From an uncultured Thermoplasmatales archaeon (GTDB lineage Archaea > Thermoplasmatota > E2 > UBA202 > DSCA01), in contig CAYPWJ010000001.1 in assembly GCA_964414415.1 (NCBI GenBank), positions 138,701 through 202,700 of the forward strand: a stretch of 64,000 nucleotides of DNA. The letters are read 5' to 3'. Position 1 is the first letter of the stretch. Each line of letters starts with the position of its first letter. This document shows positions 1 through 64,000 of this stretch, one piece after another. The notes under the pieces were generated by a model. The model had not been told where the DNA came from. It saw nothing but the letters and a program-made list of their open reading frames with translations, and did no database searches. Both the position numbers and the translations under genes were made by a program.

Positions 1-465
1 CTCGCGCAGATATGCAACGGCGACATGGAGCTATCCAAGCGCATTCTCTTTTTTCAGCCATACTCGCTAGAGGAACAGGAGCAGATGGTGGAGAAGGCCG
101 TCAAGATAGATGCAGGCCTCATCGTCGTCGACAGCGTCAATCTCTACTACCGGCTGTCTATGGAGGCCGACGAGGGCGCTGCCACACGGTCGCTCAGCCG
201 ACAGTTGGTCACCCTCCAGGTCACCGCCCGGAAGCGCAGCATCCCCGTCGTCGTTACCTCGCAGATCTACCGGATGGATGGCCGGATACGTCCCTTCGGC
301 GGGCGGAGCATCGATCACATGGTCAAGACAGCCGTATGCCTTGAGAAGATAGACGGACAGCGGGATGACGGGACTGAGACACGGCGGGCTGAGCTGGTCA
401 AGCATCGCTCCAAGCCAACCGGCGAAACGACTGTTTTCCGCATCGTCCAGGAGGGTCTTCGGTGA
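1..465 (+). CDS. radB: DNA repair/recombination protein RadB, 5'-truncated at the window edge (C-terminal ~155 aa)
   Basis: ORF 25..465 translation matches the RecA-fold RadB C-terminal region (VVDSVNLYYR..., VVTSQIY..., ends ...TVFRIVQEG). The reading frame is open back to nt 1. Overlaps the next gene by 4 nt. Confidence 0.7.
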   Translation, partial: LAQICNGDMELSKRILFFQPYSLEEQEQMVEKAVKIDAGLIVVDSVNLYYRLSMEADEGAATRSLSRQLVTLQVTARKRSIPVVVTSQIYRMDGRIRPFGGRSIDHMVKTAVCLEKIDGQRDDGTETRRAELVKHRSKPTGETTVFRIVQEGLR

Positions 466-1007
466 GCGAGAAACACTGGCCAGTGCCAGGCAGCCGCGGC
501 ACAAAAGTACCGCTGGAGGGACGAGGCTCGTTCTGGGAGGACCGCGGCGACCGGCGTCACTGCGGCGTTGATCTCTACGCGCCGCATGGCAGCGACGTCT
601 ACGCCGTCGAGGACGGCCGCGTGCTCGACACCGGCATCATGACGTCGCCGGACGTCATGCCGTACTGGAACATCACCTACTATGCGTTCATACGCCACGG
701 AACCCTCGTCGCACGGTACGGGGAGCTGCACGACGTCACCGTTGCACCTGGCGATGAGACACGTGGCGGCGACGTCATCGGTCACGTGGGGACCGTTCTC
801 AACAGCCGCGCCGTCACTGATGAGGCGCCGGCATACATCCAACAGCTGTCCGCCAGGGACGCTGTCTCCATGCTCCACTTTGAGCTGTACCGCACCGTCC
901 CGGAGGAAAACGCGGCGTATCTGGGCGGCAACTGGTTCGGCGACTATCAGCCTGGCAGCCTCGTCGATCCGACTGAATACCTCAAGCAGGCCGCCCACGA
1001 TATATAA
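462..1007 (+). CDS. M23/LytM-family metallopeptidase-like protein (HxxxD motif present, HxH degenerate)
   Basis: Contains HCGVDLYAPHGSDVYAVEDGRV, the peptidase M23 H-x3-D signature. The C-terminal motif reads MLHFE rather than HLHFE. Confidence 0.55.
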   Translation: MSEKHWPVPGSRGTKVPLEGRGSFWEDRGDRRHCGVDLYAPHGSDVYAVEDGRVLDTGIMTSPDVMPYWNITYYAFIRHGTLVARYGELHDVTVAPGDETRGGDVIGHVGTVLNSRAVTDEAPAYIQQLSARDAVSMLHFELYRTVPEENAAYLGGNWFGDYQPGSLVDPTEYLKQAAHDI

Positions 1008-1018
1008 AATAATGCACA

Positions 1019-1675
1019 TTGTTTTTAAATAGATATATCATTAACGCGGCAGTGACCCTCAGAAACAAGAGGCAGTACCTGCTGTTGGCTGCAGCCGTTG
1101 GATGCATCGCCGGGCTGTACCTCGCCAGCACCGCATCCGGCCCTGCATCCATCTCGCTGGCACGGCTGGCCGAGCATGAAGGCGAGGAGGTGCAGGTGAC
1201 CGGGCTCGTCGTCCACGTGGAGCACTACGACACGGCAGTGAGCTTCGTGCTCCGTAACGGCTCCGTGTCCACCACGGTTTTTTCGCCCGACGGCGCCCCC
1301 GTCCGGCTGGGTGACCGTGTGCAGGTGACCGGCGAGGTGCAGCGATACGAGGGCATGCTCGAAATCCTCTCCGAGCACACAACGATCCTTGAACGCGCAA
1401 ACGATACCATCCCTCTCCAGGTGCTCGCCGAGCAGCATCGCCGTTTCCTCGACACCTGCATCACCACCCGCGGCGCCGCCGTCAACGTCACCCCAGACTC
1501 GTTTCGGCTCGTAAACGGCAGCTGCAACGTCGACGTCCGGCATATCGGCAGGACGTGCAACGTGACGACAGGCGACGTGGTGACCGTAACGGCGATGCTC
1601 CGCTACGATCCGGAACGGATGTGCTTCTACCTGTCCATCGAGCGCGGCACGCACGGCGTCGAACGGCCGGGATGA
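1019..1675 (+). CDS. membrane-anchored OB-fold domain protein
   Basis: Has an N-terminal hydrophobic anchor (LLLAAAVGCIAGLYLAS) and an OB-fold-like core (VQVTGLVVHVEHYDTAVSFVLRNGS..VQVTGEVQRYEGMLEI). Confidence 0.5.
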   Translation: MFLNRYIINAAVTLRNKRQYLLLAAAVGCIAGLYLASTASGPASISLARLAEHEGEEVQVTGLVVHVEHYDTAVSFVLRNGSVSTTVFSPDGAPVRLGDRVQVTGEVQRYEGMLEILSEHTTILERANDTIPLQVLAEQHRRFLDTCITTRGAAVNVTPDSFRLVNGSCNVDVRHIGRTCNVTTGDVVTVTAMLRYDPERMCFYLSIERGTHGVERPG

Positions 1676-1676
1676 C

Positions 1677-2954
1677 ATGACCGGCCTGTTCCCCATCCTG
1701 GCCTGCGCCGCAGCTGGCACCCTGATCGGATGGACGACGGGGCTCATCCCGGGGCTGCATGTCAACACGGTGGCGCTGCTCCTGCTCTCGCTGGCCGACG
1801 TAGTCTCGTCGCTGCTCACAGGCGTTCCTGGCATCACCGCAGGCATGGCGCCGCTCCTGCTGGCCGTCATCGTCGCCGCGACGTCAATCGCACATACCTT
1901 CGTGAACATCATACCGTCCACGTTTCTCGGTGCACCGGAGGAGGACACCGCCCTGGTCATGTTGCCCGCTCATTCGCTCCTCCGTCAGGGCCGGGGCTAC
2001 CGTGCCGTGGCGCTGTCGGCGGCGGGAAGCGCTGGAGCCGTCGCCGTCGGCCTTGCATGCCTCGTCCCGTTCCGGCTGCTGCTCGGCTCGCCGACCCACC
2101 TGTATGGCCTGCTGACGGACGTCATGCCCTGGGTGCTCCTTGCCGTGGCGGTCGTCCTCGTCGGCACTGAAAAAGATGGCCGGCACGTGGCTGCTGCCCT
2201 TGTTTTGTTTCTGTTGGCTGGCGTGTTCGGCATGGCTGTCTTCGAGCTGCATCCCGCGGCGCCGCTCGACCTGCCTGGCTCGCTTTTGTTCCCGGCGCTG
2301 TCGGGCCTGTTTGCGATTCCCACGCTGCTGCATTCGATGGACGCGGCGCCGGTGCCCGAGCAACAGGTCGAGAACGGCGACGTATCGCCCGGGATACCGG
2401 ATGTGGGGACGGGGGCGACGGCGGGCGCAGCTGTCTCGGTGCTTCCAGGCGTTACTGCCGCCGTTGCCACGGTGCTGGCGCTCGTGGCACGCGGCCGGAA
2501 GCAAGCCGAGAGCATCATCGTGACGCTCTCTGCGGTCAACACCGCCAACGCTTTTTTCGTCCTCGCCGCGCTCTTTGTCATCGGGCGGGCGCGGAGCGGG
2601 GGTGCCACCGTCATCCAGGAGCTGCTGCCGGTGGAGCCGTGGACGGGGTCGCTGCCGCCTGCCGCGCTGCCGGTGCTGCTCATCGCGGTCGTGGTCGCAG
2701 GCGCGGCGTCGTATTATTTCACGCGGGCAGCTGGGCGGGCTGCGGCCCGGTATATCTCCGCTGTGCCGTACCGACAGGTGGCCCAGGCGACCATGGTCGG
2801 CATCGGCGTCATGGTGGCTCTGTTCACCGGCGTTGTCGGCCTTGCCTGTCTCCTCGCCGGCTCTCTTGTCGGTCTGCTCTGCCTGAAATGGCGGGTGCGC
2901 CGCAGCGTGCTGATGGGATTCCTGCTCCTCCCGATACTCCTGTATTACCTGTAA
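1677..2954 (+). CDS. polytopic membrane protein, TctA/DUF112-like
   Basis: 425 aa with many predicted TM helices. The N-terminal GWTTGLIPGLHVNTVALLLL resembles the TctA family. The start is 2 nt after the preceding stop. Confidence 0.5.
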   Translation: MTGLFPILACAAAGTLIGWTTGLIPGLHVNTVALLLLSLADVVSSLLTGVPGITAGMAPLLLAVIVAATSIAHTFVNIIPSTFLGAPEEDTALVMLPAHSLLRQGRGYRAVALSAAGSAGAVAVGLACLVPFRLLLGSPTHLYGLLTDVMPWVLLAVAVVLVGTEKDGRHVAAALVLFLLAGVFGMAVFELHPAAPLDLPGSLLFPALSGLFAIPTLLHSMDAAPVPEQQVENGDVSPGIPDVGTGATAGAAVSVLPGVTAAVATVLALVARGRKQAESIIVTLSAVNTANAFFVLAALFVIGRARSGGATVIQELLPVEPWTGSLPPAALPVLLIAVVVAGAASYYFTRAAGRAAARYISAVPYRQVAQATMVGIGVMVALFTGVVGLACLLAGSLVGLLCLKWRVRRSVLMGFLLLPILLYYL

Positions 2955-3017
2955 ACCATGCATCTGCAATAATCCTTTTAAAAAACCGTCTGTTTGTCTA
3001 CAATGGGAGGTGAAAAA

Positions 3018-3116
3018 ATGGAAATCGCACGGTCGGAGGAGAGCGCGGGGACCTTTCTGCTCATCTTCGCTGTTCTCCTGACTATTATCACGCTGGCCGC
3101 CGCCCTGCTGCTGTAG
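3018..3116 (+). CDS. possible 32-aa hydrophobic micropeptide (MEIARSEESAGTFLLIFAVLLTIITLAAALLL)
   Basis: Read directly from the intergenic sequence. A strong RBS-like GGGAGGTG sits 8 nt upstream of the ATG, followed by a single predicted TM helix. Not in the ORF track because it is under 60 aa. Confidence 0.25.
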   Translation: MEIARSEESAGTFLLIFAVLLTIITLAAALLL

Positions 3117-3199
3117 GCGAAGGCGACATGAAGCTAACGAGCCAGGCGGCAGATGGCTCAGCCGGCAACTATCCAGATATTCTCGGATGCATCGAGGTG

Positions 3200-3661
3200 T
3201 TACATCTCTTTGACGGCCTTCCACGTCCGCTTCCGGTAGGGCTGTACGTCGATGCCATGTTCGCGGGCGACGAGCAGCGCCGCCACCTCGGGGATGACGT
3301 GCTCCTGTTCCGCCCGCTCGCTGACCATGCGCCTCGCCTCCTCCTCGGACATCTCTCTGGCAGATAACGTCTCGCAGATCTCGGTGACCAGGTCCCGGCG
3401 TTTGGTCTGCACGATGCTGCCGTCGACTTCGAAGCCCAGCGGCACCTCGACGGCTGCAGGGTCAAACGTGGGCGTGTAGCCCGCATCGGTTTCCTCCAGC
3501 AGTCCCTGCTCGAGGCCGCGCTTGATGAACCGCTTCGCCTGTGCCGGGGTCAGCCAGCCGAGCTCGTAGGACAGCGTCATGTATATCTCGTTGTCGTCCA
3601 GGCTGTCCGTGCCGCTCCGCTGAAACAAAAACGCGATGAGTTTCCTCGCCTCCGTTGTCAT
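3200..3661 (-). CDS. conserved archaeal hypothetical protein (DUF2240-like)
   Basis: ORF 3200..3730. Internal ATG at 3661 (MTTEARKLIAFLFQ...) chosen as the start. It overlaps the upstream gene stop by 4 nt (ATGA). Confidence 0.45.
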   Translation of the reverse strand: MTTEARKLIAFLFQRSGTDSLDDNEIYMTLSYELGWLTPAQAKRFIKRGLEQGLLEETDAGYTPTFDPAAVEVPLGFEVDGSIVQTKRRDLVTEICETLSAREMSEEEARRMVSERAEQEHVIPEVAALLVAREHGIDVQPYRKRTWKAVKEM

Positions 3662-4134
3662 GCTATCCGCTCCACAAGGCCTTCGGTATCGTCCAGACGC
3701 CATGCCTCGACGGTCCACGTCTCCCGCCACGCATCGTCGACGACGAGCCCCGTCAGCCCGAATCGACGGACGCGCTGCTGCGCCTGCAGCGGCCGCTCGG
3801 AGCGCAGATAGAGGTCGCTCTCCACCATGTCGACAAGCCGACCGAGGTCGTCGTCGGATGCATCGCCGAGGGTGACTCTGGCTGCCCCGGCAACGACCAG
3901 GTCGATGACGTCCTCTACGCGCCGCGGCGCCGCGTCAAGCCACAGAAACGCCTTCCTGGATACCTTCTTGTAGACGTCGAGGTTGGCCCTGTTGCGCCGA
4001 TGGCCGTCCAGGTCGACCACGTAGAGCAGGTCATGCTCGCCGCGGAGCTCCCGCAGCGTCTCGACGGCGCTGCCATGTTCTCCTTCGAGGAGAGCCTGGC
4101 CGCGTTCGACGTACACCAGCGGTATCTGGTCCAT
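3658..4134 (-). CDS. short HisA/HisF-like (beta/alpha barrel) family protein
   Basis: MDQIPLVYVERGQ...LYVVDLDGHRRNRANLDVYKKV...AAPRRVEDVIDLVVAGAARVTLG resembles the HisA/HisF N-terminal half. Start taken at Met16 of ORF 3658..4179. Confidence 0.4.
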   Translation of the reverse strand: MDQIPLVYVERGQALLEGEHGSAVETLRELRGEHDLLYVVDLDGHRRNRANLDVYKKVSRKAFLWLDAAPRRVEDVIDLVVAGAARVTLGDASDDDLGRLVDMVESDLYLRSERPLQAQQRVRRFGLTGLVVDDAWRETWTVEAWRLDDTEGLVERIA

Positions 4135-4209
4135 CGGACGGCAAACACAGGGGACGTTAAAACGTTTTCCACCCGCCAACCTTTAAATGAGGCAGGAGAT
4201 GTAGACCTC

Positions 4210-5235
4210 GTGCAGAGGACGGCTATCTCGGTAGCGCGGCGCAAGGCGCAGGAAGCGCTGCAGCAGCTCATCCAGCGCGGATTGCTGGACGACAGCCGGC
4301 GCATCAGCCGCACTGAGCATGAGGTCCAGATCCCCGTCGTCACACCTCCAGATGATTTTCCCTGTGCGTTCAAGGTCGTCGAGCAGGAGGAAATCCAGCC
4401 GCGCAGATATCCAACGCCGATGGCCGAGATACACGCCCGCATTCAGCAGGAGCTGCCGGATGTTGACGTGGCAATGCTGCCCGACAGCTGGGAAAAAATC
4501 GGCGACATCCTCGTCATGTGCTTCCCCGACGGCTTCCCCGGGAAACAGCAAGCCGCCGCGGTATACGCCGCCGTGCTGGGCTGCCGCGCCGTCCTAGAAG
4601 ACATCGGCGGCATATCCGGGATCAAGCGCCAGCCGCGCGTCCAGCATCTCTGGGGCGACCACGACACCGAGACAGTCCACCGGGAAAACGGCATCGCCTT
4701 CAGGCTCGATCCACAGCGCGTGATGTTCTCGTCGGGCAACGTCGACGAGCGCATCCGAATGGCATCTGCGGCAACTGAAGGCGAGGTCGTCGTCGACCTC
4801 TTCGCCGGCATCGGCTACTTCACGCTGCCGCTGGCCGTGCATGGCAGCGCCAGGGTCTACGCCTGCGACATCAACCCAACGGCTGCCGGTTATCTCCGAG
4901 AGAGCGTCCGTCTCAACGGCGTCGAGAGCCGCGTCGACGTTTTGGAGGGTGACTGTCGCAGCGTGGCGCCGCGCGGCGTTGCGGAGCGCGTGGTCATGGG
5001 ACACCTGAAGGCAGCACCCTTTCTCCCCACGGCCATGGAGGCGCTACATCCGGCGGGCGGCATAGTGCACTACCACTGCACCTGCTCCGCCGACGATTTC
5101 CCCGATGAACCGCTGGAAGATGTGCGAAAAGCGGCACGAAACGCGGGGTGGAGCACGGAGCTTTTGCAGCCCAAGATGGTCAAGTCCTATGCGCCCGGCG
5201 TCGTCCACGGCGTCCTCGACGTCGCCGTCGAGTAA
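4210..5235 (+). CDS. trm5: tRNA (guanine37-N1)-methyltransferase Trm5 (Met-10+ like, class I SAM MTase)
   Basis: The C-terminal 250 aa align to archaeal Trm5 (VVVDLFAGIGYFTLPLAVHG...VYACDINP...GIVHYH...KSYAPGV). The 5' half of ORF 3655..5235 is antisense to two minus-strand genes. Start set at GTG 4210, preceded by AGGAGAT. The start is uncertain. Confidence 0.7.
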   Translation: MQRTAISVARRKAQEALQQLIQRGLLDDSRRISRTEHEVQIPVVTPPDDFPCAFKVVEQEEIQPRRYPTPMAEIHARIQQELPDVDVAMLPDSWEKIGDILVMCFPDGFPGKQQAAAVYAAVLGCRAVLEDIGGISGIKRQPRVQHLWGDHDTETVHRENGIAFRLDPQRVMFSSGNVDERIRMASAATEGEVVVDLFAGIGYFTLPLAVHGSARVYACDINPTAAGYLRESVRLNGVESRVDVLEGDCRSVAPRGVAERVVMGHLKAAPFLPTAMEALHPAGGIVHYHCTCSADDFPDEPLEDVRKAARNAGWSTELLQPKMVKSYAPGVVHGVLDVAVE

Positions 5236-5314
5236 AAACCGAAACATTTGAATAGCCACAGCGGGGGCCTGGCAGTATGTTTATAAACGCTGCTGGCATT
5301 GACCAACGAGAGAC

Positions 5315-6250
5315 ATGACCGAACTAGAAGACCTCCCGGGGGTTGGCCCCTCAACGGCGAAAAAACTCGAGGAATCAGGCTTCTCCGACCTCATGTCCAT
5401 CGCGGTTGCGTCGCCCGGCGAGCTGTCCAGCCTCGGCGACATCGGCGAGAGCACAGCTAGAAAGATCATCCAGGCAGCCCGCGACGAGGCCGACGTCGGC
5501 GGATTCGAAAGCGGCGAAAAGATCATGGAGCGCATGCGGCAGCGCCGGAAACTCACGACGGGCTCAAAGTCGTTCGACGAGCTGCTCGGCGGCGGATTCG
5601 AAAGCCAGGCCATCACCGAGCTGTTCGGCGAGTTCGGCTCCGGCAAGACACAGGTCGCGCTGCAGCTCTCCGTCACGGCGCAGCTCCCCGAGGAAGAGGG
5701 CGGCCTCGACGGCCACACGGTCTTCATCGACACGGAGAACACGTTCCGGCCGGAGCGCGTCATCCAGATGGCCGAGGCGATGGACGTCGAGCCGGAGGAG
5801 GCGTTGAAAAAGATACACGTCGCGACTGCCTACAACTCCAACCACCAGATGATGCTGGTGAAAAAAGCCGACGAGATCGCGAAGGAGCACCCCATCCGCC
5901 TGGTCATCGTGGACTCCCTGACCGGCCACTTCCGGGCGGAATACGTCGGCCGCGGAACACTCGCCGACCGGCAGCAGAAGCTCAACACGCACATGCACGA
6001 CCTGCTCAGGTTCGGCCGTCTCAACAATGCAGCCATCTGCGTCACCAACCAGGTCTCCGCAAAGCCAGACGCCTTTTTCGGCGATCCAACGCGACCCATC
6101 GGCGGCCACATCGTCGGCCACACGGCCATGTTCCGCATCTATCTCCGCAAGTCAAAGGGCGGCAAACGCATCGCCCGTCTCATCGACTCGCCGCACCTGC
6201 CGGAGGGAGAGGCGGTCTTCATGGTCAACGAGGACGGCATACGTGACTGA
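5315..6250 (+). CDS. radA: DNA repair and recombination protein RadA
   Basis: N-terminal HhH ([20 protein letters not shown]), Walker [10 protein letters not shown], and full RecA/Rad51 core. 311 aa. Confidence 0.95.
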
Positions 6251-6251
6251 C

Positions 6252-7286
6252 ATGCCAGACAGGATAGCGCTCCCGCAGGGGGCAGGCGGCAGCGAAACCG
6301 AGGCGTTCATCAAAAACCATATTCTCCCGCGATTTGAGCAACCGAACGTGGAGGTATCCCTCGAGGCGCTCGACGATGCAGCGGTCGTCGACGGCGTCGT
6401 GTTCACCACGGACAGCCATACCGTCCAGCCGCTCTTTTTCCCCGGTGGCGACATCGGCAGCCTCGCCGTCGCTGGCACCGTCAACGACGTCGCGGTCATG
6501 GGCGCCGAGCCAATCGCGCTCTCCGCAGCCGTCATCATCGAGGAGGGCCTGCCGATGGAGACCATCGAACGCGCCCTGGACGGCATGGCGTCCTGCTCCC
6601 GCGACGCAGGCGTCCCCGTCGTCACCGGCGACACCAAGGTCATCGAGCACGGCGCACTGCAGGAAATGATTGTCACCACGGCGGGCATCGGCCGGGCAAG
6701 CGAGGCGCTACGGTGCAACCTCGAGCACCTCGACCGCGCGAACAGGTGGCTGAGGGACAGCGCCCTCCGGCCCGGCGACCGTCTCATCCTGAGCGGCCAC
6801 GTCGCCGACCACGGCATCGCGCTGCTGTCCTTCAGGGAGGGCTACGGCTTCGAGACCGAGATAACGTCCGACGTGGCGCCGGTCAACGGCCTGATACAGC
6901 AGTGCCTGCAGGCAGGCGGTGTCGTCGCTGCGAAGGACCCGACCCGGGGTGGCCTGGCCAACACGCTGCACGAAATGGCGTCCAAGTCCTGTGTCGGCAT
7001 GCACATCATGGAGGAACGTATCCCCGTCAGGGAGGGCACCATGGCGGCGTGCGAGATGCTCGGCATCGATCCGTATACGGTCGGCAACGAGGGCAAGGTC
7101 GTGCTCGCCGTCACACCCGACATGGCTGATGACGTCCTGCAGGCCATGCGGCGGCATCCACTGGGCGGCGATGCAGCCGTCATCGGGCAGGTGACTGACG
7201 GACAGCGCGTCGTGCTGGAGACAGCCGTGGGCGGTACCCGTCTGCTTGAGGCACCAGTCGGCGACCCCATCCCCCGCATCTGCTGA
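6252..7286 (+). CDS. hypE: [NiFe] hydrogenase maturation protein HypE
   Basis: AIR-synthase-related fold with C-terminal ...PRIC, the conserved Cys that is carbamoylated/cyanated. ATG is 2 nt after the radA stop. Confidence 0.85.
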   Translation: MPDRIALPQGAGGSETEAFIKNHILPRFEQPNVEVSLEALDDAAVVDGVVFTTDSHTVQPLFFPGGDIGSLAVAGTVNDVAVMGAEPIALSAAVIIEEGLPMETIERALDGMASCSRDAGVPVVTGDTKVIEHGALQEMIVTTAGIGRASEALRCNLEHLDRANRWLRDSALRPGDRLILSGHVADHGIALLSFREGYGFETEITSDVAPVNGLIQQCLQAGGVVAAKDPTRGGLANTLHEMASKSCVGMHIMEERIPVREGTMAACEMLGIDPYTVGNEGKVVLAVTPDMADDVLQAMRRHPLGGDAAVIGQVTDGQRVVLETAVGGTRLLEAPVGDPIPRIC

Positions 7287-7289
7287 ACG

Positions 7290-8180
7290 TTACACCAGAT
7301 TTGCTTCCAGGCAGCCCACCCAGAGCATCTCGAACAGGATGGCGATGACGAGCGGCACCCCGGCTGTCTCGCTGAACAGCGGCAGCGCGATGAGGATGGC
7401 CAGACCCTCGTTTTTGAAGGAGCCGAACAGCATGAGCGGTCGCAGCCGCGCACGTGGCACGCCGGCACGTTTGCCAGCGAGCTTTATCAGGATACCGCTG
7501 CCAAACGTGCGCACTGCAACGGCTGCAGCGATGACTGCCACCATCGGCCATTCATGGAACAAAAAAGAGCGCCGTGCCCCGACAATGCCGAACATCAACA
7601 CAAAGAAGCACACGTTGGTCAGCATCGTCACCTGCCGCGACGACAGCGGCAGCCGCCGCGCCCCGCGGGAGAGCAGCAGCGGCAGCAGGATGAGCAGGAG
7701 CACCGTCCGGACGATCTCCCATGTGCTGATTGCCTCGCCGGCGCACAAGAAAATGATGAGCGGCGTCAGCGCGAGCGAGCAGAGATAGAGAAACGACAGC
7801 GAGACCAGCGAGAACTCGACGTCACCACCGATGACCCGCGATATGGGGAGCACGGCGACCGCCGGGGGCACCGCGGCCATCGCGACGAACCCGTACCGGA
7901 CGGGCGGCTGGAAGAGCATCCCGAGTGCGATGGCCAAGCCGGACAGCCATACAAAGCTCATGAAAAACGGCAGCATGATACGGCGTCCCTCCCGCCGGAG
8001 CTCGATGTCGCGCAGCCGGATGGGCATCAGTGAAAATGTCATCGCCACCATGAGCGATACCGTGGATATTTCGGTGGTGTAGCCAGGATAGCCGCCGACG
8101 AGCAGGCCTGCACCGATGGCCAGCGAGACCATCAGAGCGAAGCTGGACAGCAGCTTCCGGATGGCGGCCACGAGGGGCAT
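7290..8180 (-). CDS. membrane transporter, bile acid:sodium symporter (BASS)/AEC-like fold
   Basis: 296 aa, about 9-10 predicted TM helices, with a duplicated core typical of BASS-family permeases. Confidence 0.45.
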   Translation of the reverse strand: MPLVAAIRKLLSSFALMVSLAIGAGLLVGGYPGYTTEISTVSLMVAMTFSLMPIRLRDIELRREGRRIMLPFFMSFVWLSGLAIALGMLFQPPVRYGFVAMAAVPPAVAVLPISRVIGGDVEFSLVSLSFLYLCSLALTPLIIFLCAGEAISTWEIVRTVLLLILLPLLLSRGARRLPLSSRQVTMLTNVCFFVLMFGIVGARRSFLFHEWPMVAVIAAAVAVRTFGSGILIKLAGKRAGVPRARLRPLMLFGSFKNEGLAILIALPLFSETAGVPLVIAILFEMLWVGCLEANLV

Positions 8181-8233
8181 CTACAGCGACGCCCCGTCAT
8201 CCTGTATATTGCTTCGAAGACGGCACATCGCCG

Positions 8234-9598
8234 TCATTGTTTCTCCGCGATGCCGCGTGCCGCTATCATGCCCGTCGCCGCAGATGCGACGATACCTCGA
8301 GATAGACCCGCGCCGTCACCGGCCACGAAAAAATTATCGATGTCCGTCTCAAGCCCGTCATTCACCTCGAATCGCATCGAATAAAACTTTATCTCCGGGG
8401 CATACAGCAGCGTGGAATCCTGCGCGATGCCCGGGATGACGGCCGACAGTGCATCCAGCCCCTCCACTAGGTCGGTGACCACGCGGTGGGGAAGCGCCAT
8501 CGATATGTCTCCCGGTGTCGCGTTTCTGAGTGTGGGTGCCACATAGGAGCGCCGGATGCGTTCCCAGGTGGAGCGCCGCCCTGATTTGAGGTCGCCGAGC
8601 CGCTGGACGATGGGCATGTCGCCGCCGAGAATGGATGCCATCTCGGCGATGGATGAACCATAGGCGGTGGTGTTTTCCTGTGGCTCCGTCAGCTCGACGT
8701 TGACGAGGAACGCGAAGTTGGTGTTCTCCGACGTGCTGTCTATGGATGAATGACCGTTCACGGACACGTATTCGCCGTAGTCCTCCATCACTACGAATCC
8801 CTTCGGGCAGACGCAGAACGTCCGGACGAAGTCGTCATATGTCGACGTGTAGATGTGAAACTTGGGGTCCCATGCTTTGGCGACGATGTCCTCTATGACC
8901 ATCGCTGGCACCTCGACACGGACGCCGATGTCGATTGGCGCGTGCCGCGTCGCGATGTCGTGCCGTTCGGCCTGCCTGCTCAGCCATGCAGCACCGGAGC
9001 GGCCGACGGCCGCGATGACATAGGTCGCCTCCACGGTACCGTTCTCCAGCTGGAGGCGGAACGGGCCGTCGCGCTCAATGTCCTGCACCTCGGTTTCTAG
9101 CAGAAACGAGACACCTTGCTTTTCCAGCCATACATGCAGGGACGAGATGACCTTGGGGAGGCGGTCGGAGCCGATGTGCCGCTGCGGAATCGGGATGAAC
9201 CGGATGCCGTGCTGCGATGCTGTCTTTTCCAGCTCGTCGAGGTCGTGTCCGTAGAGCTTGTCGGGGGCGCCGTGCTCCAGGAAGATGTCGTCGATGCGCT
9301 GAACCAGCTCGTCTGCGTCGTCGGTAAACTCGTACAGGTTGCCGCCGACATCTGCGCGGAGGTTGAGCTTGCCGTCGGACAGGCCGCCGGCGCCGCCCAA
9401 GCCGCACAAAATGGCGCAGGGGTCGCACTTGAAGCACTTCGTGTATTGCTCCATGGGGCACCGTCGCTCCGTAATCGCTTTTCCTTTGTCGATGATGACA
9501 ATGTCGTCGATGCCCTGCATGGCGAGTTCATGCGCAGCGAAAAGCCCTGCCGGCCCGGCTCCGATGATAGCCACGGTGTAGCGGTTGTTTCGTGCCAC
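8234..9598 (-). CDS. FAD-dependent dehydrogenase (COG2509-like) with N-terminal Cys cluster
   Basis: Rossmann motif VAIIGAGPAGLFAA at the N-terminus, plus Cys-rich CPMEQYTKCFKCDPCAILCGLGG. 454 aa. Confidence 0.7.
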   Translation of the reverse strand: MARNNRYTVAIIGAGPAGLFAAHELAMQGIDDIVIIDKGKAITERRCPMEQYTKCFKCDPCAILCGLGGAGGLSDGKLNLRADVGGNLYEFTDDADELVQRIDDIFLEHGAPDKLYGHDLDELEKTASQHGIRFIPIPQRHIGSDRLPKVISSLHVWLEKQGVSFLLETEVQDIERDGPFRLQLENGTVEATYVIAAVGRSGAAWLSRQAERHDIATRHAPIDIGVRVEVPAMVIEDIVAKAWDPKFHIYTSTYDDFVRTFCVCPKGFVVMEDYGEYVSVNGHSSIDSTSENTNFAFLVNVELTEPQENTTAYGSSIAEMASILGGDMPIVQRLGDLKSGRRSTWERIRRSYVAPTLRNATPGDISMALPHRVVTDLVEGLDALSAVIPGIAQDSTLLYAPEIKFYSMRFEVNDGLETDIDNFFVAGDGAGLSRGIVASAATGMIAARGIAEKQ

Positions 9599-9689
9599 AG
9601 ATGCAATCCCCCGATGGACTTAAATACATTTTCCTGCCGGGCCGCACATCCCACAATCAATATATACGTGCTTTCCATATCCGACTGAA

Positions 9690-10727
9690 ATGAGATATCT
9701 CAAGCTGGAAAACGGCAGGGTCGACGACTTTTTAGAACAGCTTTCCGCCTATGGCGACCTCTATGCCCCGACCCAGATATCTGAGGAATTCTACGACTAC
9801 CGGGAGATAGAGGACGTCGACGACGTCGCCTTTGACTACACCCGGACGATAACTCCGGCAAAAAAATACTTCATCCCGACCGAGCAGGAGATGTTCACGT
9901 TCGACATGGAGACAAGTGAGTACGAGGAGACGCTGGATGACGTCGAGCCATTTGTGCTCTTTGGGTTGCACGCGTGCAGCATCGTCGGGCTGCGCATCCT
10001 CGACGGCGTCTATCTCAACCAGTACCCGGACAAGTATTACAAGGTGCGCCGTGACGCCGGGATCATCATCGGTCTGAGCTGCCTGCCGGACGAATACTGC
10101 TTCTGCAACCTTCGCCGGACGGATTTCGTCGACGTGGGCTTCGACCTCTTTCTCCATGAGCTTCCCGACGGCTACCTCATACGGGTGGGCAGCGAAAAAG
10201 GCCACAAGATCGTCGACGAAAACCCGGGCCTCTTCGTCGAGGTGACGCCGGAAGACATCAAGCACTTCAAGCAATTCGAGAAAAAACGGCATGAACTGTT
10301 CCAGTATCAGGGCAGCTTCGACAACCTGCGCTACATGCTCGAGCTCACCAAGGGTCACCCGCTCTGGGAGGAGGAAAGCGAGAAATGCCTCGGCTGCGGC
10401 AACTGCACCATGACGTGTCCGACGTGCAGGTGCTACGACGTGCAGGACATCCCCGACATCGACGGTCGCCACGGCAAACGCGTGCGCTTCTGGGATTCCT
10501 GCCAGTTCCGAAGCCACGGGCTCGTTGCTGGGGGCCACAACTTCCGCGAGACAAAAAAAGACCGCTTCATCAATCGATATGTCTGCAAGAACGCGTATTT
10601 CTATCCTTTGGGGACGAGCTACTGCGTCGGCTGCGGCAACTGCACCTATTTCTGCCCGGCTGACATCGACTTCCTGGACAACCTGATGAAAATACGCGGC
10701 ATCGCGGAGGAAACATATGAGCAATGA
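9690..10727 (+). CDS. hydB: [NiFe] hydrogenase (group 3b, sulfhydrogenase-type) beta subunit, 4Fe-4S protein (AsrA-like)
   Basis: Two ferredoxin-like Cys motifs ([32 protein letters not shown]). It follows the HydB pattern of Thermococcales sulfhydrogenase, and 345 aa matches the expected size. Confidence 0.85.
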
Positions 10728-11580
10728 AGGCAGCCAGGAAAACATCTACGACCTCTACAAGTGCCGCATCCTCCGCGTCTACGAGATGACCGACGAGGAC
10801 AAGCTCTTCCTCCTCCGCTTTGAGGACTCCGACATCGCCGAAGAGTGGACGTTCACGCCTGGACAGTTCGTCCAGGTCTCCATCCCCGGCGTCGGCGAGA
10901 TTCCCATCTCCGTGTGCTCGTCGCCGATGCGCCGCGGATTCTTCGAGCTCTGCATCAAGCGCGCGGGCAAGGTCACCGAGGTCGTCCACCGGATGGAGCC
11001 CGGCGACTACATGGGCATCCGCGGGCCCTACGGCAACGGCTTTCCGATGGACACATTCGAGAATCACGACCTGCTGCTCATCGCGGCCGGCATCGGCATG
11101 GTGCCGCTCCGCTCCGTGTTCCTCCACGCGATGGACAACCGGTGGAAGTTCGGCAACATCACCGTCATCAACTCCGCCCGCTACGGCCACAAGCTGCTGT
11201 TCCGGAAGGAGCTGGAGGCCATGCGGGACATCGCCGAGGCGGAGAACATCAACATCCTCCAGACCGTCACCCGGGACCCGGAATGGCCCGGCCGGACGGG
11301 CAGAGCGCAGCATCACATTCAGGATGCAAACACCGACCCCGACGATGCGTATGTCGTCGTCTGCGGGCCGCCGCAGGCCTACCGGAGCGTCTTCGAAAAA
11401 GTCATCGAGGCGGGCTACGACCCTCGCAACATCTACGTCACGCTGGAGCGCAGGATGAAATGCGGCGTCGGCAAATGCGGGCACTGCATCGCCGGCTCAT
11501 CGACCTTCCTCGAGTACATCTGCATCGACGGCCCGGTGTTCAGCTACTACGACATCATCTCAACCCCCAATCTCATCTAG
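10717..11580 (+). CDS. hydG: hydrogenase gamma subunit, FAD/NAD(P)-binding with C-terminal 2Fe-2S (AsrB-like)
   Basis: FNR-like flavin/NAD domains and C-terminal [12 protein letters not shown]. Overlaps hydB by 11 nt. Confidence 0.85.
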
Positions 11581-11587
11581 TGATAGC

Positions 11588-12373
11588 ATGACCACGAAAA
11601 TAGGTATACACGGGTTAACCTCCTGCTACGGATGCCAGCTCAGCATCGCCATCGTGCAGCGCATCCTCGACGTCGCCGACAGGTTCGACATCGAGTACTT
11701 CTACATGCTGTCGAGCGAGGGCGAGATATCGCCAGTCGACGTCGCGTTCGTCGAGGGCAGCGTCAGCACCGGCATGGACGAACATGAGCTGCGAGAGATA
11801 CGCGACAACGCAGACGTCGTCGTCGCGGTCGGCTCCTGCGCCATCCACGGCGGCGTGCAGGGCATCCTCGCCGACGAGGACATCGACTACCAGGAGGCAT
11901 TTGAGGACGTCTACGGCGACAGCGAGATGGACTACGAAGGCTGCGTCGCTCGACCTATCGACTCCGTCGTCGAGGTCGACTACCGGCTACCCGGCTGTCC
12001 GCCTGAGGAGCCGGAGATTATGTACTACATGGCGACGCTGGCGATGGGCAGCTGGCCGGAGGAAAAAGACTACCCGGTCTGCGCGGAATGCCGACGGGCC
12101 GGCAATCCCTGCATCCTCATCGAGCGCGGCGAACCCTGCCTCGGGCCCGTGACGGTTGCAGGATGCGACGCTCGCTGCATCTCCTACGACGTGCCCTGTG
12201 TCGGCTGCCGCGGCGCCGTTCCGCACGAGACAGCGTGGTTCGACTCTCTTGCCAGGACATTCAAGGACATCGGCATGGATCGCGACGCTGTCGAGAAACG
12301 CATGGCTATCTTTTCCGCGCGGCATCCCCAGATGCAGGGGATGCTCGACGAGGTCTATGGAGAGGAGGAATAA
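11588..12373 (+). CDS. hydD: [NiFe] hydrogenase small (delta) subunit
   Basis: N-terminal GLTSCYGCQLS, the proximal-cluster CxxC motif of small subunits. 261 aa. Confidence 0.85.
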   Translation: MTTKIGIHGLTSCYGCQLSIAIVQRILDVADRFDIEYFYMLSSEGEISPVDVAFVEGSVSTGMDEHELREIRDNADVVVAVGSCAIHGGVQGILADEDIDYQEAFEDVYGDSEMDYEGCVARPIDSVVEVDYRLPGCPPEEPEIMYYMATLAMGSWPEEKDYPVCAECRRAGNPCILIERGEPCLGPVTVAGCDARCISYDVPCVGCRGAVPHETAWFDSLARTFKDIGMDRDAVEKRMAIFSARHPQMQGMLDEVYGEEE

Positions 12374-12375
12374 AC

Positions 12376-13659
12376 ATGAAAGTGACACAGGAAATCACGG
12401 TTGACCACCTCGCCCGCATCGAGGGCAAGGCAGGCATCGAGGTAGACATCAGCGAGGACGCCGTTGAAGCAAAGCTCAAGGTCACCGAAGGCCCGCGGTT
12501 CTTCGAGGTCATCACAAAGAACAAGCACTGGCGGGAGGCCGTCACCATCTTCCCGCGCATCTGCTCGTTCTGCTGCACCCCGCACAAGCTCACGCCCATC
12601 GAGGCCGTCGAGCGGGCCCTCGACGTCGAGCCGTCGGAGCAGACGAGGCTGCTGCGCGAGCTCCTCTACATCGGCAACATCCTTGAAAGCCACGCGCTGC
12701 ATCTCTATCTCCTCGTCGTCCCCGACTACCTCGGCTACCCGGACGCATTTGCGGTATCAGAACAGCAAAGCGGCCTGGTCGAGGACGGCATATTCCTCAA
12801 GGACATCGGCGCCGAGATACAGTCGTCGCTCGGCAGCCGCTCTATTCACCCCGAGTCAGCGCTCGTCGGCGGCTTCGGCACGCTGCCCGGCCGCGAAAAG
12901 ATGCAGGAAATCCGGGACATGGCCGACCGCGGTATCGCCATGGCTGAGCGCGCCGTTGACTTCTTCGCCGAATACGAGTATCCGTCGTACGTGGACAGTG
13001 AACGCCGGCATCTCTCCATCGCCTGCCCCGACAGCTACAGCGTCTACGGCGACGAGATCGTCTCCTCCGACGGCGACTCGTTCAAGGTCGAGGACTACAT
13101 CTACCACCTGCAGGAAAGCGTTGCTCCGTACTCGTTCGCCAAGCGCGGCAGCTACAAGGACGAGCCATACATGGTCGGCGCGCAGTCCCGCCTCATAAAC
13201 AGCTGCGACCGGCTCACCGGACGAGCTGCGGAGCTCATGGAGCAACATCGCGCGCTGGTCACCCCTGACAACCCGTTCGCCAACAACTTCGCGCAGGCCA
13301 TCGAGATGGTCTATTTCCTGGAGCGCATCAAGGAACTCATCGACGAGATCGGCACGCCCGAGCAGCAGGAGCCTGCAAAGCCGACGCGGAGCACCGGCGA
13401 GGGCTACGCGGTGACCGAGGCACCCCGGGGCCTGCTCATCTACTATCTGAACATCGAGGACGACCAGGTCGTCGACGCTGATGTCATCACTCCGACGGCC
13501 ATGTTCCTCCCCATGATGGAGGTCGACATCGCGGACATGGCGACCGGGCTCTGGCAGGACGGCTGCCAGGACGAGGAAACCATCGCTGATAAGGTCGAGA
13601 TGGTGTCACGGGCCTACGACCCCTGCATATCATGCAGCGTCCACGTCACCAGGCTTTAG
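12376..13659 (+). CDS. hydA: [NiFe] hydrogenase large (alpha) subunit
   Basis: N-terminal RIEGK and RICSFCCTPH (CxxC Ni ligands), and C-terminal DPCISCSVH followed by only VTRL. Confidence 0.9.
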   Translation: MKVTQEITVDHLARIEGKAGIEVDISEDAVEAKLKVTEGPRFFEVITKNKHWREAVTIFPRICSFCCTPHKLTPIEAVERALDVEPSEQTRLLRELLYIGNILESHALHLYLLVVPDYLGYPDAFAVSEQQSGLVEDGIFLKDIGAEIQSSLGSRSIHPESALVGGFGTLPGREKMQEIRDMADRGIAMAERAVDFFAEYEYPSYVDSERRHLSIACPDSYSVYGDEIVSSDGDSFKVEDYIYHLQESVAPYSFAKRGSYKDEPYMVGAQSRLINSCDRLTGRAAELMEQHRALVTPDNPFANNFAQAIEMVYFLERIKELIDEIGTPEQQEPAKPTRSTGEGYAVTEAPRGLLIYYLNIEDDQVVDADVITPTAMFLPMMEVDIADMATGLWQDGCQDEETIADKVEMVSRAYDPCISCSVHVTRL

Positions 13660-14102
13660 TGGTCACGCTTGGCAGTCCACTCGCTGGCGAGGACGCCGTC
13701 GGACAGTGCGTCCATGACGCATTGCAGGAGATGGTCGACGCCCGCATTGTCTATCTCGGCACCGACATCTTTCGCTTCAGCAACGTCTACCATGGCGAGC
13801 CGCTCGTTGTTGTCGTCGACGCGGTCTACTCGAAGCGGCATGCCGCCGGTGACGTCATCCATTTTGCAGGCGATGAAGTATTCTCGGAGCTCAACGACGT
13901 CGCCACCGACGCGCACATGCTCGGGGTCGGCGAGGGACTCAAGATACTCCGCAGGGTCATGCCTCGCTTTCCCGACGAGCTGTACTTCATCGGTGTCTCC
14001 TGCAAGCACTTCGGCCACGGCGAGATGAGCCCGGAGGTACAAAAAGGAATCGAGGAGGCGGTGACGCTTGTCCGTGAGCTCCTCGCCCGGCAGTCAGGTT
14101 AA
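13659..14102 (+). CDS. hydrogenase maturation endopeptidase (HycI/HybD/FrhD family)
   Basis: VTLGSPLAGEDAVG N-terminal motif typical of maturation proteases. Proposed GTG start overlaps the hydA TAG by 1 nt. Confidence 0.7.
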   Translation: MVTLGSPLAGEDAVGQCVHDALQEMVDARIVYLGTDIFRFSNVYHGEPLVVVVDAVYSKRHAAGDVIHFAGDEVFSELNDVATDAHMLGVGEGLKILRRVMPRFPDELYFIGVSCKHFGHGEMSPEVQKGIEEAVTLVRELLARQSG

Positions 14103-15598
14103 TGCAGGAAATACCGGCGTCCGGTGAACACCATCGGGATGTCGTGTTCGTTGGCCGCCTCGATGACCTCGCCGTCGCGGATGGAGCCACCGGGCTGCAC
14201 GATGGCTCTGATGCCCGCCTCCGCTGCGACGTCGACGGCGTCGCGGAACGGGAAGAAGGCGTCCGACGCCATCACCGATCCTTTGACGTTGCCGCCACCC
14301 TTCTTGGTGGCGATCCAGCTTGCATCAACCCGGGAGGTCTGGCCGCCGCCGATGGCCACTGTGTGGGTGCCCTTCGCGAAGACGATGGCGTTGGACTTGA
14401 CGTGCTTGACGCATTTCGCCGCGAAGACCATGGTCTCGATGTCGTCGGGTGTCGGCTCCGCCTCCGTCATCACTTTCCATTCATGGGGGTCGAAGGGCGT
14501 GATGTCTCTCTCTTGGACGAGCAGGCCGCCGCCGACGCTCCGCAGCTCGAAAGACGGCCGGCGCTCCCGACAGCCGAGTCCCTCCACCTCGAGCAGGCGA
14601 AGTTTTTCCTTCTGCTCAAGGATTTCCCTTGCTGCCTCGGTGTATCCCGGGGCGATGATGACCTCGAGAAAGATCTCCGTCATCTTCCCGGCCAGCTCAC
14701 GGTCGACGTCGCGGTTGACCGCCACGACACCGCCAAACGGTGAATACTCGTCGGTCGCAAATGCTTCGTCCCAAGCCTCGGCAAGGTCGCCCGCGGAGGC
14801 GACACCGGACGGCGTCGCATGTTTCATGATCACCACGGTCGGCTCCGTGAATTCCTTGACGCATTCGATGGCGTCGCTGGCGTCCAGGATGTTGTTGTAG
14901 GATATCTCCTTGCCCTGCAGCTTCACCGCAGTGGCGACGCAGGGCTCCCGGGTAGCGCCGCGGTAGAACGCGCCTCGCTGGTGCGGGTTTTCACCGTACC
15001 GTAGCTGTTTGTCCAGCCGATACGGCGGGACGAGCAGCTCCGGAAAACCGTCGCTGTCTTGCTGCCCGGCGATCGATGCATCATAATACGCAGTCCGCCG
15101 CACTGCCTCATACGCAAGCCTGCGCCGCAGATCCTCGCCAATGTCCGGCAACGCCGCCGTTACGCGCTGATACTGCGACGGATGTGACACCACGGCGACG
15201 TCACGCCAGTTCTTGGCTGCCGCCCTCACCATGCAGGGCCCCCCGATGTCCATCTTGTCGATGCCACGTTCAGGGTCGTAGAAGTTGCAGACGACCATGT
15301 CGATGGGCGTGACATCGTTTCGCTTGAGGGTGTCCATGTCGTTGCTGTCCCGCCGCGCCAGGATGCCCGCGTAGATGTCGGTGTGCAGTGTCTTCACACG
15401 GCCGTCTATGAGGTCGGTGAAGCCGGTGATAGCTGCAACCGGCGTCACGTCGATGCCTGCATCGGTGAGCACGTCGGCGGTCCCGCCCGTCGAGACGATG
15501 GCGACGCCTGCCTCGTTCAGCGCGGAACAAAAACCCACGATGTCTGTCTTGTCGTAGACGCTTACCAGCGCCGTCTCTGGCTTCATGCTGTTACCCAC
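14099..15598 (-). CDS. purH: bifunctional AICAR transformylase / IMP cyclohydrolase PurH (bacterial-type, full length)
   Basis: 499 aa. MGS-like N-terminal domain (ALVSVYDKTDIV..., TGGTA) and AICARFT domain. Tail-to-tail 4-nt overlap with the protease gene. Confidence 0.9.
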   Translation of the reverse strand: MGNSMKPETALVSVYDKTDIVGFCSALNEAGVAIVSTGGTADVLTDAGIDVTPVAAITGFTDLIDGRVKTLHTDIYAGILARRDSNDMDTLKRNDVTPIDMVVCNFYDPERGIDKMDIGGPCMVRAAAKNWRDVAVVSHPSQYQRVTAALPDIGEDLRRRLAYEAVRRTAYYDASIAGQQDSDGFPELLVPPYRLDKQLRYGENPHQRGAFYRGATREPCVATAVKLQGKEISYNNILDASDAIECVKEFTEPTVVIMKHATPSGVASAGDLAEAWDEAFATDEYSPFGGVVAVNRDVDRELAGKMTEIFLEVIIAPGYTEAAREILEQKEKLRLLEVEGLGCRERRPSFELRSVGGGLLVQERDITPFDPHEWKVMTEAEPTPDDIETMVFAAKCVKHVKSNAIVFAKGTHTVAIGGGQTSRVDASWIATKKGGGNVKGSVMASDAFFPFRDAVDVAAEAGIRAIVQPGGSIRDGEVIEAANEHDIPMVFTGRRYFLH

Positions 15599-15851
15599 AC
15601 CTAATGCGACGCCTCCAAATTAATGTTACGGGCAGCGGAGGGGGATGCCCGGAGGGTGCCACCATTTATATTGCTGCCGCGGTTTTGTAGGTGGCAGTGT
15701 GGGAAGGGCTGGCAGCCGGGTTTTTCCGGCGGTGTGTCATCCACACTGTCTCTCTTCCTGTACGTTACACTGCAGCAATGCTATATACTTTTTATATAAA
15801 TATATATTTTAATGCGATAAAGTATATATTTACTCCAGACGTTGCGCTACC

Positions 15852-16088
15852 ATGGCATCGACCTATGCCCTCATCCGGATTCCACCGGTCGAGCTGCGTC
15901 AGGTGCAACATAAGCTATCCCGCCAGCGAGGCATCGGCAGCCTGCATCCCCTTGCAGGGAACGACGCTTACAACCTGCTGGCCCGCCTCGACGTGGCTGA
16001 CAACCGGGAGGAACACAGGATGATGGACGCCATACAGAACACACACGGGGTGTCCGGTGCCATAGTCCTGACCAGGGTACCGGCGTAG
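15852..16088 (+). CDS. stand-alone Lrp/AsnC C-terminal (RAM) domain protein
   Basis: 78 aa, similar in architecture to the 63684..63953 product. An archaeal TATA box TTTATATA sits about 55 nt upstream. Confidence 0.5.
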   Translation: MASTYALIRIPPVELRQVQHKLSRQRGIGSLHPLAGNDAYNLLARLDVADNREEHRMMDAIQNTHGVSGAIVLTRVPA

Positions 16089-16231
16089 CCCCATTATTCC
16101 CCATATATTTTTCTATTCAAACGAGTTGAAAATAACCGCAACCGGAAGCAAGCACCACAATGTTTAAAAACGGAGGTGCCTCCTCCCTCCGTTCTTTTTT
16201 AACCGCGCCGACGGTTATACCCTGTGATACC

Positions 16232-16498
16232 ATGAGCTTAACAGTACCTCTCTACCAGAAAAAACAGTTCAAAATAGAGCAGGAATGGCAGCCATACCGC
16301 CGGGCGCTCGAGCACGATGAACAGGAATACTTCGACCGGCTCATGCACAAGGCCCGGCAGCACGCCGCCGCAGCTCAGGAGGCAGCCCGCCTCAACCACA
16401 TGGAGGCGGTGTTCATGTCGATGCTGATAGAGATGCAGAAAGAGATAGACGAACTCACGCGAACGGCGCAGCCCCCAAGATTTGAAAACTTTTATTAA
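16232..16498 (+). CDS. hypothetical protein (helical, 88 aa)
   Basis: ORF 16160..16498. Internal Met25 chosen as start. No recognisable domain. Confidence 0.35.
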   Translation: MSLTVPLYQKKQFKIEQEWQPYRRALEHDEQEYFDRLMHKARQHAAAAQEAARLNHMEAVFMSMLIEMQKEIDELTRTAQPPRFENFY

Positions 16499-16519
16499 TC
16501 ACTTGTTCTTACTCGCTCT

Positions 16520-16951
16520 ATGTTCAAACTGAGCAAGGGGCTGCTATCATTTATCTCAGGCCTCGGATTCATGGGGCTCATCTTTTACCTCGTGTTTTTC
16601 ACCTTCGTCGAGATGAACTACCAGTTGCTTTCCAACTATATCCTCCTATTCTCGATTCTTACCGCCGTCATCGCCTGCATCGTCGTATACTTCCTCTCAA
16701 TCGCGTTTTCGTTCGTCCAGGCCCGCATCAACGTACCGCCCAACGCCGGTGGGTTCATCGGCGGCATCATGACCATGGTCGCCATCATCCTGATGATCGT
16801 ATCCATCAGAATCAACGACCTCTGGATGAACAACGTGAGCGCATTCGAGCGTATCCACCCCATCACGTCGTTTTTCCTAGCTGCAGCCAGCACGCTGCTG
16901 TTCATCTGGCCGGTCGAAGAGCCCCGGAGCAGCGACGAACAGATATGGTAA
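16520..16951 (+). CDS. hypothetical integral membrane protein (4 TM)
   Basis: Hydrophobic segments throughout. Overlaps the next gene by 7 nt. Confidence 0.45.
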   Translation: MFKLSKGLLSFISGLGFMGLIFYLVFFTFVEMNYQLLSNYILLFSILTAVIACIVVYFLSIAFSFVQARINVPPNAGGFIGGIMTMVAIILMIVSIRINDLWMNNVSAFERIHPITSFFLAAASTLLFIWPVEEPRSSDEQIW

Positions 16952-17967
16952 CCGTCAGCGTCTACCGGTACGGCCACCGCCTCGGCCGTGACAAGCGCAT
17001 CACCACCCACACGGCGCTCGTCGCCCGGGCCTTCGCCGCACGCGACATCGCTGTTGATACCACCGATGACGGGCTGGAGGCAACCATCGCCGACGTCAAC
17101 AAGCGCTTCGGCGACGACTTTGACATCGAAACCGGGGCGTCGTGGCGCGAGTTTCGCCGCGCCCGTGACGGCGCAGTGGTCCACCTCACCATGTACGGTC
17201 AGCCCCTCGACGACGTCATCGACGAGATCCGGCGCCACGACGACATCGTCGTCATCATTGGCTCCCAGAAGGTGCCAGGGTGGGTTTACGGTGAGGCCGA
17301 CTACAACGTGGCGGTCGGCAACCAGCCACATTCCGAGGTTGCAGCGCTCGCTGTCTTCATGCACCTCCTCACCGAGGGTGGCTGGATGAACCGCCGGTTT
17401 TACGGCACCCATCGGGTTGTCCCCCAGCCTCGCGGCAAAAAAATCGTCGAGCGAGACTATGCAGCGCTGCTGCGAGATGCCGGGTGCCCACCCGAGGTCG
17501 TCGAACACGCCAGGAAGGTGCAGCACCTCGCCGTGGCCATAGCCCAGCGTGTCAGCCAGCGAGGGATCGACGTCGACCTGGCCACCGTCAAAATCGGCTC
17601 CATGCTCCACGACCTCGGCCGGGCGGAAACCCACGGCATCGACCATATCCCGGCCGGTGTCGCCCTGGCACAAAAATATGGTCTGCCCGATAAAATCGTC
17701 CGGGTCATCGAACGGCACGGCGGGGCGGGCATCGACCACGATGAAGCAGAAAAGCTCGGGCTTCCGCCCAGGGACTACACGCCCCGGACCATCGAAGAAA
17801 AAATCGTGGCGCACGCCGACACCCTGACAGGCCGGGAATACCGTGACGTTGAGACGGCTGCCGCAAAGCTCCGCCGTGATGCAGGCGAGAGAGCGGCGGA
17901 AAAGGTACAGCGCCTTCACGACGAGCTGAGTGAACTATGCGGCTGCGACATAGGTGAACTGCCATGA
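16945..17967 (+). CDS. tRNA (cytidine56-2'-O)-methyltransferase aTrm56 fused to a C-terminal HD-domain phosphohydrolase
   Basis: N-terminal 180 aa match the SPOUT aTrm56 pattern (VSVYRYGHRLGRDKRITTHTALVARAFAA). C-terminal 160 aa carry an HD motif (MLHDLGR...HADTL). Confidence 0.7.
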   Translation: MVTVSVYRYGHRLGRDKRITTHTALVARAFAARDIAVDTTDDGLEATIADVNKRFGDDFDIETGASWREFRRARDGAVVHLTMYGQPLDDVIDEIRRHDDIVVIIGSQKVPGWVYGEADYNVAVGNQPHSEVAALAVFMHLLTEGGWMNRRFYGTHRVVPQPRGKKIVERDYAALLRDAGCPPEVVEHARKVQHLAVAIAQRVSQRGIDVDLATVKIGSMLHDLGRAETHGIDHIPAGVALAQKYGLPDKIVRVIERHGGAGIDHDEAEKLGLPPRDYTPRTIEEKIVAHADTLTGREYRDVETAAAKLRRDAGERAAEKVQRLHDELSELCGCDIGELP

Positions 17968-18533
17968 CGACCGTCGGCGTCGCGGCCTTCCAGGGCGCCG
18001 TCACCGAGCACCTCGACGCCGTCGAGCGCGCCATGCAGGCAATCGATATGAAGGGTAGCGCCATCCCTGTGCGTGACTCCATCGCTGACGTTGACGCTCT
18101 TATCATACCCGGTGGGGAGAGCACAACCATCGCCGGCAGGATGCGTCACACCGCCGTCTTCGATGAAATCAGGGAGCGCAGCGATAACATCCCCGTCATG
18201 GGAACCTGTGCAGGCTGTATTTTGCTTGCTGAACGGATTGTCGGCAGCGACGTCATGCCGCTCGGTCTGATGGACATGGAGGTGGAGCGAAACGCCTTCG
18301 GGAGGCAAAAGGAATCATTTCAATGCCGGCTGCCGGTAGCCGAGATCGGCGAGGTGCCCACGGTGTTCATCCGGGCGCCGCTCATCACGAAAACATGGGG
18401 AAGCTGCACCGCGATGGCGTCCATAGAGGAGGGCATCGTGATGGCCCGGCAGGGGAACAAGCTGGCGCTGGTGTTCCACCCGGAGCTCACCGATGACGTC
18501 CGCATCCATCACTATTTCCTGCAGATGCTGTAA
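17964..18533 (+). CDS. pdxT: pyridoxal 5'-phosphate synthase glutaminase subunit PdxT
   Basis: Class I glutamine amidotransferase with catalytic GTCAG and HPE. 4-nt overlap with the upstream gene. Confidence 0.9.
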   Translation: MTTVGVAAFQGAVTEHLDAVERAMQAIDMKGSAIPVRDSIADVDALIIPGGESTTIAGRMRHTAVFDEIRERSDNIPVMGTCAGCILLAERIVGSDVMPLGLMDMEVERNAFGRQKESFQCRLPVAEIGEVPTVFIRAPLITKTWGSCTAMASIEEGIVMARQGNKLALVFHPELTDDVRIHHYFLQML

Positions 18534-18556
18534 AAGAGAGCGATGCCGGGCCGGGG

Positions 18557-18940
18557 CTACGCCTGTATGATCTTTTTTCGGCCCATAGCCTGCAGATAGC
18601 GGACCTCCTTTCCATTCTCCAGTTCACCTTCGAACTCGTCGGGGATGTCGATGGTGAAGGTCTCATAGGTTTCCATGTCCATGAGCTGGGCGTTGCCACC
18701 AGACATGGATATCACCTGGCCGCGTCGCTTGTCGATGATGGGCACGTTGACCTTGTGGCGGACCGGGTTGACGATGCTTCGCTTCTGATCGTCGAAGATG
18801 CCGACCGCCTCGATGCGCGCCTTTGCCTCTCCGTGCTTCCCCGGCTTTGACGTTGTCATGCCGACGATTCTGCACGGCTCGTCGTCGATGAGTATGTAGC
18901 GTCCCTCTTTCAAGTCTTTGACTTCGACCACGTCTTTCAT
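18557..18940 (-). CDS. eif5a: translation initiation factor 5A (aIF-5A)
   Basis: Hypusination loop STSKPGKHGEAK. 127 aa. Confidence 0.95.
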   Translation of the reverse strand: MKDVVEVKDLKEGRYILIDDEPCRIVGMTTSKPGKHGEAKARIEAVGIFDDQKRSIVNPVRHKVNVPIIDKRRGQVISMSGGNAQLMDMETYETFTIDIPDEFEGELENGKEVRYLQAMGRKKIIQA

Positions 18941-19001
18941 GTGAGCACCTAACCCGGGAAACGCAAACCCCTAAATAAGGTTTTGGAAACCAATCGGTTT
19001 T

Positions 19002-19244
19002 TTGCGTTATGTCGTACCGCCACGTCAGTGGTCGACGAAAGCGGAATATTTATTTACACTCGCGGCCTACTATCCTCCAGGGGAAAAGATGGAGGTCGAC
19101 AGCGGTCCAGACGACTATTTCGGAAACCCAGCACGGATAACAGAATACAAAATACTGCTGTACGTCGGCATCGCGATGCTGGCAGCCGGAGGGCCATTTC
19201 TCTTCCTTGCGGGAAAACGGTATGGTGGCCGGCGTCGTTCTTGA
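19002..19244 (+). CDS. small hypothetical membrane protein
   Basis: 80 aa with one TM helix. Overlaps the next ORF by 38 nt in another frame, so it may be one frameshifted gene. Confidence 0.3.
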   Translation: MRYVVPPRQWSTKAEYLFTLAAYYPPGEKMEVDSGPDDYFGNPARITEYKILLYVGIAMLAAGGPFLFLAGKRYGGRRRS

Positions 19245-19545
19245 ATTCATCGGGTTTATGTGCGCTGTAAGCGGATGGGTGGACCTGCGAGAGGAAAAGA
19301 AAAAACAAGGGGTAAAACGAACATCTACGCCCGCTGGAGCAATGGCTTTGATTGCAGGGCTAGTAAGTGTGTTCCTTTCTCGCCTTCCATACGTCAGTCT
19401 AATGCTGGGCGCGGCAGCGATACTGATTGCTGTCAGAGCCGTCCGGCAGAGAGACAACGAATACGGCCCCGTGAGCGGCATATGCGGCGTCATGGGCATA
19501 GCCGCCACTCTGTACGTGATGGTTTTGTTTTCTCCGTTTGCCTGA
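19207..19545 (+). CDS. small hypothetical membrane protein (3 TM)
   Basis: Hydrophobic profile only. Confidence 0.35.
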   Translation: MRENGMVAGVVLEFIGFMCAVSGWVDLREEKKKQGVKRTSTPAGAMALIAGLVSVFLSRLPYVSLMLGAAAILIAVRAVRQRDNEYGPVSGICGVMGIAATLYVMVLFSPFA

Positions 19546-19586
19546 AGTTTGCGGATGGGCGAACAAAAGTTATAAAGCGCAGTGTC

Positions 19587-20597
19587 ATGCTCATCTGGAT
19601 GACAGCCATCGTCCACGACGAGCGTTTCACCCGCCACGACAATCCGTCTCATCCGGAGCGAGCGGAGCGCCTGCTCTCCGTCATGGGATACATCGAGCAG
19701 CTGCCGTTTTACAAGGAACTGGAGCACATCACGCCTGAGGCGATAGATGAAGAGGCGCTGCTTAGGGTTCACTCTGAGGCGATGGTCGCCCGTATCAAGA
19801 GCACGGTCGGCTGGCTCGACCCGGACACGTATCTCTCGGAGGACTCATACGAGGTCGCGCGGCTGGCGGCCGGTGGCGTGATTTCGGCATGTGATGCCGT
19901 GGTCGAGGGAAACGTGGATAACGCCTTTGCCCTGGTTCGTCCGCCGGGACATCATGCCACATCTACGCGTTCGATGGGCTTCTGCCTGTTCAACAATGCC
20001 GCGCTGGCAGCCGACCATCTCACGCGGCAGGAAAAACGGGTGCTCATCTTCGATCACGACGTCCATCACGGCAACGGCATCGCCGACATCTTCTATGACC
20101 GGAGCGATGTGCTCTATGAGTCGATTCACCTCTCTCCGCATTTTCCCGGCTCCGGTGCGGTCGACGAAATCGGCGTCGGCGCTGGTGAGGGATACACGGT
20201 CAATGCGCCGCTGCCCCATCGCGTCGGCGACGAAGGCGTCCGCGCCGTCATGCGGGAGGTCATGCTGCCGGTGGCGGAGCAGTTCGACCCGGACTTCGTC
20301 ATCGTCTGCGCGGGCTTCGACTCGCACCACACGGACGCGCTCGGCGGCCTGTTTCTCACCATCGATTTTTACGGTGAGCTCCTCCAGCAGCTGATGGACC
20401 TGCAGCCCCGGCTTGTCTGCACGTTGGAGGGCGGGTACAAGCTCGACGTGTTGAAGAAGGGCGTCGCGATCGAGCTTGGTGTGCTGCACGGTACGCCGCT
20501 GACCTGTGACGACGAGGCTGAGGACGGCCGTGACCCGGACCCGGTCATCGACGACATGCGGCGTGTGCTGCAGCCTTACTGGGATGTCTCGTCCTGA
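19587..20597 (+). CDS. histone deacetylase / acetoin utilisation (AcuC/AphA) family protein
   Basis: HDAC motifs [22 protein letters not shown]. Internal Met110 of ORF 19260..20597 chosen as start. Confidence 0.85.
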
Positions 20598-20980
20598 GAG
20601 CTGCAGCGGACCGTGGTTTTGACGCCGCCGCGGACGTTGAACGTGCCGATGACCTCGAGCGAGTGTGGCTGCACCGTTTCCATCAGGTCATGGTAGATAG
20701 CGTTGGTCGCCTCCTCATGCGTCATGTACCGGTCGCGGTAGGAGTTGAGGTAGAGCTTCAGGGACTTCAGCTCCACGATCCAGCGGTCGGGCACATAGGT
20801 GATATGGATGGTAGCGAAGTCGGGATAGCCGGAGCGGGGACACAGGCAGGTGAACTCAGGGAACTCGAGTGACACGGTGTAGTCTTCATCCGGCGAGGGG
20901 TTCTCCCAGACCTCGAGCTCCGCCTCGGCGATGGCTTTTTCTCCGTACTTCTCGCTGCTCATCGGCTGTGAAAGCAGCAT
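20576..20980 (-). CDS. queF: NADPH-dependent 7-cyano-7-deazaguanine reductase QueF (unimodular type)
   Basis: Catalytic Cys in [14 protein letters not shown] and the T-fold. 134 aa. Confidence 0.85.
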
Positions 20981-21036
20981 CGCTATATAACCTTCCCGCG
21001 TCCATCATTTTTTATAGCGACGTGTGTTGAAGCAAC

Positions 21037-21594
21037 GTGCATGTCAACCGTCTGATGCTGCCGTTTCTGTTCGTCGGCGTGCTCGCTACAGCGGCTATCT
21101 TCACGGCACCGTTTGCCCTGCAGCGCGGCACCGTAACGGGGTTTGAAGGCCGCGCCTGGCACATCGACCACCGGGAGGCCTGGGAGAAGCTGCCGCTGCT
21201 GCCGCGCCTTGTATATTACGGCGGCGACGTGGTCTGTCATCAACGACATCAGCGTTCATACATGCTGCACGGCAACCAGATGCCGGTCTGTGCACGTGAC
21301 GTCGGCCTGCTCGTCGGCATGACCGGCGGCTTCGCCCTCGCCTTGGCTGCAACGCCGGCTGCCACCATTCAGGGCACGTTTCGTGCGATGCTGCCGTTTG
21401 TGCAGGGAAAACTCGCGATGGCGGGTGTACTGGCCGGGCTGCTTATCCCGCTGCCGCTGGACGGCTTCCTCCAGCTGCTGACCGCCTACGAGAGCGTCAA
21501 TCCGCTGCGCACCACCACGGGGGTGCTCTTCGGCTTCGGCGTGGCGCTGCTCGCGTCGCTGTTTCTGCTGGCTGACCCAAGGCGTTACCGATAA
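21037..21594 (+). CDS. DUF2085-like membrane protein
   Basis: N-terminal TM, conserved Cys/His patch ([23 protein letters not shown]), then further TM helices. Confidence 0.5.
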
Positions 21595-21623
21595 CGATAT
21601 TAACGGCAAGTCTATTTGTAGAT

Positions 21624-23231
21624 ATGCCCAGCGGGAAATTTGTTATCACCACCGGCGGTGTTCTGTCCGGTCTCGGCAAAGGCATCACCATGTCGTCGAT
21701 CGGCTTGCTTTTCAAGATGCAGGGATACGACGTGACGGCGATAAAGATCGACCCGTATCTGAACTGCGACGCCGGCACGATGAACCCGTTTCAGCACGGC
21801 GAGGTGTTCGTGCTCGACGACGGCAGCGAAGTCGACCTCGACCTGGGCAACTATGAGCGCTTCCTGGACGTCAGCCTGTCCAGCGAGAACAACATCACCA
21901 CGGGCCGGGTCTATCGTCGGGTCATCGAAAAAGAGCGACGGGGCGACTATCTCGGCAAGACGGTGCAGATCGTCCCGCACGTCACCGATGAAATCAGGGA
22001 ATGGATCAAGGACGTGGCCCGGGAAAGCGACGTTGACCTCTGCCTCGTCGAGATCGGCGGCACCGTCGGCGACATCGAGTCCATGCCCTTCCTGGAGGCA
22101 GTGCGGCAGCTCCACCAGGAGCGGCCTGACGACGTCGTCTTCCTGCATACCACGCTTGTACCGGTGCTCAACGTTGTCGGTGAACAAAAAACCAAGCCGA
22201 CGCAGCATTCCGTCAAGGAGCTCCGGGCCATCGGTATCGACCCCGACATCATCATCGGCCGGTCGGAGGAGCCACTCGAAGAGAAAACCCGGGAAAAGAT
22301 ATCGCTGTTCTGCGACGTCCCCGTCGAGGGCGTCATCTCGGCGCCGGACGCTGAATGCATCTACAAGGTGCCGCTCATGCTTGACGACCAGGAACTCACC
22401 GACTTTCTGCTGCAGCGCTTCGATATGAAGCGACGCGACGGTCTTGACCGGTGGAAGCGCTTCGTGGAGCGGGTGACGCATGCCGACCACGAGGTCACCA
22501 TCGGCATCGTCGGCAAGTACACGTCGTTGAGTGACTCCTACATCAGCATAGAGGAGGCCTTCAGCCATGCGGGGGCGCCGCTCGACACCGAGGTGTGCAT
22601 CGAATGGATCGACGCTGAGGAACTCCAGGATGGCGAGGTGTCGCTCGACCACCTGCACGGCATCCTCGTCCCCGGTGGATTCGGGATGCGCGGTGCAGAC
22701 GGCAAAATCGAGTCTATCCGTTATGCACGGGAGAACGACATTCCGTATCTGGGCATCTGCTTCGGCTTCCAGCTGGCAGTCGTCGAATACGGCCGGCATG
22801 TCCTCGGCCTGGACTGCAACAGCATCGAGATCGACCCTGACACGGAGCATCCAATCATCACTATCCTGCCGGAGCAGCACGATGTCGAAAACATGGGCGG
22901 AACGATGCGGCTCGGGGCCCAGCCAATCGAGATAACGGAAGACACGCTTGCTCATCGCCTGTACGGCTCGACCGAGATAACGGAGCGTCATCGCCACCGC
23001 TACGAGGTCAACCCCGACGACATCGAGGACCTCGAGGCTGCAGGCCTACGCTTTTCAGGTGTCTCGCCCAGCCGACGGCGGATGGAGATCGCTGAGCTGC
23101 CCGACCACCGCTTTTTTATCGCCTCTCAGTTCCATCCCGAGTTCACCTCCCGCCCGCTTGCTCCTTCTCCGTTGTTTTATGGCTTCGTGCAGGCGGCCCT
23201 GGCGTACAAGCAGGCTGACGAAGATGCATAA
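21624..23231 (+). CDS. pyrG: CTP synthase
   Basis: Synthetase domain ([11 protein letters not shown]) plus glutaminase domain (GICFGFQL). 535 aa. Confidence 0.95.
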
Positions 23232-24036
23232 CGACGCGGTGGAGAGCGGCCCGGGGCAGGATGATTTGTATTCCGTCTACTGCGACCTGTATGGGACTGT
23301 GCGGGACTGGCTCGCCGACGGCGCAGCTCTGCATCTCGACGACCTAATGGCGAGCATCACCGCCATGGAGCGGCTGGACGACCTGCTGGACATGGAGCTC
23401 ATCGAGCGACATGGACCGCTCGTTGCGGCGGAGCCAACCGTCCGGTCCGTCATCGACAGGGCACGAGACACGCTCCAGAAGCGCCTTACACGGCGGCACC
23501 TGAACGAGGCAACGCTCCGCCGTCTTGGGGGTGACCTCCGCGGGGCGATGACCGACATGCAGAAAGCCGTTGGCGGGCTTGAATCCCGCGCATCAGACAT
23601 CGACGACCTCAAGCATCGCATCGCCGTGCGGAAGCAGATACACGCCGTTACGGACCTCCAAAAACGCATTCGGCGGTTCGCCGACACGCTGTCCATGCTC
23701 CATGACCTCCGCTGGGAGAGCACGTTCTCAACCACCCGCGTCGAGATAACGCCGAAGCAAGACGTGGTCTACCGGCCGATACAGAGCGCCATCCTCCAGC
23801 TGGCGATACCGGAGGCAGCGTCGGTGGAATCCCGGGTGGAGAACGAGAGCATCGTTGCCGTCATCGAGGGAACGATGCAGCTGTCGGTGGCCGGTCATCC
23901 CGGCGTTCCCGACACCGAGCTTTCGAAAGTCGTCGTTGACAAGATGGAGGGCTTGACCATCCTGGGGCGTGAGGGAGAGATACACATCACGAAAAATGGA
24001 ACGACGCCGGACGTGCAGGTACGGAACGTGGGGTAG
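23224..24036 (+). CDS. hypothetical protein (270 aa, helical)
   Basis: ORF 23059..24036 overlaps the pyrG 3' end. ATG at 23224 chosen, overlapping the pyrG stop. Confidence 0.4.
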
Positions 24037-24143
24037 CCGCGTCTCACGAGGCGAATATGACGGTGAACGTGGAGAGCACCATGAAGAGCATCACCAGCAC
24101 GGCGACGACCTTCCACAGGAGTTTCTTGTATTTCTCCTTCACG

Positions 24144-26858
24144 CTATCCCTCGATGGAAATAACGATGTCGTCCATGCTTATTAAATCTGCTGTTTTGCC
24201 CTGTATCTGATGCTCCATCTCAAACGAGACGTAATCCCCCGGAACGGTCATCATTTCACCTGCCTCTGGCACATCCGGCAGCGTGATGCCACCTTGTTCG
24301 TTCCACTCCCGGTAGAGCTCATCAAGGTCACGTTCCTGCAGCTTTTCCACGATACGGTCGGTTGCATCGCCAAACGCCGGCCCAATCTCTGCATAGTCAG
24401 GGGTGACCGCGACGGGGACCTCCTCGATCTCCGGCATCCCTGCCACGATGGAGAGCTCGGCAACGTTCAACGTCTGCCGGATAATGTCGGCGCTCCCCTG
24501 CATCTTTTCAGCTGCATCTCGGCTGCCGCCGTAGAGGGTTACAGTCCGGTCGAGCGGCGCGTTCAGCGCGATGCCTCGGCTGCTCTTCCAGTCACGCAGC
24601 CGCGAGATGACGTCCTTGACCAGCTCGCCGCGCCGCTCAGCAGCCTCGTCCCGCAGGACGGGCTCCGGCCAGCTGGACACGTGGATGCTCTCAGCGTTTT
24701 CGATGCACTTGAAATGCCGATGATATATCTCCTCGGTGATGTGTGGCAGGAACGGCGCCAGCAGCTTCGTGACCCCCAGCGCGACTTCGGAGAGGACATG
24801 CAGTGCATCGCCATCGTTTTCGTCGTAGATGCGGTGCTTCACCATCTCGATGTAGTGGTCGGCGAACTCATGCCAGAGGAACTGCTCCGCCGTCCGGATT
24901 GCATCGGCATGGTCGAACTCCTCCATGTAGGCGGTGCATTCCTCGACGATGCGGCTGTACCGGGAGAGCATCCACCGGTCGACGTCGCTGAGCGACGACG
25001 GGTCACGTTCAACCAGCTCATCTCCCTCCATGGCTTCAAGCGCGCTGCCGACGAACCGGGTGACGCTCCACAGCTTCTTCATCAGCCGCTTGCCCCGCAC
25101 GAGGTCCTTCGGCCGGAAGGGATGATCCTCGCCGAGGGTGCATTTCGCCGCATAGTAACGCAGCGGGTCGGCGCCGTCCTCCTCCAGAATCTCAAGGGGG
25201 TCGATGACGTTGCCGAGGCTGGTGTGCATCGGTCGTCCGTCCGGCGACAGGATGAATCCACCCATCATTATCTCGTCGAACGGCCGCTCGTCGGTTATCA
25301 GCAGACAGCGCAGCAGCGTGTAGAACGCCCAGGTGCGGATGATGTCGTGTGCCTGCGGCCGCAGCGACATCGGATACATCGTGCCGTGCAGCTCGTCGTC
25401 CCGCATCCAGAACGTGTTGTACAGCGGACTGATGGACGAATCCATCCAGGTGTCGAAGACATCCTCGCAGCCATGCAGCGCTCCGCCACACTTGGGACAT
25501 GTATCGACGGGCGGATCGTCGATGGTCGGGTCGACGTAGCACTGCTCCCTCGTCGCGACGACGACTTCGCCGCAGTCCTCGCACTCCCAGAGTGGGATAG
25601 GCGTCGCAAAATAACGCTGCCGGGAGATGACCCAGTCCCACTGCAGCGACTCAACCCAGTCCTCCAGGCGTCGCTTCATGTGCTCCGGGTACCAGTCCAT
25701 CTCGTCGGCAGCCTGCAGCACCTCCTCCTTGAAGGGCAACAGCTTGAGGAACCACTGCTCGGCCTGGGTGAACTCCACCGGGGTCTTGCAGCGCCAGCAG
25801 ACGCCCACCCGCTGCTGGGTTGTCTCCTGCTCGAGGAGCATGTCGCTGTCGCGCAGTTCGTCGATGACCACCTGCCTGGCTTCCTCGACCGGCATGCCTT
25901 CATATGGACCGGCGAGTTCGTTCATCCGTCCTTCTTCGTCGATGCAGATGTCCATCGGCAGGTCATATTTGAACGCCATCTCGAGGTCGTCCTTGTCACC
26001 GATGGTACATATCATGAGGAGGCCACTGCCGAAGGTCGGGTCGACGCTTTCTTCCTCGACGATCGGCACCGATTTGTCGTACAGCGGCACCTCGACATGC
26101 TGGTCGACGAGCCAGGGCGCCCGCTCGTCGTCGGGATGCACGGCAACGAGATGACAGGTAGAAAACATCTCCGGGCGCGTCGTCGCGATCTCGAGGTACT
26201 GGCCGCACTCGTCGCGACCGATCCCCCGGTATTTCTCTATCTGCTCGGGCTGCTCCTCCGCAAAATAGAACTTGACGGTGTTGAGCGTGGTCTCCCGCTC
26301 CGCGCGTTCTATCTCTGCGTCGGCCATCGCCGTCATACAGCGGGGGCACCAGTTGACGGGGAATTCACCCTGGTAGATGTGTCCCTTCTCGTACAGCTCG
26401 AGAAACGATAGCTGGGTGATACGGCGATAGTATTCCGCGTCGGTCTGATAATACACGCTGGGATCCATCGACTCGCCGAGCTTGATGAACTGTCGCTTCA
26501 TGTCCTCGATGTTTTCCTCGGCGAACTCGCGGCACAGCTCGATGAATTCATGCCGGTCGATGTCCTTCCGGGTGATACCCAGCCGTTTTTCGACCCGTTC
26601 CTCTATCGGGATGCCGTTGACGTCGAAACACAGCGGGAAGAAGACGTTGTAGCCCCGCATGCGCTTGTACCTCGCCACGAAATCGATGTGGGTGTAATGG
26701 ACCGCGTGCCCGATGTGCAGGGCGCCTGATGCATACCGCGGCGGGTTGTCGATGGAGTAGACGGTGTCGTCGTCGGGGTCAAACCGGTAGAGCTCCATGT
26801 CCTGCCATCGCTGCTGCCATTTCTCCTCCCAGGCCATCGGGTCGTAGTCGCTGCTCAT
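24144..26858 (-). CDS. valS: valine--tRNA ligase (class I), with variant KMSKS region
   Basis: HIGH motif (LHIGHAVHYT). ValRS-type editing and anticodon-binding regions (WCPRCMTAMADAE, CPKCGG, DTWMDSS). The KMSKS position reads RPMHTSLGNVIDP. Start at Met8 of ORF 24144..26879. Confidence 0.8.
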   Translation of the reverse strand: MSSDYDPMAWEEKWQQRWQDMELYRFDPDDDTVYSIDNPPRYASGALHIGHAVHYTHIDFVARYKRMRGYNVFFPLCFDVNGIPIEERVEKRLGITRKDIDRHEFIELCREFAEENIEDMKRQFIKLGESMDPSVYYQTDAEYYRRITQLSFLELYEKGHIYQGEFPVNWCPRCMTAMADAEIERAERETTLNTVKFYFAEEQPEQIEKYRGIGRDECGQYLEIATTRPEMFSTCHLVAVHPDDERAPWLVDQHVEVPLYDKSVPIVEEESVDPTFGSGLLMICTIGDKDDLEMAFKYDLPMDICIDEEGRMNELAGPYEGMPVEEARQVVIDELRDSDMLLEQETTQQRVGVCWRCKTPVEFTQAEQWFLKLLPFKEEVLQAADEMDWYPEHMKRRLEDWVESLQWDWVISRQRYFATPIPLWECEDCGEVVVATREQCYVDPTIDDPPVDTCPKCGGALHGCEDVFDTWMDSSISPLYNTFWMRDDELHGTMYPMSLRPQAHDIIRTWAFYTLLRCLLITDERPFDEIMMGGFILSPDGRPMHTSLGNVIDPLEILEEDGADPLRYYAAKCTLGEDHPFRPKDLVRGKRLMKKLWSVTRFVGSALEAMEGDELVERDPSSLSDVDRWMLSRYSRIVEECTAYMEEFDHADAIRTAEQFLWHEFADHYIEMVKHRIYDENDGDALHVLSEVALGVTKLLAPFLPHITEEIYHRHFKCIENAESIHVSSWPEPVLRDEAAERRGELVKDVISRLRDWKSSRGIALNAPLDRTVTLYGGSRDAAEKMQGSADIIRQTLNVAELSIVAGMPEIEEVPVAVTPDYAEIGPAFGDATDRIVEKLQERDLDELYREWNEQGGITLPDVPEAGEMMTVPGDYVSFEMEHQIQGKTADLISMDDIVISIEG

Positions 26859-26924
26859 CCTACCACCGGAAAGAAACAATCCTTATAAGTTTGTTGCCCG
26901 CTGGCGCCAGAGATATTGCTCCAA

Positions 26925-27413
26925 TCACGACGTCAGCGCTTCGTTGCGCTGCCAGAGCTCGTCGCCGATGTAGTGCAGGTTTTCGACGGCTTTGCCGCTG
27001 TCCCGTTCGACCATCTCCGCTCCGTTCACCAGTGCGCGGCCGACGGCGATCCCGGTGCCCTCGGGGTTGCGCACCCAGACGAGGTCGCCCTTCTCGATGT
27101 CCTGGTCGACGTCGGTGATGCCCGGTGCCATAACGTCGGCGCCGTTGAGCACGAATTTTATGGCGCCGCGGTCGACCGCGACGTACCGTCTGGTGGGCTC
27201 GTGGCGGTGGATGCCGGGCAGCGTTAGCATGGGCTCGCCGTCGAGGTAAAAGACGTCGAGGCTGCCGTCGATGATGAACATCGGTTCACCGTCGATCTCT
27301 CCCTCCTCCACGATGCTGTCGACCGTGACGTCGCAGCCCAGCATTGCCTTTATGTGCCTGAGCACTTCTGCTGCTTTTCGCTGCCTGACGGGGTGACGGT
27401 TCCTGATGTCCAT
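26925..27413 (-). CDS. archaeal PUA-domain RNA-binding protein (pre-PUA + PUA)
   Basis: C-terminal PUA-like fold (GDLVWVRNPEGTGIAVGRALV). 162 aa. Confidence 0.65.
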   Translation of the reverse strand: MDIRNRHPVRQRKAAEVLRHIKAMLGCDVTVDSIVEEGEIDGEPMFIIDGSLDVFYLDGEPMLTLPGIHRHEPTRRYVAVDRGAIKFVLNGADVMAPGITDVDQDIEKGDLVWVRNPEGTGIAVGRALVNGAEMVERDSGKAVENLHYIGDELWQRNEALTS

Positions 27414-27487
27414 GGGTGGACATGCCGCGGGCGCTTAAAACCGTTGTTGTTCCGCTGCAGCGAAAAACCTGGCGTGTGCAGCTTCCT

Positions 27488-27858
27488 TTACTCCTGGCGT
27501 TTCCGGTAGTCCTCGATTGCCCTGTGCAGCCCGTCGGCAGCCAGGTTGGAGCAGTGCATCTTGACCTTGGGGAGTCCCTCCAGCGCGTCGGCGACGTCTT
27601 CGTTGCTCACCTGCATCGCCTCGTCGAGTGTCATGCCCTTCGCCAGCTCTGTTATCATGCTGCTGGTGGCGATGGCGGCGGCGCAGCCAAATGTCTTGAA
27701 CTTGATGTCCTTCAGTCGGTTGTCTTCCACCTTTATGTGGATGGTCATGACGTCGCCACAGATCGGGTTGCCGACCTTGCCGACGCCGTCGGGATCCTCG
27801 AGTTCCCCCATATTGCGTGGATTGCGGAAGTGTTCCATGACTTTGTCGCTGTACATGC

Positions 27859-27862
<4 letters not shown>
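27488..27862 (-). CDS. iscU: Fe-S cluster assembly scaffold IscU/NifU-like
   Basis: Conserved Cys ligands GNPICGD, FKTFGCAAA, HCSNLA. Confidence 0.9.
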
Positions 27863-29013
<1,151 letters not shown>

Positions 29014-29017
29014 CATC

Positions 29018-29152
29018 TCAATCGCCTCGTCCCACATCCATCATCCGCTGCAGAGGTTGGCGTGCCTCCTTCACGAGCCGCTTGGACAGGGAAACCGTTG
29101 GGATTAACGTCTCCATACTTTTTAAAACTTTTTCCAGCGTTATCTTTTTCAT
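29018..29152 (-). pseudogene. nadA: quinolinate synthase NadA, C-terminal fragment (separated from its body by an IS insertion)
   Basis: Translation MKKITLEKVLKSMETLIP... matches the conserved NadA C-terminus that follows the CPNM motif. Confidence 0.7.
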
Positions 29153-29154
29153 GT

Positions 29155-29172
29155 GGTGGTTACAGATTTGCC
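29155..29172. repeat. IS terminal inverted repeat (left)
   Basis: GGTGGTTACAGATTTGCC. Its reverse-complement partner is at 30673..30690. Confidence 0.7.
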
Positions 29173-29380
29173 GGTTTGTGGTCTGTATTTTCCATTGTGC
29201 AGCAGGCAAGATACAAAAGGGAGGGCGGCAAGGCTGCTGCTTTTTGGGCTGCTGGCGTCAGACAGTGCCGTCACATGTCAGCTGTGGGTAAAAATTGGGT
29301 GCCTACGCCGGGTATGGTGCTACCCCGGGCTGGATGATTGGGCGTGGATGCTTTTCCATTTTTGCTGTGACACGCTCTAT

Positions 29381-30583
29381 TTAGGTCAGATAGGCGACGC
29401 TGGTCAGGTTTTCCGTTACGCCGTTCTGCAGCCGGGTCAACGCCACCATGTTCACCGATAGCAGGCAGAGCGTCGTGTGAAAGAATGCATGCTCTGCTCC
29501 TTTCCGGGGGAGCATGCATTCAAAGCCCACGCGTTGCTTCAGATAGGAGTTGAAGCCCTCGCTCTGGTTTCGCCCCTGAGCAATCTCGCGCCGTAATTGT
29601 TCGCTCGCCTGGTAGCGGTGGACCTGATGGTTGCGAAAATAGGCGCCGACGCGTTCATATTCTTGCTTCGTGTACAGGAACTGTAGCATGTATTCGGTGT
29701 CCACGTTTGGGCGATGCCTTTTGTCTCGCCAGTATCGGCTGTATCGTTCACGTATGGCCATGGGGCTGCCCTGCTCGTTGTAGGTCCAGTGTTGCTGCGG
29801 CTTGTACAGCAGCGTCGTATCATATCCGCAGTGGGTGATGGCGATGTTCCGGTAGCTGGGATATCCGCCGTCCACGATGAGGCTGTCCAGCCGGATGTCA
29901 TTGTCCTGCAGTGCCTCGAGATGAGAGGGGAGTGCCTGTCCTTCATCGTCGTTTATCCCGAGGTCCTTGTAGGAGAGGAAGATGCCTTGGTCGGATACCA
30001 TGAGATCTTTTTTCCATCCCCAGGTCTTGTAATAGCCGCTGTACGATGCGGTGGCATCGCCACGCCTAGCGGTGATCACGGTGGCATCTTCCCGGGCCTT
30101 CACAAGTGATCTCCCATGCTTCGCCATATATCGGTCTATCTCTCGTACCACGCGGTAGAATATGTCGTCGACCATGTCCGCTAGCAGGTCGTTGATGAAG
30201 TGTCGTATGGTCTCGTAGGATGGCAGATGGTCGGGGTCGAATCCCAGGTTCTCCGCCACAGTCGGCTTGGTCTGCAGGATCCGGTAGACCTCGGTTATGT
30301 ACCGGATGCCCTGGAGCTTCATGAACAGCACCAGCCGGACACGGGCGTAGACCTCTGGTTTGATGCGTTCCAGCCGGGGGAACAGCTCCCCAAGTACCAG
30401 ATCCAGGAACCCTAGGTGGAGATGTGACAGGAACTCCGAGGTCTCCACCGGATGTTGCTCCGTGGGGGTTTCGAACAATGGGAACTGGGGTTCATCGGTG
30501 TCGAGCTCCTCGTTCAGCTTTTTTCGACAGGTTTTTAAGAGCGTGTCAATTTGTATTTCATCCCATCCCATTTTTATTCCCAC
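29381..30583 (-). CDS. DDE transposase (IS4/ISH3-family)
   Basis: 400 aa with DDE_Tnp_1-like C-terminal region (...HTTLCLLSVNMVALTRL). Lies wholly inside the IR-bounded element. Confidence 0.8.
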   Translation of the reverse strand: MGIKMGWDEIQIDTLLKTCRKKLNEELDTDEPQFPLFETPTEQHPVETSEFLSHLHLGFLDLVLGELFPRLERIKPEVYARVRLVLFMKLQGIRYITEVYRILQTKPTVAENLGFDPDHLPSYETIRHFINDLLADMVDDIFYRVVREIDRYMAKHGRSLVKAREDATVITARRGDATASYSGYYKTWGWKKDLMVSDQGIFLSYKDLGINDDEGQALPSHLEALQDNDIRLDSLIVDGGYPSYRNIAITHCGYDTTLLYKPQQHWTYNEQGSPMAIRERYSRYWRDKRHRPNVDTEYMLQFLYTKQEYERVGAYFRNHQVHRYQASEQLRREIAQGRNQSEGFNSYLKQRVGFECMLPRKGAEHAFFHTTLCLLSVNMVALTRLQNGVTENLTSVAYLT

Positions 30584-30672
30584 TCTCCCAAGCGGATGGG
30601 ATTCTCTTCTTTTTTATGGAATTTTTTGAGCGACGGCCTCGCTCTAAAACACACAGCTTTTTATATGGAGAA

Positions 30673-30690
30673 GGCTAATCTGCATCTACC
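30673..30690. repeat. IS terminal inverted repeat (right)
   Basis: The reverse complement reads GGTAGATGCAGATTAGCC. Confidence 0.7.
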
Positions 30691-31461
30691 CATGTTTGGA
30701 CATCTCGCCGTGTTCACCGGATAGAAACGCTTGCCGGGGTACTCCTCGGAGAGACGGTAGCAGAGTTCCTTTTCGGTGCCGACGATGAACTCGTCGGTTT
30801 CAGTTGCTCCGGCATGGTTTATCATACCGCCCGTTGAAAGCACCTTGTCGGCGAGGTCTATCACCTCGGGCCGGCACTCCGGATGCACCATGATCTCCGC
30901 TTTGGGATGCTGTTGCTGGAGGGACTTGATGTCGGGCGCCATGATTTTGTCGTGGGTTGGACATACGCCGGGCCACAGGATGAGGTTCGTGTCGGGGAGG
31001 AATCGCTGAGCGTAGCTGCCGAGGTGTTCGTCCGGCACGAAGATGACGTCACGCTGCGGCAGGCTCTTGATGACCTTTACGGCGTTGGAGGAGGTGCAGC
31101 AGATGTCGCTGGCGGCTTTGACCTCGGCGGTGGTGTTCACGTAGGAGATAATCGCTGCTTCGGGATGCTCTTTTTTCAACGCTTGCAGCCCGTCCACGTC
31201 TACCATCGCCGCCATCGGACATCTCGCCTCTTCATTCGGATGTACCACCGTTTTGTCGGGGTTGAGTATCTTGGCTGTTTCTCCCATGAAGTCGACGCCG
31301 CAGAAGATGATGGTTTCGGCGTCCACCTCGGTTGCTTGCATCGCCAGGCCGAGGGAGTCGCCGACATAATCAGCCGCATCCTGCACTTCGGGGCGCTGGT
31401 AGTTGTGGGCGAGGGTGACTGCGTTGCCTTCTCTTTTGAGACGCTGGACGTTTACGCCCAT
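30691..31461 (-). pseudogene. nadA: quinolinate synthase NadA, N-terminal body (aa 1-256), truncated by IS insertion
   Basis: NadA motifs (VTLAHNYQ, Cys ligands). The reading frame runs ...CPNM into the IS terminal repeat and reaches a stop after 9 foreign codons. Confidence 0.8.
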
Positions 31462-31531
31462 ATTTTAACAATTGTTATTGATATATAAATGGGTTACGGT
31501 CTGACGCAGAGAAAGGAGGAAAAAGAGCCGG

Positions 31532-31684
31532 CTATAGCTCGCCGGCCTTGATTTTTTGTTTCAGGCTGTCGAACTGCTCGTGCGTCAACGTGCAGGTATT
31601 GTCGTCCTCGCCGACGGTCACACCACAGTCCGTTACCTCCACGCTGGGGCAGCAGCCCTTTTCTCCACAGAGATATACCTTCAT
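31532..31684 (-). CDS. 50-aa Cys-rich small protein (MKVYLCGEKGCCPSVEVTDCGVTVGEDDNTCTLTHEQFDSLKQKIKAGEL)
   Basis: Read manually from the sequence. Motif C-x4-CC-x8-C-x11-C. Below the ORF-track size cut-off. Confidence 0.35.
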   Translation of the reverse strand: MKVYLCGEKGCCPSVEVTDCGVTVGEDDNTCTLTHEQFDSLKQKIKAGEL

Positions 31685-31768
31685 TGCTATCACCAACAAT
31701 TGTTAAGAACCGTGGGTATAAAAGCATTGTGCCGCACGTTTTTTATCTCACATTCCGTTGCAACGACA

Positions 31769-31882
31769 ATGCCTGTCTGCGACTACTGCAACGAAGAAAT
31801 CCACGATGGGGAAGTCCAGCGTAGCGGAAAACACTGGCACCGGGACTGCTTCCGTAAGATGATCAGAGAGCAGGGCTGCTGA
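31769..31882 (+). CDS. 37-aa zinc-ribbon-like peptide (MPVCDYCNEEIHDGEVQRSGKHWHRDCF...)
   Basis: CxxC...H..C arrangement. Tail of ORF 31556..31882. Confidence 0.3.
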   Translation: MPVCDYCNEEIHDGEVQRSGKHWHRDCFRKMIREQGC

Positions 31883-31922
31883 CCGGCAGAACCTATTTGT
31901 AGCGCCGCCACTTGTCACACTA

Positions 31923-32435
31923 ATGAGCGACGACGAACAAAATCCGGCAGAAAAAGCTGCGGCGCTCGCCAGAAAATATGAACACGCCATCGGAAGCTGC
32001 CCGCAGTGCATCCTCGCCGCATTGTACGAAACGCTCGACATTGGCAGCCCTGCCCTCATCCAGGCCAGCGACGGCCTTGCCGGAGGAACCGCGCTTTCAA
32101 CGGCCGGGACCTGCGGTGCCCTCGCCGGCGGCATGCTGGCCATCGGCAGCGTAGCCGGGAGAAGCTACCAGGAGTTCAAGGCCGGAGACGGCCAGCGGCG
32201 CGTCTTCGCCCACTCTCAGCGGCTCTACCGCCGCTTCGTTGAGACATATGGCTCCTCGATCTGCTGCCAAGTGCAGGAACAGGTGTTTGGGCGGTCCTAC
32301 GACCTGCTCGACGCCGACGAGGCTGCCATGTTCTCCGAGGATGCAACAGTGGAGACATGCCCGCAGGTGGCCGCCGACGTCGCCCGGTGGACGGCAGAGA
32401 TCATCGTCGGACTCCGCCGCAGAGAGAAAGGTTAG
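31923..32435 (+). CDS. C_GCAxxG_C_C family redox-active protein
   Basis: Signature CPQCILAAL ... GGTALSTAGTCGALAGG ... SICCQVQ. Confidence 0.75.
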   Translation: MSDDEQNPAEKAAALARKYEHAIGSCPQCILAALYETLDIGSPALIQASDGLAGGTALSTAGTCGALAGGMLAIGSVAGRSYQEFKAGDGQRRVFAHSQRLYRRFVETYGSSICCQVQEQVFGRSYDLLDADEAAMFSEDATVETCPQVAADVARWTAEIIVGLRRREKG

Positions 32436-32818
32436 CCTATTTCTTCCAGCAGCCGCAGCACGTGGCGCCGTATGTCATCCCTGACCTCCCGGTACACCTC
32501 GATGGACGCGCCGCGTGGGTCCTCGATGTCCCACGCCTCTGTTTTCTCCGGCCGCGTTAGCGGGCAGCCGTCGATGCATCCCATCGTGGCGATGACGTCA
32601 AACCGGTCGTTCATTTCCCCCGTCAGCCCCGTCGGTCGCTGCCCCGATATGTCAACGCCCGCCTCGGCCATGACTGCTACCGCCGTCTCGTCCACCGCCT
32701 CCGCAGGCCGGGTACCGGCGCTCTCCGCCACGACATCGTCAGCCAGCACGGTGCAGAAGCCCTGCGCCATCTGGCTCCGGCAGGCGTTTTCCACACAGAC
32801 GAACAATACCTGTTTCAT
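32432..32818 (-). CDS. arsC: arsenate reductase ArsC / low-molecular-weight protein-tyrosine phosphatase family
   Basis: P-loop VLFVCVENACRSQMA (CX5R) and downstream Cys residues consistent with thioredoxin-coupled ArsC. Confidence 0.75.
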   Translation of the reverse strand: MKQVLFVCVENACRSQMAQGFCTVLADDVVAESAGTRPAEAVDETAVAVMAEAGVDISGQRPTGLTGEMNDRFDVIATMGCIDGCPLTRPEKTEAWDIEDPRGASIEVYREVRDDIRRHVLRLLEEIG

Positions 32819-32852
32819 ACTCGTTGATGGCGGGGCGTGCACGGTATGTCGT

Positions 32853-33743
32853 TCATCGCTTCAGGCCGAGCAGTGTGCCCATCCTGTATATCGCGTCGTC
32901 ATCAGCGTCAATGTCCCATGTGTCTAGCAGCGTTCGCAGGATACTGAAACCGTCCATTCTATTCGGGATTGTCCCGATGAAACGGGCGTAGATGTCCGGT
33001 GTCACCCGATACATGTGCAGGAGTCCCGACACGGGATGCTCGATGTCCGCAATGTTGCGTGGGGTCGCCATGCATTTCTGCGGCATCAACGGACAGGTTA
33101 TCGTCTCCCGCTGCATGGAGAACTCAAAAAATTTCTGGCACATCGGGCAGTAATACCGCCCCATCGGGTTGTCGCCGAGAATGGCCACGTCGTCAAACCG
33201 GATCTGCCGCGCTACACCGAGCGCCTCGGCCAAATGGGGAACCGCGTGCTCCAGCAGCGTGAAGAGCGTCTCCTTGTCCCAGACCTGCTCCACATCCATC
33301 AGCACGAACGTGATGTCATCCTCCCCGACGCGCTGCGCGGTCTCGCATCCGCTGGCCACGATGATGAAGCTCTTCAGCGTCTGTAGCGGCTGCTCTTGGT
33401 ATCGGATGCGCCAGTCTTCAAGGAATCCAAGATACGCGTCGACCCACCGCCCGGCAACCGCTTCAACGTCGCTCTCCTGTATCAGCCGTGCAGCAAGCCG
33501 CTGCGGTATCTTCGGATAGAACAGCCCGAAACCCTCCAGGCCCTCCGTGGTCTCCGGCGGCAGGTTTTCGACGGCGATGGGCGTATTCAGGCACATCTTC
33601 GGCATGTATGGACATCGTGGCTCGTCCAGCCGGAACAGCTTCTTACATGTCACACACCAATAGCGGCCGGAAGGGGACGGCGAGCCAGCCGGCAGCCCCT
33701 TGACTTTCTTCATGACTTTTTCTTTGCCGCCGAACATGGCCAT
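32853..33743 (-). CDS. hypothetical protein with two copies of a novel Cys4 module
   Basis: RYWCVTCKKLFRLDEPRCPYMPKMCLNTP and RYYCPMCQKFFEFSMQRETITCPLMPQKCMATP, i.e. Cx2C-x10-13-CP.MP.KC..TP twice, flanking a ~170-aa domain. Start at Met59 of ORF 32853..33917. Confidence 0.45.
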   Translation of the reverse strand: MAMFGGKEKVMKKVKGLPAGSPSPSGRYWCVTCKKLFRLDEPRCPYMPKMCLNTPIAVENLPPETTEGLEGFGLFYPKIPQRLAARLIQESDVEAVAGRWVDAYLGFLEDWRIRYQEQPLQTLKSFIIVASGCETAQRVGEDDITFVLMDVEQVWDKETLFTLLEHAVPHLAEALGVARQIRFDDVAILGDNPMGRYYCPMCQKFFEFSMQRETITCPLMPQKCMATPRNIADIEHPVSGLLHMYRVTPDIYARFIGTIPNRMDGFSILRTLLDTWDIDADDDAIYRMGTLLGLKR

Positions 33744-33940
33744 CACGGCTCCTCCCCGAATCGCTCCGATGCAGGCGTCCCGCCGATACCCCAGTGGGTC
33801 TTCGGCACCTCCGTCACCACAACCTCCACCGCATCCCGGGGGATACCCCGACACTCGAACATCGCCGTCGCCTCCTCGATGACCTCCCGCGCGTTGTCCG
33901 CTCCAAATCCTTCCCATACCTTTATCTCAACGATCGGCAT
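33743..33940 (-). CDS. 4-oxalocrotonate tautomerase family protein (65 aa)
   Basis: N-terminal MPIVEIKVWEG with catalytic Pro1. Start at Met40 of ORF 33743..34057. Confidence 0.75.
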   Translation of the reverse strand: MPIVEIKVWEGFGADNAREVIEEATAMFECRGIPRDAVEVVVTEVPKTHWGIGGTPASERFGEEP

Positions 33941-34049
33941 ATGATACCTCCGTCCTTGACAATCGCCAGGGCAGTTATAAAATGTACGGCGCTTCTCCCC
34001 TGAAACCCATCCAAACAATTTATATAACCCAATGCTTTTCAGGGTTAAA

Positions 34050-34631
34050 ATGGCCAAGGGACTCTCACATTACCTCAGGGAAGCATGGAAGCAGACCGAC
34101 AGCAGCCATCAGTCGGCGCAGTGGAACCGCCTCATCAAATGGCGCAGAGAGGACAGCGTCGTCCGCGTTGACCGTCCAACGAGGCCGGACAGAGCACACA
34201 GCCTTGGATACAAGGCAAAGCAGGGCTTCATCATCGTTCGCTCCAGAATCCGCAAAGGGAGCCGACAGAAGCAGCGGCCGAAGGGAGGACGACGGCCGGC
34301 CAGGATGGGCGTCAGGAAGATAACCGGCGCGAAATCGATACAGCGGATGGCAGAGGAGCGAGCCGCCAAACATCATCCCAACCTCGAGGTGCTCAACTCC
34401 TACAAGGTCGGTGCAGACGGACGCCGGCATTACTACGAGGTCATCCTCGTCGACCCCAGTCATCCAGCCGTTGTCAACGACGACGACATCAACTGGATCA
34501 CCCGGGAAAACAGCCGCGTGCACAAGGGAAAGACGTCGGCTGGTAAAAAAGGGCGCGGGCTCCGCACCAAAGGCAAAGGCGCCGAGCACATCCGGCCCAG
34601 CGTCAGCGCAAACGACGGCAGGAGCAAATAA
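34050..34631 (+). CDS. rpl15e: 50S ribosomal protein L15e
   Basis: MAKGLSHYLREAWK... is the canonical L15e N-terminus. 193 aa, basic. Confidence 0.9.
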   Translation: MAKGLSHYLREAWKQTDSSHQSAQWNRLIKWRREDSVVRVDRPTRPDRAHSLGYKAKQGFIIVRSRIRKGSRQKQRPKGGRRPARMGVRKITGAKSIQRMAEERAAKHHPNLEVLNSYKVGADGRRHYYEVILVDPSHPAVVNDDDINWITRENSRVHKGKTSAGKKGRGLRTKGKGAEHIRPSVSANDGRSK

Positions 34632-34634
34632 GGC

Positions 34635-35069
34635 ATGGAGCCGCCGTTTCATTACGTCTTGCTGCACAGTTTTTGTTATGCGACCGAAAAAAAAGACAGT
34701 GTACGGAAGGCGCTGTCCTTCGTCGCCTATGGAGACCGTGACGGGGATGCAGTTGAGGAGGAAGCCATCAAGGGGCAGTTTGGTGACACCATCACCGTCA
34801 TGCGCCTCCGGCTGGAGCGGTCCCGCCTCATCCGGGATCTCAGCCGGCGTGTGCTCTCCCCGCTGCCTGAGGAGACCATCGAGCAAAAAGTTGACAATAA
34901 GTGGTTTTTCCATCTCCGGTTCGACAAGGAGGCAGCCGCCCGGGGTCGGCTTGCGCTGTCCGACGGCACCAACGTCGTCACGCTGAAGGGAAAGGTTCAG
35001 GTGTACCCGGCGAGTCGTGAACGGGCGATTGCCCGCCTCAGGAAATACGTGTCCGCCAATAATGATTAA
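34635..35069 (+). CDS. conserved hypothetical, possibly an RNA-binding protein of the L15e/exosome neighbourhood (COG1325-like)
   Basis: 144 aa, starts 4 nt after L15e. No firm motif. Confidence 0.35.
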   Translation: MEPPFHYVLLHSFCYATEKKDSVRKALSFVAYGDRDGDAVEEEAIKGQFGDTITVMRLRLERSRLIRDLSRRVLSPLPEETIEQKVDNKWFFHLRFDKEAAARGRLALSDGTNVVTLKGKVQVYPASRERAIARLRKYVSANND

Positions 35070-35077
35070 TACGGGCA

Positions 35078-35491
35078 TTGCATATTACCGTGATGGCACA
35101 GACAGCTGTGACCTGTCCTAACTGCGAGACCTCGTTCAAGGTGGATGTCGATGCCACCCGTGGAAAATGTCCCTCATGCGGCATATCCCTGGTCTTCGAG
35201 GATGTTCCGTCTGCACGGCAGTCACCCTCCCCTAAGGAGCAACCGATGGAACCACGCCGTCCAGAGGAGACAGCTACGACTCCGGAACCGGAGGAACAAC
35301 CTGCTGGTGACGTCGTCGAAGAAACCGTTGACATCCGGCGTATCGAGGCGGCCGTCGATGCCATCGCCGAGCGGACCGTCACCGGCCGCAAAACGCGCGC
35401 CGCCGACATCGCCGCCGTGGAATCCATCAGGCCTGAACGAGATTACTCCGACGTGGAAGAAAAGGTCGAGGAGCTCGTGTCTACAGAGTGA
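35078..35491 (+). CDS. zinc-ribbon protein with acidic/Pro-rich linker
   Basis: CPNCETSFKV...CPSCGISL zinc ribbon at the N-terminus. Confidence 0.45.
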   Translation: MHITVMAQTAVTCPNCETSFKVDVDATRGKCPSCGISLVFEDVPSARQSPSPKEQPMEPRRPEETATTPEPEEQPAGDVVEETVDIRRIEAAVDAIAERTVTGRKTRAADIAAVESIRPERDYSDVEEKVEELVSTE

Positions 35492-36125
35492 ACACCCATA
35501 TCTCGGACTCAGCCGGCAGGTCGCTTTTTTCTACCTCTATCTCGTTGGCGACGTGCCTGATTACATAGAAGGGACGGGCGGCGTCCAGGAATCCATCGAT
35601 GCGCTCGATTGGCAGTGACAGCCCACCGACCTTGTAGTGCATGGGAATCACGACCGTCGGGTTGATTGTTTTGCATACGTCCAGCGCTGCTTCGCCGTCG
35701 ACGGTAAACACGCCGCCAACCGGCACGAAGAGGACGTCAACGTCGCCAATCCGGTCAGCCAGCTCGTCGTCGAGCGGATGGCCGAGGTCGCCGAGGTGAC
35801 AAAAAGTGATGTCGTCCACGACGAATCGGAAGATGGTGATGTCGCCTCGTTTTGTGCCGTCCTGCCTGTCGTGGTAGGCTTGATAGGATGAAATCTGGAT
35901 TCCCCGCACCGTCTTGTCGCCAGTCCGGACGACAGTGGTGTCGTCCTTCTGGACTGCTTTGACCTTGTTGTGGTCGTAGTGGTCGTGGGAGACCAGCACC
36001 ACATCGCCCCGGGCGCCGGGCGGCTTGATGCCGATTGAGCTGCCGTCGTGAGGGTCCGTTATCAGAGTCACGTCGTTCGTCAGCTCGAAGCAGGAGTGAC
36101 CGTGCCACCGCAGGTTTATCATCAT
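35481..36125 (-). CDS. MBL-fold metallo-hydrolase
   Basis: HxHxDH motif (VLVSHDHYDHN) and other beta-lactamase-fold His/Asp residues. Start at Met28 of ORF 35481..36206. Confidence 0.8.
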   Translation of the reverse strand: MMINLRWHGHSCFELTNDVTLITDPHDGSSIGIKPPGARGDVVLVSHDHYDHNKVKAVQKDDTTVVRTGDKTVRGIQISSYQAYHDRQDGTKRGDITIFRFVVDDITFCHLGDLGHPLDDELADRIGDVDVLFVPVGGVFTVDGEAALDVCKTINPTVVIPMHYKVGGLSLPIERIDGFLDAARPFYVIRHVANEIEVEKSDLPAESEIWVFTL

Positions 36126-36793
36126 ATCCCCAGCATGCGCTTTATCCTGTCCAGCAGACCCTCTTTTTCTATCGGAACGTCGGTGTGCCATTGGCCGTTG
36201 AACCACAGGCGTGTTGCGCCGGCGCTGTCCACGTTGACCGCGATGTCGTGGTCCTGTGCGATGTCTTCCATGCCGTCGCCGCGGAGCACCGGCACCTGCT
36301 CATGTGTGGTGTCCCTGATGATGACGGTTGCGACGTCGCCGGAGATGTGAATCGAGGCATTGTCCGGGCCGATTGGTTCGGCGACCCTGGCCTTCTTGGC
36401 CCGCTGTGGCTCTGCCGTCTCTTTTTCTTCTTCCATCCTCCCGGTCATGGCCCGGGCGCGGTCCCTCCATCTATTGAAGCGTTTCTCCGAAACGTCGACG
36501 TCGTCGGCCGTGCAGCGGTCGGCGGCAGCCAGCTCCTCAGGCGTCGTGATGCCCTGCTGGCGCAGCCGCTGGCTGTAGGCGGGGCCGATACCCTGGATGT
36601 CGGTGAGTAGCCGCATGTCACAAGCGCGCTGCTGCCATTCGTTGAGGCGATCCGGGGAAATCCCGGTGTGTTTGGCCACCCGGTTGACGTTCATGCTCCG
36701 CAGATCGGCAACCTCGTTGATGCCTGCATCGTTCAGCTTTTTCTCATACTGCCGGCCGATTCCTTTGATGGTTGTAACGTCCATAATCCCCAC
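36122..36793 (-). CDS. hypothetical protein with tandem DUF4332/HhH-like modules
   Basis: Repeated IKGIGRQYEKKLNDAGI / IQGIGPAYSQRLRQQGI helix-hairpin-helix-like modules. Confidence 0.5.
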   Translation of the reverse strand: MGIMDVTTIKGIGRQYEKKLNDAGINEVADLRSMNVNRVAKHTGISPDRLNEWQQRACDMRLLTDIQGIGPAYSQRLRQQGITTPEELAAADRCTADDVDVSEKRFNRWRDRARAMTGRMEEEKETAEPQRAKKARVAEPIGPDNASIHISGDVATVIIRDTTHEQVPVLRGDGMEDIAQDHDIAVNVDSAGATRLWFNGQWHTDVPIEKEGLLDRIKRMLGI

Positions 36794-36888
36794 AATCTGT
36801 ATGCGTATTTCGATATAAAAAAGTTCGTGGCCGGCGCCAGCCGTCGTGTTTCAACAACTATATAAAACGAGATGCCATACTTGTTTCC

Positions 36889-37104
36889 ATGGTACTGCCA
36901 ACTGACTTACTGGAAAGCTCGCTCAACAAGGACATCTCGCTCCTGCTCAAGGACGGCCGTATGCTCGAGGGACGTCTTTCAGGCTACGACCAGTATATGA
37001 ACCTCGTCATCGAGGACACCCGCGAGGCGAAGGGAGATACGGAGCGCCGTCTCGGAAAGGTCGTGCTGCGCGGCAACAACATCGTCAGTATTTCTGTCAA
37101 ATAG
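36889..37104 (+). CDS. Sm-like archaeal protein (SmAP/LSm)
   Basis: Sm1/Sm2 motifs (ISLLLKDGRMLEGRLSGYDQYMNLVIED...VLRGNNIVSI). 71 aa. Confidence 0.9.
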   Translation: MVLPTDLLESSLNKDISLLLKDGRMLEGRLSGYDQYMNLVIEDTREAKGDTERRLGKVVLRGNNIVSISVK

Positions 37105-37146
37105 AGTGCCAAAAGTATTTAAAACGCCGGTATCTTTCCGATACAG

Positions 37147-37587
37147 ATGAATATATCGAACATGAAGCTGTCCTCCATCGAAGCACGCCGTTACTCCGAG
37201 CCGGAGCAGCGTCCGCAGAACGTCCGCATCGACCACAACAGCACCGTCACGCTGTTCTCTGCAACGACTGACACGGAGGCGTCGGTCGAGTTCCAGTATA
37301 CGGCCAGCTACGGCCCCCTCGGCCTCATCAAGCTGTCCGGTGACTTTCACTTCCAGGCGGACAACGCCCGGGAGATAGCGGAGCAGTGGAGCCAGGACAA
37401 GAACATGCCTGAGGAGGTGGCCTCCCGCATACATACCGCCATCATGCATTTCTGTCTCCCGGAGGCGGTCATGGTCTCCCGTGACCTCCGGCTGCCGCCG
37501 CCGATCCCGATGCCGCAGGTCAAGTTTGACAAGGATAAAGGAGCTCAGCAGCAGGGAAAAGGCGGGTTCAGTCCCGAGGTTGCCTAA
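37147..37587 (+). CDS. hypothetical protein
   Basis: 146 aa. No recognisable domain. Confidence 0.35.
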   Translation: MNISNMKLSSIEARRYSEPEQRPQNVRIDHNSTVTLFSATTDTEASVEFQYTASYGPLGLIKLSGDFHFQADNAREIAEQWSQDKNMPEEVASRIHTAIMHFCLPEAVMVSRDLRLPPPIPMPQVKFDKDKGAQQQGKGGFSPEVA

Positions 37588-37646
37588 ACCTGTTTCCTTT
37601 ACACGATGAACAAAAGTAATAAATCCCAATTCGCATTTGTCTATAC

Positions 37647-38090
37647 ATGTCATTTCAACTGCAGGTGACAAAAAACACGCCGCTCACCGGAGAAGACGAC
37701 TACGAGGAGGTCGCGGTGCAGTTTCTCAGACAGATAGGCTATCTGTCCAAGGGAGCCGGCACCTCGTCGATTGCCTACCGGCTCTTCGAATGTTTTCTGC
37801 TCCACCCCGGCAAGGAGTGGCAGGTGGACGAGCTGGCCGTCGAGCTCGACGCGACCAAGGCCACGGTCTACCGGCATCTCAACAAGCTCAAGGGCCTCGA
37901 CATCCTCGAGGAAGGAACAGCCGGCGAGGGAACCAAGCAGCGGAAGACATACCGCCTGCGCTACGGCAACCTCGCCAAGGCTTGGAACTTCGTCGAGGCG
38001 CACGTCAAGGTCGCCATGGACAACTATGCCGAGACCGTCGCTCATTTACACACGCTGGTTAAACGGAGGGTAATCGATGGACGAGATTGA
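37647..38090 (+). CDS. winged-helix transcriptional regulator
   Basis: wHTH-like ELAVELDATKATVYRHLNKLKGLDILEE. Confidence 0.5.
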   Translation: MSFQLQVTKNTPLTGEDDYEEVAVQFLRQIGYLSKGAGTSSIAYRLFECFLLHPGKEWQVDELAVELDATKATVYRHLNKLKGLDILEEGTAGEGTKQRKTYRLRYGNLAKAWNFVEAHVKVAMDNYAETVAHLHTLVKRRVIDGRD

Positions 38091-38343
38091 ACTGGTCGGC
38101 GGCGAGGCCTGCATCGTCCGCTCACAGGATGCAAGCGAAGACCCACTTGAATCGCAGGGAACACTGGAGGGATTCACCTACATCGGCAAAGACGAAGCGC
38201 TGTGCATCCGCCTGGGCGAGGAGCACGACGAGCTGGCTGGCAAAACCAGGGTGATACCGGTCGGCAACATCATCTCCATCGATCTGCTCGACGGGAGGAC
38301 AAAGCGAAGCAAAGCAGGCGATCCGGACCACTACTTCGGGTGA
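38077..38343 (+). CDS. small hypothetical protein
   Basis: 88 aa, acidic. Overlaps its neighbours by 14 nt upstream; the downstream gene starts 5 nt after its stop. Confidence 0.3.
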   Translation: MDEIELVGGEACIVRSQDASEDPLESQGTLEGFTYIGKDEALCIRLGEEHDELAGKTRVIPVGNIISIDLLDGRTKRSKAGDPDHYFG

Positions 38344-38347
38344 CCCG

Positions 38348-39535
38348 ATGAGCATGCAGATCGGCATCGTGGGGAAGCCAAACGTCGGCAAGACCACCTT
38401 CTTCAACGCGGCTACCAACGCCGGCGGCGAGATGGCCTCCTACCCGTTCACCACCATCGACGCCAACCGGGGCATCATGTACGCCCGAACGGAGTGTCCC
38501 TGCCAGGACTTCGACGTTGAATGCAATCCACGGAATGCGGTATGCCGGGACGGCATCCGCTACGTGCCCATCGAGGCCATCGATGTCGCCGGACTTGTCC
38601 CAAAGGCCCATGAAGGACGCGGTCTCGGCAACAAGTTCCTGGACGATCTCCGGCAGGCCTCCTGCCTCATCCACATCATCGACGCGTCCGGTTCCACCAA
38701 CGCCGAAGGCGAACTCTGCGAGATCGGCGCGCACGACCCATGGCAGGACGTCAAGTTTCTGGAGGAAGAACTCGACCACTGGATACATGGCATCACAACC
38801 CGGGACTGGGACCGTATCAGCCGGAAATGCGCCCTCGAGGACAAGAAGGCAAGCGCTGCCCTCGCCGACAGGCTCACCGGGCTTGGTGTCAGCGAGGCGG
38901 ACATCACGCTGGCGATGCGGAAAACCGGGCTTGAGGGCAACCCGACGGCGTGGACGGACGACGACATGTTCAGTTTGGCCGCAGCCATACGAAAGGCGGG
39001 CAAGCCCATTCTCCTGTCGCTCAACAAGGCCGACAAGGCACCGGATGACCTCGTGGCAGAGCTGTCAGGCGATGCAGCGATTCCGACTGCGGCGGAGGCT
39101 GAGCTCGCGCTCACCCATGCAGCCGAGCACGACATGATAGACTACCGGCCGGGCGATGACTCGTTCGAGATATGCAGCGACGAGATGAGCGAGCGGCAGC
39201 GGAAAGGCCTTGAGTACATCCAGACGCACGTGCTTGACAAGTACGGCGGCACCGGCGTCCAGCGGTGTATCAACCATGCGGTGTTCAGCCTGCTCGACCT
39301 CATCGCCGTCTACCCGGTTGAGGACGAGACACATCTCACCGACAAGGACGGCAACGTGCTCCCCGACGTGTTCCTGGTGCCCCGCGGCTCGACAGTCGTC
39401 GATCTCGCCTACAAGGTCCACACCGACCTCGGCGAGGGATTCATCCGGGCCATCGACGCGCGAACCCAGCGCGTCGTCGGTCACGACCACGAGCTGCAGG
39501 ACGGGGACATCATCCGCATCGTGGCGAAGAAATAG
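38348..39535 (+). CDS. Obg-like/YchF-family GTPase with C-terminal TGS domain
   Basis: G1 [13 protein letters not shown]3 DVAGLV, and C-terminal TGS ([10 protein letters not shown]). Confidence 0.85.
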
Positions 39536-39550
39536 GCATGAGATAGGCTG

Positions 39551-40984
39551 TTACGAGATGGAGCATGCCTGCTCGGCCACCTGCCGGTATGCATCCTGGT
39601 TGTTGATGCAGCCCGGGTCGGCGGCCAGGTAGTCGCCCGTGTAGCCGTAGGCCCTGGCACGGCAGCCGCCGCAGTAGTAGCGGTACGCACAGTCGCTGCA
39701 GGCGTGCAGCTGGTCCTTGTCGCGGAGCTGCTGCAGCACCTCGTGGTGTTTCCATAGCTCCTCGAAGTCGTCCTCCCGGATGTTGCCGACCTTGAGCGGG
39801 AAGAACACGCAGGGCTGCAGGTCGCCGTTCGCCTTCATCGCCATGTAGAACCGGCCGGCGCCGCAGCCGCCGATGAACTCGGCGAGATCGGCAAGCTGCC
39901 CGCCCAATGTGGGATTATAAAAATGTGTCGGCACAGTTTTCTCGTCGGCGTCGCCCTCCTCCTGCAGGGCCACCCGTGCGAACTGTGGCGCCGTGGACAG
40001 GACGTTGATGTCCCGGTCTTTTTTGAGCTCCTGCCAAAGCATGTGCAGCATCTCCTCCCGCTGCTCGGGCGACAGATCTGTGTCGGCGATGTCGCTGCCG
40101 CGGCCGGTCGGCACGAAGTTGTAGGCCATGAACCAGTCGGCGCCGAGCCGTTCGCTGAAATCGATGATGTCGGGCAGCTGCCGATAGTTGTGGCGGGTCA
40201 CCGTCGTCGATATCTCGACGAAGAAGCCGCGGGCGACGACGTTCCTGACGCCCTGCACCGTCCGGTCGAAGGCCCCGTCGACACCGCGGAACGCGTCATG
40301 GGTCTCCGCGTCGATGCCATCCAGGCTGATTTGCAGGAAATCGACGCCGTTACGTTTCATCCGGTCGGCCATCTCCCCGGTGATGAGCGTGCCGTTGGTC
40401 GCGATGGCCACATACATCCCCGTCGCTGCGGCATGGCTGGTGAGCTCGAAGATGTCGTCGCGGACCAGCGGCTCTCCGCCGGAAAACGCGAGGATGGTAA
40501 CGCCCGCCCGGGCGAACGCGTCGATGGCTCGCTTTGCCTCCACGGTGTCGAGCTCGTCGACGCCTGCCTTGCCGGCGGTCGCGTAGCAGTGTCTGCATTG
40601 CAGGTTGCAGTCAGTGGTCACATCCCAGACGATCTGGAATGGCGCCCCGGGCGTAAACGGCCTGTTGACACCAAACGCGGCGATGCCGCGAACCGTCGAG
40701 GCAAGCCCCTTCGCCCAGTACCCATTGCTAAAGGTCTCCTTAATCTGTCGTTCATCGACATCGAATGCCGCGGCGCCACGGCGGAGCACGCCGGCGACCA
40801 CCTTCTCAGCCATCCGGCAGGCGATACAGGCGTCATCCCGCCGTCCGGTATACAGCTCAACGGCGACCTCTATCCTGTTTTTCTCGTCTTTCTCGCAGTA
40901 GGTGCTCATATGTTTGAGGAGCGTCCGGGCGGCCGGGTTGCCGATGGTGCTTTGCAGCAGCTGTATCGTCGCCTGCGTTTTCAT
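39551..40984 (-). CDS. radical SAM / SPASM-domain enzyme with ~105-aa N-terminal extension (peptide-maturase-like architecture)
   Basis: CNLQCRHCY (CxxxCxxC) begins about residue 118. C-terminal SPASM Cys clusters (CGAGRFY..QPCVFFP; CSDCAYRYYCGGCRARAY). 477 aa. Confidence 0.85.
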   Translation of the reverse strand: MKTQATIQLLQSTIGNPAARTLLKHMSTYCEKDEKNRIEVAVELYTGRRDDACIACRMAEKVVAGVLRRGAAAFDVDERQIKETFSNGYWAKGLASTVRGIAAFGVNRPFTPGAPFQIVWDVTTDCNLQCRHCYATAGKAGVDELDTVEAKRAIDAFARAGVTILAFSGGEPLVRDDIFELTSHAAATGMYVAIATNGTLITGEMADRMKRNGVDFLQISLDGIDAETHDAFRGVDGAFDRTVQGVRNVVARGFFVEISTTVTRHNYRQLPDIIDFSERLGADWFMAYNFVPTGRGSDIADTDLSPEQREEMLHMLWQELKKDRDINVLSTAPQFARVALQEEGDADEKTVPTHFYNPTLGGQLADLAEFIGGCGAGRFYMAMKANGDLQPCVFFPLKVGNIREDDFEELWKHHEVLQQLRDKDQLHACSDCAYRYYCGGCRARAYGYTGDYLAADPGCINNQDAYRQVAEQACSIS

Positions 40985-41400
40985 GTCTCCACCTCTTTCA
41001 TGTTTTCCAGGAACCGGATGGAGCGGTTTACCATGTCGAGCACGTCGTCGACGCGCTGCCGGCGAGCGTCGTCGAGCCGCTGGATTGAGCGCGCTGTCTG
41101 CCGCAGCAGCGAGATGAAGCGGTGTACCTCCTCCTTGACAATGCGGGTTAGATCCGTCGTCAAGAAGTAGATGTTTTTACGTCCATCTCGGCGTTTGCCG
41201 ACGTGACCGAGCTTGATGAGGTGGTTGAGCGCGTTGATGGTGGTGGAGTACGCGTAGCCGGTCTCCGCTGCTATCTCCCGGGCGGTCATGGGTTCATCTG
41301 CGAGGGCCAGCGCTGTATAGATAGATGAGTCGATTTCTTCGAAGCCGCCGTGGCTGAGCACGTCTTTTATGTTGTGTTTGACATGCCGTATTGCCGCCAT
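40981..41400 (-). CDS. HTH transcriptional regulator (TrmB/MarR-like winged helix)
   Basis: wHTH segment MTAREIAAETGYAYSTTINALNHLIKLGHV. 4-nt overlap with the downstream rSAM gene. Confidence 0.6.
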   Translation of the reverse strand: MAAIRHVKHNIKDVLSHGGFEEIDSSIYTALALADEPMTAREIAAETGYAYSTTINALNHLIKLGHVGKRRDGRKNIYFLTTDLTRIVKEEVHRFISLLRQTARSIQRLDDARRQRVDDVLDMVNRSIRFLENMKEVET

Positions 41401-41433
41401 GCTATCCCTCCCGTGTCTTTTTGAAATATCAAA

Positions 41434-41474
41434 GATATGATATCTATCATATTAATGATATTCATAATATATAA
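41434..41474 (-). promoter_or_regulatory. candidate promoter plus operator upstream of the HTH-regulator/rSAM operon
   Basis: Minus-strand TTTATATA about 65 nt upstream of the ATG. Between TATA and start lie GATATGATATC and the inverted repeat TATCAT-ATTA-ATGATA. Confidence 0.4.
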
Positions 41475-41579
41475 ATGTTGTGCACACGTTGGCGCTTTCT
41501 AGTTTTGTGGGATTTACACATCAAAAACACTGACAGGTTACTGAAAGAGAAAAAGAAGGGATAAGAAGGTTCTGTCCGG

Positions 41580-41945
41580 CTAGAAGCCGCGTTCGGCGAT
41601 GTCGCCCACGACGGGGAGCTTGAAGCGCTCTCCCTGGTAGGCCTTGAACATGAGTACGAGCCAGAGGATGAGGGTGAGCAGCCAGAGGAGGGTACCGAGG
41701 AGAGACAGGAGAGCCCATATGCCTAGTCCCCCATACAACAGCGCGCCGCCGAACATGAAGCCGCCGCTGAAGATGAACGACAGTATCGAGAGCGGCAGAA
41801 ACGTCAGGATGGACTGCCGTGCGTGGAAGCGGACGAACTCGTTGTCTTTCTCGACCAGGTAGAACACGATGCCCGTCAGCCATCCAAGCAGATAGCAGAG
41901 GGCGCCTTCAACGTTTTCCTCCATATTGAGTGAGGTCTGTGCCAT
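41580..41945 (-). CDS. DUF4870-family small membrane protein
   Basis: Motif VFYLVEKDNEFVRFHARQS and 3 TM helices. Confidence 0.55.
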   Translation of the reverse strand: MAQTSLNMEENVEGALCYLLGWLTGIVFYLVEKDNEFVRFHARQSILTFLPLSILSFIFSGGFMFGGALLYGGLGIWALLSLLGTLLWLLTLILWLVLMFKAYQGERFKLPVVGDIAERGF

Positions 41946-41949
41946 GGAT

Positions 41950-42147
41950 TTAGCTCCGTTTTCTTTTCGTTGTGAAGTATAACAGCATTACCCCGATAGC
42001 ACCGAATAGAGAGAGCACTTCGAAACCAGGCATTCCACCATTTCCTCCATTCCCTGTACCATCTGTGCCATCGTCTCCTCCGCCCGTGGCGTCATCATCT
42101 GTATCTTCATCACCTGCTACTAAAACACTTCTTCGTATCATACTCAT
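41950..42147 (-). CDS. minimal PGF-CTERM protein (65 aa: short N-terminal hydrophobic segment, Asp/Gly/Thr-rich linker, PGF-TM-KRKR tail)
   Basis: ...GGMPGFEVLSLFGAIGVMLLYFTTKRKRS is a canonical PGF-CTERM archaeosortase sorting signal. Start at Met32 of ORF 41950..42240. Confidence 0.5.
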   Translation of the reverse strand: MSMIRRSVLVAGDEDTDDDATGGGDDGTDGTGNGGNGGMPGFEVLSLFGAIGVMLLYFTTKRKRS

Positions 42148-42391
42148 GTTTTCCTGTCTCCTCTCCGCACAAAAGAAGTAACCGTTTATAATTTTTAGGA
42201 TTTTTGCCTCATCTCGAACCGCTTCGAAACGATTTAACAAGCCATGGCGCTGGCTTCCACCTAGTTCAACGGCAGCTGACGTTCAACTATGATACTCGGA
42301 AGGCATTGTTAATATGGAGAAGCTCTATCAGACAGCCTGTGACACAGATAGGACCAATGGCCACTAAGGCCCACACGTAATCCGTGGATAC

Positions 42392-43975
42392 CTAGTTGAT
42401 TCCGTCTTTTCTCTTCAGCCATACACCGAGGGCCAGCGCCGTCACCAGCAGTCCCGTCTGTAGACCGGGGATACCTTCCCCTCCATCGTCGTCTTCTCCT
42501 GCACGTGTTTGTTCGCTTACCACGTTTGACATGGGCGAAACATTTGGAATTTCATCTGCTGTCTTCAGAGCGAAATAGTAGGTGGTATCGGCATCCAGGT
42601 CGGACACCGTATAGGTTTCCTTGTCTCCTGGCTGTTGTGGAATCGGCTGCGTGGCTGCTGGTGTAGCATCTGCCCAGCCATCGGCAGTTATCGACGTGGT
42701 GGCGTATCGTAGATCATAGCTGCTTGCAGTCCCCATCTCCATGTTGTCTCCTGGGGCAGTCCAGGTGAGCGTGACCGAGGTATTGGTAGCCTGGGTCGCC
42801 TGAAGGTCGGTTACCTTGCTCGGCCATGTTGCATCAGCGGCTGTATCGAAGAAAATGTTTCCGTCGTCTCTGCTATCCTGCCATACAATGTATGTTTGGG
42901 TGTCAGCACCTACCGCTATAGCAGGATGGCCAGCTGCTTCAGATCCATCGTTTACCTTGAAATTTTCACCAAAAGTTGTTCCTCCATCGGTTGAATTTGC
43001 GAAATAGACTGCGTCTTCGCCGCTGGAGTCATCTTGCCAGATTACAAAGATTTTTCCGCATGGATGAACTGCTATATCGTTAGGATAGCCGCCGGATAAG
43101 GTTGACGCTGAGGTGTGGCTCACATTAACACTTGATTGGAAGGAATCTGCACCATCGGTTGAACGTGTAAATCGTGCCTTTTTCAGATCTCCTTTATCGT
43201 TCCAGTAGGACATATATACTTTATCTGTTCCATATGCTGCGATGGATGGCCCGGACATGCTGTCGCCGTCCTCAACTACAACGCTGGGTCCAAACGTCGA
43301 GGCCTGATCGGTGGATTTAACAACACGTATATTGGAATCACCGAAGCCTAAACCATTATCGTAGGCTACATAAATGGTCTCATCGGAGCCAATAGCGATC
43401 GCTGGATCGCCTGGTCTGTCTTCGGGGCTGTTCACTCTGACATCTGTTCCAAATCCTTCTCCGTTTATGGATCTATCCAGAGATAGGTTTTCCAAGTGTG
43501 AGGCTGTCCATACGATGTACACATTATCTTCATAGGTGGCGATGTCGGGGTTGTCGCCCCCATGGCTGTCGCTTATTATTGTTGGATCGCTGAAGGTGTT
43601 GCCTCCATCTGTGGATTTTGTATAATAGACGTTGCCTTTATCTGCCACTGTGACATGAATATTGTCGCTGTCATCAACTGCAATAGATGGTACATATCCA
43701 TCGCTGATGTCTATGGGGTCGCTGAAGGTTTCTCCGCCGTCGGTAGACGTAGCAAAGGTTACTGCGTTCCAGGCTAGATATATGTTATCGGAGCTATCTA
43801 GTGCTATATCTGGTTTTCTTCCATACCCTGGACTGGCATGTGTGTCTGTTCCAAAGTCTTCTGCCCTCGCGTTGTGAACGTCACCGCAGAGGGTGTACAT
43901 CACGCCGATCAGCATCACAAGAACCATCACAGTTAGTACTTGTCTCTTATGGATAACTCTTTTAATTTTTTTCAC
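42392..43975 (-). CDS. secreted BNR/Asp-box repeat (sialidase-like beta-propeller) surface protein with FN3-like domain and PGF-CTERM-like anchor
   Basis: Signal peptide. Eight or more S-x-D-x-G-x-T-F/W Asp-box repeats (STDGGETF, STDGGNTF, STDQASTF, STDGADSF, STDGGTTF). C-terminal ...GIPGLQTGLLVTALALGVWLKRKDG. Lower GC than its surroundings. Confidence 0.75.
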   Translation of the reverse strand: MKKIKRVIHKRQVLTVMVLVMLIGVMYTLCGDVHNARAEDFGTDTHASPGYGRKPDIALDSSDNIYLAWNAVTFATSTDGGETFSDPIDISDGYVPSIAVDDSDNIHVTVADKGNVYYTKSTDGGNTFSDPTIISDSHGGDNPDIATYEDNVYIVWTASHLENLSLDRSINGEGFGTDVRVNSPEDRPGDPAIAIGSDETIYVAYDNGLGFGDSNIRVVKSTDQASTFGPSVVVEDGDSMSGPSIAAYGTDKVYMSYWNDKGDLKKARFTRSTDGADSFQSSVNVSHTSASTLSGGYPNDIAVHPCGKIFVIWQDDSSGEDAVYFANSTDGGTTFGENFKVNDGSEAAGHPAIAVGADTQTYIVWQDSRDDGNIFFDTAADATWPSKVTDLQATQATNTSVTLTWTAPGDNMEMGTASSYDLRYATTSITADGWADATPAATQPIPQQPGDKETYTVSDLDADTTYYFALKTADEIPNVSPMSNVVSEQTRAGEDDDGGEGIPGLQTGLLVTALALGVWLKRKDGIN

Positions 43976-44051
43976 CTATTTCTGGATAATAGATATGTCG
44001 AGGTTTTAAATACATTGCGAGCTGCTGGTTTATCGTCAGAGAAAAAGGTGC

Positions 44052-45041
44052 CTATCCCTCGAAAACAATCTGCTGTTTGTGCTCCAGCTGCATCGTCGGC
44101 GATGCAGCGGGCTCCTCGCGCACGGCCTCGTTGTAGGCTGCTTCCCCGCCTGCCTCCGCCAGCACTTTTTTTCCAGCCGTTATCTGCTGCTGGATGTTTG
44201 CGTTGACTTTCTCTATCGTGCCCGGCGCCACAATATGGGCGAGCTTCAGCAGCAATCCAAGGCCGTAGGGGAACGACTCACGGTGCATCAGCGACCGCGG
44301 CTTCGGGGCAAACCACACCCCGATGGAATCCTCGCCGAACGTCGTGATGGGGATACCTGCAGCGGCCTGCCGCTCAGGCGTCGGCCCGACATCCACGACC
44401 TCCCAAGAACCATCCACGTATACCTCACCCTCGCCGTGCAGCATAAAATAGCCAAGCGCGTCGTACCATTCCTCCATGACCGGGTTGACGATGAAGGTGT
44501 CGCTCCAGGCATCGATCATCTCAGGTGCATAGAGCTTGTACCGGGCCTTGATGCCGGCTGCCCGGCACAGCGCCACGAACACCGATATCTCGTGGAGGCA
44601 TGTACCCGTCCCGCGCTGCAGCGTCGCCGAGACATCGTCCATGGGCAGCATCTCCAGTGTTATCTCCCGCTTTACAAAGTCAAATGCCCGCTCGGCAAAC
44701 GTCCGATCAGGCACCTCAAAGGCGCCCAGCTCGTTGGCCATGGCCACAACCTCGGGAGTGTGCGAGTTGCAGTAGAGCGTGGGACGCAGATATCGTTCAT
44801 CGCGGTCGCAGTACGGCATATCCGCATCGTAGGCGGGAAGCTCATACCGCCGCGGCGGCCGGACGTAGCCCGGGTCGTCGTCATCGCTTTTCCTGAGGGT
44901 CCGGAGTGCCGCAAGGTTCGTGATGGCTACCTTGCCAAGCGATGACAGCCCTTTTACCATGAGCTGCAGATATGTGCTCGATGGCATGTATCCCTTCTTT
45001 TTCATCTCTGCAAGCCCTGTCATGAAGCGTCCCCTGCCCAT
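44052..45041 (-). CDS. transglutaminase-like superfamily protein (papain-fold Cys-His-Asp core)
   Basis: Core GTGTCLHEISVFVALCRAAGIKARYKLYA. Paralogous to 59331..60380. Confidence 0.7.
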   Translation of the reverse strand: MGRGRFMTGLAEMKKKGYMPSSTYLQLMVKGLSSLGKVAITNLAALRTLRKSDDDDPGYVRPPRRYELPAYDADMPYCDRDERYLRPTLYCNSHTPEVVAMANELGAFEVPDRTFAERAFDFVKREITLEMLPMDDVSATLQRGTGTCLHEISVFVALCRAAGIKARYKLYAPEMIDAWSDTFIVNPVMEEWYDALGYFMLHGEGEVYVDGSWEVVDVGPTPERQAAAGIPITTFGEDSIGVWFAPKPRSLMHRESFPYGLGLLLKLAHIVAPGTIEKVNANIQQQITAGKKVLAEAGGEAAYNEAVREEPAASPTMQLEHKQQIVFEG

Positions 45042-45093
45042 CGCTGTGGATGCGTGTAAATGACGGGTGAATTATAAATGTTGTCTCTCTGCC

Positions 45094-45297
45094 TTAATCG
45101 CTCTTTTGGTAGGTGTAGTTTATCTCCCGCTGGATAGACCGATAGAGCTTGGCGCCTTCTTGCAGGACGTGCCGCTCCATGAGCACCTCGAGCGCCTGCT
45201 CACCAACCACCTCCATGAGCTCCTTTATCTCCTCGGGATGGGACTTCGCATATTTCACGATATTTTCCACGCTTTCTTCATCGAGTGTAATTTTCAT
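45094..45297 (-). CDS. small helical hypothetical protein
   Basis: 67 aa. No domain. Confidence 0.3.
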   Translation of the reverse strand: MKITLDEESVENIVKYAKSHPEEIKELMEVVGEQALEVLMERHVLQEGAKLYRSIQREINYTYQKSD

Positions 45298-45353
45298 GGT
45301 CTTACCTCGTGAATGGCAACAGCTTCGGTCTTAAAGCTTTTGTGCCCTCCCGG

Positions 45354-45980
45354 TCACTGCCGTCGTCTGCTGACCGATACCAGCACTGCAGCGAGACCGC
45401 CGAGCACCAGAAGCAACGTGAAGCCGGGAACACCGCCATCTCCGCCGTTTCCCCTGTTGATGTCGGGGGCATATTCCTGCGGAGCCCAGTCCTGCCAGTA
45501 TTCACCGCTTGTCTGCCGGCTGTAGCCGGACGCCGCCCAGCCTTTGAATGACACCCTGCCGTCGCTCCCCAGCAGTTCCACGCTGGCGGTAATCGTGTCA
45601 CCCGTAGCGGAGACGTTGCCGAATCGCACGTCATTGGATCCTCTGGCCATGTGGGTGCCGCTGCCGTTTACGTAGGTCATCGTGTACGTTGCATCGCTGG
45701 TGTTATATTCCGCCCAGTACCATACATCATCAGCCTCCTCGATTTCTCCCTGGACGGTCATCGTCAACATCAGCATGTCTCCGTCGACCATATACGACAG
45801 CTCCGTAATGTCGATGTTAGGCCTGTCGGTCACGGCGTGTGTCCATGCATACCCTTCCATGTTTTCGCTCCATTTCCAGTGGAGCACGTCGTCGGTGTCA
45901 TCGTCAACCGTTGCAGCATCCGCAAGACCAGCGCCGAGCAGTGCCATCACCATCAGTCCACATACAAGCATATATCTCAT
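45354..45980 (-). CDS. secreted PGF-CTERM protein
   Basis: N-terminal signal/TM (MRYMLVCGLMVMALLGAGLA) and C-terminal ...GGVPGFTLLLVLGGLAAVLVSVSRRRQ. Confidence 0.6.
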   Translation of the reverse strand: MRYMLVCGLMVMALLGAGLADAATVDDDTDDVLHWKWSENMEGYAWTHAVTDRPNIDITELSYMVDGDMLMLTMTVQGEIEEADDVWYWAEYNTSDATYTMTYVNGSGTHMARGSNDVRFGNVSATGDTITASVELLGSDGRVSFKGWAASGYSRQTSGEYWQDWAPQEYAPDINRGNGGDGGVPGFTLLLVLGGLAAVLVSVSRRRQ

Positions 45981-46021
45981 GTCATCCTCCGGAACCATAT
46001 CACAATCGGCGTATATATAGA

Positions 46022-47149
46022 TTACATATATCTGGAAATATATCCGGAAAACGGAAGAAGGAAGCGGAGCAACGACGGATGCCGCCTGACGACTTCCTTC
46101 GCCACCCGCACCGGATAATCGATGTCTCCATAGGCAGTGATGGTAGCCGCGATGTCCTCATCTACCGCCTCCACCATCGCGTCCATCTCCCTATCTGAAA
46201 GGCCGACGAAACGCCTGTAAAGCCATCGACTTCGCTTGAGCTCCCCCCCGTAGCGATGCATGAACAGACGGCGGTAGTCGACAGAGCCGTCCTTCATCGC
46301 GTCGGCGAGACAATGAGCAGCCACCAGTCCCGGGTAGAGTCCGCCGCCCGACGTCGCCTTGACCTGGCCGGCTGCATCGCCAATCAATGCAGCGTCAGGC
46401 CGGCAAAACCGCCGGCGCATCCCCGCGGGAATGAGACCGGCCTGAACCTCGTCCTGTTCAACACCCAGGGAGGAAAGCAACCGCCGGAAATAATGCATCA
46501 CCCCGGCCCCGGCGGAGACACCCAATCCCAGCCTCGTCGTGTCGCCAGCGGGGATACGCCAGGCGAAAAAACCCGGTGCAACGTTGCTGCCCACCCATAT
46601 ATCAACCTCGTCTCTTTCCCTCATTCCTCCATCGGCAGAAACGACGGTCTGCAATGTCTGCACATGCCCCCGCGGATCCGGAAAGCGGAGGGCCGAGGCC
46701 GCAAAGCTGCGGACGCCGTCAGCCCCCACCACATACCGACACCGTACGCTGTCCCGCCCGGTGACCATATAGCCGTCATCCGATATATCTAGGCCGGTCG
46801 CCTTCCACGACCGGCGGATGTCGACACCAGCGGCGGCTGCACGCTCAGCGAGCGCCCGGTCAAATGCACGCCGGTCGATGGCAAGGGCGTGCGTCCGATC
46901 GCCACCGATGTGCAGTGTTCCCCCGCCGGGTGCATGGACAACGGCGCCGGTTATCTCCTGGCTGACGACATCGCCGTTCAGCCCTGCAAGGTCGAGTACG
47001 CGCGGCGTCACCAGCCCTGCGCACCGCTCAGGTACACCGATACTGTCATGCTCCTCGAGGACAACGACACGGTAGCCCTGAACAGCGAGCAGTCGGGCCG
47101 CCGTACACCCGACAGGTCCGCCACCGATGACAGCTACATCGCAACACAT
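46022..47149 (-). CDS. geranylgeranyl reductase family flavoprotein (digeranylgeranylglycerophospholipid reductase-like)
   Basis: FAD motif VAVIGGGPVGCTAARLLA and GGR-family length/pattern. Confidence 0.8.
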   Translation of the reverse strand: MCCDVAVIGGGPVGCTAARLLAVQGYRVVVLEEHDSIGVPERCAGLVTPRVLDLAGLNGDVVSQEITGAVVHAPGGGTLHIGGDRTHALAIDRRAFDRALAERAAAAGVDIRRSWKATGLDISDDGYMVTGRDSVRCRYVVGADGVRSFAASALRFPDPRGHVQTLQTVVSADGGMRERDEVDIWVGSNVAPGFFAWRIPAGDTTRLGLGVSAGAGVMHYFRRLLSSLGVEQDEVQAGLIPAGMRRRFCRPDAALIGDAAGQVKATSGGGLYPGLVAAHCLADAMKDGSVDYRRLFMHRYGGELKRSRWLYRRFVGLSDREMDAMVEAVDEDIAATITAYGDIDYPVRVAKEVVRRHPSLLRFLLPFSGYISRYM

Positions 47150-47456
47150 CAGGTTTAAGTATTTGCTCCCTATTTATACCTTCATCGGTATGATACCTCT
47201 GGCGTGCCTGGCGTTTCTCGTCAACAGGAAAAAAACCCGTTCGCTGCTCTCTCGCTTCGTCGTCGACAAGAACGGCAACCGGGTAGGCGAAAGCATCTCT
47301 GTCTACCGGGATCTGCTCATCATCAAGCGAGCGGGCGACTACTACGCGGTGCCGCTCAAACACGTCGATGCATCAGGCGACGAGCTCAGGGTCAAAGGTG
47401 TCGTCCAGTGGGAAAAAGCGGCCGAGATGGCAGAGGAGTGGAAGCAGCGTGTATAA
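47127..47456 (+). CDS. hypothetical protein with N-terminal TM
   Basis: ORF only. Overlaps the GGR gene 3' end by 23 nt. Confidence 0.3.
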   Translation: MTATSQHIRFKYLLPIYTFIGMIPLACLAFLVNRKKTRSLLSRFVVDKNGNRVGESISVYRDLLIIKRAGDYYAVPLKHVDASGDELRVKGVVQWEKAAEMAEEWKQRV

Positions 47457-47457
47457 G

Positions 47458-47793
47458 ATGGCCATCGTGACGCCCGAACTGGCCATATCCGAGGGCAAGC
47501 TGGCGGCGCAGGTCGCTCACGCGGCGGTGGAATGCGCACTCAGATTACACAGGAAAAACCCGTCGCTGCTGCAGAAATGGCTCGACGAGGGACAGAAAAA
47601 AGTAGTGCTCGGCATCGGCGACAAGGACATCCACCGCCTCCGGAGCAGGGCCGTGTCGATGGGCCTCTGCACCGCGTTGATCACAGACGCTGGCCGCACA
47701 CAGCTCGAGTCCGGCACCGTCACGGCCCTGGCCATCGGCCCCGCAGCAGAGCGCACGGTGGACAAGATAACCGGGCAGCTTCCCCTGAAATGA
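47458..47793 (+). CDS. pth2: peptidyl-tRNA hydrolase PTH2
   Basis: MAIVTPELAISEGKLAAQVAHAAV is the PTH2 signature. 111 aa. Confidence 0.85.
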   Translation: MAIVTPELAISEGKLAAQVAHAAVECALRLHRKNPSLLQKWLDEGQKKVVLGIGDKDIHRLRSRAVSMGLCTALITDAGRTQLESGTVTALAIGPAAERTVDKITGQLPLK

Positions 47794-48359
47794 AACGAGA
47801 GATTCGCATTCTGGGCGTCGACGACATGCCGTTCACCTTTGACGACGAACGCGTTGGCGTCGTCGGCATCGTCATGCGTGGCAACCATTACATCGAGGGG
47901 GTGCTCCACACCGACATCGCCGTCGACGGCATCGACGCCACCGAGCGGCTCGCTTCGCTCATCTGCTCCTCCAAGCATGCAGGTCAACTCCGCGCCGCCA
48001 TGACAGATGGCGGTGCACTCGGCGGCTTCAACGTTGTCGACGGCCAGCAACTCAACGAAGCGACCGGCATCCCGGTGATGACGGTCACCGCGAACAAGCC
48101 AGATAGCGAGGCGCTCATCACCGCCCTCAAGCAGCATTTCGACGACTGGGAGAGCCGATGGGCCATCCTGCAGAAGGGAGACCTGCACCGGGTGCCGTTG
48201 CGATACCCGCTCTACGTCAAACCATTCGGTCTCACGCTCGACGAGGCAACCGAGATACTCCGGCTCAGTCTGCTCAGGGGAGCGCTCCCCGAGCCGCTGC
48301 GCGTCGCACATCTCGTTGCTACGGGCATCAAGACCGGCGAGTCATACGGCCGGCGGTGA
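47790..48359 (+). CDS. DUF99/UPF0215 family protein
   Basis: MKREIRILGVDDMPFTF... pattern. ATGA overlap with pth2. Confidence 0.6.
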   Translation: MKREIRILGVDDMPFTFDDERVGVVGIVMRGNHYIEGVLHTDIAVDGIDATERLASLICSSKHAGQLRAAMTDGGALGGFNVVDGQQLNEATGIPVMTVTANKPDSEALITALKQHFDDWESRWAILQKGDLHRVPLRYPLYVKPFGLTLDEATEILRLSLLRGALPEPLRVAHLVATGIKTGESYGRR

Positions 48360-48395
48360 CCCGAACCGTTATAGCCAGCCCGGCATTGCATCGAC

Positions 48396-48734
48396 ATGCG
48401 CATCTGGGACGTCCCGCCGGGGGAGCTCTGCCGCCTGCATCTGCTCGGTGAACACAGGGAGCTCCACGCCATCTGGAGCATCCTGGTCAACGACAAAAAA
48501 GGATACCGGCGGCATCCCGAGGTGCAACGATGGGAAGGCAAACTGGCGGCGCTCTACCGCCGGCACGTGTCGCTGGTCGAGGAGATGCAGCGGCGGGGAT
48601 ACCGGCATGCCAGCCCGCTGGACGCGTCCGAGGCAACGGGCAGCAGCGAGCAGGACTGCTACGTGGACGGCGACGGATGCCCCGCGAGAAGCCGTGCAGT
48701 TGCCCGCGAAAAATTTAGAAAAAGTATTATATAG
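48396..48734 (+). CDS. pyrimidine-dimer DNA glycosylase-like (Pyr_excise family) protein
   Basis: LLGEHRELHAIW motif resembles the T4 endoV/DenV family. Confidence 0.45.
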   Translation: MRIWDVPPGELCRLHLLGEHRELHAIWSILVNDKKGYRRHPEVQRWEGKLAALYRRHVSLVEEMQRRGYRHASPLDASEATGSSEQDCYVDGDGCPARSRAVAREKFRKSII

Positions 48735-48876
48735 TCATTCCATTGGCTTTCCATGGGATGGGATGAGTCATCGATACAGGAAGTGTCGACACGCATACGT
48801 GATTTTCTGGAAGTCGAGGTCGAGGTCTGCCGTGACTGCAAACAGAGCGTGAAGGGCCCCTTCGACTGACCCGGCG

Positions 48877-49398
48877 TTATCGCTCGAGGGTCTTTCCGTA
48901 GGCGAACAGGTCGCCGGCCTGGTAGATGTCAAGCTGGACCTGCGACATGGGCTCCAGCGTTGCAACCGTGTCGCCGTCCCGTGTGACAGCGCCGCTTTCA
49001 ATGTCGACGGATATGGTATCGCGGTTTTCCAGCTCCTCCGGTAGCTCGCCCGTCAGGACGGGCAGCCCCGAGTTTATCGCGTTGCGCTTGTAGATGACAC
49101 CGAAGCTCTTCGCGACGATGGCCTGAACGCCGAGCGATATGAAGCAGTCGACGGCCTGCTGCCGGCTGCTGCCCGACCCGAAGTTTTCGCCGGCTGCCAC
49201 GATGTCGCCCGGCTCGGCGCGTTCGGCGAAGTCTTCCCAGCCGGTCAGGTTATCCAGCGCATACTGGCCCATCTCGTCGACGTCGGTGATGTGGAGATAC
49301 TGGTTGTGGAATATCATGTCGGTGTCGATGTTGTCGATGAGTTTGCCGCTGTCGTCGCAAAGCATCCATACTCGTCCTGTCAGCGTCGTTGGCTTCAT
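48877..49398 (-). CDS. leuD: 3-isopropylmalate / homoaconitate dehydratase small subunit
   Basis: Aconitase swivel domain (GENFGSGSSRQQA). Confidence 0.85.
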   Translation of the reverse strand: MKPTTLTGRVWMLCDDSGKLIDNIDTDMIFHNQYLHITDVDEMGQYALDNLTGWEDFAERAEPGDIVAAGENFGSGSSRQQAVDCFISLGVQAIVAKSFGVIYKRNAINSGLPVLTGELPEELENRDTISVDIESGAVTRDGDTVATLEPMSQVQLDIYQAGDLFAYGKTLER

Positions 49399-50642
49399 GC
49401 TGCACCTCCCAGGTAGCCGGTCAGGGCGGCCTTAGCAGCCGTGGCTGGACTGGCAAGGTAGGTCTCACCGGGCCCCTGTTTTCCCTTGAAATTCCGGTTG
49501 GAGGTGGACACCTGCACCTCCTGCCGGCCGGTCATGCCGATCTGGCCGGATGCACAGCCGCCGCAGCCGGGGTTGGATATCAATGCGCCTGCCTCATGCA
49601 GGTCGCGGAGGACGCCGCTTTGCAGCATCCTGTCCCACACTTCTCTGGTGGCGGGGACCACCTTGGCTGTGATGCCATCTGCAAGGTGGTTGCCGCGCAA
49701 CACGTCCGCCGCGGCCTGCATGTCCTCGAAGCGGCCGTTGGTGCAGGATCCGATGAACACGGTGTCGATGGCGACGTCGGACAGCGAAGCGGCAGGCGTT
49801 ACGTTGGCTGGGTTGTACGGTGCCGCTACGAGCGGCTCAAGATCGGAGACGTCTATCTCGATTTCTTCGCTGTACGAGGCATCCTCGTCCGCGTAGACCG
49901 GCTGGACGTCGCCGCCGCTGCGCTCCCGGCAGAACTGCAGCACCTCCTTGCTGGGCGGAATGAAGCCGATGATGCCGCCCATCTCGGTCATCATCGACGA
50001 CAGCGTGATGCGACCGGCAAGATTGAGCTCGTCGATGGCGTCACCCTCGAACTCGACGGCTTTGCCCAGGGCGCCGGTGCTGCCTATCTCGGAGAGCACC
50101 TTCAGGGTCAGGTCCTTGGCGCTCCACTCGCCGTCCGGCATGCCGGTGAAGCGAATTTTCATCGACTCCGGCATCTCGAACCACGTGCGGCCGGTCTTGA
50201 AGGTGAACGCGATGTCCATGTCGCCCATGCCCTGTCCGAAGGCGCCGACGGCGCCGACGATGTTGTAATGGCTGTCCGTTCCAACGGCTGTCACGCCCGG
50301 TGCGATGTGGCCCTGCTCGAGCATCACGTGGGTCCCGATACCTTGGTCGACGTCGTAGACCGGCACGCCGGTGTCGCGGGCGAAGCGCCGGCAGACGTGC
50401 TGGTTGTCTGCATACGCCGGCGTCTTAGCCGGGGCGTTGCAGTCAAACGTGAAAGCGGTCTTTGCAGGATCTGCAACGTAGTCGCCGTCGTAGTGATGCT
50501 TGAGATGTTTGACGACGCTGGCGCCGCCGAAGTCGCGGGCTGTCCTGAGGTCGATGTCGAGCCATATAACGTCTCCCGGTTCCGGTGACACATCGCTGCT
50601 GGTGTGCTGCGCGAATATTTTTTCGAGGATTGTCTTTCCCAT
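49395..50642 (-). CDS. leuC: 3-isopropylmalate / homoaconitate dehydratase large subunit
   Basis: Aconitase catalytic domain with Fe-S Cys residues (GSCTNGR, NPGCGGCASG). 415 aa from MGKTILEKIF. The rest of the 796-aa ORF upstream is antisense to mtaB. Confidence 0.9.
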   Translation of the reverse strand: MGKTILEKIFAQHTSSDVSPEPGDVIWLDIDLRTARDFGGASVVKHLKHHYDGDYVADPAKTAFTFDCNAPAKTPAYADNQHVCRRFARDTGVPVYDVDQGIGTHVMLEQGHIAPGVTAVGTDSHYNIVGAVGAFGQGMGDMDIAFTFKTGRTWFEMPESMKIRFTGMPDGEWSAKDLTLKVLSEIGSTGALGKAVEFEGDAIDELNLAGRITLSSMMTEMGGIIGFIPPSKEVLQFCRERSGGDVQPVYADEDASYSEEIEIDVSDLEPLVAAPYNPANVTPAASLSDVAIDTVFIGSCTNGRFEDMQAAADVLRGNHLADGITAKVVPATREVWDRMLQSGVLRDLHEAGALISNPGCGGCASGQIGMTGRQEVQVSTSNRNFKGKQGPGETYLASPATAAKAALTGYLGGAA

Positions 50643-50720
50643 CAGTGCTGCAATGCCCTGCAGGTATAAAATGCTCACGCCCCGCAGAGGCGGGCAACCT
50701 TTATTAGCTACCAGGTCATC

Positions 50721-51971
50721 GTGGTGGCGATGCGAGTCTCCGTCGAGGCATACGGCTGCGCCGCAAACCAAGGCGATGCTGCCATCGCCCGTGGCATCCT
50801 GGAGGAGCAGGGCCACGAGATCGTCGAGGACGCAGCAGCTTCGGACGTCGTGGTGGTGTTCACCTGCTGCGTCATCCAGCGGACGGAGCAGCGCATGCTC
50901 AGCCGCCTCCGTGAGCTGTCGAATCAGGACGTCGAAATCGTCGTCGCTGGCTGCATGTCCGCTGTCTACCGGGACCAAATCACCGCGGTGGCACCGCATG
51001 CGACCCTGATGGGACCGCGCGAGGTGCACCGCATCGGCGTGGCGCTCGATGGCGTCGCCATGTCGGGGGACAAGGCCAGGCTGCCCCGCCGTGTCGGTCT
51101 CCGTCTGGATATTCCCATCGCCGACGGCTGCCGGTACAGTTGCTCCTACTGTGTCACCCGCCTGGCCCGCGGCCGACTGACCTCCTATGACGAGGATGCG
51201 CTGGTCGCGACGGCCCGTCGGACGCTGCAGCAGGGCTGCCGGGAGCTCAGGTTGACCTGCCAGGACACCGCTGCCTACGGGATGGACACCGGCGGGTCGC
51301 TGCGGTCTCTGGTCCGTCGTGTCGCCTCGCTGCCCGGCGATTTCCGCATCCGCGTCGGCATGATGCATCCCCTGTCGGTGATGCAGCGACCCGGTGTTCT
51401 CGACGTATTTGAGCACGAGCCGGTATATGATTTTCTGCATCTGCCGCTGCAGTCCGGCAGTTCGGAGGTGCTGCGGCGGATGCGACGCGGCTATGATACC
51501 TGGGATGTCCTCGACATCGTCGCCCGGGCGCGGAAACGCTATCCCGGTATCTCGATTTCCACCGACGTCATCGTTGCCTTCCCCGGCGAGACGGAGCAGG
51601 ACTTCGAGGAGACATGTGCCGCGCTGCAGCAGCTGCAACCGGATGTGGTCAACGTCACCCGGTTCTCCGCCCGTCCTGGCACTCCTGCCGCGGACATGGA
51701 GCATCCCAGCACGGCGCTGGCGAAGGAGCGATCCCGTCATTTGTCGACGCTGGCCCGGAAGGTCATGCGGGAGCGTATGGAGCAACAGGTTGGGTCGACG
51801 TGTACGGCGTTGCTGCTGGAGCAGCGGGATGACGGCGTTGCTGCCAAGACCGATGGCTATCGCTCGGTGTATCTATCCTCCGGTACGGTTGGGACGCTGC
51901 AGCGTGTCCGCATCACCGGTGTCGAGGGCAATCACCTGTGTGGTGACGTCGACCCAAAAGAACATATATAA
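50721..51971 (+). CDS. MiaB/RimO-family radical SAM methylthiotransferase (archaeal MtaB-like, ms2t6A)
   Basis: MTTase N-domain Cys residues, radical SAM CRYSCSYC, and C-terminal TRAM-like domain. Confidence 0.8.
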   Translation: MVAMRVSVEAYGCAANQGDAAIARGILEEQGHEIVEDAAASDVVVVFTCCVIQRTEQRMLSRLRELSNQDVEIVVAGCMSAVYRDQITAVAPHATLMGPREVHRIGVALDGVAMSGDKARLPRRVGLRLDIPIADGCRYSCSYCVTRLARGRLTSYDEDALVATARRTLQQGCRELRLTCQDTAAYGMDTGGSLRSLVRRVASLPGDFRIRVGMMHPLSVMQRPGVLDVFEHEPVYDFLHLPLQSGSSEVLRRMRRGYDTWDVLDIVARARKRYPGISISTDVIVAFPGETEQDFEETCAALQQLQPDVVNVTRFSARPGTPAADMEHPSTALAKERSRHLSTLARKVMRERMEQQVGSTCTALLLEQRDDGVAAKTDGYRSVYLSSGTVGTLQRVRITGVEGNHLCGDVDPKEHI

Positions 51972-51989
51972 AGCCGGTGTATTACGCTT

Positions 51990-52580
51990 TTGATGATAAA
52001 AGAAGGAAGTCTGGTGCTGCCCGGCGACAGGATAGCTGCTGCCGAGGAAATCCTTCCCGGCTACGGCACCGCGGAAATAGACGGCGATATCAGAGGCACC
52101 CTGCTTGGAACCGTTGTAGTCGACAAGAAAAGTGCCTCTGCCGAGGTACACCCGCTCACCAGCACGCCGCTGGTGGTCAAGGAAGGCATGACGGTCATCG
52201 CGGAGGTCAAACACGTCATGGACAAGATGGTGCTCGTCGACATACTGCGCGTGGTGGGCGTCGACCGGGACCTCGTCAGCGGCGGTGATGGCGCCATCCA
52301 TATATCTGCCATCTCGAATGAATACGTGGTAAACGCCAAGGATGCATTCCGCATCGGCGACATCATCCGGGCGAAGGTGACCGAGCCGGAGCCCTCGCTG
52401 CGCATGTCCACCAAGGGAAAGGACTACGGCTCGCTCAGGTCATACTGCGTCGAATGCCGGCATCCGCTGGAAAAGACGAAGGGCAAGGAGGGCATTGTGC
52501 TCGAATGCCCCCGCTGCGGCCACGTCGAGGACCGGAAGATGGCGGCCGACTACGGCGAAGGCAACATCGACCGGCGGTGA
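51990..52580 (+). CDS. csl4: exosome complex RNA-binding protein Csl4
   Basis: N-terminal domain, S1 domain, and C-terminal zinc ribbon (CVECRHPL...CPRCGH). Confidence 0.8.
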   Translation: MMIKEGSLVLPGDRIAAAEEILPGYGTAEIDGDIRGTLLGTVVVDKKSASAEVHPLTSTPLVVKEGMTVIAEVKHVMDKMVLVDILRVVGVDRDLVSGGDGAIHISAISNEYVVNAKDAFRIGDIIRAKVTEPEPSLRMSTKGKDYGSLRSYCVECRHPLEKTKGKEGIVLECPRCGHVEDRKMAADYGEGNIDRR

Positions 52581-52581
52581 T

Positions 52582-52848
52582 ATGATGGAAGTGAACGTCA
52601 TCGAGGAAACAGACGACGAGCTCGTCTTCGAGGTCATCGCTGAAAAAACGATTCTCAACCCGCTGAAGGAACGGCTGCTCGACGATGAGCAGGTCGACTA
52701 CGCCGGCTGGAACGTTGAACATCCCATGCTGTCAAATCCCCGGTTTACCCTCCGCGTCCACGAGGGCGACCCCCGCGACATCGTCACCGCAGCCATCAAA
52801 GACCTGCAGGACGACATCGCGGATCTGAAGGACCAGCTCGAGGAATAA
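52582..52848 (+). CDS. rpoL: DNA-directed RNA polymerase subunit L (Rpb11 homologue)
   Basis: 88 aa. Classic csl4-rpoL adjacency. ATG is 2 nt after the csl4 stop. Confidence 0.75.
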   Translation: MMEVNVIEETDDELVFEVIAEKTILNPLKERLLDDEQVDYAGWNVEHPMLSNPRFTLRVHEGDPRDIVTAAIKDLQDDIADLKDQLEE

Positions 52849-52849
52849 C

Positions 52850-54133
52850 GTGACATCCCGTCCGCCTGTAGAGGAGCAGGCCGTCGGGATGAAGATTTTT
52901 TTGACCGACGAGGCAGGCATCGGCGGGCGCATAAAAACACGGCCGGATGATTTCGTCGTCGAGGAGCATCCACAGCTTCCCCCGCCCGGAAACGGCAAGC
53001 AGGTGATTGTCCGGGTGACGGCGACGCGGTGGGAGACAAACGACCTGGTAGAGCAGATCGCCTCTCGTCTCGGTATCCCCGCGGCACACATCGGCTTCGC
53101 CGGCATGAAGGACAAGCAGGCGGTGACCACGCAGTACATGTCCATCCCTGCATCGATGCAGCGAGTCAGGTCGCTGGAGCTCCCGCGCGCCGCCATCGAG
53201 GTGCTCTACCGCGCAGCGAAGCCGGTCTACCGCGGCCAGCTCGCCGGCAACTATTTCCATGTCGCCATCCGAGGTATCGCGGGCACCGAACGACAGGCTG
53301 CAGCCATCCGGCAGCAGGTGCTCACGACAGGGGGATTCCCCAACTTCTTCGGCGTTCAGCGTTTCGGCATCGTCCGGCCCGTCACGCATGTGGTCGGGAG
53401 ACACATCGTGGCCGGTGACTTCGAGCGGGCGGTGATGACCTACGCGGCCAACCCGATGCCCAGCGAAGGCGAGGCATGCCGTGCGGCACGGCAGTGGCTC
53501 GAGGACACCCGGGATTTCGACGGCGCGATGAAACGATATCCGTCCCGGCTGAATTATGAGCGGCGGCTTATCGAGCATCTGGCGCGGCAGCCCGGCGACT
53601 GGATCGGCGCTCTGCAGCAGCTGCCCGACGGGCTCCTCCGGCTGTTCGTCCACGCCTATCAATCGGTGCTCTTCAACCGCATAGTGTCGGAGCGCCTCCG
53701 CCGCGGGATACCCGTCAACGAGGCGGTTCCCGGCGACGTGGTGCTCCCGATGGGCCGGGGAGCGATGCAACAGGAGAGCGGTATCCCCGTCAGCGAGCGG
53801 AACCTGGACAAGATAAACCGGCAGATCGCAAAGCATCGATGTCTTCCGTCAGCCGTGCTCATCGGAACCGACGTGTCGCTCGCCACAGGCATCATGGGCG
53901 ATGTGGAGCGAGCGGTGCTCGACGATGAGCGCGTCTCACCCGGTGATTTCACCATCGCAGCGATGCCGTCGCTTTCCTCGCGGGGGCTCCGCCGCGCCGT
54001 CCTGGCGCCGCTGGGCGACCTCCGGATGGAAATGAACGACGACGTTGCAATGCTGTCGTTTTCGCTGCCGAAAGGCTGCTACGCGACCTGTCTGCTCCGG
54101 GAGTTCATGAAGGCACCCATCCAAAATTATTAA
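52850..54133 (+). CDS. truD: tRNA pseudouridine(13) synthase TruD
   Basis: Catalytic motif GFAGMKDKQAVTTQ (TruD GxKD). 427 aa. An alternative start at Met14 is possible. Confidence 0.85.
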   Translation: MTSRPPVEEQAVGMKIFLTDEAGIGGRIKTRPDDFVVEEHPQLPPPGNGKQVIVRVTATRWETNDLVEQIASRLGIPAAHIGFAGMKDKQAVTTQYMSIPASMQRVRSLELPRAAIEVLYRAAKPVYRGQLAGNYFHVAIRGIAGTERQAAAIRQQVLTTGGFPNFFGVQRFGIVRPVTHVVGRHIVAGDFERAVMTYAANPMPSEGEACRAARQWLEDTRDFDGAMKRYPSRLNYERRLIEHLARQPGDWIGALQQLPDGLLRLFVHAYQSVLFNRIVSERLRRGIPVNEAVPGDVVLPMGRGAMQQESGIPVSERNLDKINRQIAKHRCLPSAVLIGTDVSLATGIMGDVERAVLDDERVSPGDFTIAAMPSLSSRGLRRAVLAPLGDLRMEMNDDVAMLSFSLPKGCYATCLLREFMKAPIQNY

Positions 54134-54504
54134 TGCAGGGGCGGCATATCCACACAGGTGACAATATGGGTGAAATGCTCAAAAGCATAGAAAAAGTGCA
54201 GGCCATGATGAAGGAACTCTCACGGAGCAACAAGGATACGATGCGCCATTTCCAGCAATTCATGGGAAACGTGCTGGAGGCCGGCGCGCTGGACACCAAG
54301 ACCAAGGAACTCATCGCCTTGGGAACGGCTATCACCGCCAGGTGCAAGTACTGCATTGCCATCCACGTGAAGAAGTGCCTTGAGGCCGGCGCAGACCGGG
54401 AGGAAATCCTCGAGGCAGCGACCGTCTCGATTTTGATGGGCGGCGGTCCGGCGATGACCTACGTGGCGGAAGTCAAGGATGCGCTGGAGGAGATCGAGGA
54501 ATAA
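54133..54504 (+). CDS. carboxymuconolactone decarboxylase / AhpD-like family protein
   Basis: AhpD core CxxxH-like ARCKYCIAIHV. The start may be Met12 at 54166. Confidence 0.65.
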   Translation: MQGRHIHTGDNMGEMLKSIEKVQAMMKELSRSNKDTMRHFQQFMGNVLEAGALDTKTKELIALGTAITARCKYCIAIHVKKCLEAGADREEILEAATVSILMGGGPAMTYVAEVKDALEEIEE

Positions 54505-54630
54505 CTTTTCCCCTCTTTTTCTTTTTGCTCAGCCGGGTCTCGTGCCCGGGTATCGTGCAGGTGATCCATGCTGTCACGCTGCGTCGACGCCTCCTCAATG
54601 TTTAAAAAGTGATGGTTCTTCTTAACAGCG

Positions 54631-54933
54631 ATGGAACGGATACAGCTGGTCATGATACTGCTCAACGTTGCAGTGCTCGCGTTCGCTGTCCTCTCGCTGT
54701 ATTACTTCGTCCGGCTGATGCGCGTCATCAAGATACGGCGCGGAACCATCCTGGCGGGCAGCGCCGTGTTTTTGTTTGTCGGCTACGTGTTCTTCATTCT
54801 CCCCTGGGTCACCATCGGGCGGAGCGTCCCCTTGATGGAGCAGCTCTCCTACGGCCTCATTTTGGTTGCGCTCGTCATCCTGCTCTACGGCGTGATGCGT
54901 ATATACCGTGACTGGCGCGAGGTCATAACATGA
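54631..54933 (+). CDS. small 3-TM membrane protein, translationally coupled to the histidine kinase
   Basis: ATGA overlap with the 54930 start. Confidence 0.45.
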   Translation: MERIQLVMILLNVAVLAFAVLSLYYFVRLMRVIKIRRGTILAGSAVFLFVGYVFFILPWVTIGRSVPLMEQLSYGLILVALVILLYGVMRIYRDWREVIT

Positions 54934-56720
54934 TGCTGCAGCAGCTGATCTCGCTGCTCAACCTGGGGTTTTCCATCGCTATCGTCGGTGTCATGGCGAG
55001 CGTCTATCTGCTATACCGCCGGCAGTACATCCTGTGGTTTACTCTCTCATTTGCCGTGGTTCCCTTCATGTTTATATACAGCCTGGTCTGGCCGCTGCCT
55101 GGGACCACGGAGATGGGCATCGTCGTGTTTCCCATCTGCGTCGTCGTCATCGAGGTCGGGTTCATCCTGGCGCAGAAGAATCTGCTGACGTCGATACGCG
55201 GCGGAGCAGGCGAGGAACACCAGATGCTGCTGCGGGACGACGTGGCGCTGCTGCGCAGCTATGAGCAGGTCGCAAACGTGTTCATCCGGAAGATTACGCC
55301 GCTCATCGGCACTGCCAGCATCGAAGAGCTGCTGGAGAGCCGCATTGACGAGCATCCCGTGCTTGCCGGCAGCTACATCGACGTTGATGAACAGTTGAGC
55401 ATCACCGCCCTCGAGGAGGCCATCGACAAGCTCGACATGGACGACCTCGGGCTTGCCTTCTATGACCTCATCGCCGGGCTCATCGACCTCTATTCCGCCT
55501 TTGTGCCGTGGAAGCAGGCCATCGACGAGTGGCGGAAGGCCGTCGCCGAGGCCATCCGGCAGAACGAGAGCCTGTTTGAATGGGCGCTCCCCATCGTCCT
55601 CTTCCGCCTTGTCCTCGAACCGGTGCTGCGACGCTGCCGCTCCGACGACATCAACGAGATCGCGATCATGCTCAACCGGAGCAAGAGCGGCATCGAGATA
55701 CAGCCGAGCGGACAGATCGACATTCGGCAGCTGTATCGGCGGCAGGCCGACGCCGACGACCCGGTCCAGTTTGGTATTGAACGGTTTCTCCACGCGCTCG
55801 ACCGGATGTATCTCATCCTGAAGCAGAGCATGGGGCCCGAGAAGGCAAATGCGATGATAACTGAGCATTTCCGGGCGATGCCCACCAACATCAAGGAGCG
55901 CCTATACGGCGAGGGGTTGGTCGAGCAGCTGCCTGAGGGCGTCCTCGAGGAGGAAAAAGTGACGCTGCTGAGCCGGGAGCGTCTCATCGAGGAGCTGCTG
56001 AACCGGCGGAAAAAGCTGGAGAAAGCATATCGGGAGCTCGCCGAGGCGGAACTCGGTAAGATGAAGACCACGTTTCTCGACGTCATCGCCCACGAGCTTC
56101 GCACCCCGCTGACCTCAATCAAGACCTACGTCGATCTCCTCAGGCAGGAAAAACTGGGCGAGCTATCGGAGATGCAGGAGGAAAAACTGGACATCATGGC
56201 GCAGAACGTGGATCGCCTGACCGCGCTCATCAATGACATGCTGGAGATTCCGTCTATCGACGTCCGTGAACTCGAGCTACGCAAAGAGACCTTTCTCGCT
56301 CGCGCGATGATAGCCGAGGTCGTACGGGACTGCCGGGGGATAGCGGATGAAAAAGGGCAGTCCATCAGCGTCGAGGTGCCGGAGCAGCTGGCGCTGCAGG
56401 GCGACAAAAACCTGCTTGGCAAGGCCGTCAAAAACATCCTGGTCAACGCCATCCGATACACGCCGGAAGGCGGCGATATAACGATAGCCGGTCGATTCGA
56501 AGGCGAGCAGGCGCATCTCATGGTCGCTGACACCGGCCCCGGTATCCCGGAGGACGACATCGACCGAATCTTTGATCCCTTCTACACCGGCGGTAAAGAC
56601 GGTGGCATGGGCCTCGGTCTCTCGATCGTCAAAAACATCGTCGAGGCGCACGGGGGAGATGTATGGGTGGAAAGCGAGCCAGGCGAGGGAACCGTCTTCC
56701 ATATCCGGATCGCCGGGTGA
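54930..56720 (+). CDS. sensor histidine kinase (N-terminal 4-TM domain, HisKA, HATPase_c)
   Basis: H-box VIAHELRTPLTSI and G-boxes (GGMGLGLSIVKNIVEAHGG). Confidence 0.85.
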   Translation: MMLQQLISLLNLGFSIAIVGVMASVYLLYRRQYILWFTLSFAVVPFMFIYSLVWPLPGTTEMGIVVFPICVVVIEVGFILAQKNLLTSIRGGAGEEHQMLLRDDVALLRSYEQVANVFIRKITPLIGTASIEELLESRIDEHPVLAGSYIDVDEQLSITALEEAIDKLDMDDLGLAFYDLIAGLIDLYSAFVPWKQAIDEWRKAVAEAIRQNESLFEWALPIVLFRLVLEPVLRRCRSDDINEIAIMLNRSKSGIEIQPSGQIDIRQLYRRQADADDPVQFGIERFLHALDRMYLILKQSMGPEKANAMITEHFRAMPTNIKERLYGEGLVEQLPEGVLEEEKVTLLSRERLIEELLNRRKKLEKAYRELAEAELGKMKTTFLDVIAHELRTPLTSIKTYVDLLRQEKLGELSEMQEEKLDIMAQNVDRLTALINDMLEIPSIDVRELELRKETFLARAMIAEVVRDCRGIADEKGQSISVEVPEQLALQGDKNLLGKAVKNILVNAIRYTPEGGDITIAGRFEGEQAHLMVADTGPGIPEDDIDRIFDPFYTGGKDGGMGLGLSIVKNIVEAHGGDVWVESEPGEGTVFHIRIAG

Positions 56721-56829
56721 ATGCAGCGGCCCCATGCTGCTCCGGCCTGATTGCAGCGTCGGCGTATCGTAAACTCCAAATAACCGCCCGCTTTTCTATC
56801 ACAATGCCAGTGCGGGAGGAACAGACACC

Positions 56830-57912
56830 ATGAACGACACGGCCAACGTCGTCTCGGAGCAGCTCACACGTATCATGTTCGTCGATGACGACCCGTCGAT
56901 TCTCGATGCCGCCAAGACAGCCATCGAGTCCTACGGCTACCAGGTGATAACCGCCGAGTCGGGCGAAGAATGTCTGGAGCGGCTCGACGAGGCGGACCTC
57001 GTCTTTCTCGACATAAAAATGCCCGGGATGGATGGCATCGAGACGCTCAAAGAGATAAAGCAGCGTGACCCGTCCATTCCCGTCATCATGATAACGGCGT
57101 ATGCGACGGTTGACAGCGCCATCGAAGCGATGAAGGAGGGTGCCTTCGACTACATCCGGAAGCCGTTCGACATGGACGAACTCGAGGGCAGCATCCTTGC
57201 CGCTATCGAGGAGATAAAGTTCGAGCGGCTGAAACAGGTGGGGCAGGAAAGCGGAGACTACCTTGAAAAATTCCGGGATCTCGCCGCGGAGGCACCCGGT
57301 GTCTACATCGGCACCGGTATCGAGCGAGTCAAGAACATGGACGTAGCGGCAATCCCGCTGGTATCCGACTGGCAGCCACGGGACCTGCAGGCGGTGCAGG
57401 ACGACGTCGAGGAGGCGCTCGACGACGAAGTGGTCCTTGCGCTGACCGACGTCGCGTATCTCCTGGAGGAACACCGCTTTGGTGACGTACGCGATTTTCT
57501 CCGGTGGCTGTACCGGCAGGCGTCGATGCACCGCGGCCGCCTCATCCTGTCGACTGATTTCAGCCAGGTTGACGACAAGCTGGCGGACGACATCAGGGAT
57601 GTCATCGCTGACATCCGGCTGAGTCTCTTCTCGGATTCTATCTCGAATTATCTGCGGCGGCGGGTCATCCAGGCGCTGTCCGACGGCGACACCTACAGCT
57701 TTACCACCATCGCGCAGCTGCTGGACATCAAGGACAATCCGAAGCTCAGCTTTCACCTCAAGAAACTGAAGGACGACGGTGTCATCAAGCAGGACGAGGA
57801 CAAGCGCTACTATCTGTCGTCGATGGGCATGGACATCGCCGAGGTCCTGAAGGGCATCCGGGAGCGACAGGTCAGCGACCAGACCGACTTCCTGTGGATG
57901 CCCCGGGAGTAG
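56830..57912 (+). CDS. response regulator: CheY-like receiver + DUF835-like middle domain + C-terminal winged helix
   Basis: Receiver Asp (LVFLDIKMPGMDG) and C-terminal wHTH (TIAQLLDIKDNPKLSFHLKKLKDDGVI). Confidence 0.8.
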   Translation: MNDTANVVSEQLTRIMFVDDDPSILDAAKTAIESYGYQVITAESGEECLERLDEADLVFLDIKMPGMDGIETLKEIKQRDPSIPVIMITAYATVDSAIEAMKEGAFDYIRKPFDMDELEGSILAAIEEIKFERLKQVGQESGDYLEKFRDLAAEAPGVYIGTGIERVKNMDVAAIPLVSDWQPRDLQAVQDDVEEALDDEVVLALTDVAYLLEEHRFGDVRDFLRWLYRQASMHRGRLILSTDFSQVDDKLADDIRDVIADIRLSLFSDSISNYLRRRVIQALSDGDTYSFTTIAQLLDIKDNPKLSFHLKKLKDDGVIKQDEDKRYYLSSMGMDIAEVLKGIRERQVSDQTDFLWMPRE

Positions 57913-57967
57913 CTAAATCGGGCTTTAACGGTGTTCAACCATGGTTTAACGAACGATTTTAAGTCCC

Positions 57968-59350
57968 GTGTCATTGTTTGTGGCCATGCAAGTGATACCT
58001 GAAACCACTGGGCGGCTGTCGAACAACCTGACAGACCGGTTTTTGGTCCCCCGCGAGCGATGGATGACCATCGACTCTATGATTTACGGCATGGACAATT
58101 ACTTTGATTACGATGCGGGGAGCGCCAGAGAGAAACGCACGACGGCTATCCGTGAGGCCTTCGAACATCATTATTCTAACAACCTGTTTTATCATCGGTA
58201 CTGCAGGGACAACGACGTCCGGCCAGATGACATCAAAACGGAGGACGATCTCACCGCTATTCCCATGGTTCCGGACAATTTTTTCAAGGATTACCCGGAG
58301 GAGAACCCGAAGAGCGTCTATGAATGGCTGTACCGTGTATCGTCGGTCAACGTAGGAGACTACGATTTTTCCGGCAGCGGCCTGCAGGATTTTCTCCGCT
58401 GGGCGGAACATCGCCTGCGGGGCATCGTGACACATTCCTCGGGCACCACGGGCAACTTCAGCATAATGTTCCGGGATCAGTTGACCACGCAACGGTTGTT
58501 CTATGCATTCGACAAGACGCTCCTCTTCTCCATCGTGCATCCCGATGACGATGCACAGTTCGTATACCCGGGTCCGATCAAAACATATCTCACCATGGGG
58601 CACTGGATATCGGAGGGCAGCCAGGTGTTCGACGACAGCCAGCGTCATTTCCTCACGGATCGGGAGCTGACCATGGACATCGTCCGGCTTATGTCCGGCC
58701 AGATACGCGGCCTCAAGGACAAGCTGAAGCTGAAGCTGCTGCAGCGGGCCATGAAAAAAGGGCAGCAGAAGCTGATACAGCTGCTGGAGAAAATGGACAA
58801 AGCGGACAAGCAGGTAATCATCATCACGTTTCCCTTCCAGCTCTACGACCTCATGGAGCTCATGCGGGAGGAGGGCGTCAGCCTCTCGCTGGGCGATCAG
58901 AACAGCATCGTCATCACCGGCGGTGGATGGAAGATCCACCAGGGAAAGAAAGTCTCACCGCAGACATTCGCTGGCATGATAGAGGAAACACTGGGTATCC
59001 CCCCGGAGCATTACAAGGACATATACGGCATGTCTGAGATGAACGCCCTGGGCATGGACTGCGAGGGACGATACAAGCACCTGCATCCCTGGCTCTATCC
59101 AATGATCCTCGACGAAGACAACCAGCCAAAGGGCTACGACCAGACGGGCCGCTTCGCGTTTCTGGATCCTGTCTCCCACAGCTATCCAGGGTTCATCATC
59201 ACCGGCGACCGGGTGAAGCTCTATGAACGCTGTCCCGCCTGCGGCCGGCCGGGCGTAGTGATGGATTCAGATATCAGTCGGATGTCCGGCGCCGAGGCGA
59301 AGGGATGCGGCAACCTGATGCGGGATTTGATTGCCGAGGAGCTGCGGTGA
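57968..59350 (+). CDS. adenylate-forming enzyme, LuxE acyl-protein synthetase / PaaK / F390-synthetase-like (ANL superfamily)
   Basis: P-loop-like THSSGTTGNF and GGGWK motif. The true start may be Met33 at 58064. Confidence 0.65.
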   Translation: MSLFVAMQVIPETTGRLSNNLTDRFLVPRERWMTIDSMIYGMDNYFDYDAGSAREKRTTAIREAFEHHYSNNLFYHRYCRDNDVRPDDIKTEDDLTAIPMVPDNFFKDYPEENPKSVYEWLYRVSSVNVGDYDFSGSGLQDFLRWAEHRLRGIVTHSSGTTGNFSIMFRDQLTTQRLFYAFDKTLLFSIVHPDDDAQFVYPGPIKTYLTMGHWISEGSQVFDDSQRHFLTDRELTMDIVRLMSGQIRGLKDKLKLKLLQRAMKKGQQKLIQLLEKMDKADKQVIIITFPFQLYDLMELMREEGVSLSLGDQNSIVITGGGWKIHQGKKVSPQTFAGMIEETLGIPPEHYKDIYGMSEMNALGMDCEGRYKHLHPWLYPMILDEDNQPKGYDQTGRFAFLDPVSHSYPGFIITGDRVKLYERCPACGRPGVVMDSDISRMSGAEAKGCGNLMRDLIAEELR

Positions 59351-60380
59351 TACCATGCTCGGGAGACTGAAGGAAGAGATGGACAAGGGGCTGTTTATTC
59401 CGCTGCCGATGCTGAGAAACCTCCTAGGCGCCGTCGGTCCACTTGCGTTTGTTCTGGCCAAGCATCCACGGGCTACCCTGGCAAATGTTCCAGTGTGGAT
59501 GAAGCGCCTTCGCCGATCACAGCCACCGTGGGCGCATCTGGACGACGAGGATACATATGACGCGCGGCAGCTGCTGTCATCAGAGGACTACGAGCGTATG
59601 CCGTCCGTCCGGACAGAGAAGTATCTGCGGCCGACACGGCTCTGCGAGAGCGATGCGCCGGAGATACGGGCGATGGCCGGGAAGCTCGGCGCAGGTGAAA
59701 AAAGCGACCTGAAGTATAGCCGGGCTGTATACGAGTTCGTGAAAAATGAGAAAAAGCTGGTGTTCAAGCCGATGCGCGGCGCCCTAGGCACCTTCTGCAG
59801 CAAGGGAGGCGTCTGTCTCGACCAGCTCTCTCTCATGACCGCGCTTTTACGGGCTGGGGGTGTATCCGCTCGGTATCGCCTGTATGCGCTCTCTCCGACT
59901 GAGCAGTTTTACGATACGGTCATCAAGGATGATCCGCTGCTCCGTGAGACGCTCGAGATGCTGGGTTTCCTTGACTCCCTCCATGGAGAGACGGAGGCGC
60001 TGGTGGACGGAAAATGGATTGCGCTGGACGCAACGTTTTCCGACGAGCTTGAGGCGGGGATGGGGCTACCCATTACATCGTTCGGCGAGGAACCCATGTG
60101 GCGGGATCGGGTCCTGACCACGGACATCAGATTTGAGGGATTCCCGATATTGTTCAGACATCTGCTTGTTCCGATCCTGTTTGCACTGCGGAGCACCGTC
60201 GACGTGGTGAACACGAAGCTCGATATGCTGCGGGCGCAGGGGATGGAGACCATCGACCGGCTGGGCCGGGATGGGTACAACGAGCAACAGTCCGGCACCC
60301 AGATTGAGCTGCCGTCGATGGAGGAAGCCGAGGCGTTCAGGAACGGAGGGAAAATGACGGTTGACGCCGAAGCCGTGTAA
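59331..60380 (+). CDS. transglutaminase-like superfamily protein (paralogue of 44052..45041)
   Basis: Core GALGTFCSKGGVCLDQLSLMTALLRAGGVSARYRLYA. 20-nt overlap with the upstream adenylating enzyme. Confidence 0.7.
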   Translation: MPRSCGDTMLGRLKEEMDKGLFIPLPMLRNLLGAVGPLAFVLAKHPRATLANVPVWMKRLRRSQPPWAHLDDEDTYDARQLLSSEDYERMPSVRTEKYLRPTRLCESDAPEIRAMAGKLGAGEKSDLKYSRAVYEFVKNEKKLVFKPMRGALGTFCSKGGVCLDQLSLMTALLRAGGVSARYRLYALSPTEQFYDTVIKDDPLLRETLEMLGFLDSLHGETEALVDGKWIALDATFSDELEAGMGLPITSFGEEPMWRDRVLTTDIRFEGFPILFRHLLVPILFALRSTVDVVNTKLDMLRAQGMETIDRLGRDGYNEQQSGTQIELPSMEEAEAFRNGGKMTVDAEAV

Positions 60381-60400
60381 GCCGCGGGGTGCTGCCTCCT

Positions 60401-60943
60401 TTACAGGAACCCTCGCTTGTCGAGCTCCTCGGTGATGACGTCCACGGCTCGCTCGACGTCCTTGCGTCGCTTGGCGCCGGTGCAGACGATTTTACCGGAG
60501 CCAAAAAACAGGAATACGACGTTTGGGTCACGGAGCCGGTACACCATACCCGGGAATATTTCGGGTTCGTATTCGATGTTTTCGAGACCGAGCGCCAGAG
60601 ACAGCTCGAGCAGATTGAGGTGCACGTGCAGGTCGACCGAGGCGACGATGTTCTGTATGTTGACCTCGGGCTTGATGACGTCGAATCCCAGGTCCTTCAT
60701 CTTGGGGTAGAGCTTGCCGACTGCCGTCTCGATGTCTTCCTTGTTGCGTGCACCGGTGCAGATGACTCTGCCGCTCTTGAACAGCAGAAACGCGATTTTC
60801 GGTTCCTTGATGTGGTAGACAAGCCCCGGAAACTGCTCGGGGTTATACTTGGTGTCGTCGAGCGCCTCGTCGATCTTGTCCAGGTCCAGTTCCTCTGCTA
60901 TCACGGTCGATGCGACCATATTCTGTATCTTAATGTCAGCCAT
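60401..60943 (-). CDS. tbp: TATA-box-binding protein
   Basis: Two TBP repeats (IQNMVAS..., IQNIVAS...) and acidic tail. Start at Met55 of ORF 60401..61105. Confidence 0.95.
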   Translation of the reverse strand: MADIKIQNMVASTVIAEELDLDKIDEALDDTKYNPEQFPGLVYHIKEPKIAFLLFKSGRVICTGARNKEDIETAVGKLYPKMKDLGFDVIKPEVNIQNIVASVDLHVHLNLLELSLALGLENIEYEPEIFPGMVYRLRDPNVVFLFFGSGKIVCTGAKRRKDVERAVDVITEELDKRGFL

Positions 60944-61029
60944 TTTTTCCACCTTTTTATACCTTTTATATGCTTTTATATATGCAACAGGGGGCACATA
61001 AACTTTTTGGCCCTCACGCTGCGAATGGA

Positions 61030-61431
61030 CTACCCTGTCGGCTTGAACTTGTATCCGTAGTGAATGGCACCCGCCTTTCCGTCCTGGTAGATGCGCCGGA
61101 AGCACGCCTCAACCTGCATGCCGATTGACACCTCGTCAGGGTCAGCATCCACGATTTGCGCCGTCAGATAGGGACCCTCATCCATCCTGATGAGAGCGAT
61201 GACATACGGTTCTTCCTTCTCGAAATGCGGCGGGGGTGCATTGATGACGGTGTAGCTCTCAACCACACCGATACCCTCGAGTTTGTAGTCCTCCATGTTG
61301 CCGACCGATGCACGTCTGCATTCAGGACACATCGACCGGGGCGGAAAGTACACCGTGCCACAGGCACCGCACTTCGTGCCGATGAGATTATATCGCTGCG
61401 GTATCTCTCTCCAATACCGTGGCACACCCAT
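61030..61431 (-). CDS. DUF35 OB-fold/zinc-ribbon protein (thiolase/HMGCS-associated scaffold)
   Basis: Zn ribbon CGACGTVYFPPRSMCPECR plus OB fold. Confidence 0.85.
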   Translation of the reverse strand: MGVPRYWREIPQRYNLIGTKCGACGTVYFPPRSMCPECRRASVGNMEDYKLEGIGVVESYTVINAPPPHFEKEEPYVIALIRMDEGPYLTAQIVDADPDEVSIGMQVEACFRRIYQDGKAGAIHYGYKFKPTG

Positions 61432-62597
61432 TATATCGCCTCCAATATGTGGATGACGGCTGTTCCGCCGGAGCCACCGACGTTATGCGTCAACCCGAGC
61501 GCTGCATCGTCAACCTGGCGTTTGTCGGCTTGGGCGCGGAGCTGCAACATCAACTCGTGTATCTGCGCGATACCGGTCGCACCGACGGGATGTCCCTTCG
61601 ACTTGAGGCCCCCTGACGTGTTCACGGGGAGCTCGCCGTCCAGCGTCGTCAGCCCATCGTCAATGGCACGGCCGCCTTCGCCCTTCTCGACGAAGCCGAG
61701 ATCCTCGATGGCCATGATCTCCGCGATGGTAAAGCAGTCATGCACCTCTGCCACGTCGACATCTGCCGGCGATACACCGGCTCGTCGGTAGGCCCGACGG
61801 GATGCCGTCATCGCTGCAGGAATGCCATCAAAGCGGCTGCGCTCGCTCAGGGAAACGCTGTCCGCAGCCGTCTCGGAGGCAGCTATCCTGACCGGCTCGT
61901 CGGTGAACTCCTTTGCCTTGTCCATCGACGAGATGACGACGGCGCCGGCACCATCGGTGATGGGGCTGCAATCCAGCAGATGCAACGGGTCGGCTACAAT
62001 GGTGGAGTTGAGCACAGCCTCCACGGATACCTCCTTCCGGTACTGCGCCTTCGGGTTCAACGTGCCGTTGTGATGGTTTTTAACCGCGACCTGCGCCAGC
62101 TGCTCCTCCGTCGTGCCATATTTATGCATGTGGTAGCGGGCCATCAGCGCGTACAGACCGGGAAACGTGACGCCGAAGAATGCCTCCCATTCCCGGTTTG
62201 CCGCCGAAGCCAGAATGTTGGTCGCCTCGGTGCCGGCGACATCGGTCATTTTTTCTGCGCCGCCGACGACGACCACGTCGTACATACCCGACGCGACAGC
62301 CAGATACCCGTTGTGGAGCGCCAGGCTGCCCGATGCACAGGCCGCTTCGACGCGCGTCGAGGGGATGTGCAGTTCGCTCAAGCCTGAAACCTCTGCGGCG
62401 AGCGAGCCGAGATGCTCCTGCCCGACGAAGCGCCCGGCAGACATGCCGCCGATGTACATCGCCTCTATGTCTTCGCCCTCGATGCCGGCATCCATGATCG
62501 CTGAGATGCCCGCCTCGGCGACAAGGTCAGCGAGCGATTGCTCCCAAAGTTCACCAAACTGGGTAAGGCCGCCACCGATAAGTGCTACGTCTCTCAT
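61431..62597 (-). CDS. acetyl-CoA C-acetyltransferase (archaeal thiolase)
   Basis: Thiolase fold. 388 aa. Coupled to the DUF35 and HMGCS genes. Confidence 0.9.
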
Positions 62598-63625
62598 GCA
62601 AACTCACCCCTATGTTTCATGTACATGCCATAGTCAAGGTATTCAGTATCCTCCAGCATCGCACGGATGTCGTTCCGCTCGTAGTCCTCAATGCCACCGG
62701 TAACAGTGATGTCGAATGAATCTGAGCCGGCACCGGAGCCATAGGAGGTCGCAAGGATGCGGTCCCCCGGCTCGGCGACGTCAAGGACGGCTGACAGCCC
62801 CAGCGGCGTCGACCCGGAATAGGTGTTGCCGATATGCGGGCACAGCAGCCCCTCCTCTATCTGCTCCTGAGAGAAACCAAGCTTGCCGGCCACCCGGGTA
62901 GGGAACTTGCCGTTCGGCTGATGGAAGACCGCGTAGTCATAGTCAGCGGGCTCGGTGCCCATCTGCTCCATGAGTCGCTCCGTCGCCGCCATCACGTGCC
63001 GGAAATAAGCCGGTTTGCCGGTAAAGCGGCCACCGTGACCGGGATAGGGCTCGCCTTCACGGCGCCAGAAGTCAGGTGTATCGGTGGTAAAGGAAAGCGT
63101 CTTGTTGACCTCGGCGATGAGGTTGTCGCAGCCAAGGATAAATGCAGCGCCGCCGGCAGCGGCTGCATATTCCAGCGCGTCTCCTGGAGCGGCCTGCGAG
63201 ACGTCGGCGCCGATGGCCATGCCGTAGGTTATCATGTCCGCCTTGGCCAGCGCCAGGCAGTTCTGCATCGCCGCCGTGCCGGCCTTGCAGGCAAACTCGT
63301 AATCAGCTGCTGTCAGATCCGGGGTAGCCTGGACCGCCTCAGCGACGATGGTGGCGGTGGGCTTGACAGCATATGGATGGGATTCAGAGCCGACGTACAG
63401 GGCACCGACATCTCGTGCGTCGATACCCGACAGCCGGACGGCCCGCCGTGCCGCCTCGACCGAGATGGTGGCGGTGTCCTCGTCGAGTGCGGGCACCGAT
63501 TTTTCGTGGACCATCAGACCGGCGGCAACCGCCGCCCCGTCTCGTCCCCACATACGAGCGATTTCACCTGTTTTTATTCTATATCTGGGAACATACGCCC
63601 CATAACCGACAATGCCAGCTTTCAT
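62594..63625 (-). CDS. hydroxymethylglutaryl-CoA synthase
   Basis: Archaeal HMGCS (thiolase-like; [17 protein letters not shown]...). 4-nt overlap with the thiolase gene. Confidence 0.9.
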
Positions 63626-63683
63626 AAGCTCGCCTCTGCCCCCACATGGGCTCTTCGTATTTAAACGTGACGCTCACAGGCGG

Positions 63684-63953
63684 CTACCGGCCTCGGGGCT
63701 CCTGCCCCGCCTGTAGATGCTCGACCGGTACCACGGTATGTGTTTTGGTGTCCGCGACGCCTTCGATGGGACGGATGCGGTTGAGCACCACCCCGGCCAG
63801 CTCCTCCTCGCTCTGCACCTCGACCTTCGCGATGATGTCATACGGGCCAAAAAGAGAATACAGCTCCGTGACCTCGTCGATGGTAGACAACGCCTCCTTT
63901 GTCTCCTGCTCCTCCGTCGGCACAATCGAAATGAGGACGTATCCGGCTGTCAT
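63684..63953 (-). CDS. stand-alone Lrp/AsnC C-terminal (RAM) domain protein
   Basis: 89 aa, beta-alpha-beta-beta-alpha-beta regulatory-domain pattern. Related to the 15852..16088 product. Confidence 0.55.
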   Translation of the reverse strand: MTAGYVLISIVPTEEQETKEALSTIDEVTELYSLFGPYDIIAKVEVQSEEELAGVVLNRIRPIEGVADTKTHTVVPVEHLQAGQEPRGR

Positions 63954-64000
63954 ATATCGATATGCGCTATCTGGTTATATTGCTTGCCCCCGCAGGAGAG

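Follow-up and report, generated by a model that had tools for sequence, protein, structure and literature searches.

The window, by which we mean the whole 64,000-nt stretch of Thermoplasmatales DNA analysed here, carries on its minus strand a nadA gene (quinolinate synthase) that is broken after codon 257 by an element of 1,536 bp (29155-30690). The features of the locus, with the basis on which each was called, are as follows.

27488-27862, minus strand: IscU/NifU_N-like gene, downstream of nadA (ORF list)
27859-29037, minus strand: nifS-like cysteine desulfurase gene, downstream of nadA (ORF list)
29018-29149, minus strand: nadA 3' fragment, 43 codons (KKITLEKV...GRGD) followed by the stop (PF02445 profile)
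29150-29154, no strand: target-site duplication beside the right inverted repeat, CATGT on the plus strand
29155-29172, plus strand: right terminal inverted repeat GGTGGTTACAGATTTGCC, read inward (seen in the sequence; copies)
29173-29380, minus strand: non-coding 3' region of the element (alignment A2)
29381-30571, minus strand: transposase gene, 396 aa from the ATG (ORF list; domain search; homologues)
30572-30672, minus strand: conserved 5' leader of the transposase gene (alignment A3, RNAalifold)
30673-30690, minus strand: left terminal inverted repeat GGTAGATGCAGATTAGCC (seen in the sequence; conserved in copies)
30691-30695, no strand: target-site duplication beside the left inverted repeat, CATGT on the plus strand and ACATG on the minus strand
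30691-31461, minus strand: nadA 5' fragment, codons 1-257 (Pfam PF02445; ORF list)

The PF02445 profile matched the 5' fragment over profile positions 2-257 (E=5e-108) and the 3' fragment over positions 258-295, so that the two halves of NadA are exactly contiguous, and both were free of stop codons and frameshifts. Deletion in silico of the element together with one copy of CATGT yielded an in-frame NadA of 300 aa with the junction ...RCPNM/KKITLEKV..., which aligned without gaps over 300/300 aa with the intact syntenic orthologue (locus L044) and matched the solved NadA structures 4HHE (E=1e-85) and 1WZU over residues 4-297. At the L044 locus synteny is conserved, with nadA, Aminotran_5 and NifU_N (Pfam) in the same order as in the window, and the empty site CCGAACATGAAGAAG is present there in a single copy. 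The original prediction had described an insertion sequence that cleanly splits nadA, with 18-bp terminal repeats matching at 14/18 positions around a 1536 bp element, a 5-bp CATGT duplication and an uninterrupted nadA once the element and one CATGT are removed; all of this was borne out, position by position. The start-most codon of the nifS ORF overlaps the nadA stop codon, so that nadA, nifS and iscU form a probable operon that would be open to polar effects. An AT-rich stretch lies at 29118-29146, within the nadA 3' fragment.

Because the insertion would remove the final 43 residues of NadA and append nine unrelated ones (the 5' ORF runs past the junction as far as a stop codon at 30661 inside the element, so that its product has 266 aa and ends in GRCRLAFSI), it very probably destroys the enzyme. 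It lies in an AT-rich patch of nadA, three codons past the third predicted Fe-S cysteine. It could be argued that the insertion is real and that NadA function or NAD supply nevertheless persists, through an active truncation, cooperating fragments, salvage or a second nadA. All three predicted cluster-binding cysteines (C81, C167 and C254), which, allowing for the offset of the alignment, we take to be the known 4Fe-4S ligands of Pyrococcus NadA, sit in the 5' fragment; the 3' fragment begins with an ATG of its own, supplied by the duplicated ACATG; both fragments are undamaged; and nadA stands without nadB or nadC nearby. Persistence of function is nevertheless improbable, given that the 43 missing residues are conserved (36/43 are the same as in the intact L044 orthologue, and they cover PF02445 positions 258-295) and are part of the fold in the solved structures. 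A second nadA of the lineage was not found either: the next best match to NadA, 78 % identical, came from unrelated samples and was rejected as a paralogue. The absence of nadB and nadC from the neighbourhood, which had been noted from the sequence, held in a domain scan that took in 39 ORFs of the window, all 150 aa or longer: none of them contained a nadB, nadC or nadX domain, and no salvage gene was found in the window. With the insertion taken as disabling nadA, we infer that the lineage may be auxotrophic for NAD.

The 18-bp inverted repeats match at 14/18 positions in the window and at 15/18 in sister copies. A 14/18 repeat is by itself no better than chance, since many comparable imperfect inverted pairs occur in the same 1.7 kb. 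The boundaries of the element are nonetheless proven independently of the repeat, by copies in other contexts and by a contig consisting of the element only. At least six other copies, 68-92 % identical, were found in other genomic contexts (L003-L007 and L046), and homology to them begins and stops exactly at 30690 and 29155, whilst the metagenomic Logan contig L075 (1,528 bp) starts with GGTAGAT, ends in CCACC and holds nothing else. Relatives range in length from 1,479 to 1,564 bp. Conservation of the ends extends through the clade, the first 16 nt of the left repeat being kept in copies down to 53-55 % protein identity. In the window itself only a single copy is seen.

Across the clade the target-site duplication measures 5 to 8 bp. 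The window copy has one of 5 bp, and four relatives have one of 6 bp (GCTAAT in L010, AATGTA in L012, TCCCGT in L005, and ATGATA, offset by 2 bp, in L006); in L014 and L015 it is 7-8 bp long, and the duplications are swapped between the two copies. Of the 11 other copies that are complete and flanked on both sides, five (L003, L004, L007, L013 and L046) lack a perfect duplication. A head-to-tail junction of element ends, in the order IRR-6 bp-IRL, was observed twice.

The sole ORF of the element encodes an intact DDE transposase of 396 aa, the length of nearly all homologues; an alternative reading of 400 aa starts at a GTG at 30583. An N-terminal DUF772 domain (PF05598; residues 78-141 in the 396-aa numbering, 82-145 in the 400-aa one) is presumed to bind DNA. 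The DDE domain was weakly recognized by Pfam, with PF01609 matching in 4/22 members and PF13751 in 1/22. Residues D162, D234 and E338 and the motif R334-x3-E338-x6-K345 were invariant across 22 homologues, in which the E+4 position is occupied by S, N or G, and the window transposase keeps every family-invariant residue. In the AlphaFold model (pLDDT 88.8) D162 is placed in strand 158-167, D234 directly follows strand 230-232, and helix 324-347 contains E338; the C-terminal part is modelled as an RNase H-like DDE catalytic core with these three residues, and the segment inserted between D234 and E338 is predicted to be wholly helical. Foldseek comparison of the model with the PDB retrieved generic RNase H-fold transposases and integrases only (best ISCth4, E=6.6e-4, TM 0.34) and was therefore uninformative on family; a PDB sequence search with the family profile gave spurious matches only.

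Within the leader of the transposase gene lie ATATAAAA, which is TATA-like, a T5-hairpin-A6 motif, and ATCCCATCC, which is complementary to the codons immediately 3' of the transposase ATG. Conservation is strong over the final ~38 nt of the non-coding 3' region. Searches of the window for Rfam families and for tRNAs gave no match. The ratio dN/dS among copies was 0.18-0.22, which points to purifying selection on the transposase. With a value of about 0.2, a full-length transposase that keeps its invariant residues and undamaged nadA halves, it is plausible that the insertion is recent and the element still mobile.

A family profile search of 1.84 billion proteins returned 442 cluster representatives at E<=1e-3. 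The source names of homologues were nearly all 'hypothetical protein', with one generic 'transposase'. The clade as sampled is small, lies mainly in Thermoplasmatota, and is unnamed by NCBIfam, Pfam and the source records compared. The exact window transposase is on record from one contig only, and an exact look-up (396-aa reading, 400-aa reading and P0248) returned no record. No match to the exact IRR 18-mer was found in viral contigs. When a distant clade member (P0335) was used as tblastn query, the sole match was an unnamed Thermus transposase.

Comparisons of sequence place the element as a distant relative of the IS5-like ISH11 and, more weakly, of IS1182, outside ISH3 and IS4. All reference families were ranked by one method, the family HMM, so as not to depend on any one hhalign probability against ISH3. 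ISH11 ranked first (41.5 bits; in hhalign 96.5 % probability, E=7e-10, 304 columns). This element of Halobacterium salinarum pNRC100, which PGAP names 'IS5-like element ISH11 family transposase', is the top-scoring named relative; it aligns over nearly the whole protein, with the first D, the second D and the R..E......K in register, and shares a single ORF, terminal inverted repeats and an archaeal host. Its duplication of 7-8 bp is akin to those of the distant clade members L014 and L015. ISH11 is shorter (1,068 bp with a 330-aa transposase, against 1,536 bp and 396 aa), has GAGGGTG... ends whereas those here begin GGTAGAT..., and lacks the approximately 45 extra residues, predicted to be all-helical, between the second D and the E. 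NCBIfam IS5 models (cutoffs 110-275 bits) left the window protein unmatched at E<=1 and gave at most 35 bits with distant clade members, and the ISH11 match is best read as remote homology, short of membership in a defined IS5 subgroup.

The sole significant NCBIfam match to the window protein was IS1182 (NF033551; 29.4 bits, E=3.7e-7), at about a tenth of the family cutoff of 270 bits; the only other match at E<=1 was a weak one to ISNCY. Distant clade members scored at most 51.7 bits with NF033551. The IS1182 family, represented by ISKpn6, shares the arrangement of an N-terminal DUF772 followed by a DDE domain. ISKpn6 reached 34.3 bits with the family HMM, its hhalign alignment covering the N-terminal residues 49-171 only, and IS1182 transposases are longer than the 396 aa found here (439 aa in ISKpn6, 488 positions in the model).

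The label of ISH3/IS4-like that the element had been given from the sequence was not upheld: HMM scores, ends and catalytic motif all spoke against it, and membership of either family is very unlikely. The ISH3 family has been described as having a Y-(2)-R-(3)-E-(3)-R variant of YREK, CRGT ends, direct repeats of 4-5 bp and lengths of 1,225-1,500 bp (PMC2266710), and the 5-bp duplication of the window copy and its archaeal host fit that description, the duplications of relatives being longer, at 6 bp or 7-8 bp. Its ISH3B, ISH27, ISHla1 and cyanobacterial members also have one ORF and a similar size, the GGT in the ends of the element loosely resembles the RGT of the consensus, and when a broad family profile was aligned with ISH3 the catalytic residues came into register and hhalign gave a probability of 86 %, which points to kinship at the superfamily level. 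That remote DDE homology is visible profile-to-profile only, and a narrow family profile gave 5.5 %. In the single-method comparison the family HMM gave the nine ISH3 references <=5.5 bits, compared with 41.5 bits for ISH11 and 34.3 bits for ISKpn6; in the reverse direction, no score above 8 bits was reached when the ISH3 HMM was run on about 270 members of the family. Authentic ISH3 ends, from elements of pNRC100 and other plasmids, read CAGTACC.../CAGTAGA..., whereas those of the element read GGTAGAT.../GGTGGTT... with a flanking base other than C; the authentic motif is YxxRxxxExxxR (reference alignment A4) and not R(3)E(6)K; and 1,536 bp exceeds the ISH3 range. Tblastn of the transposase against the plasmid collection, which includes at least 92 records with ISH3 elements, gave no match at E<=1e-3. 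The IS4 family (ISH8; Tn5/IS50) likewise has a DDE transposase whose last catalytic region carries a signature of the R(3)E(6)K type, but its duplications are 8-13 bp long (PMC2266710), against 5 bp here. ISH8 scored 1.8 bits with the family HMM, and NCBIfam IS4 models gave no match to the window transposase at E<=1. Tn5 was absent from the top PDB fold matches; the insertion domain of Tn5 transposase is beta-rich, whereas that of the element is predicted to be all-helical.

Least probable of all is an assembly artefact in which a multi-copy repeat was misthreaded into a really intact nadA: same-population short-read contigs do break inside the element (L001, L002 and L043), and the absence of duplications from several related copies is what chimeric joins would leave, but three assemblies independently show the left junction (one NCBI MAG contig and one Logan contig, L001 and L002, are 100 % identical to it in nucleotides, and a second Logan run, L043, has the same truncated nadA ORF), a perfect 5-bp duplication at both junctions with exact rebuilding of the frame is unexpected of a random misjoin, and no intact nadA allele >=90 % identical was found among 5.8 billion protein clusters.

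The reading we favour, with a probability of about 0.88, is that an autonomous 1,536-bp insertion sequence, which uses a DDE enzyme and is related to ISH11 and IS1182 and not to ISH3 or IS4, transposed into nadA. By analogy with other DDE elements, the transposase would bind the conserved ends GGTAGATRCAGATTAG... and ...CAAATCTGTAACCACC and join them to the target at cuts staggered by 5 nt, after which gap repair would produce the ACATG duplication. A wider reading, which is speculative and on balance doubtful, would make the element an exemplar of a formally undescribed family or subgroup of insertion sequences, largely of Thermoplasmatota, with superfamily-level kinship to IS5/ISH11, a helical catalytic insertion, near-invariant 16-nt ends and a leader that masks the transposase start. 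Such elements might move by way of IRR-6 bp-IRL head-to-tail junctions (a circle or dimer, as opposed to simple cut-and-paste), and the lineage might depend on external NAD precursors.

Disruption of a gene by an insertion sequence is routine biology, and the event described here is ordinary; the only new point is that the clade of the element, unnamed in the families compared, is distantly related to IS5 and not to ISH3 or IS4. For annotation, the two nadA pieces become one pseudogene and the 396-aa 'hypothetical protein' becomes a DDE transposase, a re-annotation that would mend several hundred unannotated homologues in Thermoplasmatota MAGs. No NCBIfam cutoff was reached, Pfam DDE matches were weak or absent and DUF772 was the sole consistent Pfam match, which makes the clade a candidate for curation in catalogues of insertion sequences. 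In metabolic models, the lineage should not be credited with de novo quinolinate synthesis unless this is checked.

Within the window, nadA, which encodes quinolinate synthase, was found to be interrupted by an insertion sequence carrying a single gene. The features located were as follows (window coordinates).

Minus strand, ATG at 31461: nadA, its 5' piece open up to ...TGT CCA AAC ATG (CPNM) by ORF reading
30690-30673, directly after CPNM in the minus-strand reading: left inverted repeat (IRL), GGTAGATGCAGATTAGCC
29155-29172: right inverted repeat (IRR), GGTGGTTACAGATTTGCC, matching the left repeat at 14/18 positions
29150-29154 and 30691-30695: target duplication, CATGT
29155-30690: element, 1,536 bp
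29381-30571, minus strand: transposase gene, the sole gene of the element, 396 aa from its ATG

Removal in silico of the element and one CATGT gave an open nadA of 300 codons in which RCPNM was joined to KKITLEKV. The Pfam NadA model matched the 5' piece with profile positions 2-257 and the 3' piece with positions 258-295; these are contiguous, so nothing had been lost or duplicated at the protein level. The reconstructed protein aligned gap-free at 300/300 positions with the intact ortholog on contig L044 (a Thermoplasmatota MAG), and its residues 4-297 aligned with the solved quinolinate synthases 4HHE (E=1e-85) and 1WZU. The L044 gene has the same neighbours as in the window (LMWPc, C_GCAxxG, two small ORFs, nadA, nifS, nifU, a 141-aa ORF, a PUA protein and a class I tRNA synthetase), and its empty site holds a single ACATG at the equivalent position (CCGAACATGAAGAAG). 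The original prediction, that an insertion sequence with these limits splits nadA and that deleting it with one CATGT rebuilds an uninterrupted junction, was thus confirmed, and the disruption is a textbook insertion-sequence event.

Imperfect inverted pairs as good as 14/18 occurred by the dozen within the same 1.7 kb; the repeat alone is therefore unremarkable and the boundaries depend on other evidence. When the region was compared by BLASTN with related copies in public assemblies, homology began precisely at one terminal base of the element and stopped at the other, with none beyond. Identity to the window element was 92 % for contig L003, 91.6 % for L004, 86 % for L005 and L006, and 68 % over the coding part for L007 and L046, in which the ends were conserved besides. 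An element-only Logan contig of 1,528 bp (L075) begins GGTAGATAC and finishes GTATCCACC, which is the expected assembler output for a repeat whose flanks differ among copies.

The target duplication in the window (ACATG) is 5 bp, and duplications of 6 bp were found at L005 (TCCCGT), L006 (ATGATA, displaced by two extra C's after the right end), L010 (GCTAAT) and L012 (AATGTA). Two copies from one MAG (CAYPUK01; L014:2371-3934 and L015:278-1841) are associated with ACGCAGAA and TAAGAGT, each bearing the other's duplicate, which indicates either that the copies recombined (through an inversion or a translocation, for example) or that they were swapped during assembly. No perfect duplication was present at L003, L004, L007, L013 (a near-match only) or L046, all in short-read assemblies, and these copies may be chimeras formed in joining a multi-copy repeat. 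The duplicated sequences were mostly AT-rich, and the window insertion site is an AT-rich patch (CCAAACATGAAAAAGATAAC) in a 60 % G+C genome. Two unrelated metagenome contigs (L062:65-105 and L076:1640-1690) carry a right end, exactly 6 bp (TTATAA and ATTCTG, respectively) and then a left end, of which L076 has the first 26 nt only; such junctions could represent tandem copies, circle junctions or insertion beside an existing end.

An assembly artefact was rejected because the left junction was recovered independently: the truncated 266-aa nadA ORF, including its nine-residue read-through into the element, recurred on a MAG contig from NCBI (GCA_905333555.1) and in Logan runs ERR5414699 and ERR5414701. 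Nucleotide identity of the junction to the window was 100 % in the NCBI contig and in one Logan contig, and the second run gave an identical ORF. These short-read contigs end 78 to ~370 bp into the element, as is expected at a repeat. In a collection of 5.8 billion protein clusters, the truncated ORF formed a cluster of one member, no intact allele from the lineage of the window was found and the best intact NadA was 78 % identical.

The insertion point lies three residues past C254, by alignment the third cluster-binding cysteine, an identity that we take over from Pyrococcus NadA. The truncated protein has lost 43 conserved residues (36 identical in the ortholog) and gained nine unrelated ones, and loss of function is very likely judging from the sequence. 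The absence of nadB and nadC nearby, also noted originally, held within the window: none of the 39 scanned ORFs of at least 150 aa contained NadB, NadC, aspartate dehydrogenase or salvage domains. The lineage may be auxotrophic for NAD. nadA and a nifS-like ORF overlap at the start-most codon of the latter, and an iscU-like gene comes next. The element has the same orientation as this probable nadA-nifS-iscU operon, so that it may exert polar effects on nifS and iscU, or transcribe into them. Directly after the insertion site, the nadA 3' fragment contains a 29-nt AT-rich run, AAGATAACGCTGGAAAAAGTTTTAAAAAG (29118-29146, minus strand), which the ortholog shares without a mismatch although the two genes are just 79 % identical overall. 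The run looks like an archaeal TATA region and might, speculatively, serve nifS and iscU as an internal promoter. Elsewhere in the window (41950-43975, minus strand), two ORFs had a third-position G+C of 0.37-0.47, compared with 0.7-0.85 in most real-looking ORFs, and are probably foreign in origin; the product of one, 527 aa long, has both BNR-like and fibronectin type III domains.

A TTTATATAT box that precedes the nadA ATG by ~20-30 nt (31462-31500, minus strand) suggests that the promoter of the disrupted gene is intact, and nadA transcription probably continues into the element, reading the transposase gene in sense. The transposase leader (30572-30672, minus strand; alignment A3 of the copies) was conserved even among copies 68 % identical overall and includes a TATA-like ATATAAAA and a T5-hairpin-A6 motif, in which L062 shows a single compensatory change. 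It also contains ATCCCATCC, complementary to GGATGGGAT in transposase codons 2-4; by this predicted pairing the gene start could be hidden, e.g. when transcripts from the nadA promoter read through.

Nearly all homologs of the transposase are 396 aa, so a GTG four codons upstream of the ATG is probably not the start. Pfam detected only an N-terminal DUF772 transposase domain. An alignment of 22 homologs (30-93 % identity) revealed invariant D162, D234 and E338 together with R334, N335 and K345; the resulting signature is R-x3-E-x6-K. A confident AlphaFold model built from this alignment (pLDDT 88.8, pTM 0.84) places D162 within strand 158-167, D234 immediately past strand 230-232 and E338 within helix 324-347, with an all-helical spacer of ~100 residues between D234 and E338; this modelled order is RNase H-like, as expected for a DDE transposase. 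Foldseek against the PDB ranked DDE transposases and retroviral integrases highest, every match being weak. dN/dS among copies was 0.18-0.22, indicating that the gene evolved as a working protein. The window copy retains all invariant residues and both ends and is plausibly still mobile. The copy at L006:2382-3929 has an internal stop in the transposase gene, and its products were annotated in two fragments of 261 and 102 aa. Within the transposase coding region of the window, in its 3' part (29483-29521), there is a perfect inverted repeat of 12 nt (GAATGCATGCTC/GAGCATGCATTC, 15 nt apart).

The element had been labelled ISH3/IS4-like, and this assignment did not hold. Nine annotated ISH3 transposases of haloarchaea and cyanobacteria, from pNRC100 (Halobacterium; plasmid collection) and other records, were used as references together with ISH8, ISH11, ISH28 and ISKpn6. 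The ISH3 references fit the published description (PMC2266710), including the end consensus CRGT (CAGTAC.../CAGTAG...); they share the catalytic motif YxxRxxxExxxR, and ISHla1 has a 5-bp duplication (GTAAT). The window element, in contrast, lacks both the ISH3 end features and the motif. tblastn of its transposase against the plasmid collection (which contains pNRC100) gave no matches at E<=1e-3, and an HMM of the nine ISH3 proteins scored <=8 bits on ~270 members of the window family. All references were ranked by one method, scoring with an HMM from an extended alignment of the family (89 sequences), and hhalign served as a further measure.

Scores of reference transposases against the family profile
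Unnamed Thermus transposase (unassigned): 45.6 bits; hhalign 97.3 %
ISH11 (IS5-like): 41.5 bits; hhalign 96.5 %, E=7e-10, 304 columns, catalytic residues all aligned
ISH7A (ISNCY): 38.7 bits; hhalign, N-terminal domain only
ISKpn6 (IS1182-like): 34.3 bits; hhalign 87.9 %, N-terminal region only
ISH28 (IS5-like): 15.9 bits; hhalign 61.8 %
Nine ISH3 references (ISH3): <=5.5 bits; hhalign 0.3-41.8 %
ISH8 (IS4): 1.8 bits; hhalign 1.6 %

The broad profile matched the ISH3 alignment with 86 % probability, which makes ISH3 kin at the superfamily level; it is, however, clearly not the nearest family. The NCBIfam IS1182 model gave 29 bits on the window transposase (cutoff 270), the IS5 and IS4 models did not match it, and distant members reached up to 52 bits (IS1182) and 35 bits (IS5). 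By sequence comparison the element is IS5/IS1182-like, in a clade unnamed by the source annotations and family models tried. The best-scoring annotated relative, an unnamed 250-aa 'transposase' of Thermus thermophilus plasmid pTHTHE1601 (L073:1342-2094), indicates that related unclassified elements exist in bacteria too.

HMMER, run in full over 1.84 billion cluster representatives, found only 442 proteins with E<=1e-3, of which 113 had E<=1e-30; the clade is thus small and does not merge into the very large IS5, IS1182 and IS4 populations. Named homologs were almost all 'hypothetical protein', with one plain 'transposase'. Genomic matches were overwhelmingly to Thermoplasmatota MAGs, with single contigs binned as Thermococci, Micrarchaeota and Kosmotogaceae. 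The last is an element-sized contig (L008; JBNGCV010000256.1, 1,580 bp) whose copy is 71 % identical (protein), and its assignment is probably a binning error and not transfer to bacteria. What is mildly new here, and nothing else, is a small, uncurated, archaeon-centred clade of insertion sequences missed by the family-level transposase models tried.

Follow-up and report, generated by a model that had tools for sequence, protein, structure and literature searches.

A lower-GC surface-protein cassette, probably acquired by horizontal transfer, beside inherited genes in an uncultured Thermoplasmatales archaeon

The described systems closest to the locus reported here include sorted archaeal surface proteins, transglutaminase-fold enzymes, Asp-box propellers and flexible genomic islands. 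Substrates of the PGF-CTERM/ArtA system, represented in Haloferax and methanogens, as well as proteins with Heimdall-CTERM or Loki-CTERM tails, resemble the tail-bearing proteins of this locus in a Pro-Gly-Phe motif followed by a hydrophobic helix and a basic cluster. PGF-CTERM/ArtA substrates also share with them an acidic/Gly-rich linker before the tail, and two of the three are predicted, from hydropathy, to be Sec-signal-bearing surface proteins as well. The PF01841 superfamily, which includes the putative cysteine protease 3ISR, TgpA, and TG2/FXIII, is likened to one enzyme of the locus by its papain-like core, its Cys-His-Asp triad and a Pfam score above cutoff. Bacterial sialidases of family GH33 (Micromonospora viridifaciens, 1EUT/2BER), the GH145 enzyme BT3686, and PHL lectin possess an Asp-box propeller followed by an Ig-like domain, an arrangement that recurs here.

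The window, a stretch of 64,000 nucleotides from an uncultured Thermoplasmatales archaeon, contains at 41401-46021 a segment that a sequence-only reading had interpreted as a horizontally acquired cell-envelope module of lower GC content. The lower GC was confirmed, with 0.524 compared to 0.604 in the rest of the window, making this its lowest-GC 4.6-kb stretch (the lowest outside is 0.568), while the flanks measure 0.60-0.62 rather than the claimed 65% or so. Every gene claimed was found; the genes share the minus strand and are closely packed (Table 1). The dip is uneven: 41946-44051 has a GC of 0.482, the minimum among all 2.1-kb windows of the stretch analysed, while 44052-46021 has 0.574, and the transglutaminase-like (TGase-like) gene reaches 0.60-0.61 in 500-bp windows. 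Measured against 42 window genes (GC3 0.753 +/- 0.070), codon usage is atypical only in the propeller-FN3 gene (GC 0.49, GC3 0.47, z -4.0, Karlin B z +3.3) and the small PGF-tail ORF (GC3 0.37, z -5.5). Native-range GC3 values were obtained for the DUF4870 gene (0.81), the TGase-like gene (0.74), PGF214 (0.69), and orf67 (0.68). The sliding-GC and codon-usage check proposed with the module thus comes out foreign for 41946-44051 and native for these four genes. The segment combines native with foreign DNA and is not a single island; only 41946-44051, about 2.1 kb, is compositionally foreign. The explanation in which we place good, though not full, confidence is that of a native backbone into which a lower-GC cassette of about 2.1 kb was inserted after the TGase-like gene, having been transferred from lower-GC Thermoplasmatota.

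Table 1. Features of the locus and its flanks, in window coordinates
Feature	Position	Strand	Description
Geranylgeranyl reductase (GGR) family gene	46022..47149	-	TIGR02032, 196.8 bits vs 158.8
PGF214	45354..45998	-	214 aa, native, predicted to be secreted; C-terminal end VPGFTLLLVLGGLAAVLVSVSRRRQ
orf67	45094..45297	-	67 aa, helical, Lys/Glu-rich, no hydrophobic segment
TGase-like gene	44052..45041	-	Transglut_core, 37.5 bits vs cutoff 23
TGase stop/propeller start junction	43976..44051	-	Intergenic, AT-rich, GC 0.38
Propeller-FN3 gene	42392..43975	-	527 aa (511 aa from internal ATG); foreign composition
Small PGF-tail ORF	41950..42240	-	96 codons from TTG; 65 aa from ATG at 42147
DUF4870 membrane protein	41580..41945	-	121 aa, 3 predicted TM segments
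TrmB-like winged-helix regulator	40981..41400	-	TrmB E 1.1e-9; conserved-backbone flank
Radical SAM/SPASM (rSAM) gene	39551-40984	-	Start overlapped by stop of TrmB-like regulator

The backbone was delineated by comparison with loci of relatives, numbered with an L. The pair of TrmB-like (HTH) regulator and rSAM gene, preceded in the regulator's promoter region by an 18-nt inverted repeat (41425-41462), is conserved in L001-L007, L026, L027, and L030, and the GGR gene is syntenic in L026, L027, and L028. Three distinct relative sequences show the order GGR-PGF protein-orf67-TGase-HTH-rSAM, or as much of it as the contig covers, without the insertion. The HTH-rSAM pair directly follows the TGase-like gene in L026, L027, and L030, a GTPase gene does so in L031, and the propeller gene is absent at the site in all four. 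It is present in L028, where it follows the TGase-like gene at the same junction as in the window, with about 84% identity (64 matches among 76 aligned positions, a count made on the alignment). The native order reads GGR, PGF214, orf67, TGase-like, possibly DUF4870, TrmB-like, radical SAM/SPASM, and GTPase, in a host of about 60% GC.

PGF214 is syntenic in L026, L027, and L028 and is ordered as a putative signal peptide, a W/Y-rich domain of about 150 aa with an EYWQDWAP motif, a Gly/Asp linker, and a tail of PGF, hydrophobic residues, and RRR. Its N-terminal hydrophobic region has a KD12 of 2.77, a value based on hydropathy rather than on a dedicated signal-peptide predictor. The PGF shows no variation across the family alignment, and with 388 cluster representatives at E <= 1e-3, PGF214 belongs, by its sequence, to a family, so far uncharacterised, of small surface proteins with PGF tails. 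The neighbouring orf67, overlooked in the first reading, is found immediately 5' of the TGase-like gene at each close-relative locus in which its full length is visible. Gene calling recovered it in L021, L022, L026, L027, and L028; it shares 89.6% amino-acid identity with the last three of these and has no match in Pfam, NCBIfam, or PADLOC. Compared with L028, its dN is 0.045 and its dS 1.08. PGF214, orf67, and the TGase-like gene are ordinary inherited genes: their shared order and native codon usage argue against recent transfer of that part. Synteny in close relatives, named beforehand as evidence against transfer, was found for this block.

Within the cassette, the propeller protein has the order putative signal peptide, predicted seven-bladed Asp-box (BNR) propeller, FN3 domain, acidic linker, and a C-terminal anchor of IPGL, hydrophobic helix, and KRK. 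The first description of a 527-aa Asp-box propeller with an FN3-like domain was borne out by S-x-D-x-G-x-x-F motifs at residues 77, 121, 221, 272, 328, and 368 (six canonical Asp-boxes in all), a Pfam fn3 match (E 2.8e-9), and an AlphaFold model (pLDDT 81.3) in which seven groups of strands, an Ig-like domain, and a C-terminal helix can be discerned. The N-terminal hydrophobic region reaches a KD12 of 2.95, again by hydropathy and not by a dedicated predictor. Foldseek ranks sialidases (E 1e-13), GH145 enzymes, and PHL lectin highest, with identities of 10-15% and E values from 1e-13 to 1e-9. Assignment as a sialidase of GH33 was considered and rejected: BNR_2 scores 26.9 bits, under the Pfam gathering cutoff of 31.4, and a conserved Arg triad with a Tyr/Glu nucleophile pair is lacking. 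In a family alignment of 16 sequences, conservation is confined to Asp-box and core positions and no Arg or Glu is invariant or at least 90% conserved, which means that the family does not preserve the sialidase Arg triad. A TATA-like TATTTAAAA lies about 35 nt upstream of the propeller GTG, within the junction, and on this basis the gene probably has its own promoter.

Downstream of the propeller gene, the small ORF contains an acidic/Gly linker and a tail of PGFE, hydrophobic residues, and KRKRS, and nothing else. Hydropathy revealed no signal peptide or N-terminal hydrophobic region, so that, as encoded, it is not a plausible sorting substrate. In the low-GC locus L023, a propeller homologue is followed by a gene for a 233-aa PGF-tail protein, which is 29% identical to PGF214. 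The small ORF shows weak colinear DNA matches to the 3' end of this gene (E 1.5e-4 to 7e-3, low complexity), and tblastn was not significant. A second PGF-tail gene probably entered together with the propeller gene and left the small ORF as its 3' remnant, an origin that is not statistically established.

The DUF4870 gene starts 4 nt past the stop of the small ORF, and its assignment to DUF4870 was upheld by Pfam (PF09685, 37.2 bits vs cutoff 25). It is not found at the corresponding position in L026, L027, and L030; L001 has a homologue with 62% identity at another position, in convergent orientation to a 1085-aa ORF that we take, from reading by eye, to be the DNA polymerase II large subunit. 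Since the gene has native composition yet is missing in three relatives, the ancestral arrangement and the right-hand boundary of the cassette are uncertain.

The closest outside homologues of the propeller gene, with 72-74% identity, lie in Thermoplasmatota contigs of 35-37% GC and match the local background in GC3 (0.24-0.28), indicating that they are native there. They occur in unrelated contexts, with the L024 copy adjoining a DDE transposase. The true donor is not among the sampled homologues. The window contains no tRNA, no integrase or transposase was seen among the scanned genes, and no convincing direct repeats flank the insert. Horizontal acquisition is well supported for the propeller-FN3 gene and the small ORF, about 2.1 kb, and fails for the proposed 4.6-kb module.

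An explanation without transfer, which we regard as unlikely, would make the propeller gene ancestral and lost in L026, L027, L030, and L031, its low GC3 reflecting gene-specific constraint, such as relaxed codon bias or surface-gene composition. It would account for the window and L028 sharing a junction and similar GC3 (0.47 and 0.49) at a flank dS of about 1, and for the lowered GC3 of PGF-tail genes in relatives (0.58-0.65; NosD-like 0.65, PGF183 0.58), from which the low-GC3 signal could be partly a general property of such genes. The propeller gene, however, lies 4 SD under native genes in GC3, lower than the native PGF214. Its synonymous sites are unsaturated against the 35-37% GC homologues L023 and L024 (pS 0.57-0.61, dS 1.1-1.3), whereas saturation is seen in core genes with the same level of protein identity (pS 0.82-1.02; rSAM vs L001 and L002, GTPase vs L014, DUF4870 vs L001). 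Between the window and L028, moreover, the propeller dS is 0.52, which is half the value of 1.04-1.08 for the TGase-like, GGR, and orf67 genes in the flank; the L028 contig breaks off within the propeller gene, which limits this comparison to 193 codons. The unrelated contexts of the homologues, one of them beside a transposase, likewise speak against an ancestral gene.

The original proposal, a single acquired envelope module spanning 41401-46021 in which the transglutaminase cross-links or processes the adjacent archaeosortase substrates, is very improbable and has been largely refuted by synteny and codon usage. It draws on the tight, co-oriented packing, the GC minimum of the stretch, and the persistence of PGF214, orf67, and the TGase-like gene together in the close-relative loci showing all three (L026, L027, and L028). 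In relatives, however, that same three-gene block stands in conserved synteny with GGR and HTH-rSAM, and its GC3 is native, as is that of DUF4870. The enzyme was correctly described as a transglutaminase-like Cys-His-Asp protein, with a papain-fold triad of C148, H202, and D217; C148 is invariant in the family alignment, while some family members carry Glu and His in place of H202 and D217. Its true start is likely M7, at about 45023, giving 323 aa, the approximate length of a family widespread in Thermoplasmatota (541 matches). Orthologues in relatives are 78-87% identical and keep the gene order where neighbours are visible. The core of its AlphaFold model matches 3ISR, TgpA, TG2, and FXIII, while no PDB relative is detectable by sequence. 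The N-terminus forms an amphipathic helix conserved across the family, and no signal peptide or TM segment was detected (hydropathy over 19 residues peaks at 1.3, in the catalytic-Cys helix), so the protein is probably cytoplasmic. An extracellular cross-linking transglutaminase was rejected, as no export signal or topology places the catalytic domain outside the cell.

Gene neighbourhoods lead in the same direction. Distant orthologues outside the window's clade lie directly downstream of a LuxE-family gene; at 51-60% identity, neighbours are LuxE, Nramp, or PLP-synthase (SOR_SNZ) genes, with LuxE immediately upstream in all three lineages whose upstream side is visible, and no adjoining PGF protein was seen. 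A second, paralogous LuxE-TGase pair is present in the window at 57968-60380. From these neighbourhoods, the conserved partner of the protein elsewhere is a LuxE-type acyl-adenylate enzyme and not envelope proteins. The absence of an export signal, together with this partnership, leaves envelope cross-linking or processing without support.

A metagenome assembly or binning chimera with DNA of a lower-GC organism, suggested by the close homologues in lower-GC Thermoplasmatota and by two other assemblies of the same organism that break 30-100 nt into the DUF4870 gene, near the right edge, can be dismissed as most improbable, because three assemblies (the window, an NCBI MAG contig, and a Logan contig) agree exactly on the TGase-propeller junction and the different organism L028 has it too, which marks it as no assembly artefact, while both junctions are spanned by the window's contig and the segment's GC3 of 0.47 is unlike that of the sampled low-GC homologues.

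In the preferred explanation of an inserted cassette, 41946-44051 occupies the intergenic slot 3' of the TGase-like gene and comprises an AT-rich promoter region, the propeller gene, and a PGF-type tail fragment, putatively left over from a second small PGF-tail gene comparable to that of L023. Its source was probably a lower-GC Thermoplasmatota lineage, by way of horizontal transfer, and it was probably shared or exchanged with one sister lineage, L028. Judging from its domain order, the propeller protein would be exported by Sec and then either retained in the membrane through the C-terminal helix with its basic tail or subjected to archaeosortase-type cleavage and lipid anchoring. A non-sialidase binding propeller would thereby be displayed on an FN3/acidic-linker stalk, possibly as a variable surface or adhesion protein.

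The three tails, VPGF-TLLLVLGGLAAVLVSVS-RRRQ in PGF214, MPGF-EVLSLFGAIGVMLLYFTT-KRKRS in the small ORF, and IPGL-QTGLLVTALALGVWL-KRKDGIN in the propeller protein (beginning IPGLQTG, and thus PGL, not PGF), all show the tripartite layout of motif, hydrophobic helix, and basic residues at the extreme C-terminus. Three proteins with PGF/PGL tails are therefore present as claimed, while the label PGF-CTERM applies loosely: NCBIfam TIGR04126 (PGF_CTERM, curated cutoff 24.5 bits) matched none of the three even at E <= 10, and tails of relatives scored 11.0 and 15.9 bits, below the cutoff. The PGF214 tail passes Heimdall-CTERM (26.1 vs cutoff 24), the small ORF tail passes Loki-CTERM (23.5 vs cutoff 19.9), and the propeller tail has no significant match to a sorting-signal model. 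Among seven multi-TM ORFs scanned within the 64-kb window, none matched an NCBIfam archaeosortase.

Compared with the described systems, the tails differ from those of PGF-CTERM/ArtA substrates in escaping TIGR04126 while Heimdall- and Loki-CTERM are passed instead, and in the PGL of the propeller protein. The TGase-like family differs from the PF01841 examples in the partial replacement of His/Asp by Glu/His and in its LuxE-type partner, and TgpA is periplasmic, unlike the window protein without an export signal. The propeller shares only 10-15% identity with its sialidase, GH145, and lectin counterparts, falls below the BNR_2 cutoff, is modelled with seven blades vs six, and belongs to a family lacking conservation of the sialidase Arg triad. 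The locus represents routine surface-protein turnover rather than a new envelope cross-linking module. With about 2.1 kb, a single intact gene, and no mobility genes or border repeats, the cassette is unlike flexible genomic islands in scale and equipment, yet it resembles such islands, with their variable surface-protein genes, in its atypical composition, in contig breaks at its edge, and in its presence or absence at a fixed intergenic slot of syntenic genomes.

The region at 41401-46021 is a real compositional feature of the window, being its lowest 4.6-kb stretch (GC 0.524, vs 0.604 elsewhere; 0.599 for the window), but it was over-merged when read from sequence alone as one horizontally acquired envelope module. 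All of the genes listed by the sequence-only reading were found, all on the minus strand, along with a 67-aa gene, orf67, that it had overlooked. The flanks, which it put at about 0.65 GC, measure 0.60-0.62, and the dip between them is heterogeneous: GC is 0.482 over 41946-44051 vs 0.574 over 44052-46021 and stands at ~0.60-0.61 across the transglutaminase-like gene (TGase), while AT-rich intergenic spacers (GC 0.35-0.38) contribute to the dip. The main value of the analysis is this correction, since the composition dip had made seven genes look like one acquired "envelope module". The locus is ordinary surface-protein gene turnover, and a clean small example of it at a fixed intergenic slot in an uncultured Thermoplasmatota archaeon.

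Features of the window considered here
Feature	Position	Strand	Remarks
Radical SAM/SPASM gene (rSAM)	39551-40984	minus	477 aa
Inverted repeat	41425-41462		18 nt; regulator promoter region
DUF4870 gene	41580-41945	minus	PF09685, 37.2 bits
Small ORF with PGF-type tail	41950-42240	minus	C-terminal end MPGFEVLSLFGAIGVMLLYFTTKRKRS
Propeller gene	42392-43975	minus	527 aa; six canonical Asp-boxes; fn3 E 2.8e-9; tail IPGLQTGLLVTALALGVWLKRKDGIN
TGase	44052-45041	minus	Transglut_core, 37.5 bits; C148, H202, D217
orf67	45094-45297	minus	67 aa
PGF214	45354-45998	minus	214 aa; C-terminal end VPGFTLLLVLGGLAAVLVSVSRRRQ
Spacer at second slot	48360-48395		36 nt
LuxE of paralogous pair	57968-59350	plus	PF04443, E 9e-37
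TGase-like gene of paralogous pair	59331-60380	plus	Transglut_core; 35% identical to TGase

Relative to a codon reference of 42 window genes (GC3 0.753 +/- 0.070), atypical usage is restricted, among the genes of the region, to two: the propeller gene, with GC3 0.47 (z -4.0) and a Karlin codon-bias distance at z +3.3, and the small ORF, with GC3 0.37 (z -5.5). GC3 is native in DUF4870 (0.81), TGase (0.74), PGF214 (0.69), orf67 (0.68) and the TrmB-like HTH regulator gene (0.74). The overall GC of orf67 is low (0.50) despite this near-native GC3, which its Lys/Glu-rich sequence, as read here, would explain.

Gene order in relatives separates the same genes. TGase orthologues form a smooth series of identities (87, 82, 81, 80, 78, 62, 61...%; 541 matches). 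In the contig loci of two close relatives, L026 and L027, the order is DUF5749, PTH2, Endo_dU, a geranylgeranyl reductase family gene (GGR), a 212-aa PGF protein, a 67-aa gene, TGase, TrmB-like HTH, rSAM and GTPase, with HTH-rSAM directly downstream of TGase across a 113-bp spacer. HTH-rSAM also directly follows TGase in the relative's locus L030, and a GTPase does so in L031. At L028 (GCA_964594625.1), the propeller gene lies downstream of TGase, with 79% identity to the window copy across 192 residues up to the contig end; the 76-nt TGase-propeller spacer is ~84% identical to that of the window, and the GC3 of the propeller fragment is 0.49 against 0.76-0.84 in its flanks. A search for a recombination breakpoint by sliding nucleotide identity (window vs L028) showed no abrupt change where TGase stops. 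A copy of the L028 TGase at >=90% identity (MFO8132648.1) lies on a 67-kb contig. From this comparison across relatives, the block formed by PGF214, orf67 and TGase was inherited vertically, and the slot filled by the propeller gene is variable. A second variable slot is seen beside Endo_dU, where L026 (3257-6565) and L028 (1-1587) carry a NosD/beta-helix protein. The L026 copy is complete (~1100 aa, GC3 0.65, PGF tail, between Endo_dU and Pyr_excise), that of L028 is interrupted by the contig end, and the window has a mere 36-nt spacer there. Horizontal acquisition, originally proposed for the whole region, is supported by codon usage and synteny only over some 2.1 kb, which hold a single intact gene plus a fragment, and does not extend to the syntenic PGF214-orf67-TGase block with its native GC3.

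The closest propeller homologues outside the clade (72-74% identity) lie on Thermoplasmatota contigs of 35-37% GC, where they are native, because their GC3 of 0.24-0.28 equals the local background. None of their settings is related to that of the window: the homologue at L023 is flanked by a metallophosphatase and a 233-aa PGF-tail protein, the one at L024 adjoins a DDE transposase, and the one at L025, in yet another setting, has a response-regulator gene ~1.6 kb upstream. The window propeller gene is unsaturated against L023 and L024 (pS 0.57-0.61, dS 1.1-1.3), while core pairs of 63-73% protein identity (rSAM vs the relatives' loci L001 and L002, GTPase vs L014, DUF4870 vs L001) are beyond saturation (pS 0.82-1.02). 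On such values, synonymous sites tell transfer from vertical descent for the propeller gene. The transfer probably ran from a lower-GC relative to a high-GC sublineage. Between the window and L028, the propeller gene has a dS of 0.52, against 0.68 for PTH2, 1.04 for TGase and 1.08 for both GGR and orf67; because of the lower propeller dS, over only 193 codons, the two propeller copies seem younger than their flanking genes.

The GC setting of the relatives bears on the donor. The rSAM protein has its best species-representative matches at 63-73% identity in Thermoplasmatales/Thermoplasmata MAGs, and the relatives found with it (<=73% identity) are too far removed for their gene order to test the insert but useful for GC context, being mostly at GC 0.31-0.39 with a few at 0.44-0.48. 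The closest relatives have ~0.60 (L026, L027) and 0.56 (L028). These values place the organism in a high-GC sublineage amid mostly low-GC relatives, and suggest that GC has shifted markedly in this part of the Thermoplasmatota (window and L026-L028 vs L001-L019). Because relatives of intermediate GC exist (L014 and L017, 0.44-0.48), the propeller GC3 of 0.47 may be the mark of an unsampled intermediate-GC donor rather than of partial amelioration. In the rSAM flank itself, the stop of the TrmB-like regulator overlaps the rSAM start, and this pair is kept across many Thermoplasmatota loci; the rSAM gene is AhbD/NirJ-like, yet far under the cutoffs of those models, and the inverted repeat in the regulator promoter region looks like an operator.

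No mobility gene or flanking repeat marking the insert was found in the window, a tRNA search of the window found none, and there was no target-site duplication, repeats near the insert being short and at chance level only. An Rfam search of 38000-50000 gave no match, and a promoter/terminator scan gave no terminator enrichment, its patterns being bacterial consensus and irrelevant for an archaeon. Searching metagenome contigs with the propeller protein yielded one locus only, uninformative at 25% identity. The same DNA as the window is present in NCBI assembly GCA_905333555.1 and in the Logan assembly of ERR5414699. That the insert is an assembly chimera is unlikely, because three assemblies and L028 all share the TGase-propeller junction. 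At the other side, NCBI CAJOUV010000032.1 and the Logan contig of ERR5414699, which are independent assemblies of this organism, stop 30-100 nt into DUF4870 (window ~41847 and ~41913), coinciding with the edge of the low-GC insert, a pattern that would fit strain heterogeneity, or a repeat, at the DUF4870 5' end.

The small ORF has a TTG start, foreign composition and no signal peptide, and gene calls of it disagree: the Logan call has the same frame at 65 aa, and the NCBI call is a 40-aa gene, in another frame by our own coordinate mapping. At L023 (2502-4988, from a relative of 36% GC), a propeller-FN3 gene is followed by the 233-aa PGF-tail protein, a distant homologue of the native PGF214 (29% identity, E 4e-22). 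With its linker and PGFE... tail, the small ORF appears to be the 3' end of such a gene; this much we infer, since tblastn of the 233-aa protein against window 41400-42500 was not significant and blastn of the small-ORF region against the L023 gene gave weak, low-complexity colinear matches only. Tail-to-tail scores did not discriminate. The propeller and PGF214 families are neighbours in two very different genomes, those of the window and L023.

In the AlphaFold model of the propeller protein (pLDDT 81.3), an N-terminal helix, the signal peptide, precedes seven groups of strands and an Ig-like domain (~residues 385-490); the acidic linker after it is disordered, and the chain closes with a helix at the C-terminus. 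Foldseek matched it to sialidases, GH145 propellers and PHL lectin at 10-15% identity, and its BNR_2 score is under the Pfam cutoff. A sialidase was ruled out because the family alignment holds no conserved arginine. We infer a putative Sec-exported, C-terminally anchored binding protein.

The TGase gene beside the cassette may be the element of interest, rather than the cassette. Its fold was confirmed, in a family of ~323 aa widespread in Thermoplasmatota; a PDB sequence search with the family profile gave no match. Cys148 is invariant, and the H202/D217 pair covaries, with Glu202/His217 in a subclade that may have a rearranged catalytic triad. Where the upstream side is visible, each of the three distant lineages with TGase at 51-60% identity (loci L032, L033/L034, L035/L036) has a LuxE-family gene directly upstream, and the window holds a paralogous pair. 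By gene order, LuxE and TGase-like genes form a recurrent two-gene module. These pairings associate TGase and its homologues with a cytoplasmic acyl-activating enzyme, not with envelope proteins, and the island TGase is without an export signal, so the envelope cross-linking suggested for it is not supported. Within the clade of the window, orf67 takes the upstream position in place of LuxE, and it precedes the TGase-like gene in five other loci (L021, L022, L026, L027, L028). It is 90% identical among relatives whose neighbouring genes reach dS ~1, under strong purifying selection (dN 0.045, dS 1.08; dN/dS ~0.04), with no family match, and resembles neither LuxE nor the small gene that precedes LuxE in L033. 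An 81-aa plus-strand ORF overlapping it (45067-45312) was rejected as a shadow ORF. PADLOC returned nothing on the island proteins beyond weak wHTH-type matches for the regulator. We give only a small chance to an undescribed cytoplasmic two-enzyme acyl-activation/acyl-transfer (or thioester/amide-forming) LuxE-TGase module, of which one copy in the window's clade would have swapped its LuxE neighbour for orf67 and a PGF-tail protein. A literature search on LuxE, transglutaminase-like and archaea found no paper on such a module, and the pairing is a modest lead on an uncharacterised enzyme pair.

A minor lead concerns how PGF-type tails are annotated in Thermoplasmatota. Seven multi-TM window ORFs gave no archaeosortase match in NCBIfam; three of them, rescanned by Pfam, matched TctA, DUF2085 and, weakly, SBF, and NCBIfam identifies a fourth as a histidine kinase. 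A PDB search with the PGF214 family profile gave one chance-level match (E 0.067). The PGF214 tail passes Heimdall-CTERM and the small-ORF tail Loki-CTERM, and four of six related Thermoplasmatota tails pass Heimdall-CTERM, three of these also Loki-CTERM, with the PGF_CTERM model appearing for two of the six (11 and 15.9 bits). The PGF-CTERM label of the sequence-only reading is loose: the window tails are PGF-type and tripartite, yet not members of the curated PGF-CTERM model, none of the three matching TIGR04126. Such tails in Thermoplasmatota are caught by the Heimdall- and Loki-CTERM models, not by the halophile-trained PGF-CTERM one, which matters for annotation.

Follow-up and report, generated by a model that had tools for sequence, protein, structure and literature searches.

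What would an archaeon accomplish by coupling the gene of an adenylate-forming enzyme to that of a transglutaminase-like protein? The question is raised by two ORFs on the same strand in a 64,000-nucleotide stretch of DNA (the window) from an uncultured Thermoplasmatota archaeon, for which a preliminary description, made from the sequence letters, had envisaged an acyl-transfer or isopeptide-forming module. We find that the pair is a strictly conserved and uncharacterised two-gene unit (Table 1). We further propose, tentatively and as a reading perhaps slightly more apt to fail than to hold, that it is an autonomous operon for a two-enzyme acyl relay, in which an acyl group would travel from the tail cysteine of a LuxE-type enzyme to the cysteine of a transglutaminase-fold enzyme and thence to an acceptor. 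A literature search returned nothing relevant on a LuxE-like/transglutaminase-like pair or on an archaeal acyl-protein synthetase.

Table 1. Features of the pair, its upstream region and the distant paralogue, in window coordinates
Feature	Position	Strand	Details
Unpaired transglutaminase-fold paralogue	44052..45041	-	329 aa, clade C; triad Cys148, His202, Asp217 kept
Small membrane protein	54631-54933	+	Upstream of kinase
Histidine kinase	54930-56720	+	Pfam HisKA/HATPase_c
REC-winged-helix response regulator	56830-57912	+	Pfam Response_reg, DUF7347/HTH_20
Upstream TTTAACG copy, candidate regulator site	57924..57930	+	21 nt before BRE-like copy
Putative archaeal promoter of the pair	57945..57963	+	BRE-like TTTAACGAA 57945-57953; TATA-like TTTTAAG 57957-57963
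LuxE-family acyl-protein synthetase-like gene	57986..59350	+	454 aa from ATG 57986, which replaces the GTG 57968 start
SSGTTG phosphate-binding motif of adenylate-forming enzymes	58436..58453	+	Residues 151-156; invariant in 51/51 paired homologues; aligns with LuxE SSGTSG
GGGWK loop	58919..58933	+	Lys316, equivalent of LuxE catalytic Lys238 (7xc6_E alignment); invariant in 51/51
CPAC motif, Cys416 and Cys419	59231..59242	+	Family-specific; C416 51/51, C419 50/51
C-terminal acyl-carrier motif R432-x8-G-C441	59279..59308	+	R432, G440, C441 invariant in 51/51; equivalents LuxE Arg355, Cys364
Shine-Dalgarno-like GGTGAT of second gene	59346..59351	+	Holds LuxE-like stop TGA (59348-59350); 3 bases more, then ATG
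Transglutaminase-fold Cys-His-Asp enzyme gene	59355..60380	+	341 aa
Catalytic triad codons of the 59355..60380 product	Cys154 59814-59816; His210 59982-59984; Asp225 60027-60029	+	

The boundaries of the two genes differ from those first assigned. The preliminary description gave the first product 460 residues, counted from the GTG, and let its stop overlap the start of the second gene by 20 nt. We reject the longer product in view of the starts of its homologues, the database protein identical to it (P0001) likewise beginning at the conserved ATG, and because the GTG would lie only about 5 nt 3' of the conserved TATA-like box. The overlap fails on similar grounds: the database protein identical to the second product (P0121, 341 aa) and its homologues start at ATG 59355, TTG 59331 being simply the first possible start codon of that ORF, and the conserved start lies 0-16 nt past the LuxE-like stop in 43 of 47 related loci and exactly 4 nt past it in 21 of the 47. 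The spacing in the window is also 4 nt, without overlap, and the junction GAGGTGA-N4-ATG is recurrent in clade A. The translational coupling that had been suggested nonetheless stands in a different mode: the ribosome-binding site of the second gene has the stop codon of the first within it, and translation of the second is probably coupled on this account.

The first product matches the Pfam LuxE family (PF04443; E 8.9e-37, 127.3 bits against a cutoff of 24.9), which is present in all 120 of 120 LuxE-like homologues among the matches listed, and in a phmmer search it matches Photobacterium LuxE (PDB 7xc6_E) at E 2.5e-23. The SSGTTG and GGGWK motifs that had been noticed earlier are in place, and sequence comparison supports placing the protein with LuxE, the acyl-protein synthetase, among the adenylate-forming enzymes. 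With the LuxE of the LuxE-LuxC complex (PDB 7XC6) it has in common the family, the adenylation motifs, the GGGWK lysine, the arginine and the cysteine of a (K/R)GC tail. The roles of LuxE K238, R355 and the acylated C364 were set by mutagenesis or biochemistry, a K238A substitution yielding an inactive enzyme (PMC9157457). Conservation of their equivalents was counted over 51 paired homologues spanning four clades; C441, in the segment AEAKGCGNL, aligns with Cys364 of the LuxE motif TRxxKGCxLS. The AF2 model gives pLDDT values below 50 for residues 436-454, and the C-terminal tail is thus predicted to be disordered and flexible. The archaeal protein differs from LuxE in being about 80 residues longer in its N-terminal half and in having the extra invariant CPxC motif, for which no counterpart was found in the aligned LuxE segment (7xc6_E). 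It also scores only 110.2 bits against the cutoff of 550 for bioluminescence LuxE proper (NCBIfam equivalog NF052244). In LuxE, Arg354 makes a salt bridge to LuxC (PMC9157457); this residue is not conserved here, and its position is occupied by Ser431, which is consistent with a partner other than LuxC.

The second product, named transglutaminase-like in the preliminary description, bears out that name by scoring 33.1 bits with Transglut_core (PF01841; cutoff 23) and by keeping a Cys-His-Asp triad, with C154 conserved in 51/51, H210 in 49/51 and D225 in 50/51 homologues. In its AF2 model (pLDDT 87.2), Cys154 stands at the N-terminus of the helix 154-167, with His210 and Asp225 on or after adjacent strands, so that a transglutaminase/papain-like core is predicted with confidence. 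The best Foldseek match is 3isr (E 2.5e-6), followed by transglutaminases (TG2, FXIII), TgpA and NAT/GdmF, with PNGase and a PeiP-type endoisopeptidase also among the matches. 3ISR, a COG1305-type TGL cysteine peptidase, is thus the closest solved fold and shares a YLxPT(R)xC segment along with the core triad; the overall TM-score is only about 0.3 because of family-specific helical extensions of about 85 aa at the N-terminus and about 100 aa at the C-terminus. With the protein-crosslinking transglutaminases, which form Gln-Lys isopeptides, the archaeal protein has only the fold and the triad in common. Neither product of the pair has a signal peptide or a clear transmembrane segment (highest 19-residue hydropathy 0.9 and 1.6, respectively). 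Membrane anchoring or secretion of the transglutaminase-like protein is accordingly improbable, with residues 260-278 as a single hydrophobic stretch of borderline value.

At 50 of the 50 assessable loci in MAGs of Thermoplasmatota, i.e. those whose contig continues past the LuxE-like gene, this gene has the transglutaminase-like gene directly after it on the same strand; the remaining two of the 52 loci end at a contig edge, and 4 further paired loci were found starting from the transglutaminase side. The preliminary description had made its reading hinge on the two being neighbours in other genomes, and the pairing is far beyond chance. Duplication of the whole pair has given rise to at least four clades, in which the two proteins diverge together: their pairwise identities are correlated (r = 0.86), and clustering either protein at k = 4 or k = 5 yields the same partition (ARI 1.0). 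Up to three pairs occur in one genome (L001, L043 and L055, all in the MAG CAZESS01), and the family comprises about 65 clusters at 50% identity. No LuxE-transglutaminase fusion protein was seen among the best 150 of 1.84 billion representatives, the full-length matches all being 300-390 aa, and this counts against the relay. The LuxE-like gene never stands without the transglutaminase gene at an assessable locus, and the latter may stand alone, as is to be expected if the synthetase needs an acceptor. Presumably, then, the transglutaminase-fold enzyme can work without a dedicated adjacent synthetase, which counts against a relay.

An example of such a solitary gene is present in the window itself. 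The earlier claim of a second transglutaminase paralogue is correct insofar as this product is a true paralogue of the paired one (35% identity over 241 aa, E 6e-41; PF01841 score 37.5 bits). It is, however, not a simple second copy of the same gene: members of the sister clade in which it falls mostly have a LuxE-like partner of their own, whereas this one is unpaired, the window having no second LuxE-like gene. A PF04443 gene precedes its relatives at 51-60% identity, and its close orthologues at 78% and 61% identity are also unpaired.

Among the conserved neighbours at 57 fetched loci, there is no conserved third partner in the form of LuxC, a carrier protein, a small tag protein or ATP-grasp/alpha-E components, and luxA, B, C and D are absent from these neighbours. 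Instead, they are lineage-specific housekeeping genes (RtcB, PAC2, PPS, AspRS, PFK, Rad50/Mre11), none of them universally linked to the pair and none hinting at the substrate acid or the acceptor. The PADLOC defence models match neither the LuxE-like protein nor either transglutaminase protein at E <= 0.01, and on this account we reject an anti-phage defence system.

The pair further appears to be transcribed independently. The putative promoter is centred about 26 nt before the ATG of the first gene, a position which suggests a leaderless or near-leaderless transcript, and a homologous element, cTTTAAAGAAA-N2-3-TTATAT, is found equally far from the start in most loci of clade A, those without the kinase and regulator among them. 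We infer that the pair has a conserved promoter of its own, from which both genes would be transcribed. A histidine kinase and a response regulator do lie immediately upstream, as the preliminary description had it. Its DUF835 label for the regulator drops out as sub-threshold (18.2 against 33.1 bits), the REC and C-terminal winged-helix domains being above threshold. A gene of the regulator family is found near 12 of about 31 clade-A loci, directly upstream in 10 and downstream, beside a larger kinase, in 2 (L017 and L019); at the 10 upstream loci, the kinase and the small membrane protein are also visible where the contig extends far enough. Conservation of the upstream TTTAACG copy does not extend beyond the window and the relatives nearest to it (L001-L004). 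The suggested two-component control is therefore possible in a sub-lineage only, and the pair's own putative promoter, itself conserved, speaks against it as a general feature.

What, then, might the two enzymes do together? In bioluminescent bacteria, the acyl group on the LuxE tail is handed to the reductase LuxC at its active-site cysteine, and transglutaminases and arylamine N-acetyltransferases pass acyl groups from a thioester intermediate to an amine. The analysis shows how the archaeal genes are built, to which families they belong, that their catalytic residues are conserved, and that the two are strictly paired and diverge together; from this we infer a relay, with its direction of transfer, its acid and its acceptor, along the following lines. 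The LuxE-type enzyme would adenylate a carboxylic acid with ATP and, if the conserved catalytic residues act as they do in LuxE, would then move the acyl group onto its own Cys441 in the flexible C-terminal tail. Since LuxC is absent and the dedicated partner is a transglutaminase-fold protein, we propose that the acyl group would next be handed by transthioesterification to the nucleophile Cys154 of that partner. Finally, the Cys-His-Asp enzyme would pass it to a nucleophile; this would most likely be an amine, with an amide or isopeptide as the product. The logic would be that of LuxE-LuxC, with a self-thioesterifying synthetase feeding a cysteine of a dedicated partner; here, however, the host is an archaeon and the partner a transglutaminase-fold enzyme instead of the aldehyde-dehydrogenase-like LuxC. 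The acyl-transfer reading of the preliminary description is strengthened because the acyl-carrying cysteine, the lysine and the arginine of LuxE are all conserved, their equivalents being invariant in 51/51 homologues, and it probably remains the best reading. For the last step, arylamine N-acetyltransferases and GdmF/RifF-type amide synthases offer the proposed chemistry, taking a thioester donor to an amine by means of a Cys-His-Asp triad. Their donors are acetyl-CoA or carrier-protein thioesters and not a synthetase tail, and the fold matches to them are weak (E 0.02-0.09) with no match at the sequence level, which counts against the relay.

Other readings must be weighed against this one. 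An ordinary stand-alone CoA ligase of the PaaK/F390-synthetase type, with a functionally unrelated transglutaminase-like gene beside it, would account for the fact that PaaK-type ANL enzymes are the best folds for the AF2 model of the LuxE-like protein (pLDDT 86.9; Foldseek E 1e-13, TM about 0.57), as well as for the JGI automatic name 'PaaK-like' given to several homologues. What the archaeal enzyme has in common with PaaK and F390 synthetase is the N-terminal fold of the ANL superfamily. It lacks the C-terminal subdomain which in those enzymes carries the catalytic lysine, and has this lysine in the LuxE-specific GGGWK loop, a C-terminal cysteine tail replacing the subdomain; by homology to LuxE, it would use its own cysteine in place of CoA. 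Its scores fall far below the NCBIfam equivalog cutoffs (PaaK: NF041878, 34.9 against 700, and TIGR02155, 20.3 against 646; F390: TIGR03335, 20.0 against 458.7), with the matches confined to the N-terminal 50-70 residues, and hence it is not an orthologue of either. That the two genes adjoin at 50 of 50 loci, in four clades that diverge in step and in differing genomic surroundings, also contradicts an accidental neighbour, and we reject the stand-alone ligase as scarcely credible. A salvage route in the opposite order, in which the transglutaminase-like protein as an amidase, deamidase or protease would free a carboxylic acid for activation by the LuxE-like enzyme and entry into metabolism, strikes us as improbable. 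Its appeal lies in a superfamily that includes amidases and proteases, with PNGase and the endoisopeptidase among the fold matches, and in the SG8-52-type Thermoplasmatales MAGs, relatives of this archaeon, which are thought to degrade detrital protein. Against it speak the lack of signal peptides or clear transmembrane segments in both proteins and the fact that acyl-Cys441, once formed, would be left in need of an acceptor, no other being conserved; the invariant LuxE-to-transglutaminase gene order with its coupling is compatible with salvage and gives it no support.

Unlikely, yet deserving of more weight, is a ligase with its eraser: the LuxE-like enzyme would itself join an acid, an amino acid or a peptide, once activated, to the amine of a target, and the transglutaminase-like protein would be a peptidase or amidase that removes or trims the modification. 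Hydrolases are numerous within the transglutaminase-like superfamily, and the solved structures nearest to the archaeal protein, 3isr and 3kd4, bear the annotation of putative TGL cysteine proteases instead of transferases, a point that counts against the relay. So does the operon linkage, which, taken alone, fits a ligase and a product-reversing hydrolase equally well. Such a division of labour would mirror a prediction by the Aravind group, according to which the TGL domains encoded in operons with ATP-grasp ligases undo peptide tags (PMC3495828); bacterial operons that unite genes for an ATP-grasp ligase, alpha-E and a TGL peptidase have been predicted to serve peptide tagging (Iyer et al., 2009, cited in PMC3495828). 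There, too, a TGL enzyme is genetically coupled to an ATP-dependent carboxylate-activating enzyme, but the activator here is an adenylate-forming LuxE-type protein and not an ATP-grasp, and ATP-grasp and alpha-E genes are absent from the conserved neighbours. A direct ligase, moreover, would need neither the self-acylation cysteine nor the flexible tail that are invariant in all clades, and in the only characterised member this cysteine serves hand-over to a partner (PMC9157457). The acyl relay remains our preferred reading.

A wider role may be envisaged, though here we are in more doubtful territory. The pair could represent an unrecognised archaeal acylation pathway without CoA or a carrier protein, in which the LuxE-type synthetase would be both activator and carrier, E1-like in forming first an adenylate and afterwards a thioester with a swinging cysteine of its own, and the transglutaminase-fold enzyme would be an E2/E3-like transferase that N-acylates protein lysines, polyamines or amine-bearing lipids, with several paralogous pairs per genome, insulated from one another, giving different acyl or target specificities. 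To our knowledge, archaea are largely without ACP, and their enzymes for protein and lipid acylation are poorly known. LuxE is the only acyl-protein synthetase that we know to have been characterised, its tail-cysteine hand-over being so far tied to the one partner LuxC. The case is a concrete one, with two soluble proteins, the defined catalytic cysteines C441 and C154, and paralogous pairs that permit specificity swaps. If the transglutaminase-fold protein were an eraser, the pair would amount to a new tagging system of ligase and hydrolase, comparable to those predicted for ATP-grasp/TGL operons. If the relay is true, LuxE chemistry has been redirected to a transglutaminase-fold partner, and this would be a new way of turning free acids into amides or isopeptides that dispenses with both CoA and ACP.

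In the window, DNA of an uncultured Thermoplasmatota archaeon, two open reading frames lie on the same strand where the preliminary description had placed them, with both start codons in need of correction. The LuxE-like gene had been begun at GTG 57968 (460 aa), a codon that would fall just ~5 nt 3' of a conserved TATA-like box; the correct ATG is that of the identical database protein P0001, and homologues measure 441-476 aa. The start of the transglutaminase-like (TG) protein likewise moves from TTG 59331 to an ATG (database twin P0121). The reported 20-nt overlap of the LuxE-like stop with the TG start is an artefact, because the first possible start codon had been taken. In the actual junction (...GCGGTGATACCATG...), a Shine-Dalgarno-like GGTGAT contains the LuxE-like stop TGA, and three further bases separate this GGTGAT from the TG ATG. 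At related loci the gap is at most 16 nt in 43/47 and exactly 4 nt in 21/47, and GAGGTGA-N4-ATG recurs among loci of clade A, one of at least four co-diverging clades of such pairs. The embedded stop and the conserved short gap therefore support the translational coupling originally proposed, by way of this arrangement instead of an overlap.

Coordinates of the pair, its neighbors and features at related loci
Locus	Feature	Position	Strand	Length
Window	Radical SAM/SPASM gene	39551-40984	-	
Window	Surface/secreted protein	41950-42240	-	
Window	Surface/secreted protein	42392-43975	-	
Window	Unpaired TG paralogue	44052-45041	-	
Window	Surface/secreted protein	45354-45998	-	
Window	Small hydrophobic membrane protein	54631-54933		100 aa
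Window	Histidine kinase	54930-56720		
Window	REC-winged-helix regulator	56830-57912		
Window	TTTAACG, distal copy	57924-57930		
Window	TTTAACG, proximal copy	57945-57951		
Window	LuxE-like gene (ATG 57986)	57986-59350	+	454 aa
Window	CPxC, residues 416-419	59231-59242		
Window	LuxE-like stop TGA	59348-59350		
Window	TG gene (ATG 59355)	59355-60380	+	341 aa
Window	TG hydrophobic stretch, residues 260-278	60132-60188		
Window	TBP and mevalonate-entry trio	60401-63625	-	
L020	First pair	1197-3520		
L020	Second pair	8357-10586		
L050	Broken LuxE-like gene	2446-3753		
L053	Radical SAM/SPASM context of TG gene	7086-8965		
L054	Radical SAM/SPASM context of TG gene	5765-7644		
L060	Pair	533-2899		
L060	Extra TG gene	4001-5023		

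Scanning a single genome for each GTDB species recovered 52 loci with a LuxE-like relative (34-85% identity), all from Thermoplasmatota-type MAGs; all named relatives also come from Thermoplasmatales, Thermoplasmata or Thermoplasmatota MAGs. In 50 loci the TG gene comes straight after the LuxE-like gene on the same strand and the remaining two stop at a contig edge, so that the pairing holds at 50/50 assessable loci. Clustering of all neighboring ORFs revealed no other universally linked family. LuxC, carrier protein, ATP-grasp and alpha-E genes were absent from the recurrent neighbors, which are lineage-specific and housekeeping: clade B has RtcB, PAC2, phosphopantothenate synthetase and AspRS on the upstream side and PFK on the downstream side, and parts of clade A have Rad50/Mre11 or an ArsR-type regulator. 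The two proteins correlate in their pairwise identities (r = 0.86), and average-linkage clustering groups them identically with k set to 4 or to 5 (adjusted Rand index 1.0); by these measures the pair has diversified as one unit. Evolutionarily the two genes are inseparable, and their translation is coupled. Several pairs may share a genome: one MAG (CAZESS01) has three (L001, L043, L055), a single contig at L020 carries two complete pairs, which belong to different clades and lie 5 kb apart, and L060 has one pair with an extra TG gene 1 kb downstream. The flanks of the tail cysteine differ by clade (A KGCGNLMR, B KGCANLMRG, C RGCAEEMRR), as does an N-terminal TG motif (DKGxFIP in A, EKGYFFD in B, E(K/R)GY(I/L)P in C), a pattern compatible with insulation between paralogous pairs. 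At L050, the LuxE-like gene is broken across three reading frames ahead of an intact TG gene; it has decayed to a pseudogene, or else the assembly is wrong.

The first protein is, as initially assigned, an adenylate-forming enzyme, and it falls in Pfam LuxE (PF04443), scoring 127 bits where the cutoff is 24.9. Orthology to bioluminescence LuxE (NCBIfam, 110 vs 550), PaaK (34.9 vs 700) and F390 synthetase (20 vs 459) is ruled out. A phmmer search of the PDB matched Photobacterium LuxE (7xc6 chain E, E 2.5e-23), aligning Lys316 of the GGGWK loop with Lys238, Arg432 with Arg355, and Cys441 (AEAKGCGNL) with Cys364 (motif TRxxKGCxLS). All 51 of 51 homologues, drawn from four clades, retain these three residues unchanged, together with SSGTTG, YGMSE and the aspartate of TGD. 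In the LuxC-LuxE cryo-EM study, K238A kills LuxE activity, R355A lowers it to 10%, and Cys364 accepts the acyl group from acyl-AMP; the C-terminal motif, unresolved and flexible, must swing >30 Å to deliver the acyl group to LuxC Cys296, and the C-terminal subdomain of PaaK-type ligases is missing (PMC9157457). The AF2 model of the archaeal protein (pLDDT 86.9), with PaaK-type ANL enzymes as its nearest folds, is confident save for residues 436-454, the tail bearing Cys441. The protein thus lacks none of the residues that LuxE-type adenylation and self-thioesterification require. Unlike LuxE, the archaeal protein has an N-terminal half ~80 residues longer, and Ser431 in place of Arg354, which forms a salt bridge to LuxC (PMC9157457). 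It further has an invariant CPxC, shared by all four clades (C416 in 51/51, C419 in 50/51), ~22 residues ahead of Cys441 and with no counterpart in the aligned Photobacterium segment; conceivable roles are those of a metal knuckle or of a redox partner for Cys441.

The transglutaminase-like assignment of the second protein also stands (PF01841, 33.1 bits vs 23). Its confident AF2 model (pLDDT 87.2, pTM 0.87) places Cys154 at the N-terminus of helix 154-167, His210 within strand 206-217 and Asp225 just past strand 220-224, the predicted layout being that of the transglutaminase/papain-like core. Foldseek ranked 3isr (putative TGL cysteine protease, E 2.5e-6) first, followed by 3kd4, TG2 and factor XIII, and then TgpA, the PeiP endoisopeptidase and NAT/GdmF acyltransferases; helical extensions particular to the family (N-terminal ~85 aa, C-terminal ~100 aa) lack counterparts, which keeps TM-scores at only ~0.3. 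Invariant positions of the family include the triad, a second cysteine (C97 of YLRPTRxC) and a number of Arg, Glu and Trp residues. The Cys-His-Asp enzyme is intact, and enzymes with its fold work via acyl-Cys intermediates. A profile search of 1.84 billion representatives found only 65 clusters at E <= 1e-30, nearly all of 300-390 aa, with only generic core matches below that level and no fusion to a LuxE domain among the best 150 matches. Where the long C-terminal helix starts there is a conserved hydrophobic stretch (FEGFPILFRHLLVPILFAL) whose mean hydropathy, 1.6, is marginal for a membrane segment, and the protein may associate peripherally with the membrane.

The conservation and residue-level logic of the pair are strong; as for function, which we infer entirely, we lean tentatively towards an acyl relay. 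The acyl group would pass from Cys441 to Cys154, with the TG-fold enzyme standing in for LuxC, and thence to an acceptor, for which an amine is the most plausible candidate. Acyl transfer to amines from thioester intermediates is what transglutaminases and NAT/GdmF-type enzymes, which share this fold, carry out. An acyl-transfer module, as first envisaged, is still the preferred, if tentative, reading. The working principle would resemble that of LuxE-LuxC. The first protein, though a member of the LuxE family, is distinct from the lux enzyme, and its partner comes from another superfamily. The only likeness to the ATP-grasp/alpha-E/TGL systems is the combination of a carboxylate-activating enzyme with a TGL enzyme, and full-text literature searches found no paper on the LuxE-like/TG pairing.

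By analogy with a prediction made for ATP-grasp/TGL operons (PMC3495828), the LuxE-like enzyme could instead be a ligase and the TG protein a peptidase that serves as its eraser; we consider this unlikely. Less likely still is the reverse order, with the TG protein acting first, as an amidase supplying the acid to the LuxE-like enzyme, and a stand-alone CoA ligase unrelated to the TG gene is highly improbable.

The histidine kinase and regulator said to precede the pair are present, the DUF835 label of the latter being a sub-threshold match. With the small membrane protein they occur upstream of the pair in the closest relatives only; the regulator is directly upstream at 10 loci, and at L017 and L019 a regulator of the same family lies downstream, beside a larger kinase. 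The hydrophobic protein, which overlaps the kinase start by 4 nt, co-travels with both at related loci (families F26-F15-F8), perhaps as an accessory sensor subunit. A promoter-like element of the pair's own (in the window TTTAACGAA-N3-TTTTAAG) is centered ~26 nt ahead of the ATG, and most clade-A loci have cTTTAAAGAAA-N2-3-TTATAT at equal distance, whichever gene is upstream, which suggests a leaderless bicistronic transcript; read-through co-transcription with the two-component genes is not required. Thus, the control by this system envisaged earlier is possible in the window's lineage and not a general property of the module. Just 5' of the TATA-like box are two TTTAACG copies, 21 nt apart. 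Conservation of the distal one is limited to the window and L001-L004, all with the kinase and regulator as well, and it is a candidate response-regulator binding site. Convergent with the pair are TBP and the archaeal mevalonate-entry trio (DUF35-type protein, acetoacetyl-CoA thiolase, HMG-CoA synthase); this synteny is confined to the closest relatives (L001-L004, L022), so there is probably no functional linkage.

The second TG gene of the window, 14 kb from the pair, does encode a paralogue (35% identity, triad kept), and belongs to clade C; the 64-kb window holds no second LuxE-like gene. A PF04443 gene precedes each of its relatives at 51-60% identity (L055, L056/57, L058, L059). Its closest sampled orthologues, at 78% and 61% (L053/54, L061), are unpaired, as is the second TG copy at L060. 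The flanking surface or secreted proteins end in a PGF-type hydrophobic tail and basic residues; two of the three match Loki-CTERM or Heimdall-CTERM sorting-signal models near threshold, and they are probably archaeosortase substrates. A radical SAM/SPASM gene lies nearby in the window, and at L053 and L054 the genes directly after the orthologous TG gene encode a TrmB-type regulator and a radical SAM/SPASM protein. There is an asymmetry, in that the LuxE-like synthetase is never seen without a TG gene whereas the TG gene is sometimes solo, and the unpaired TG copies may belong to a different functional context with radical SAM/SPASM proteins.
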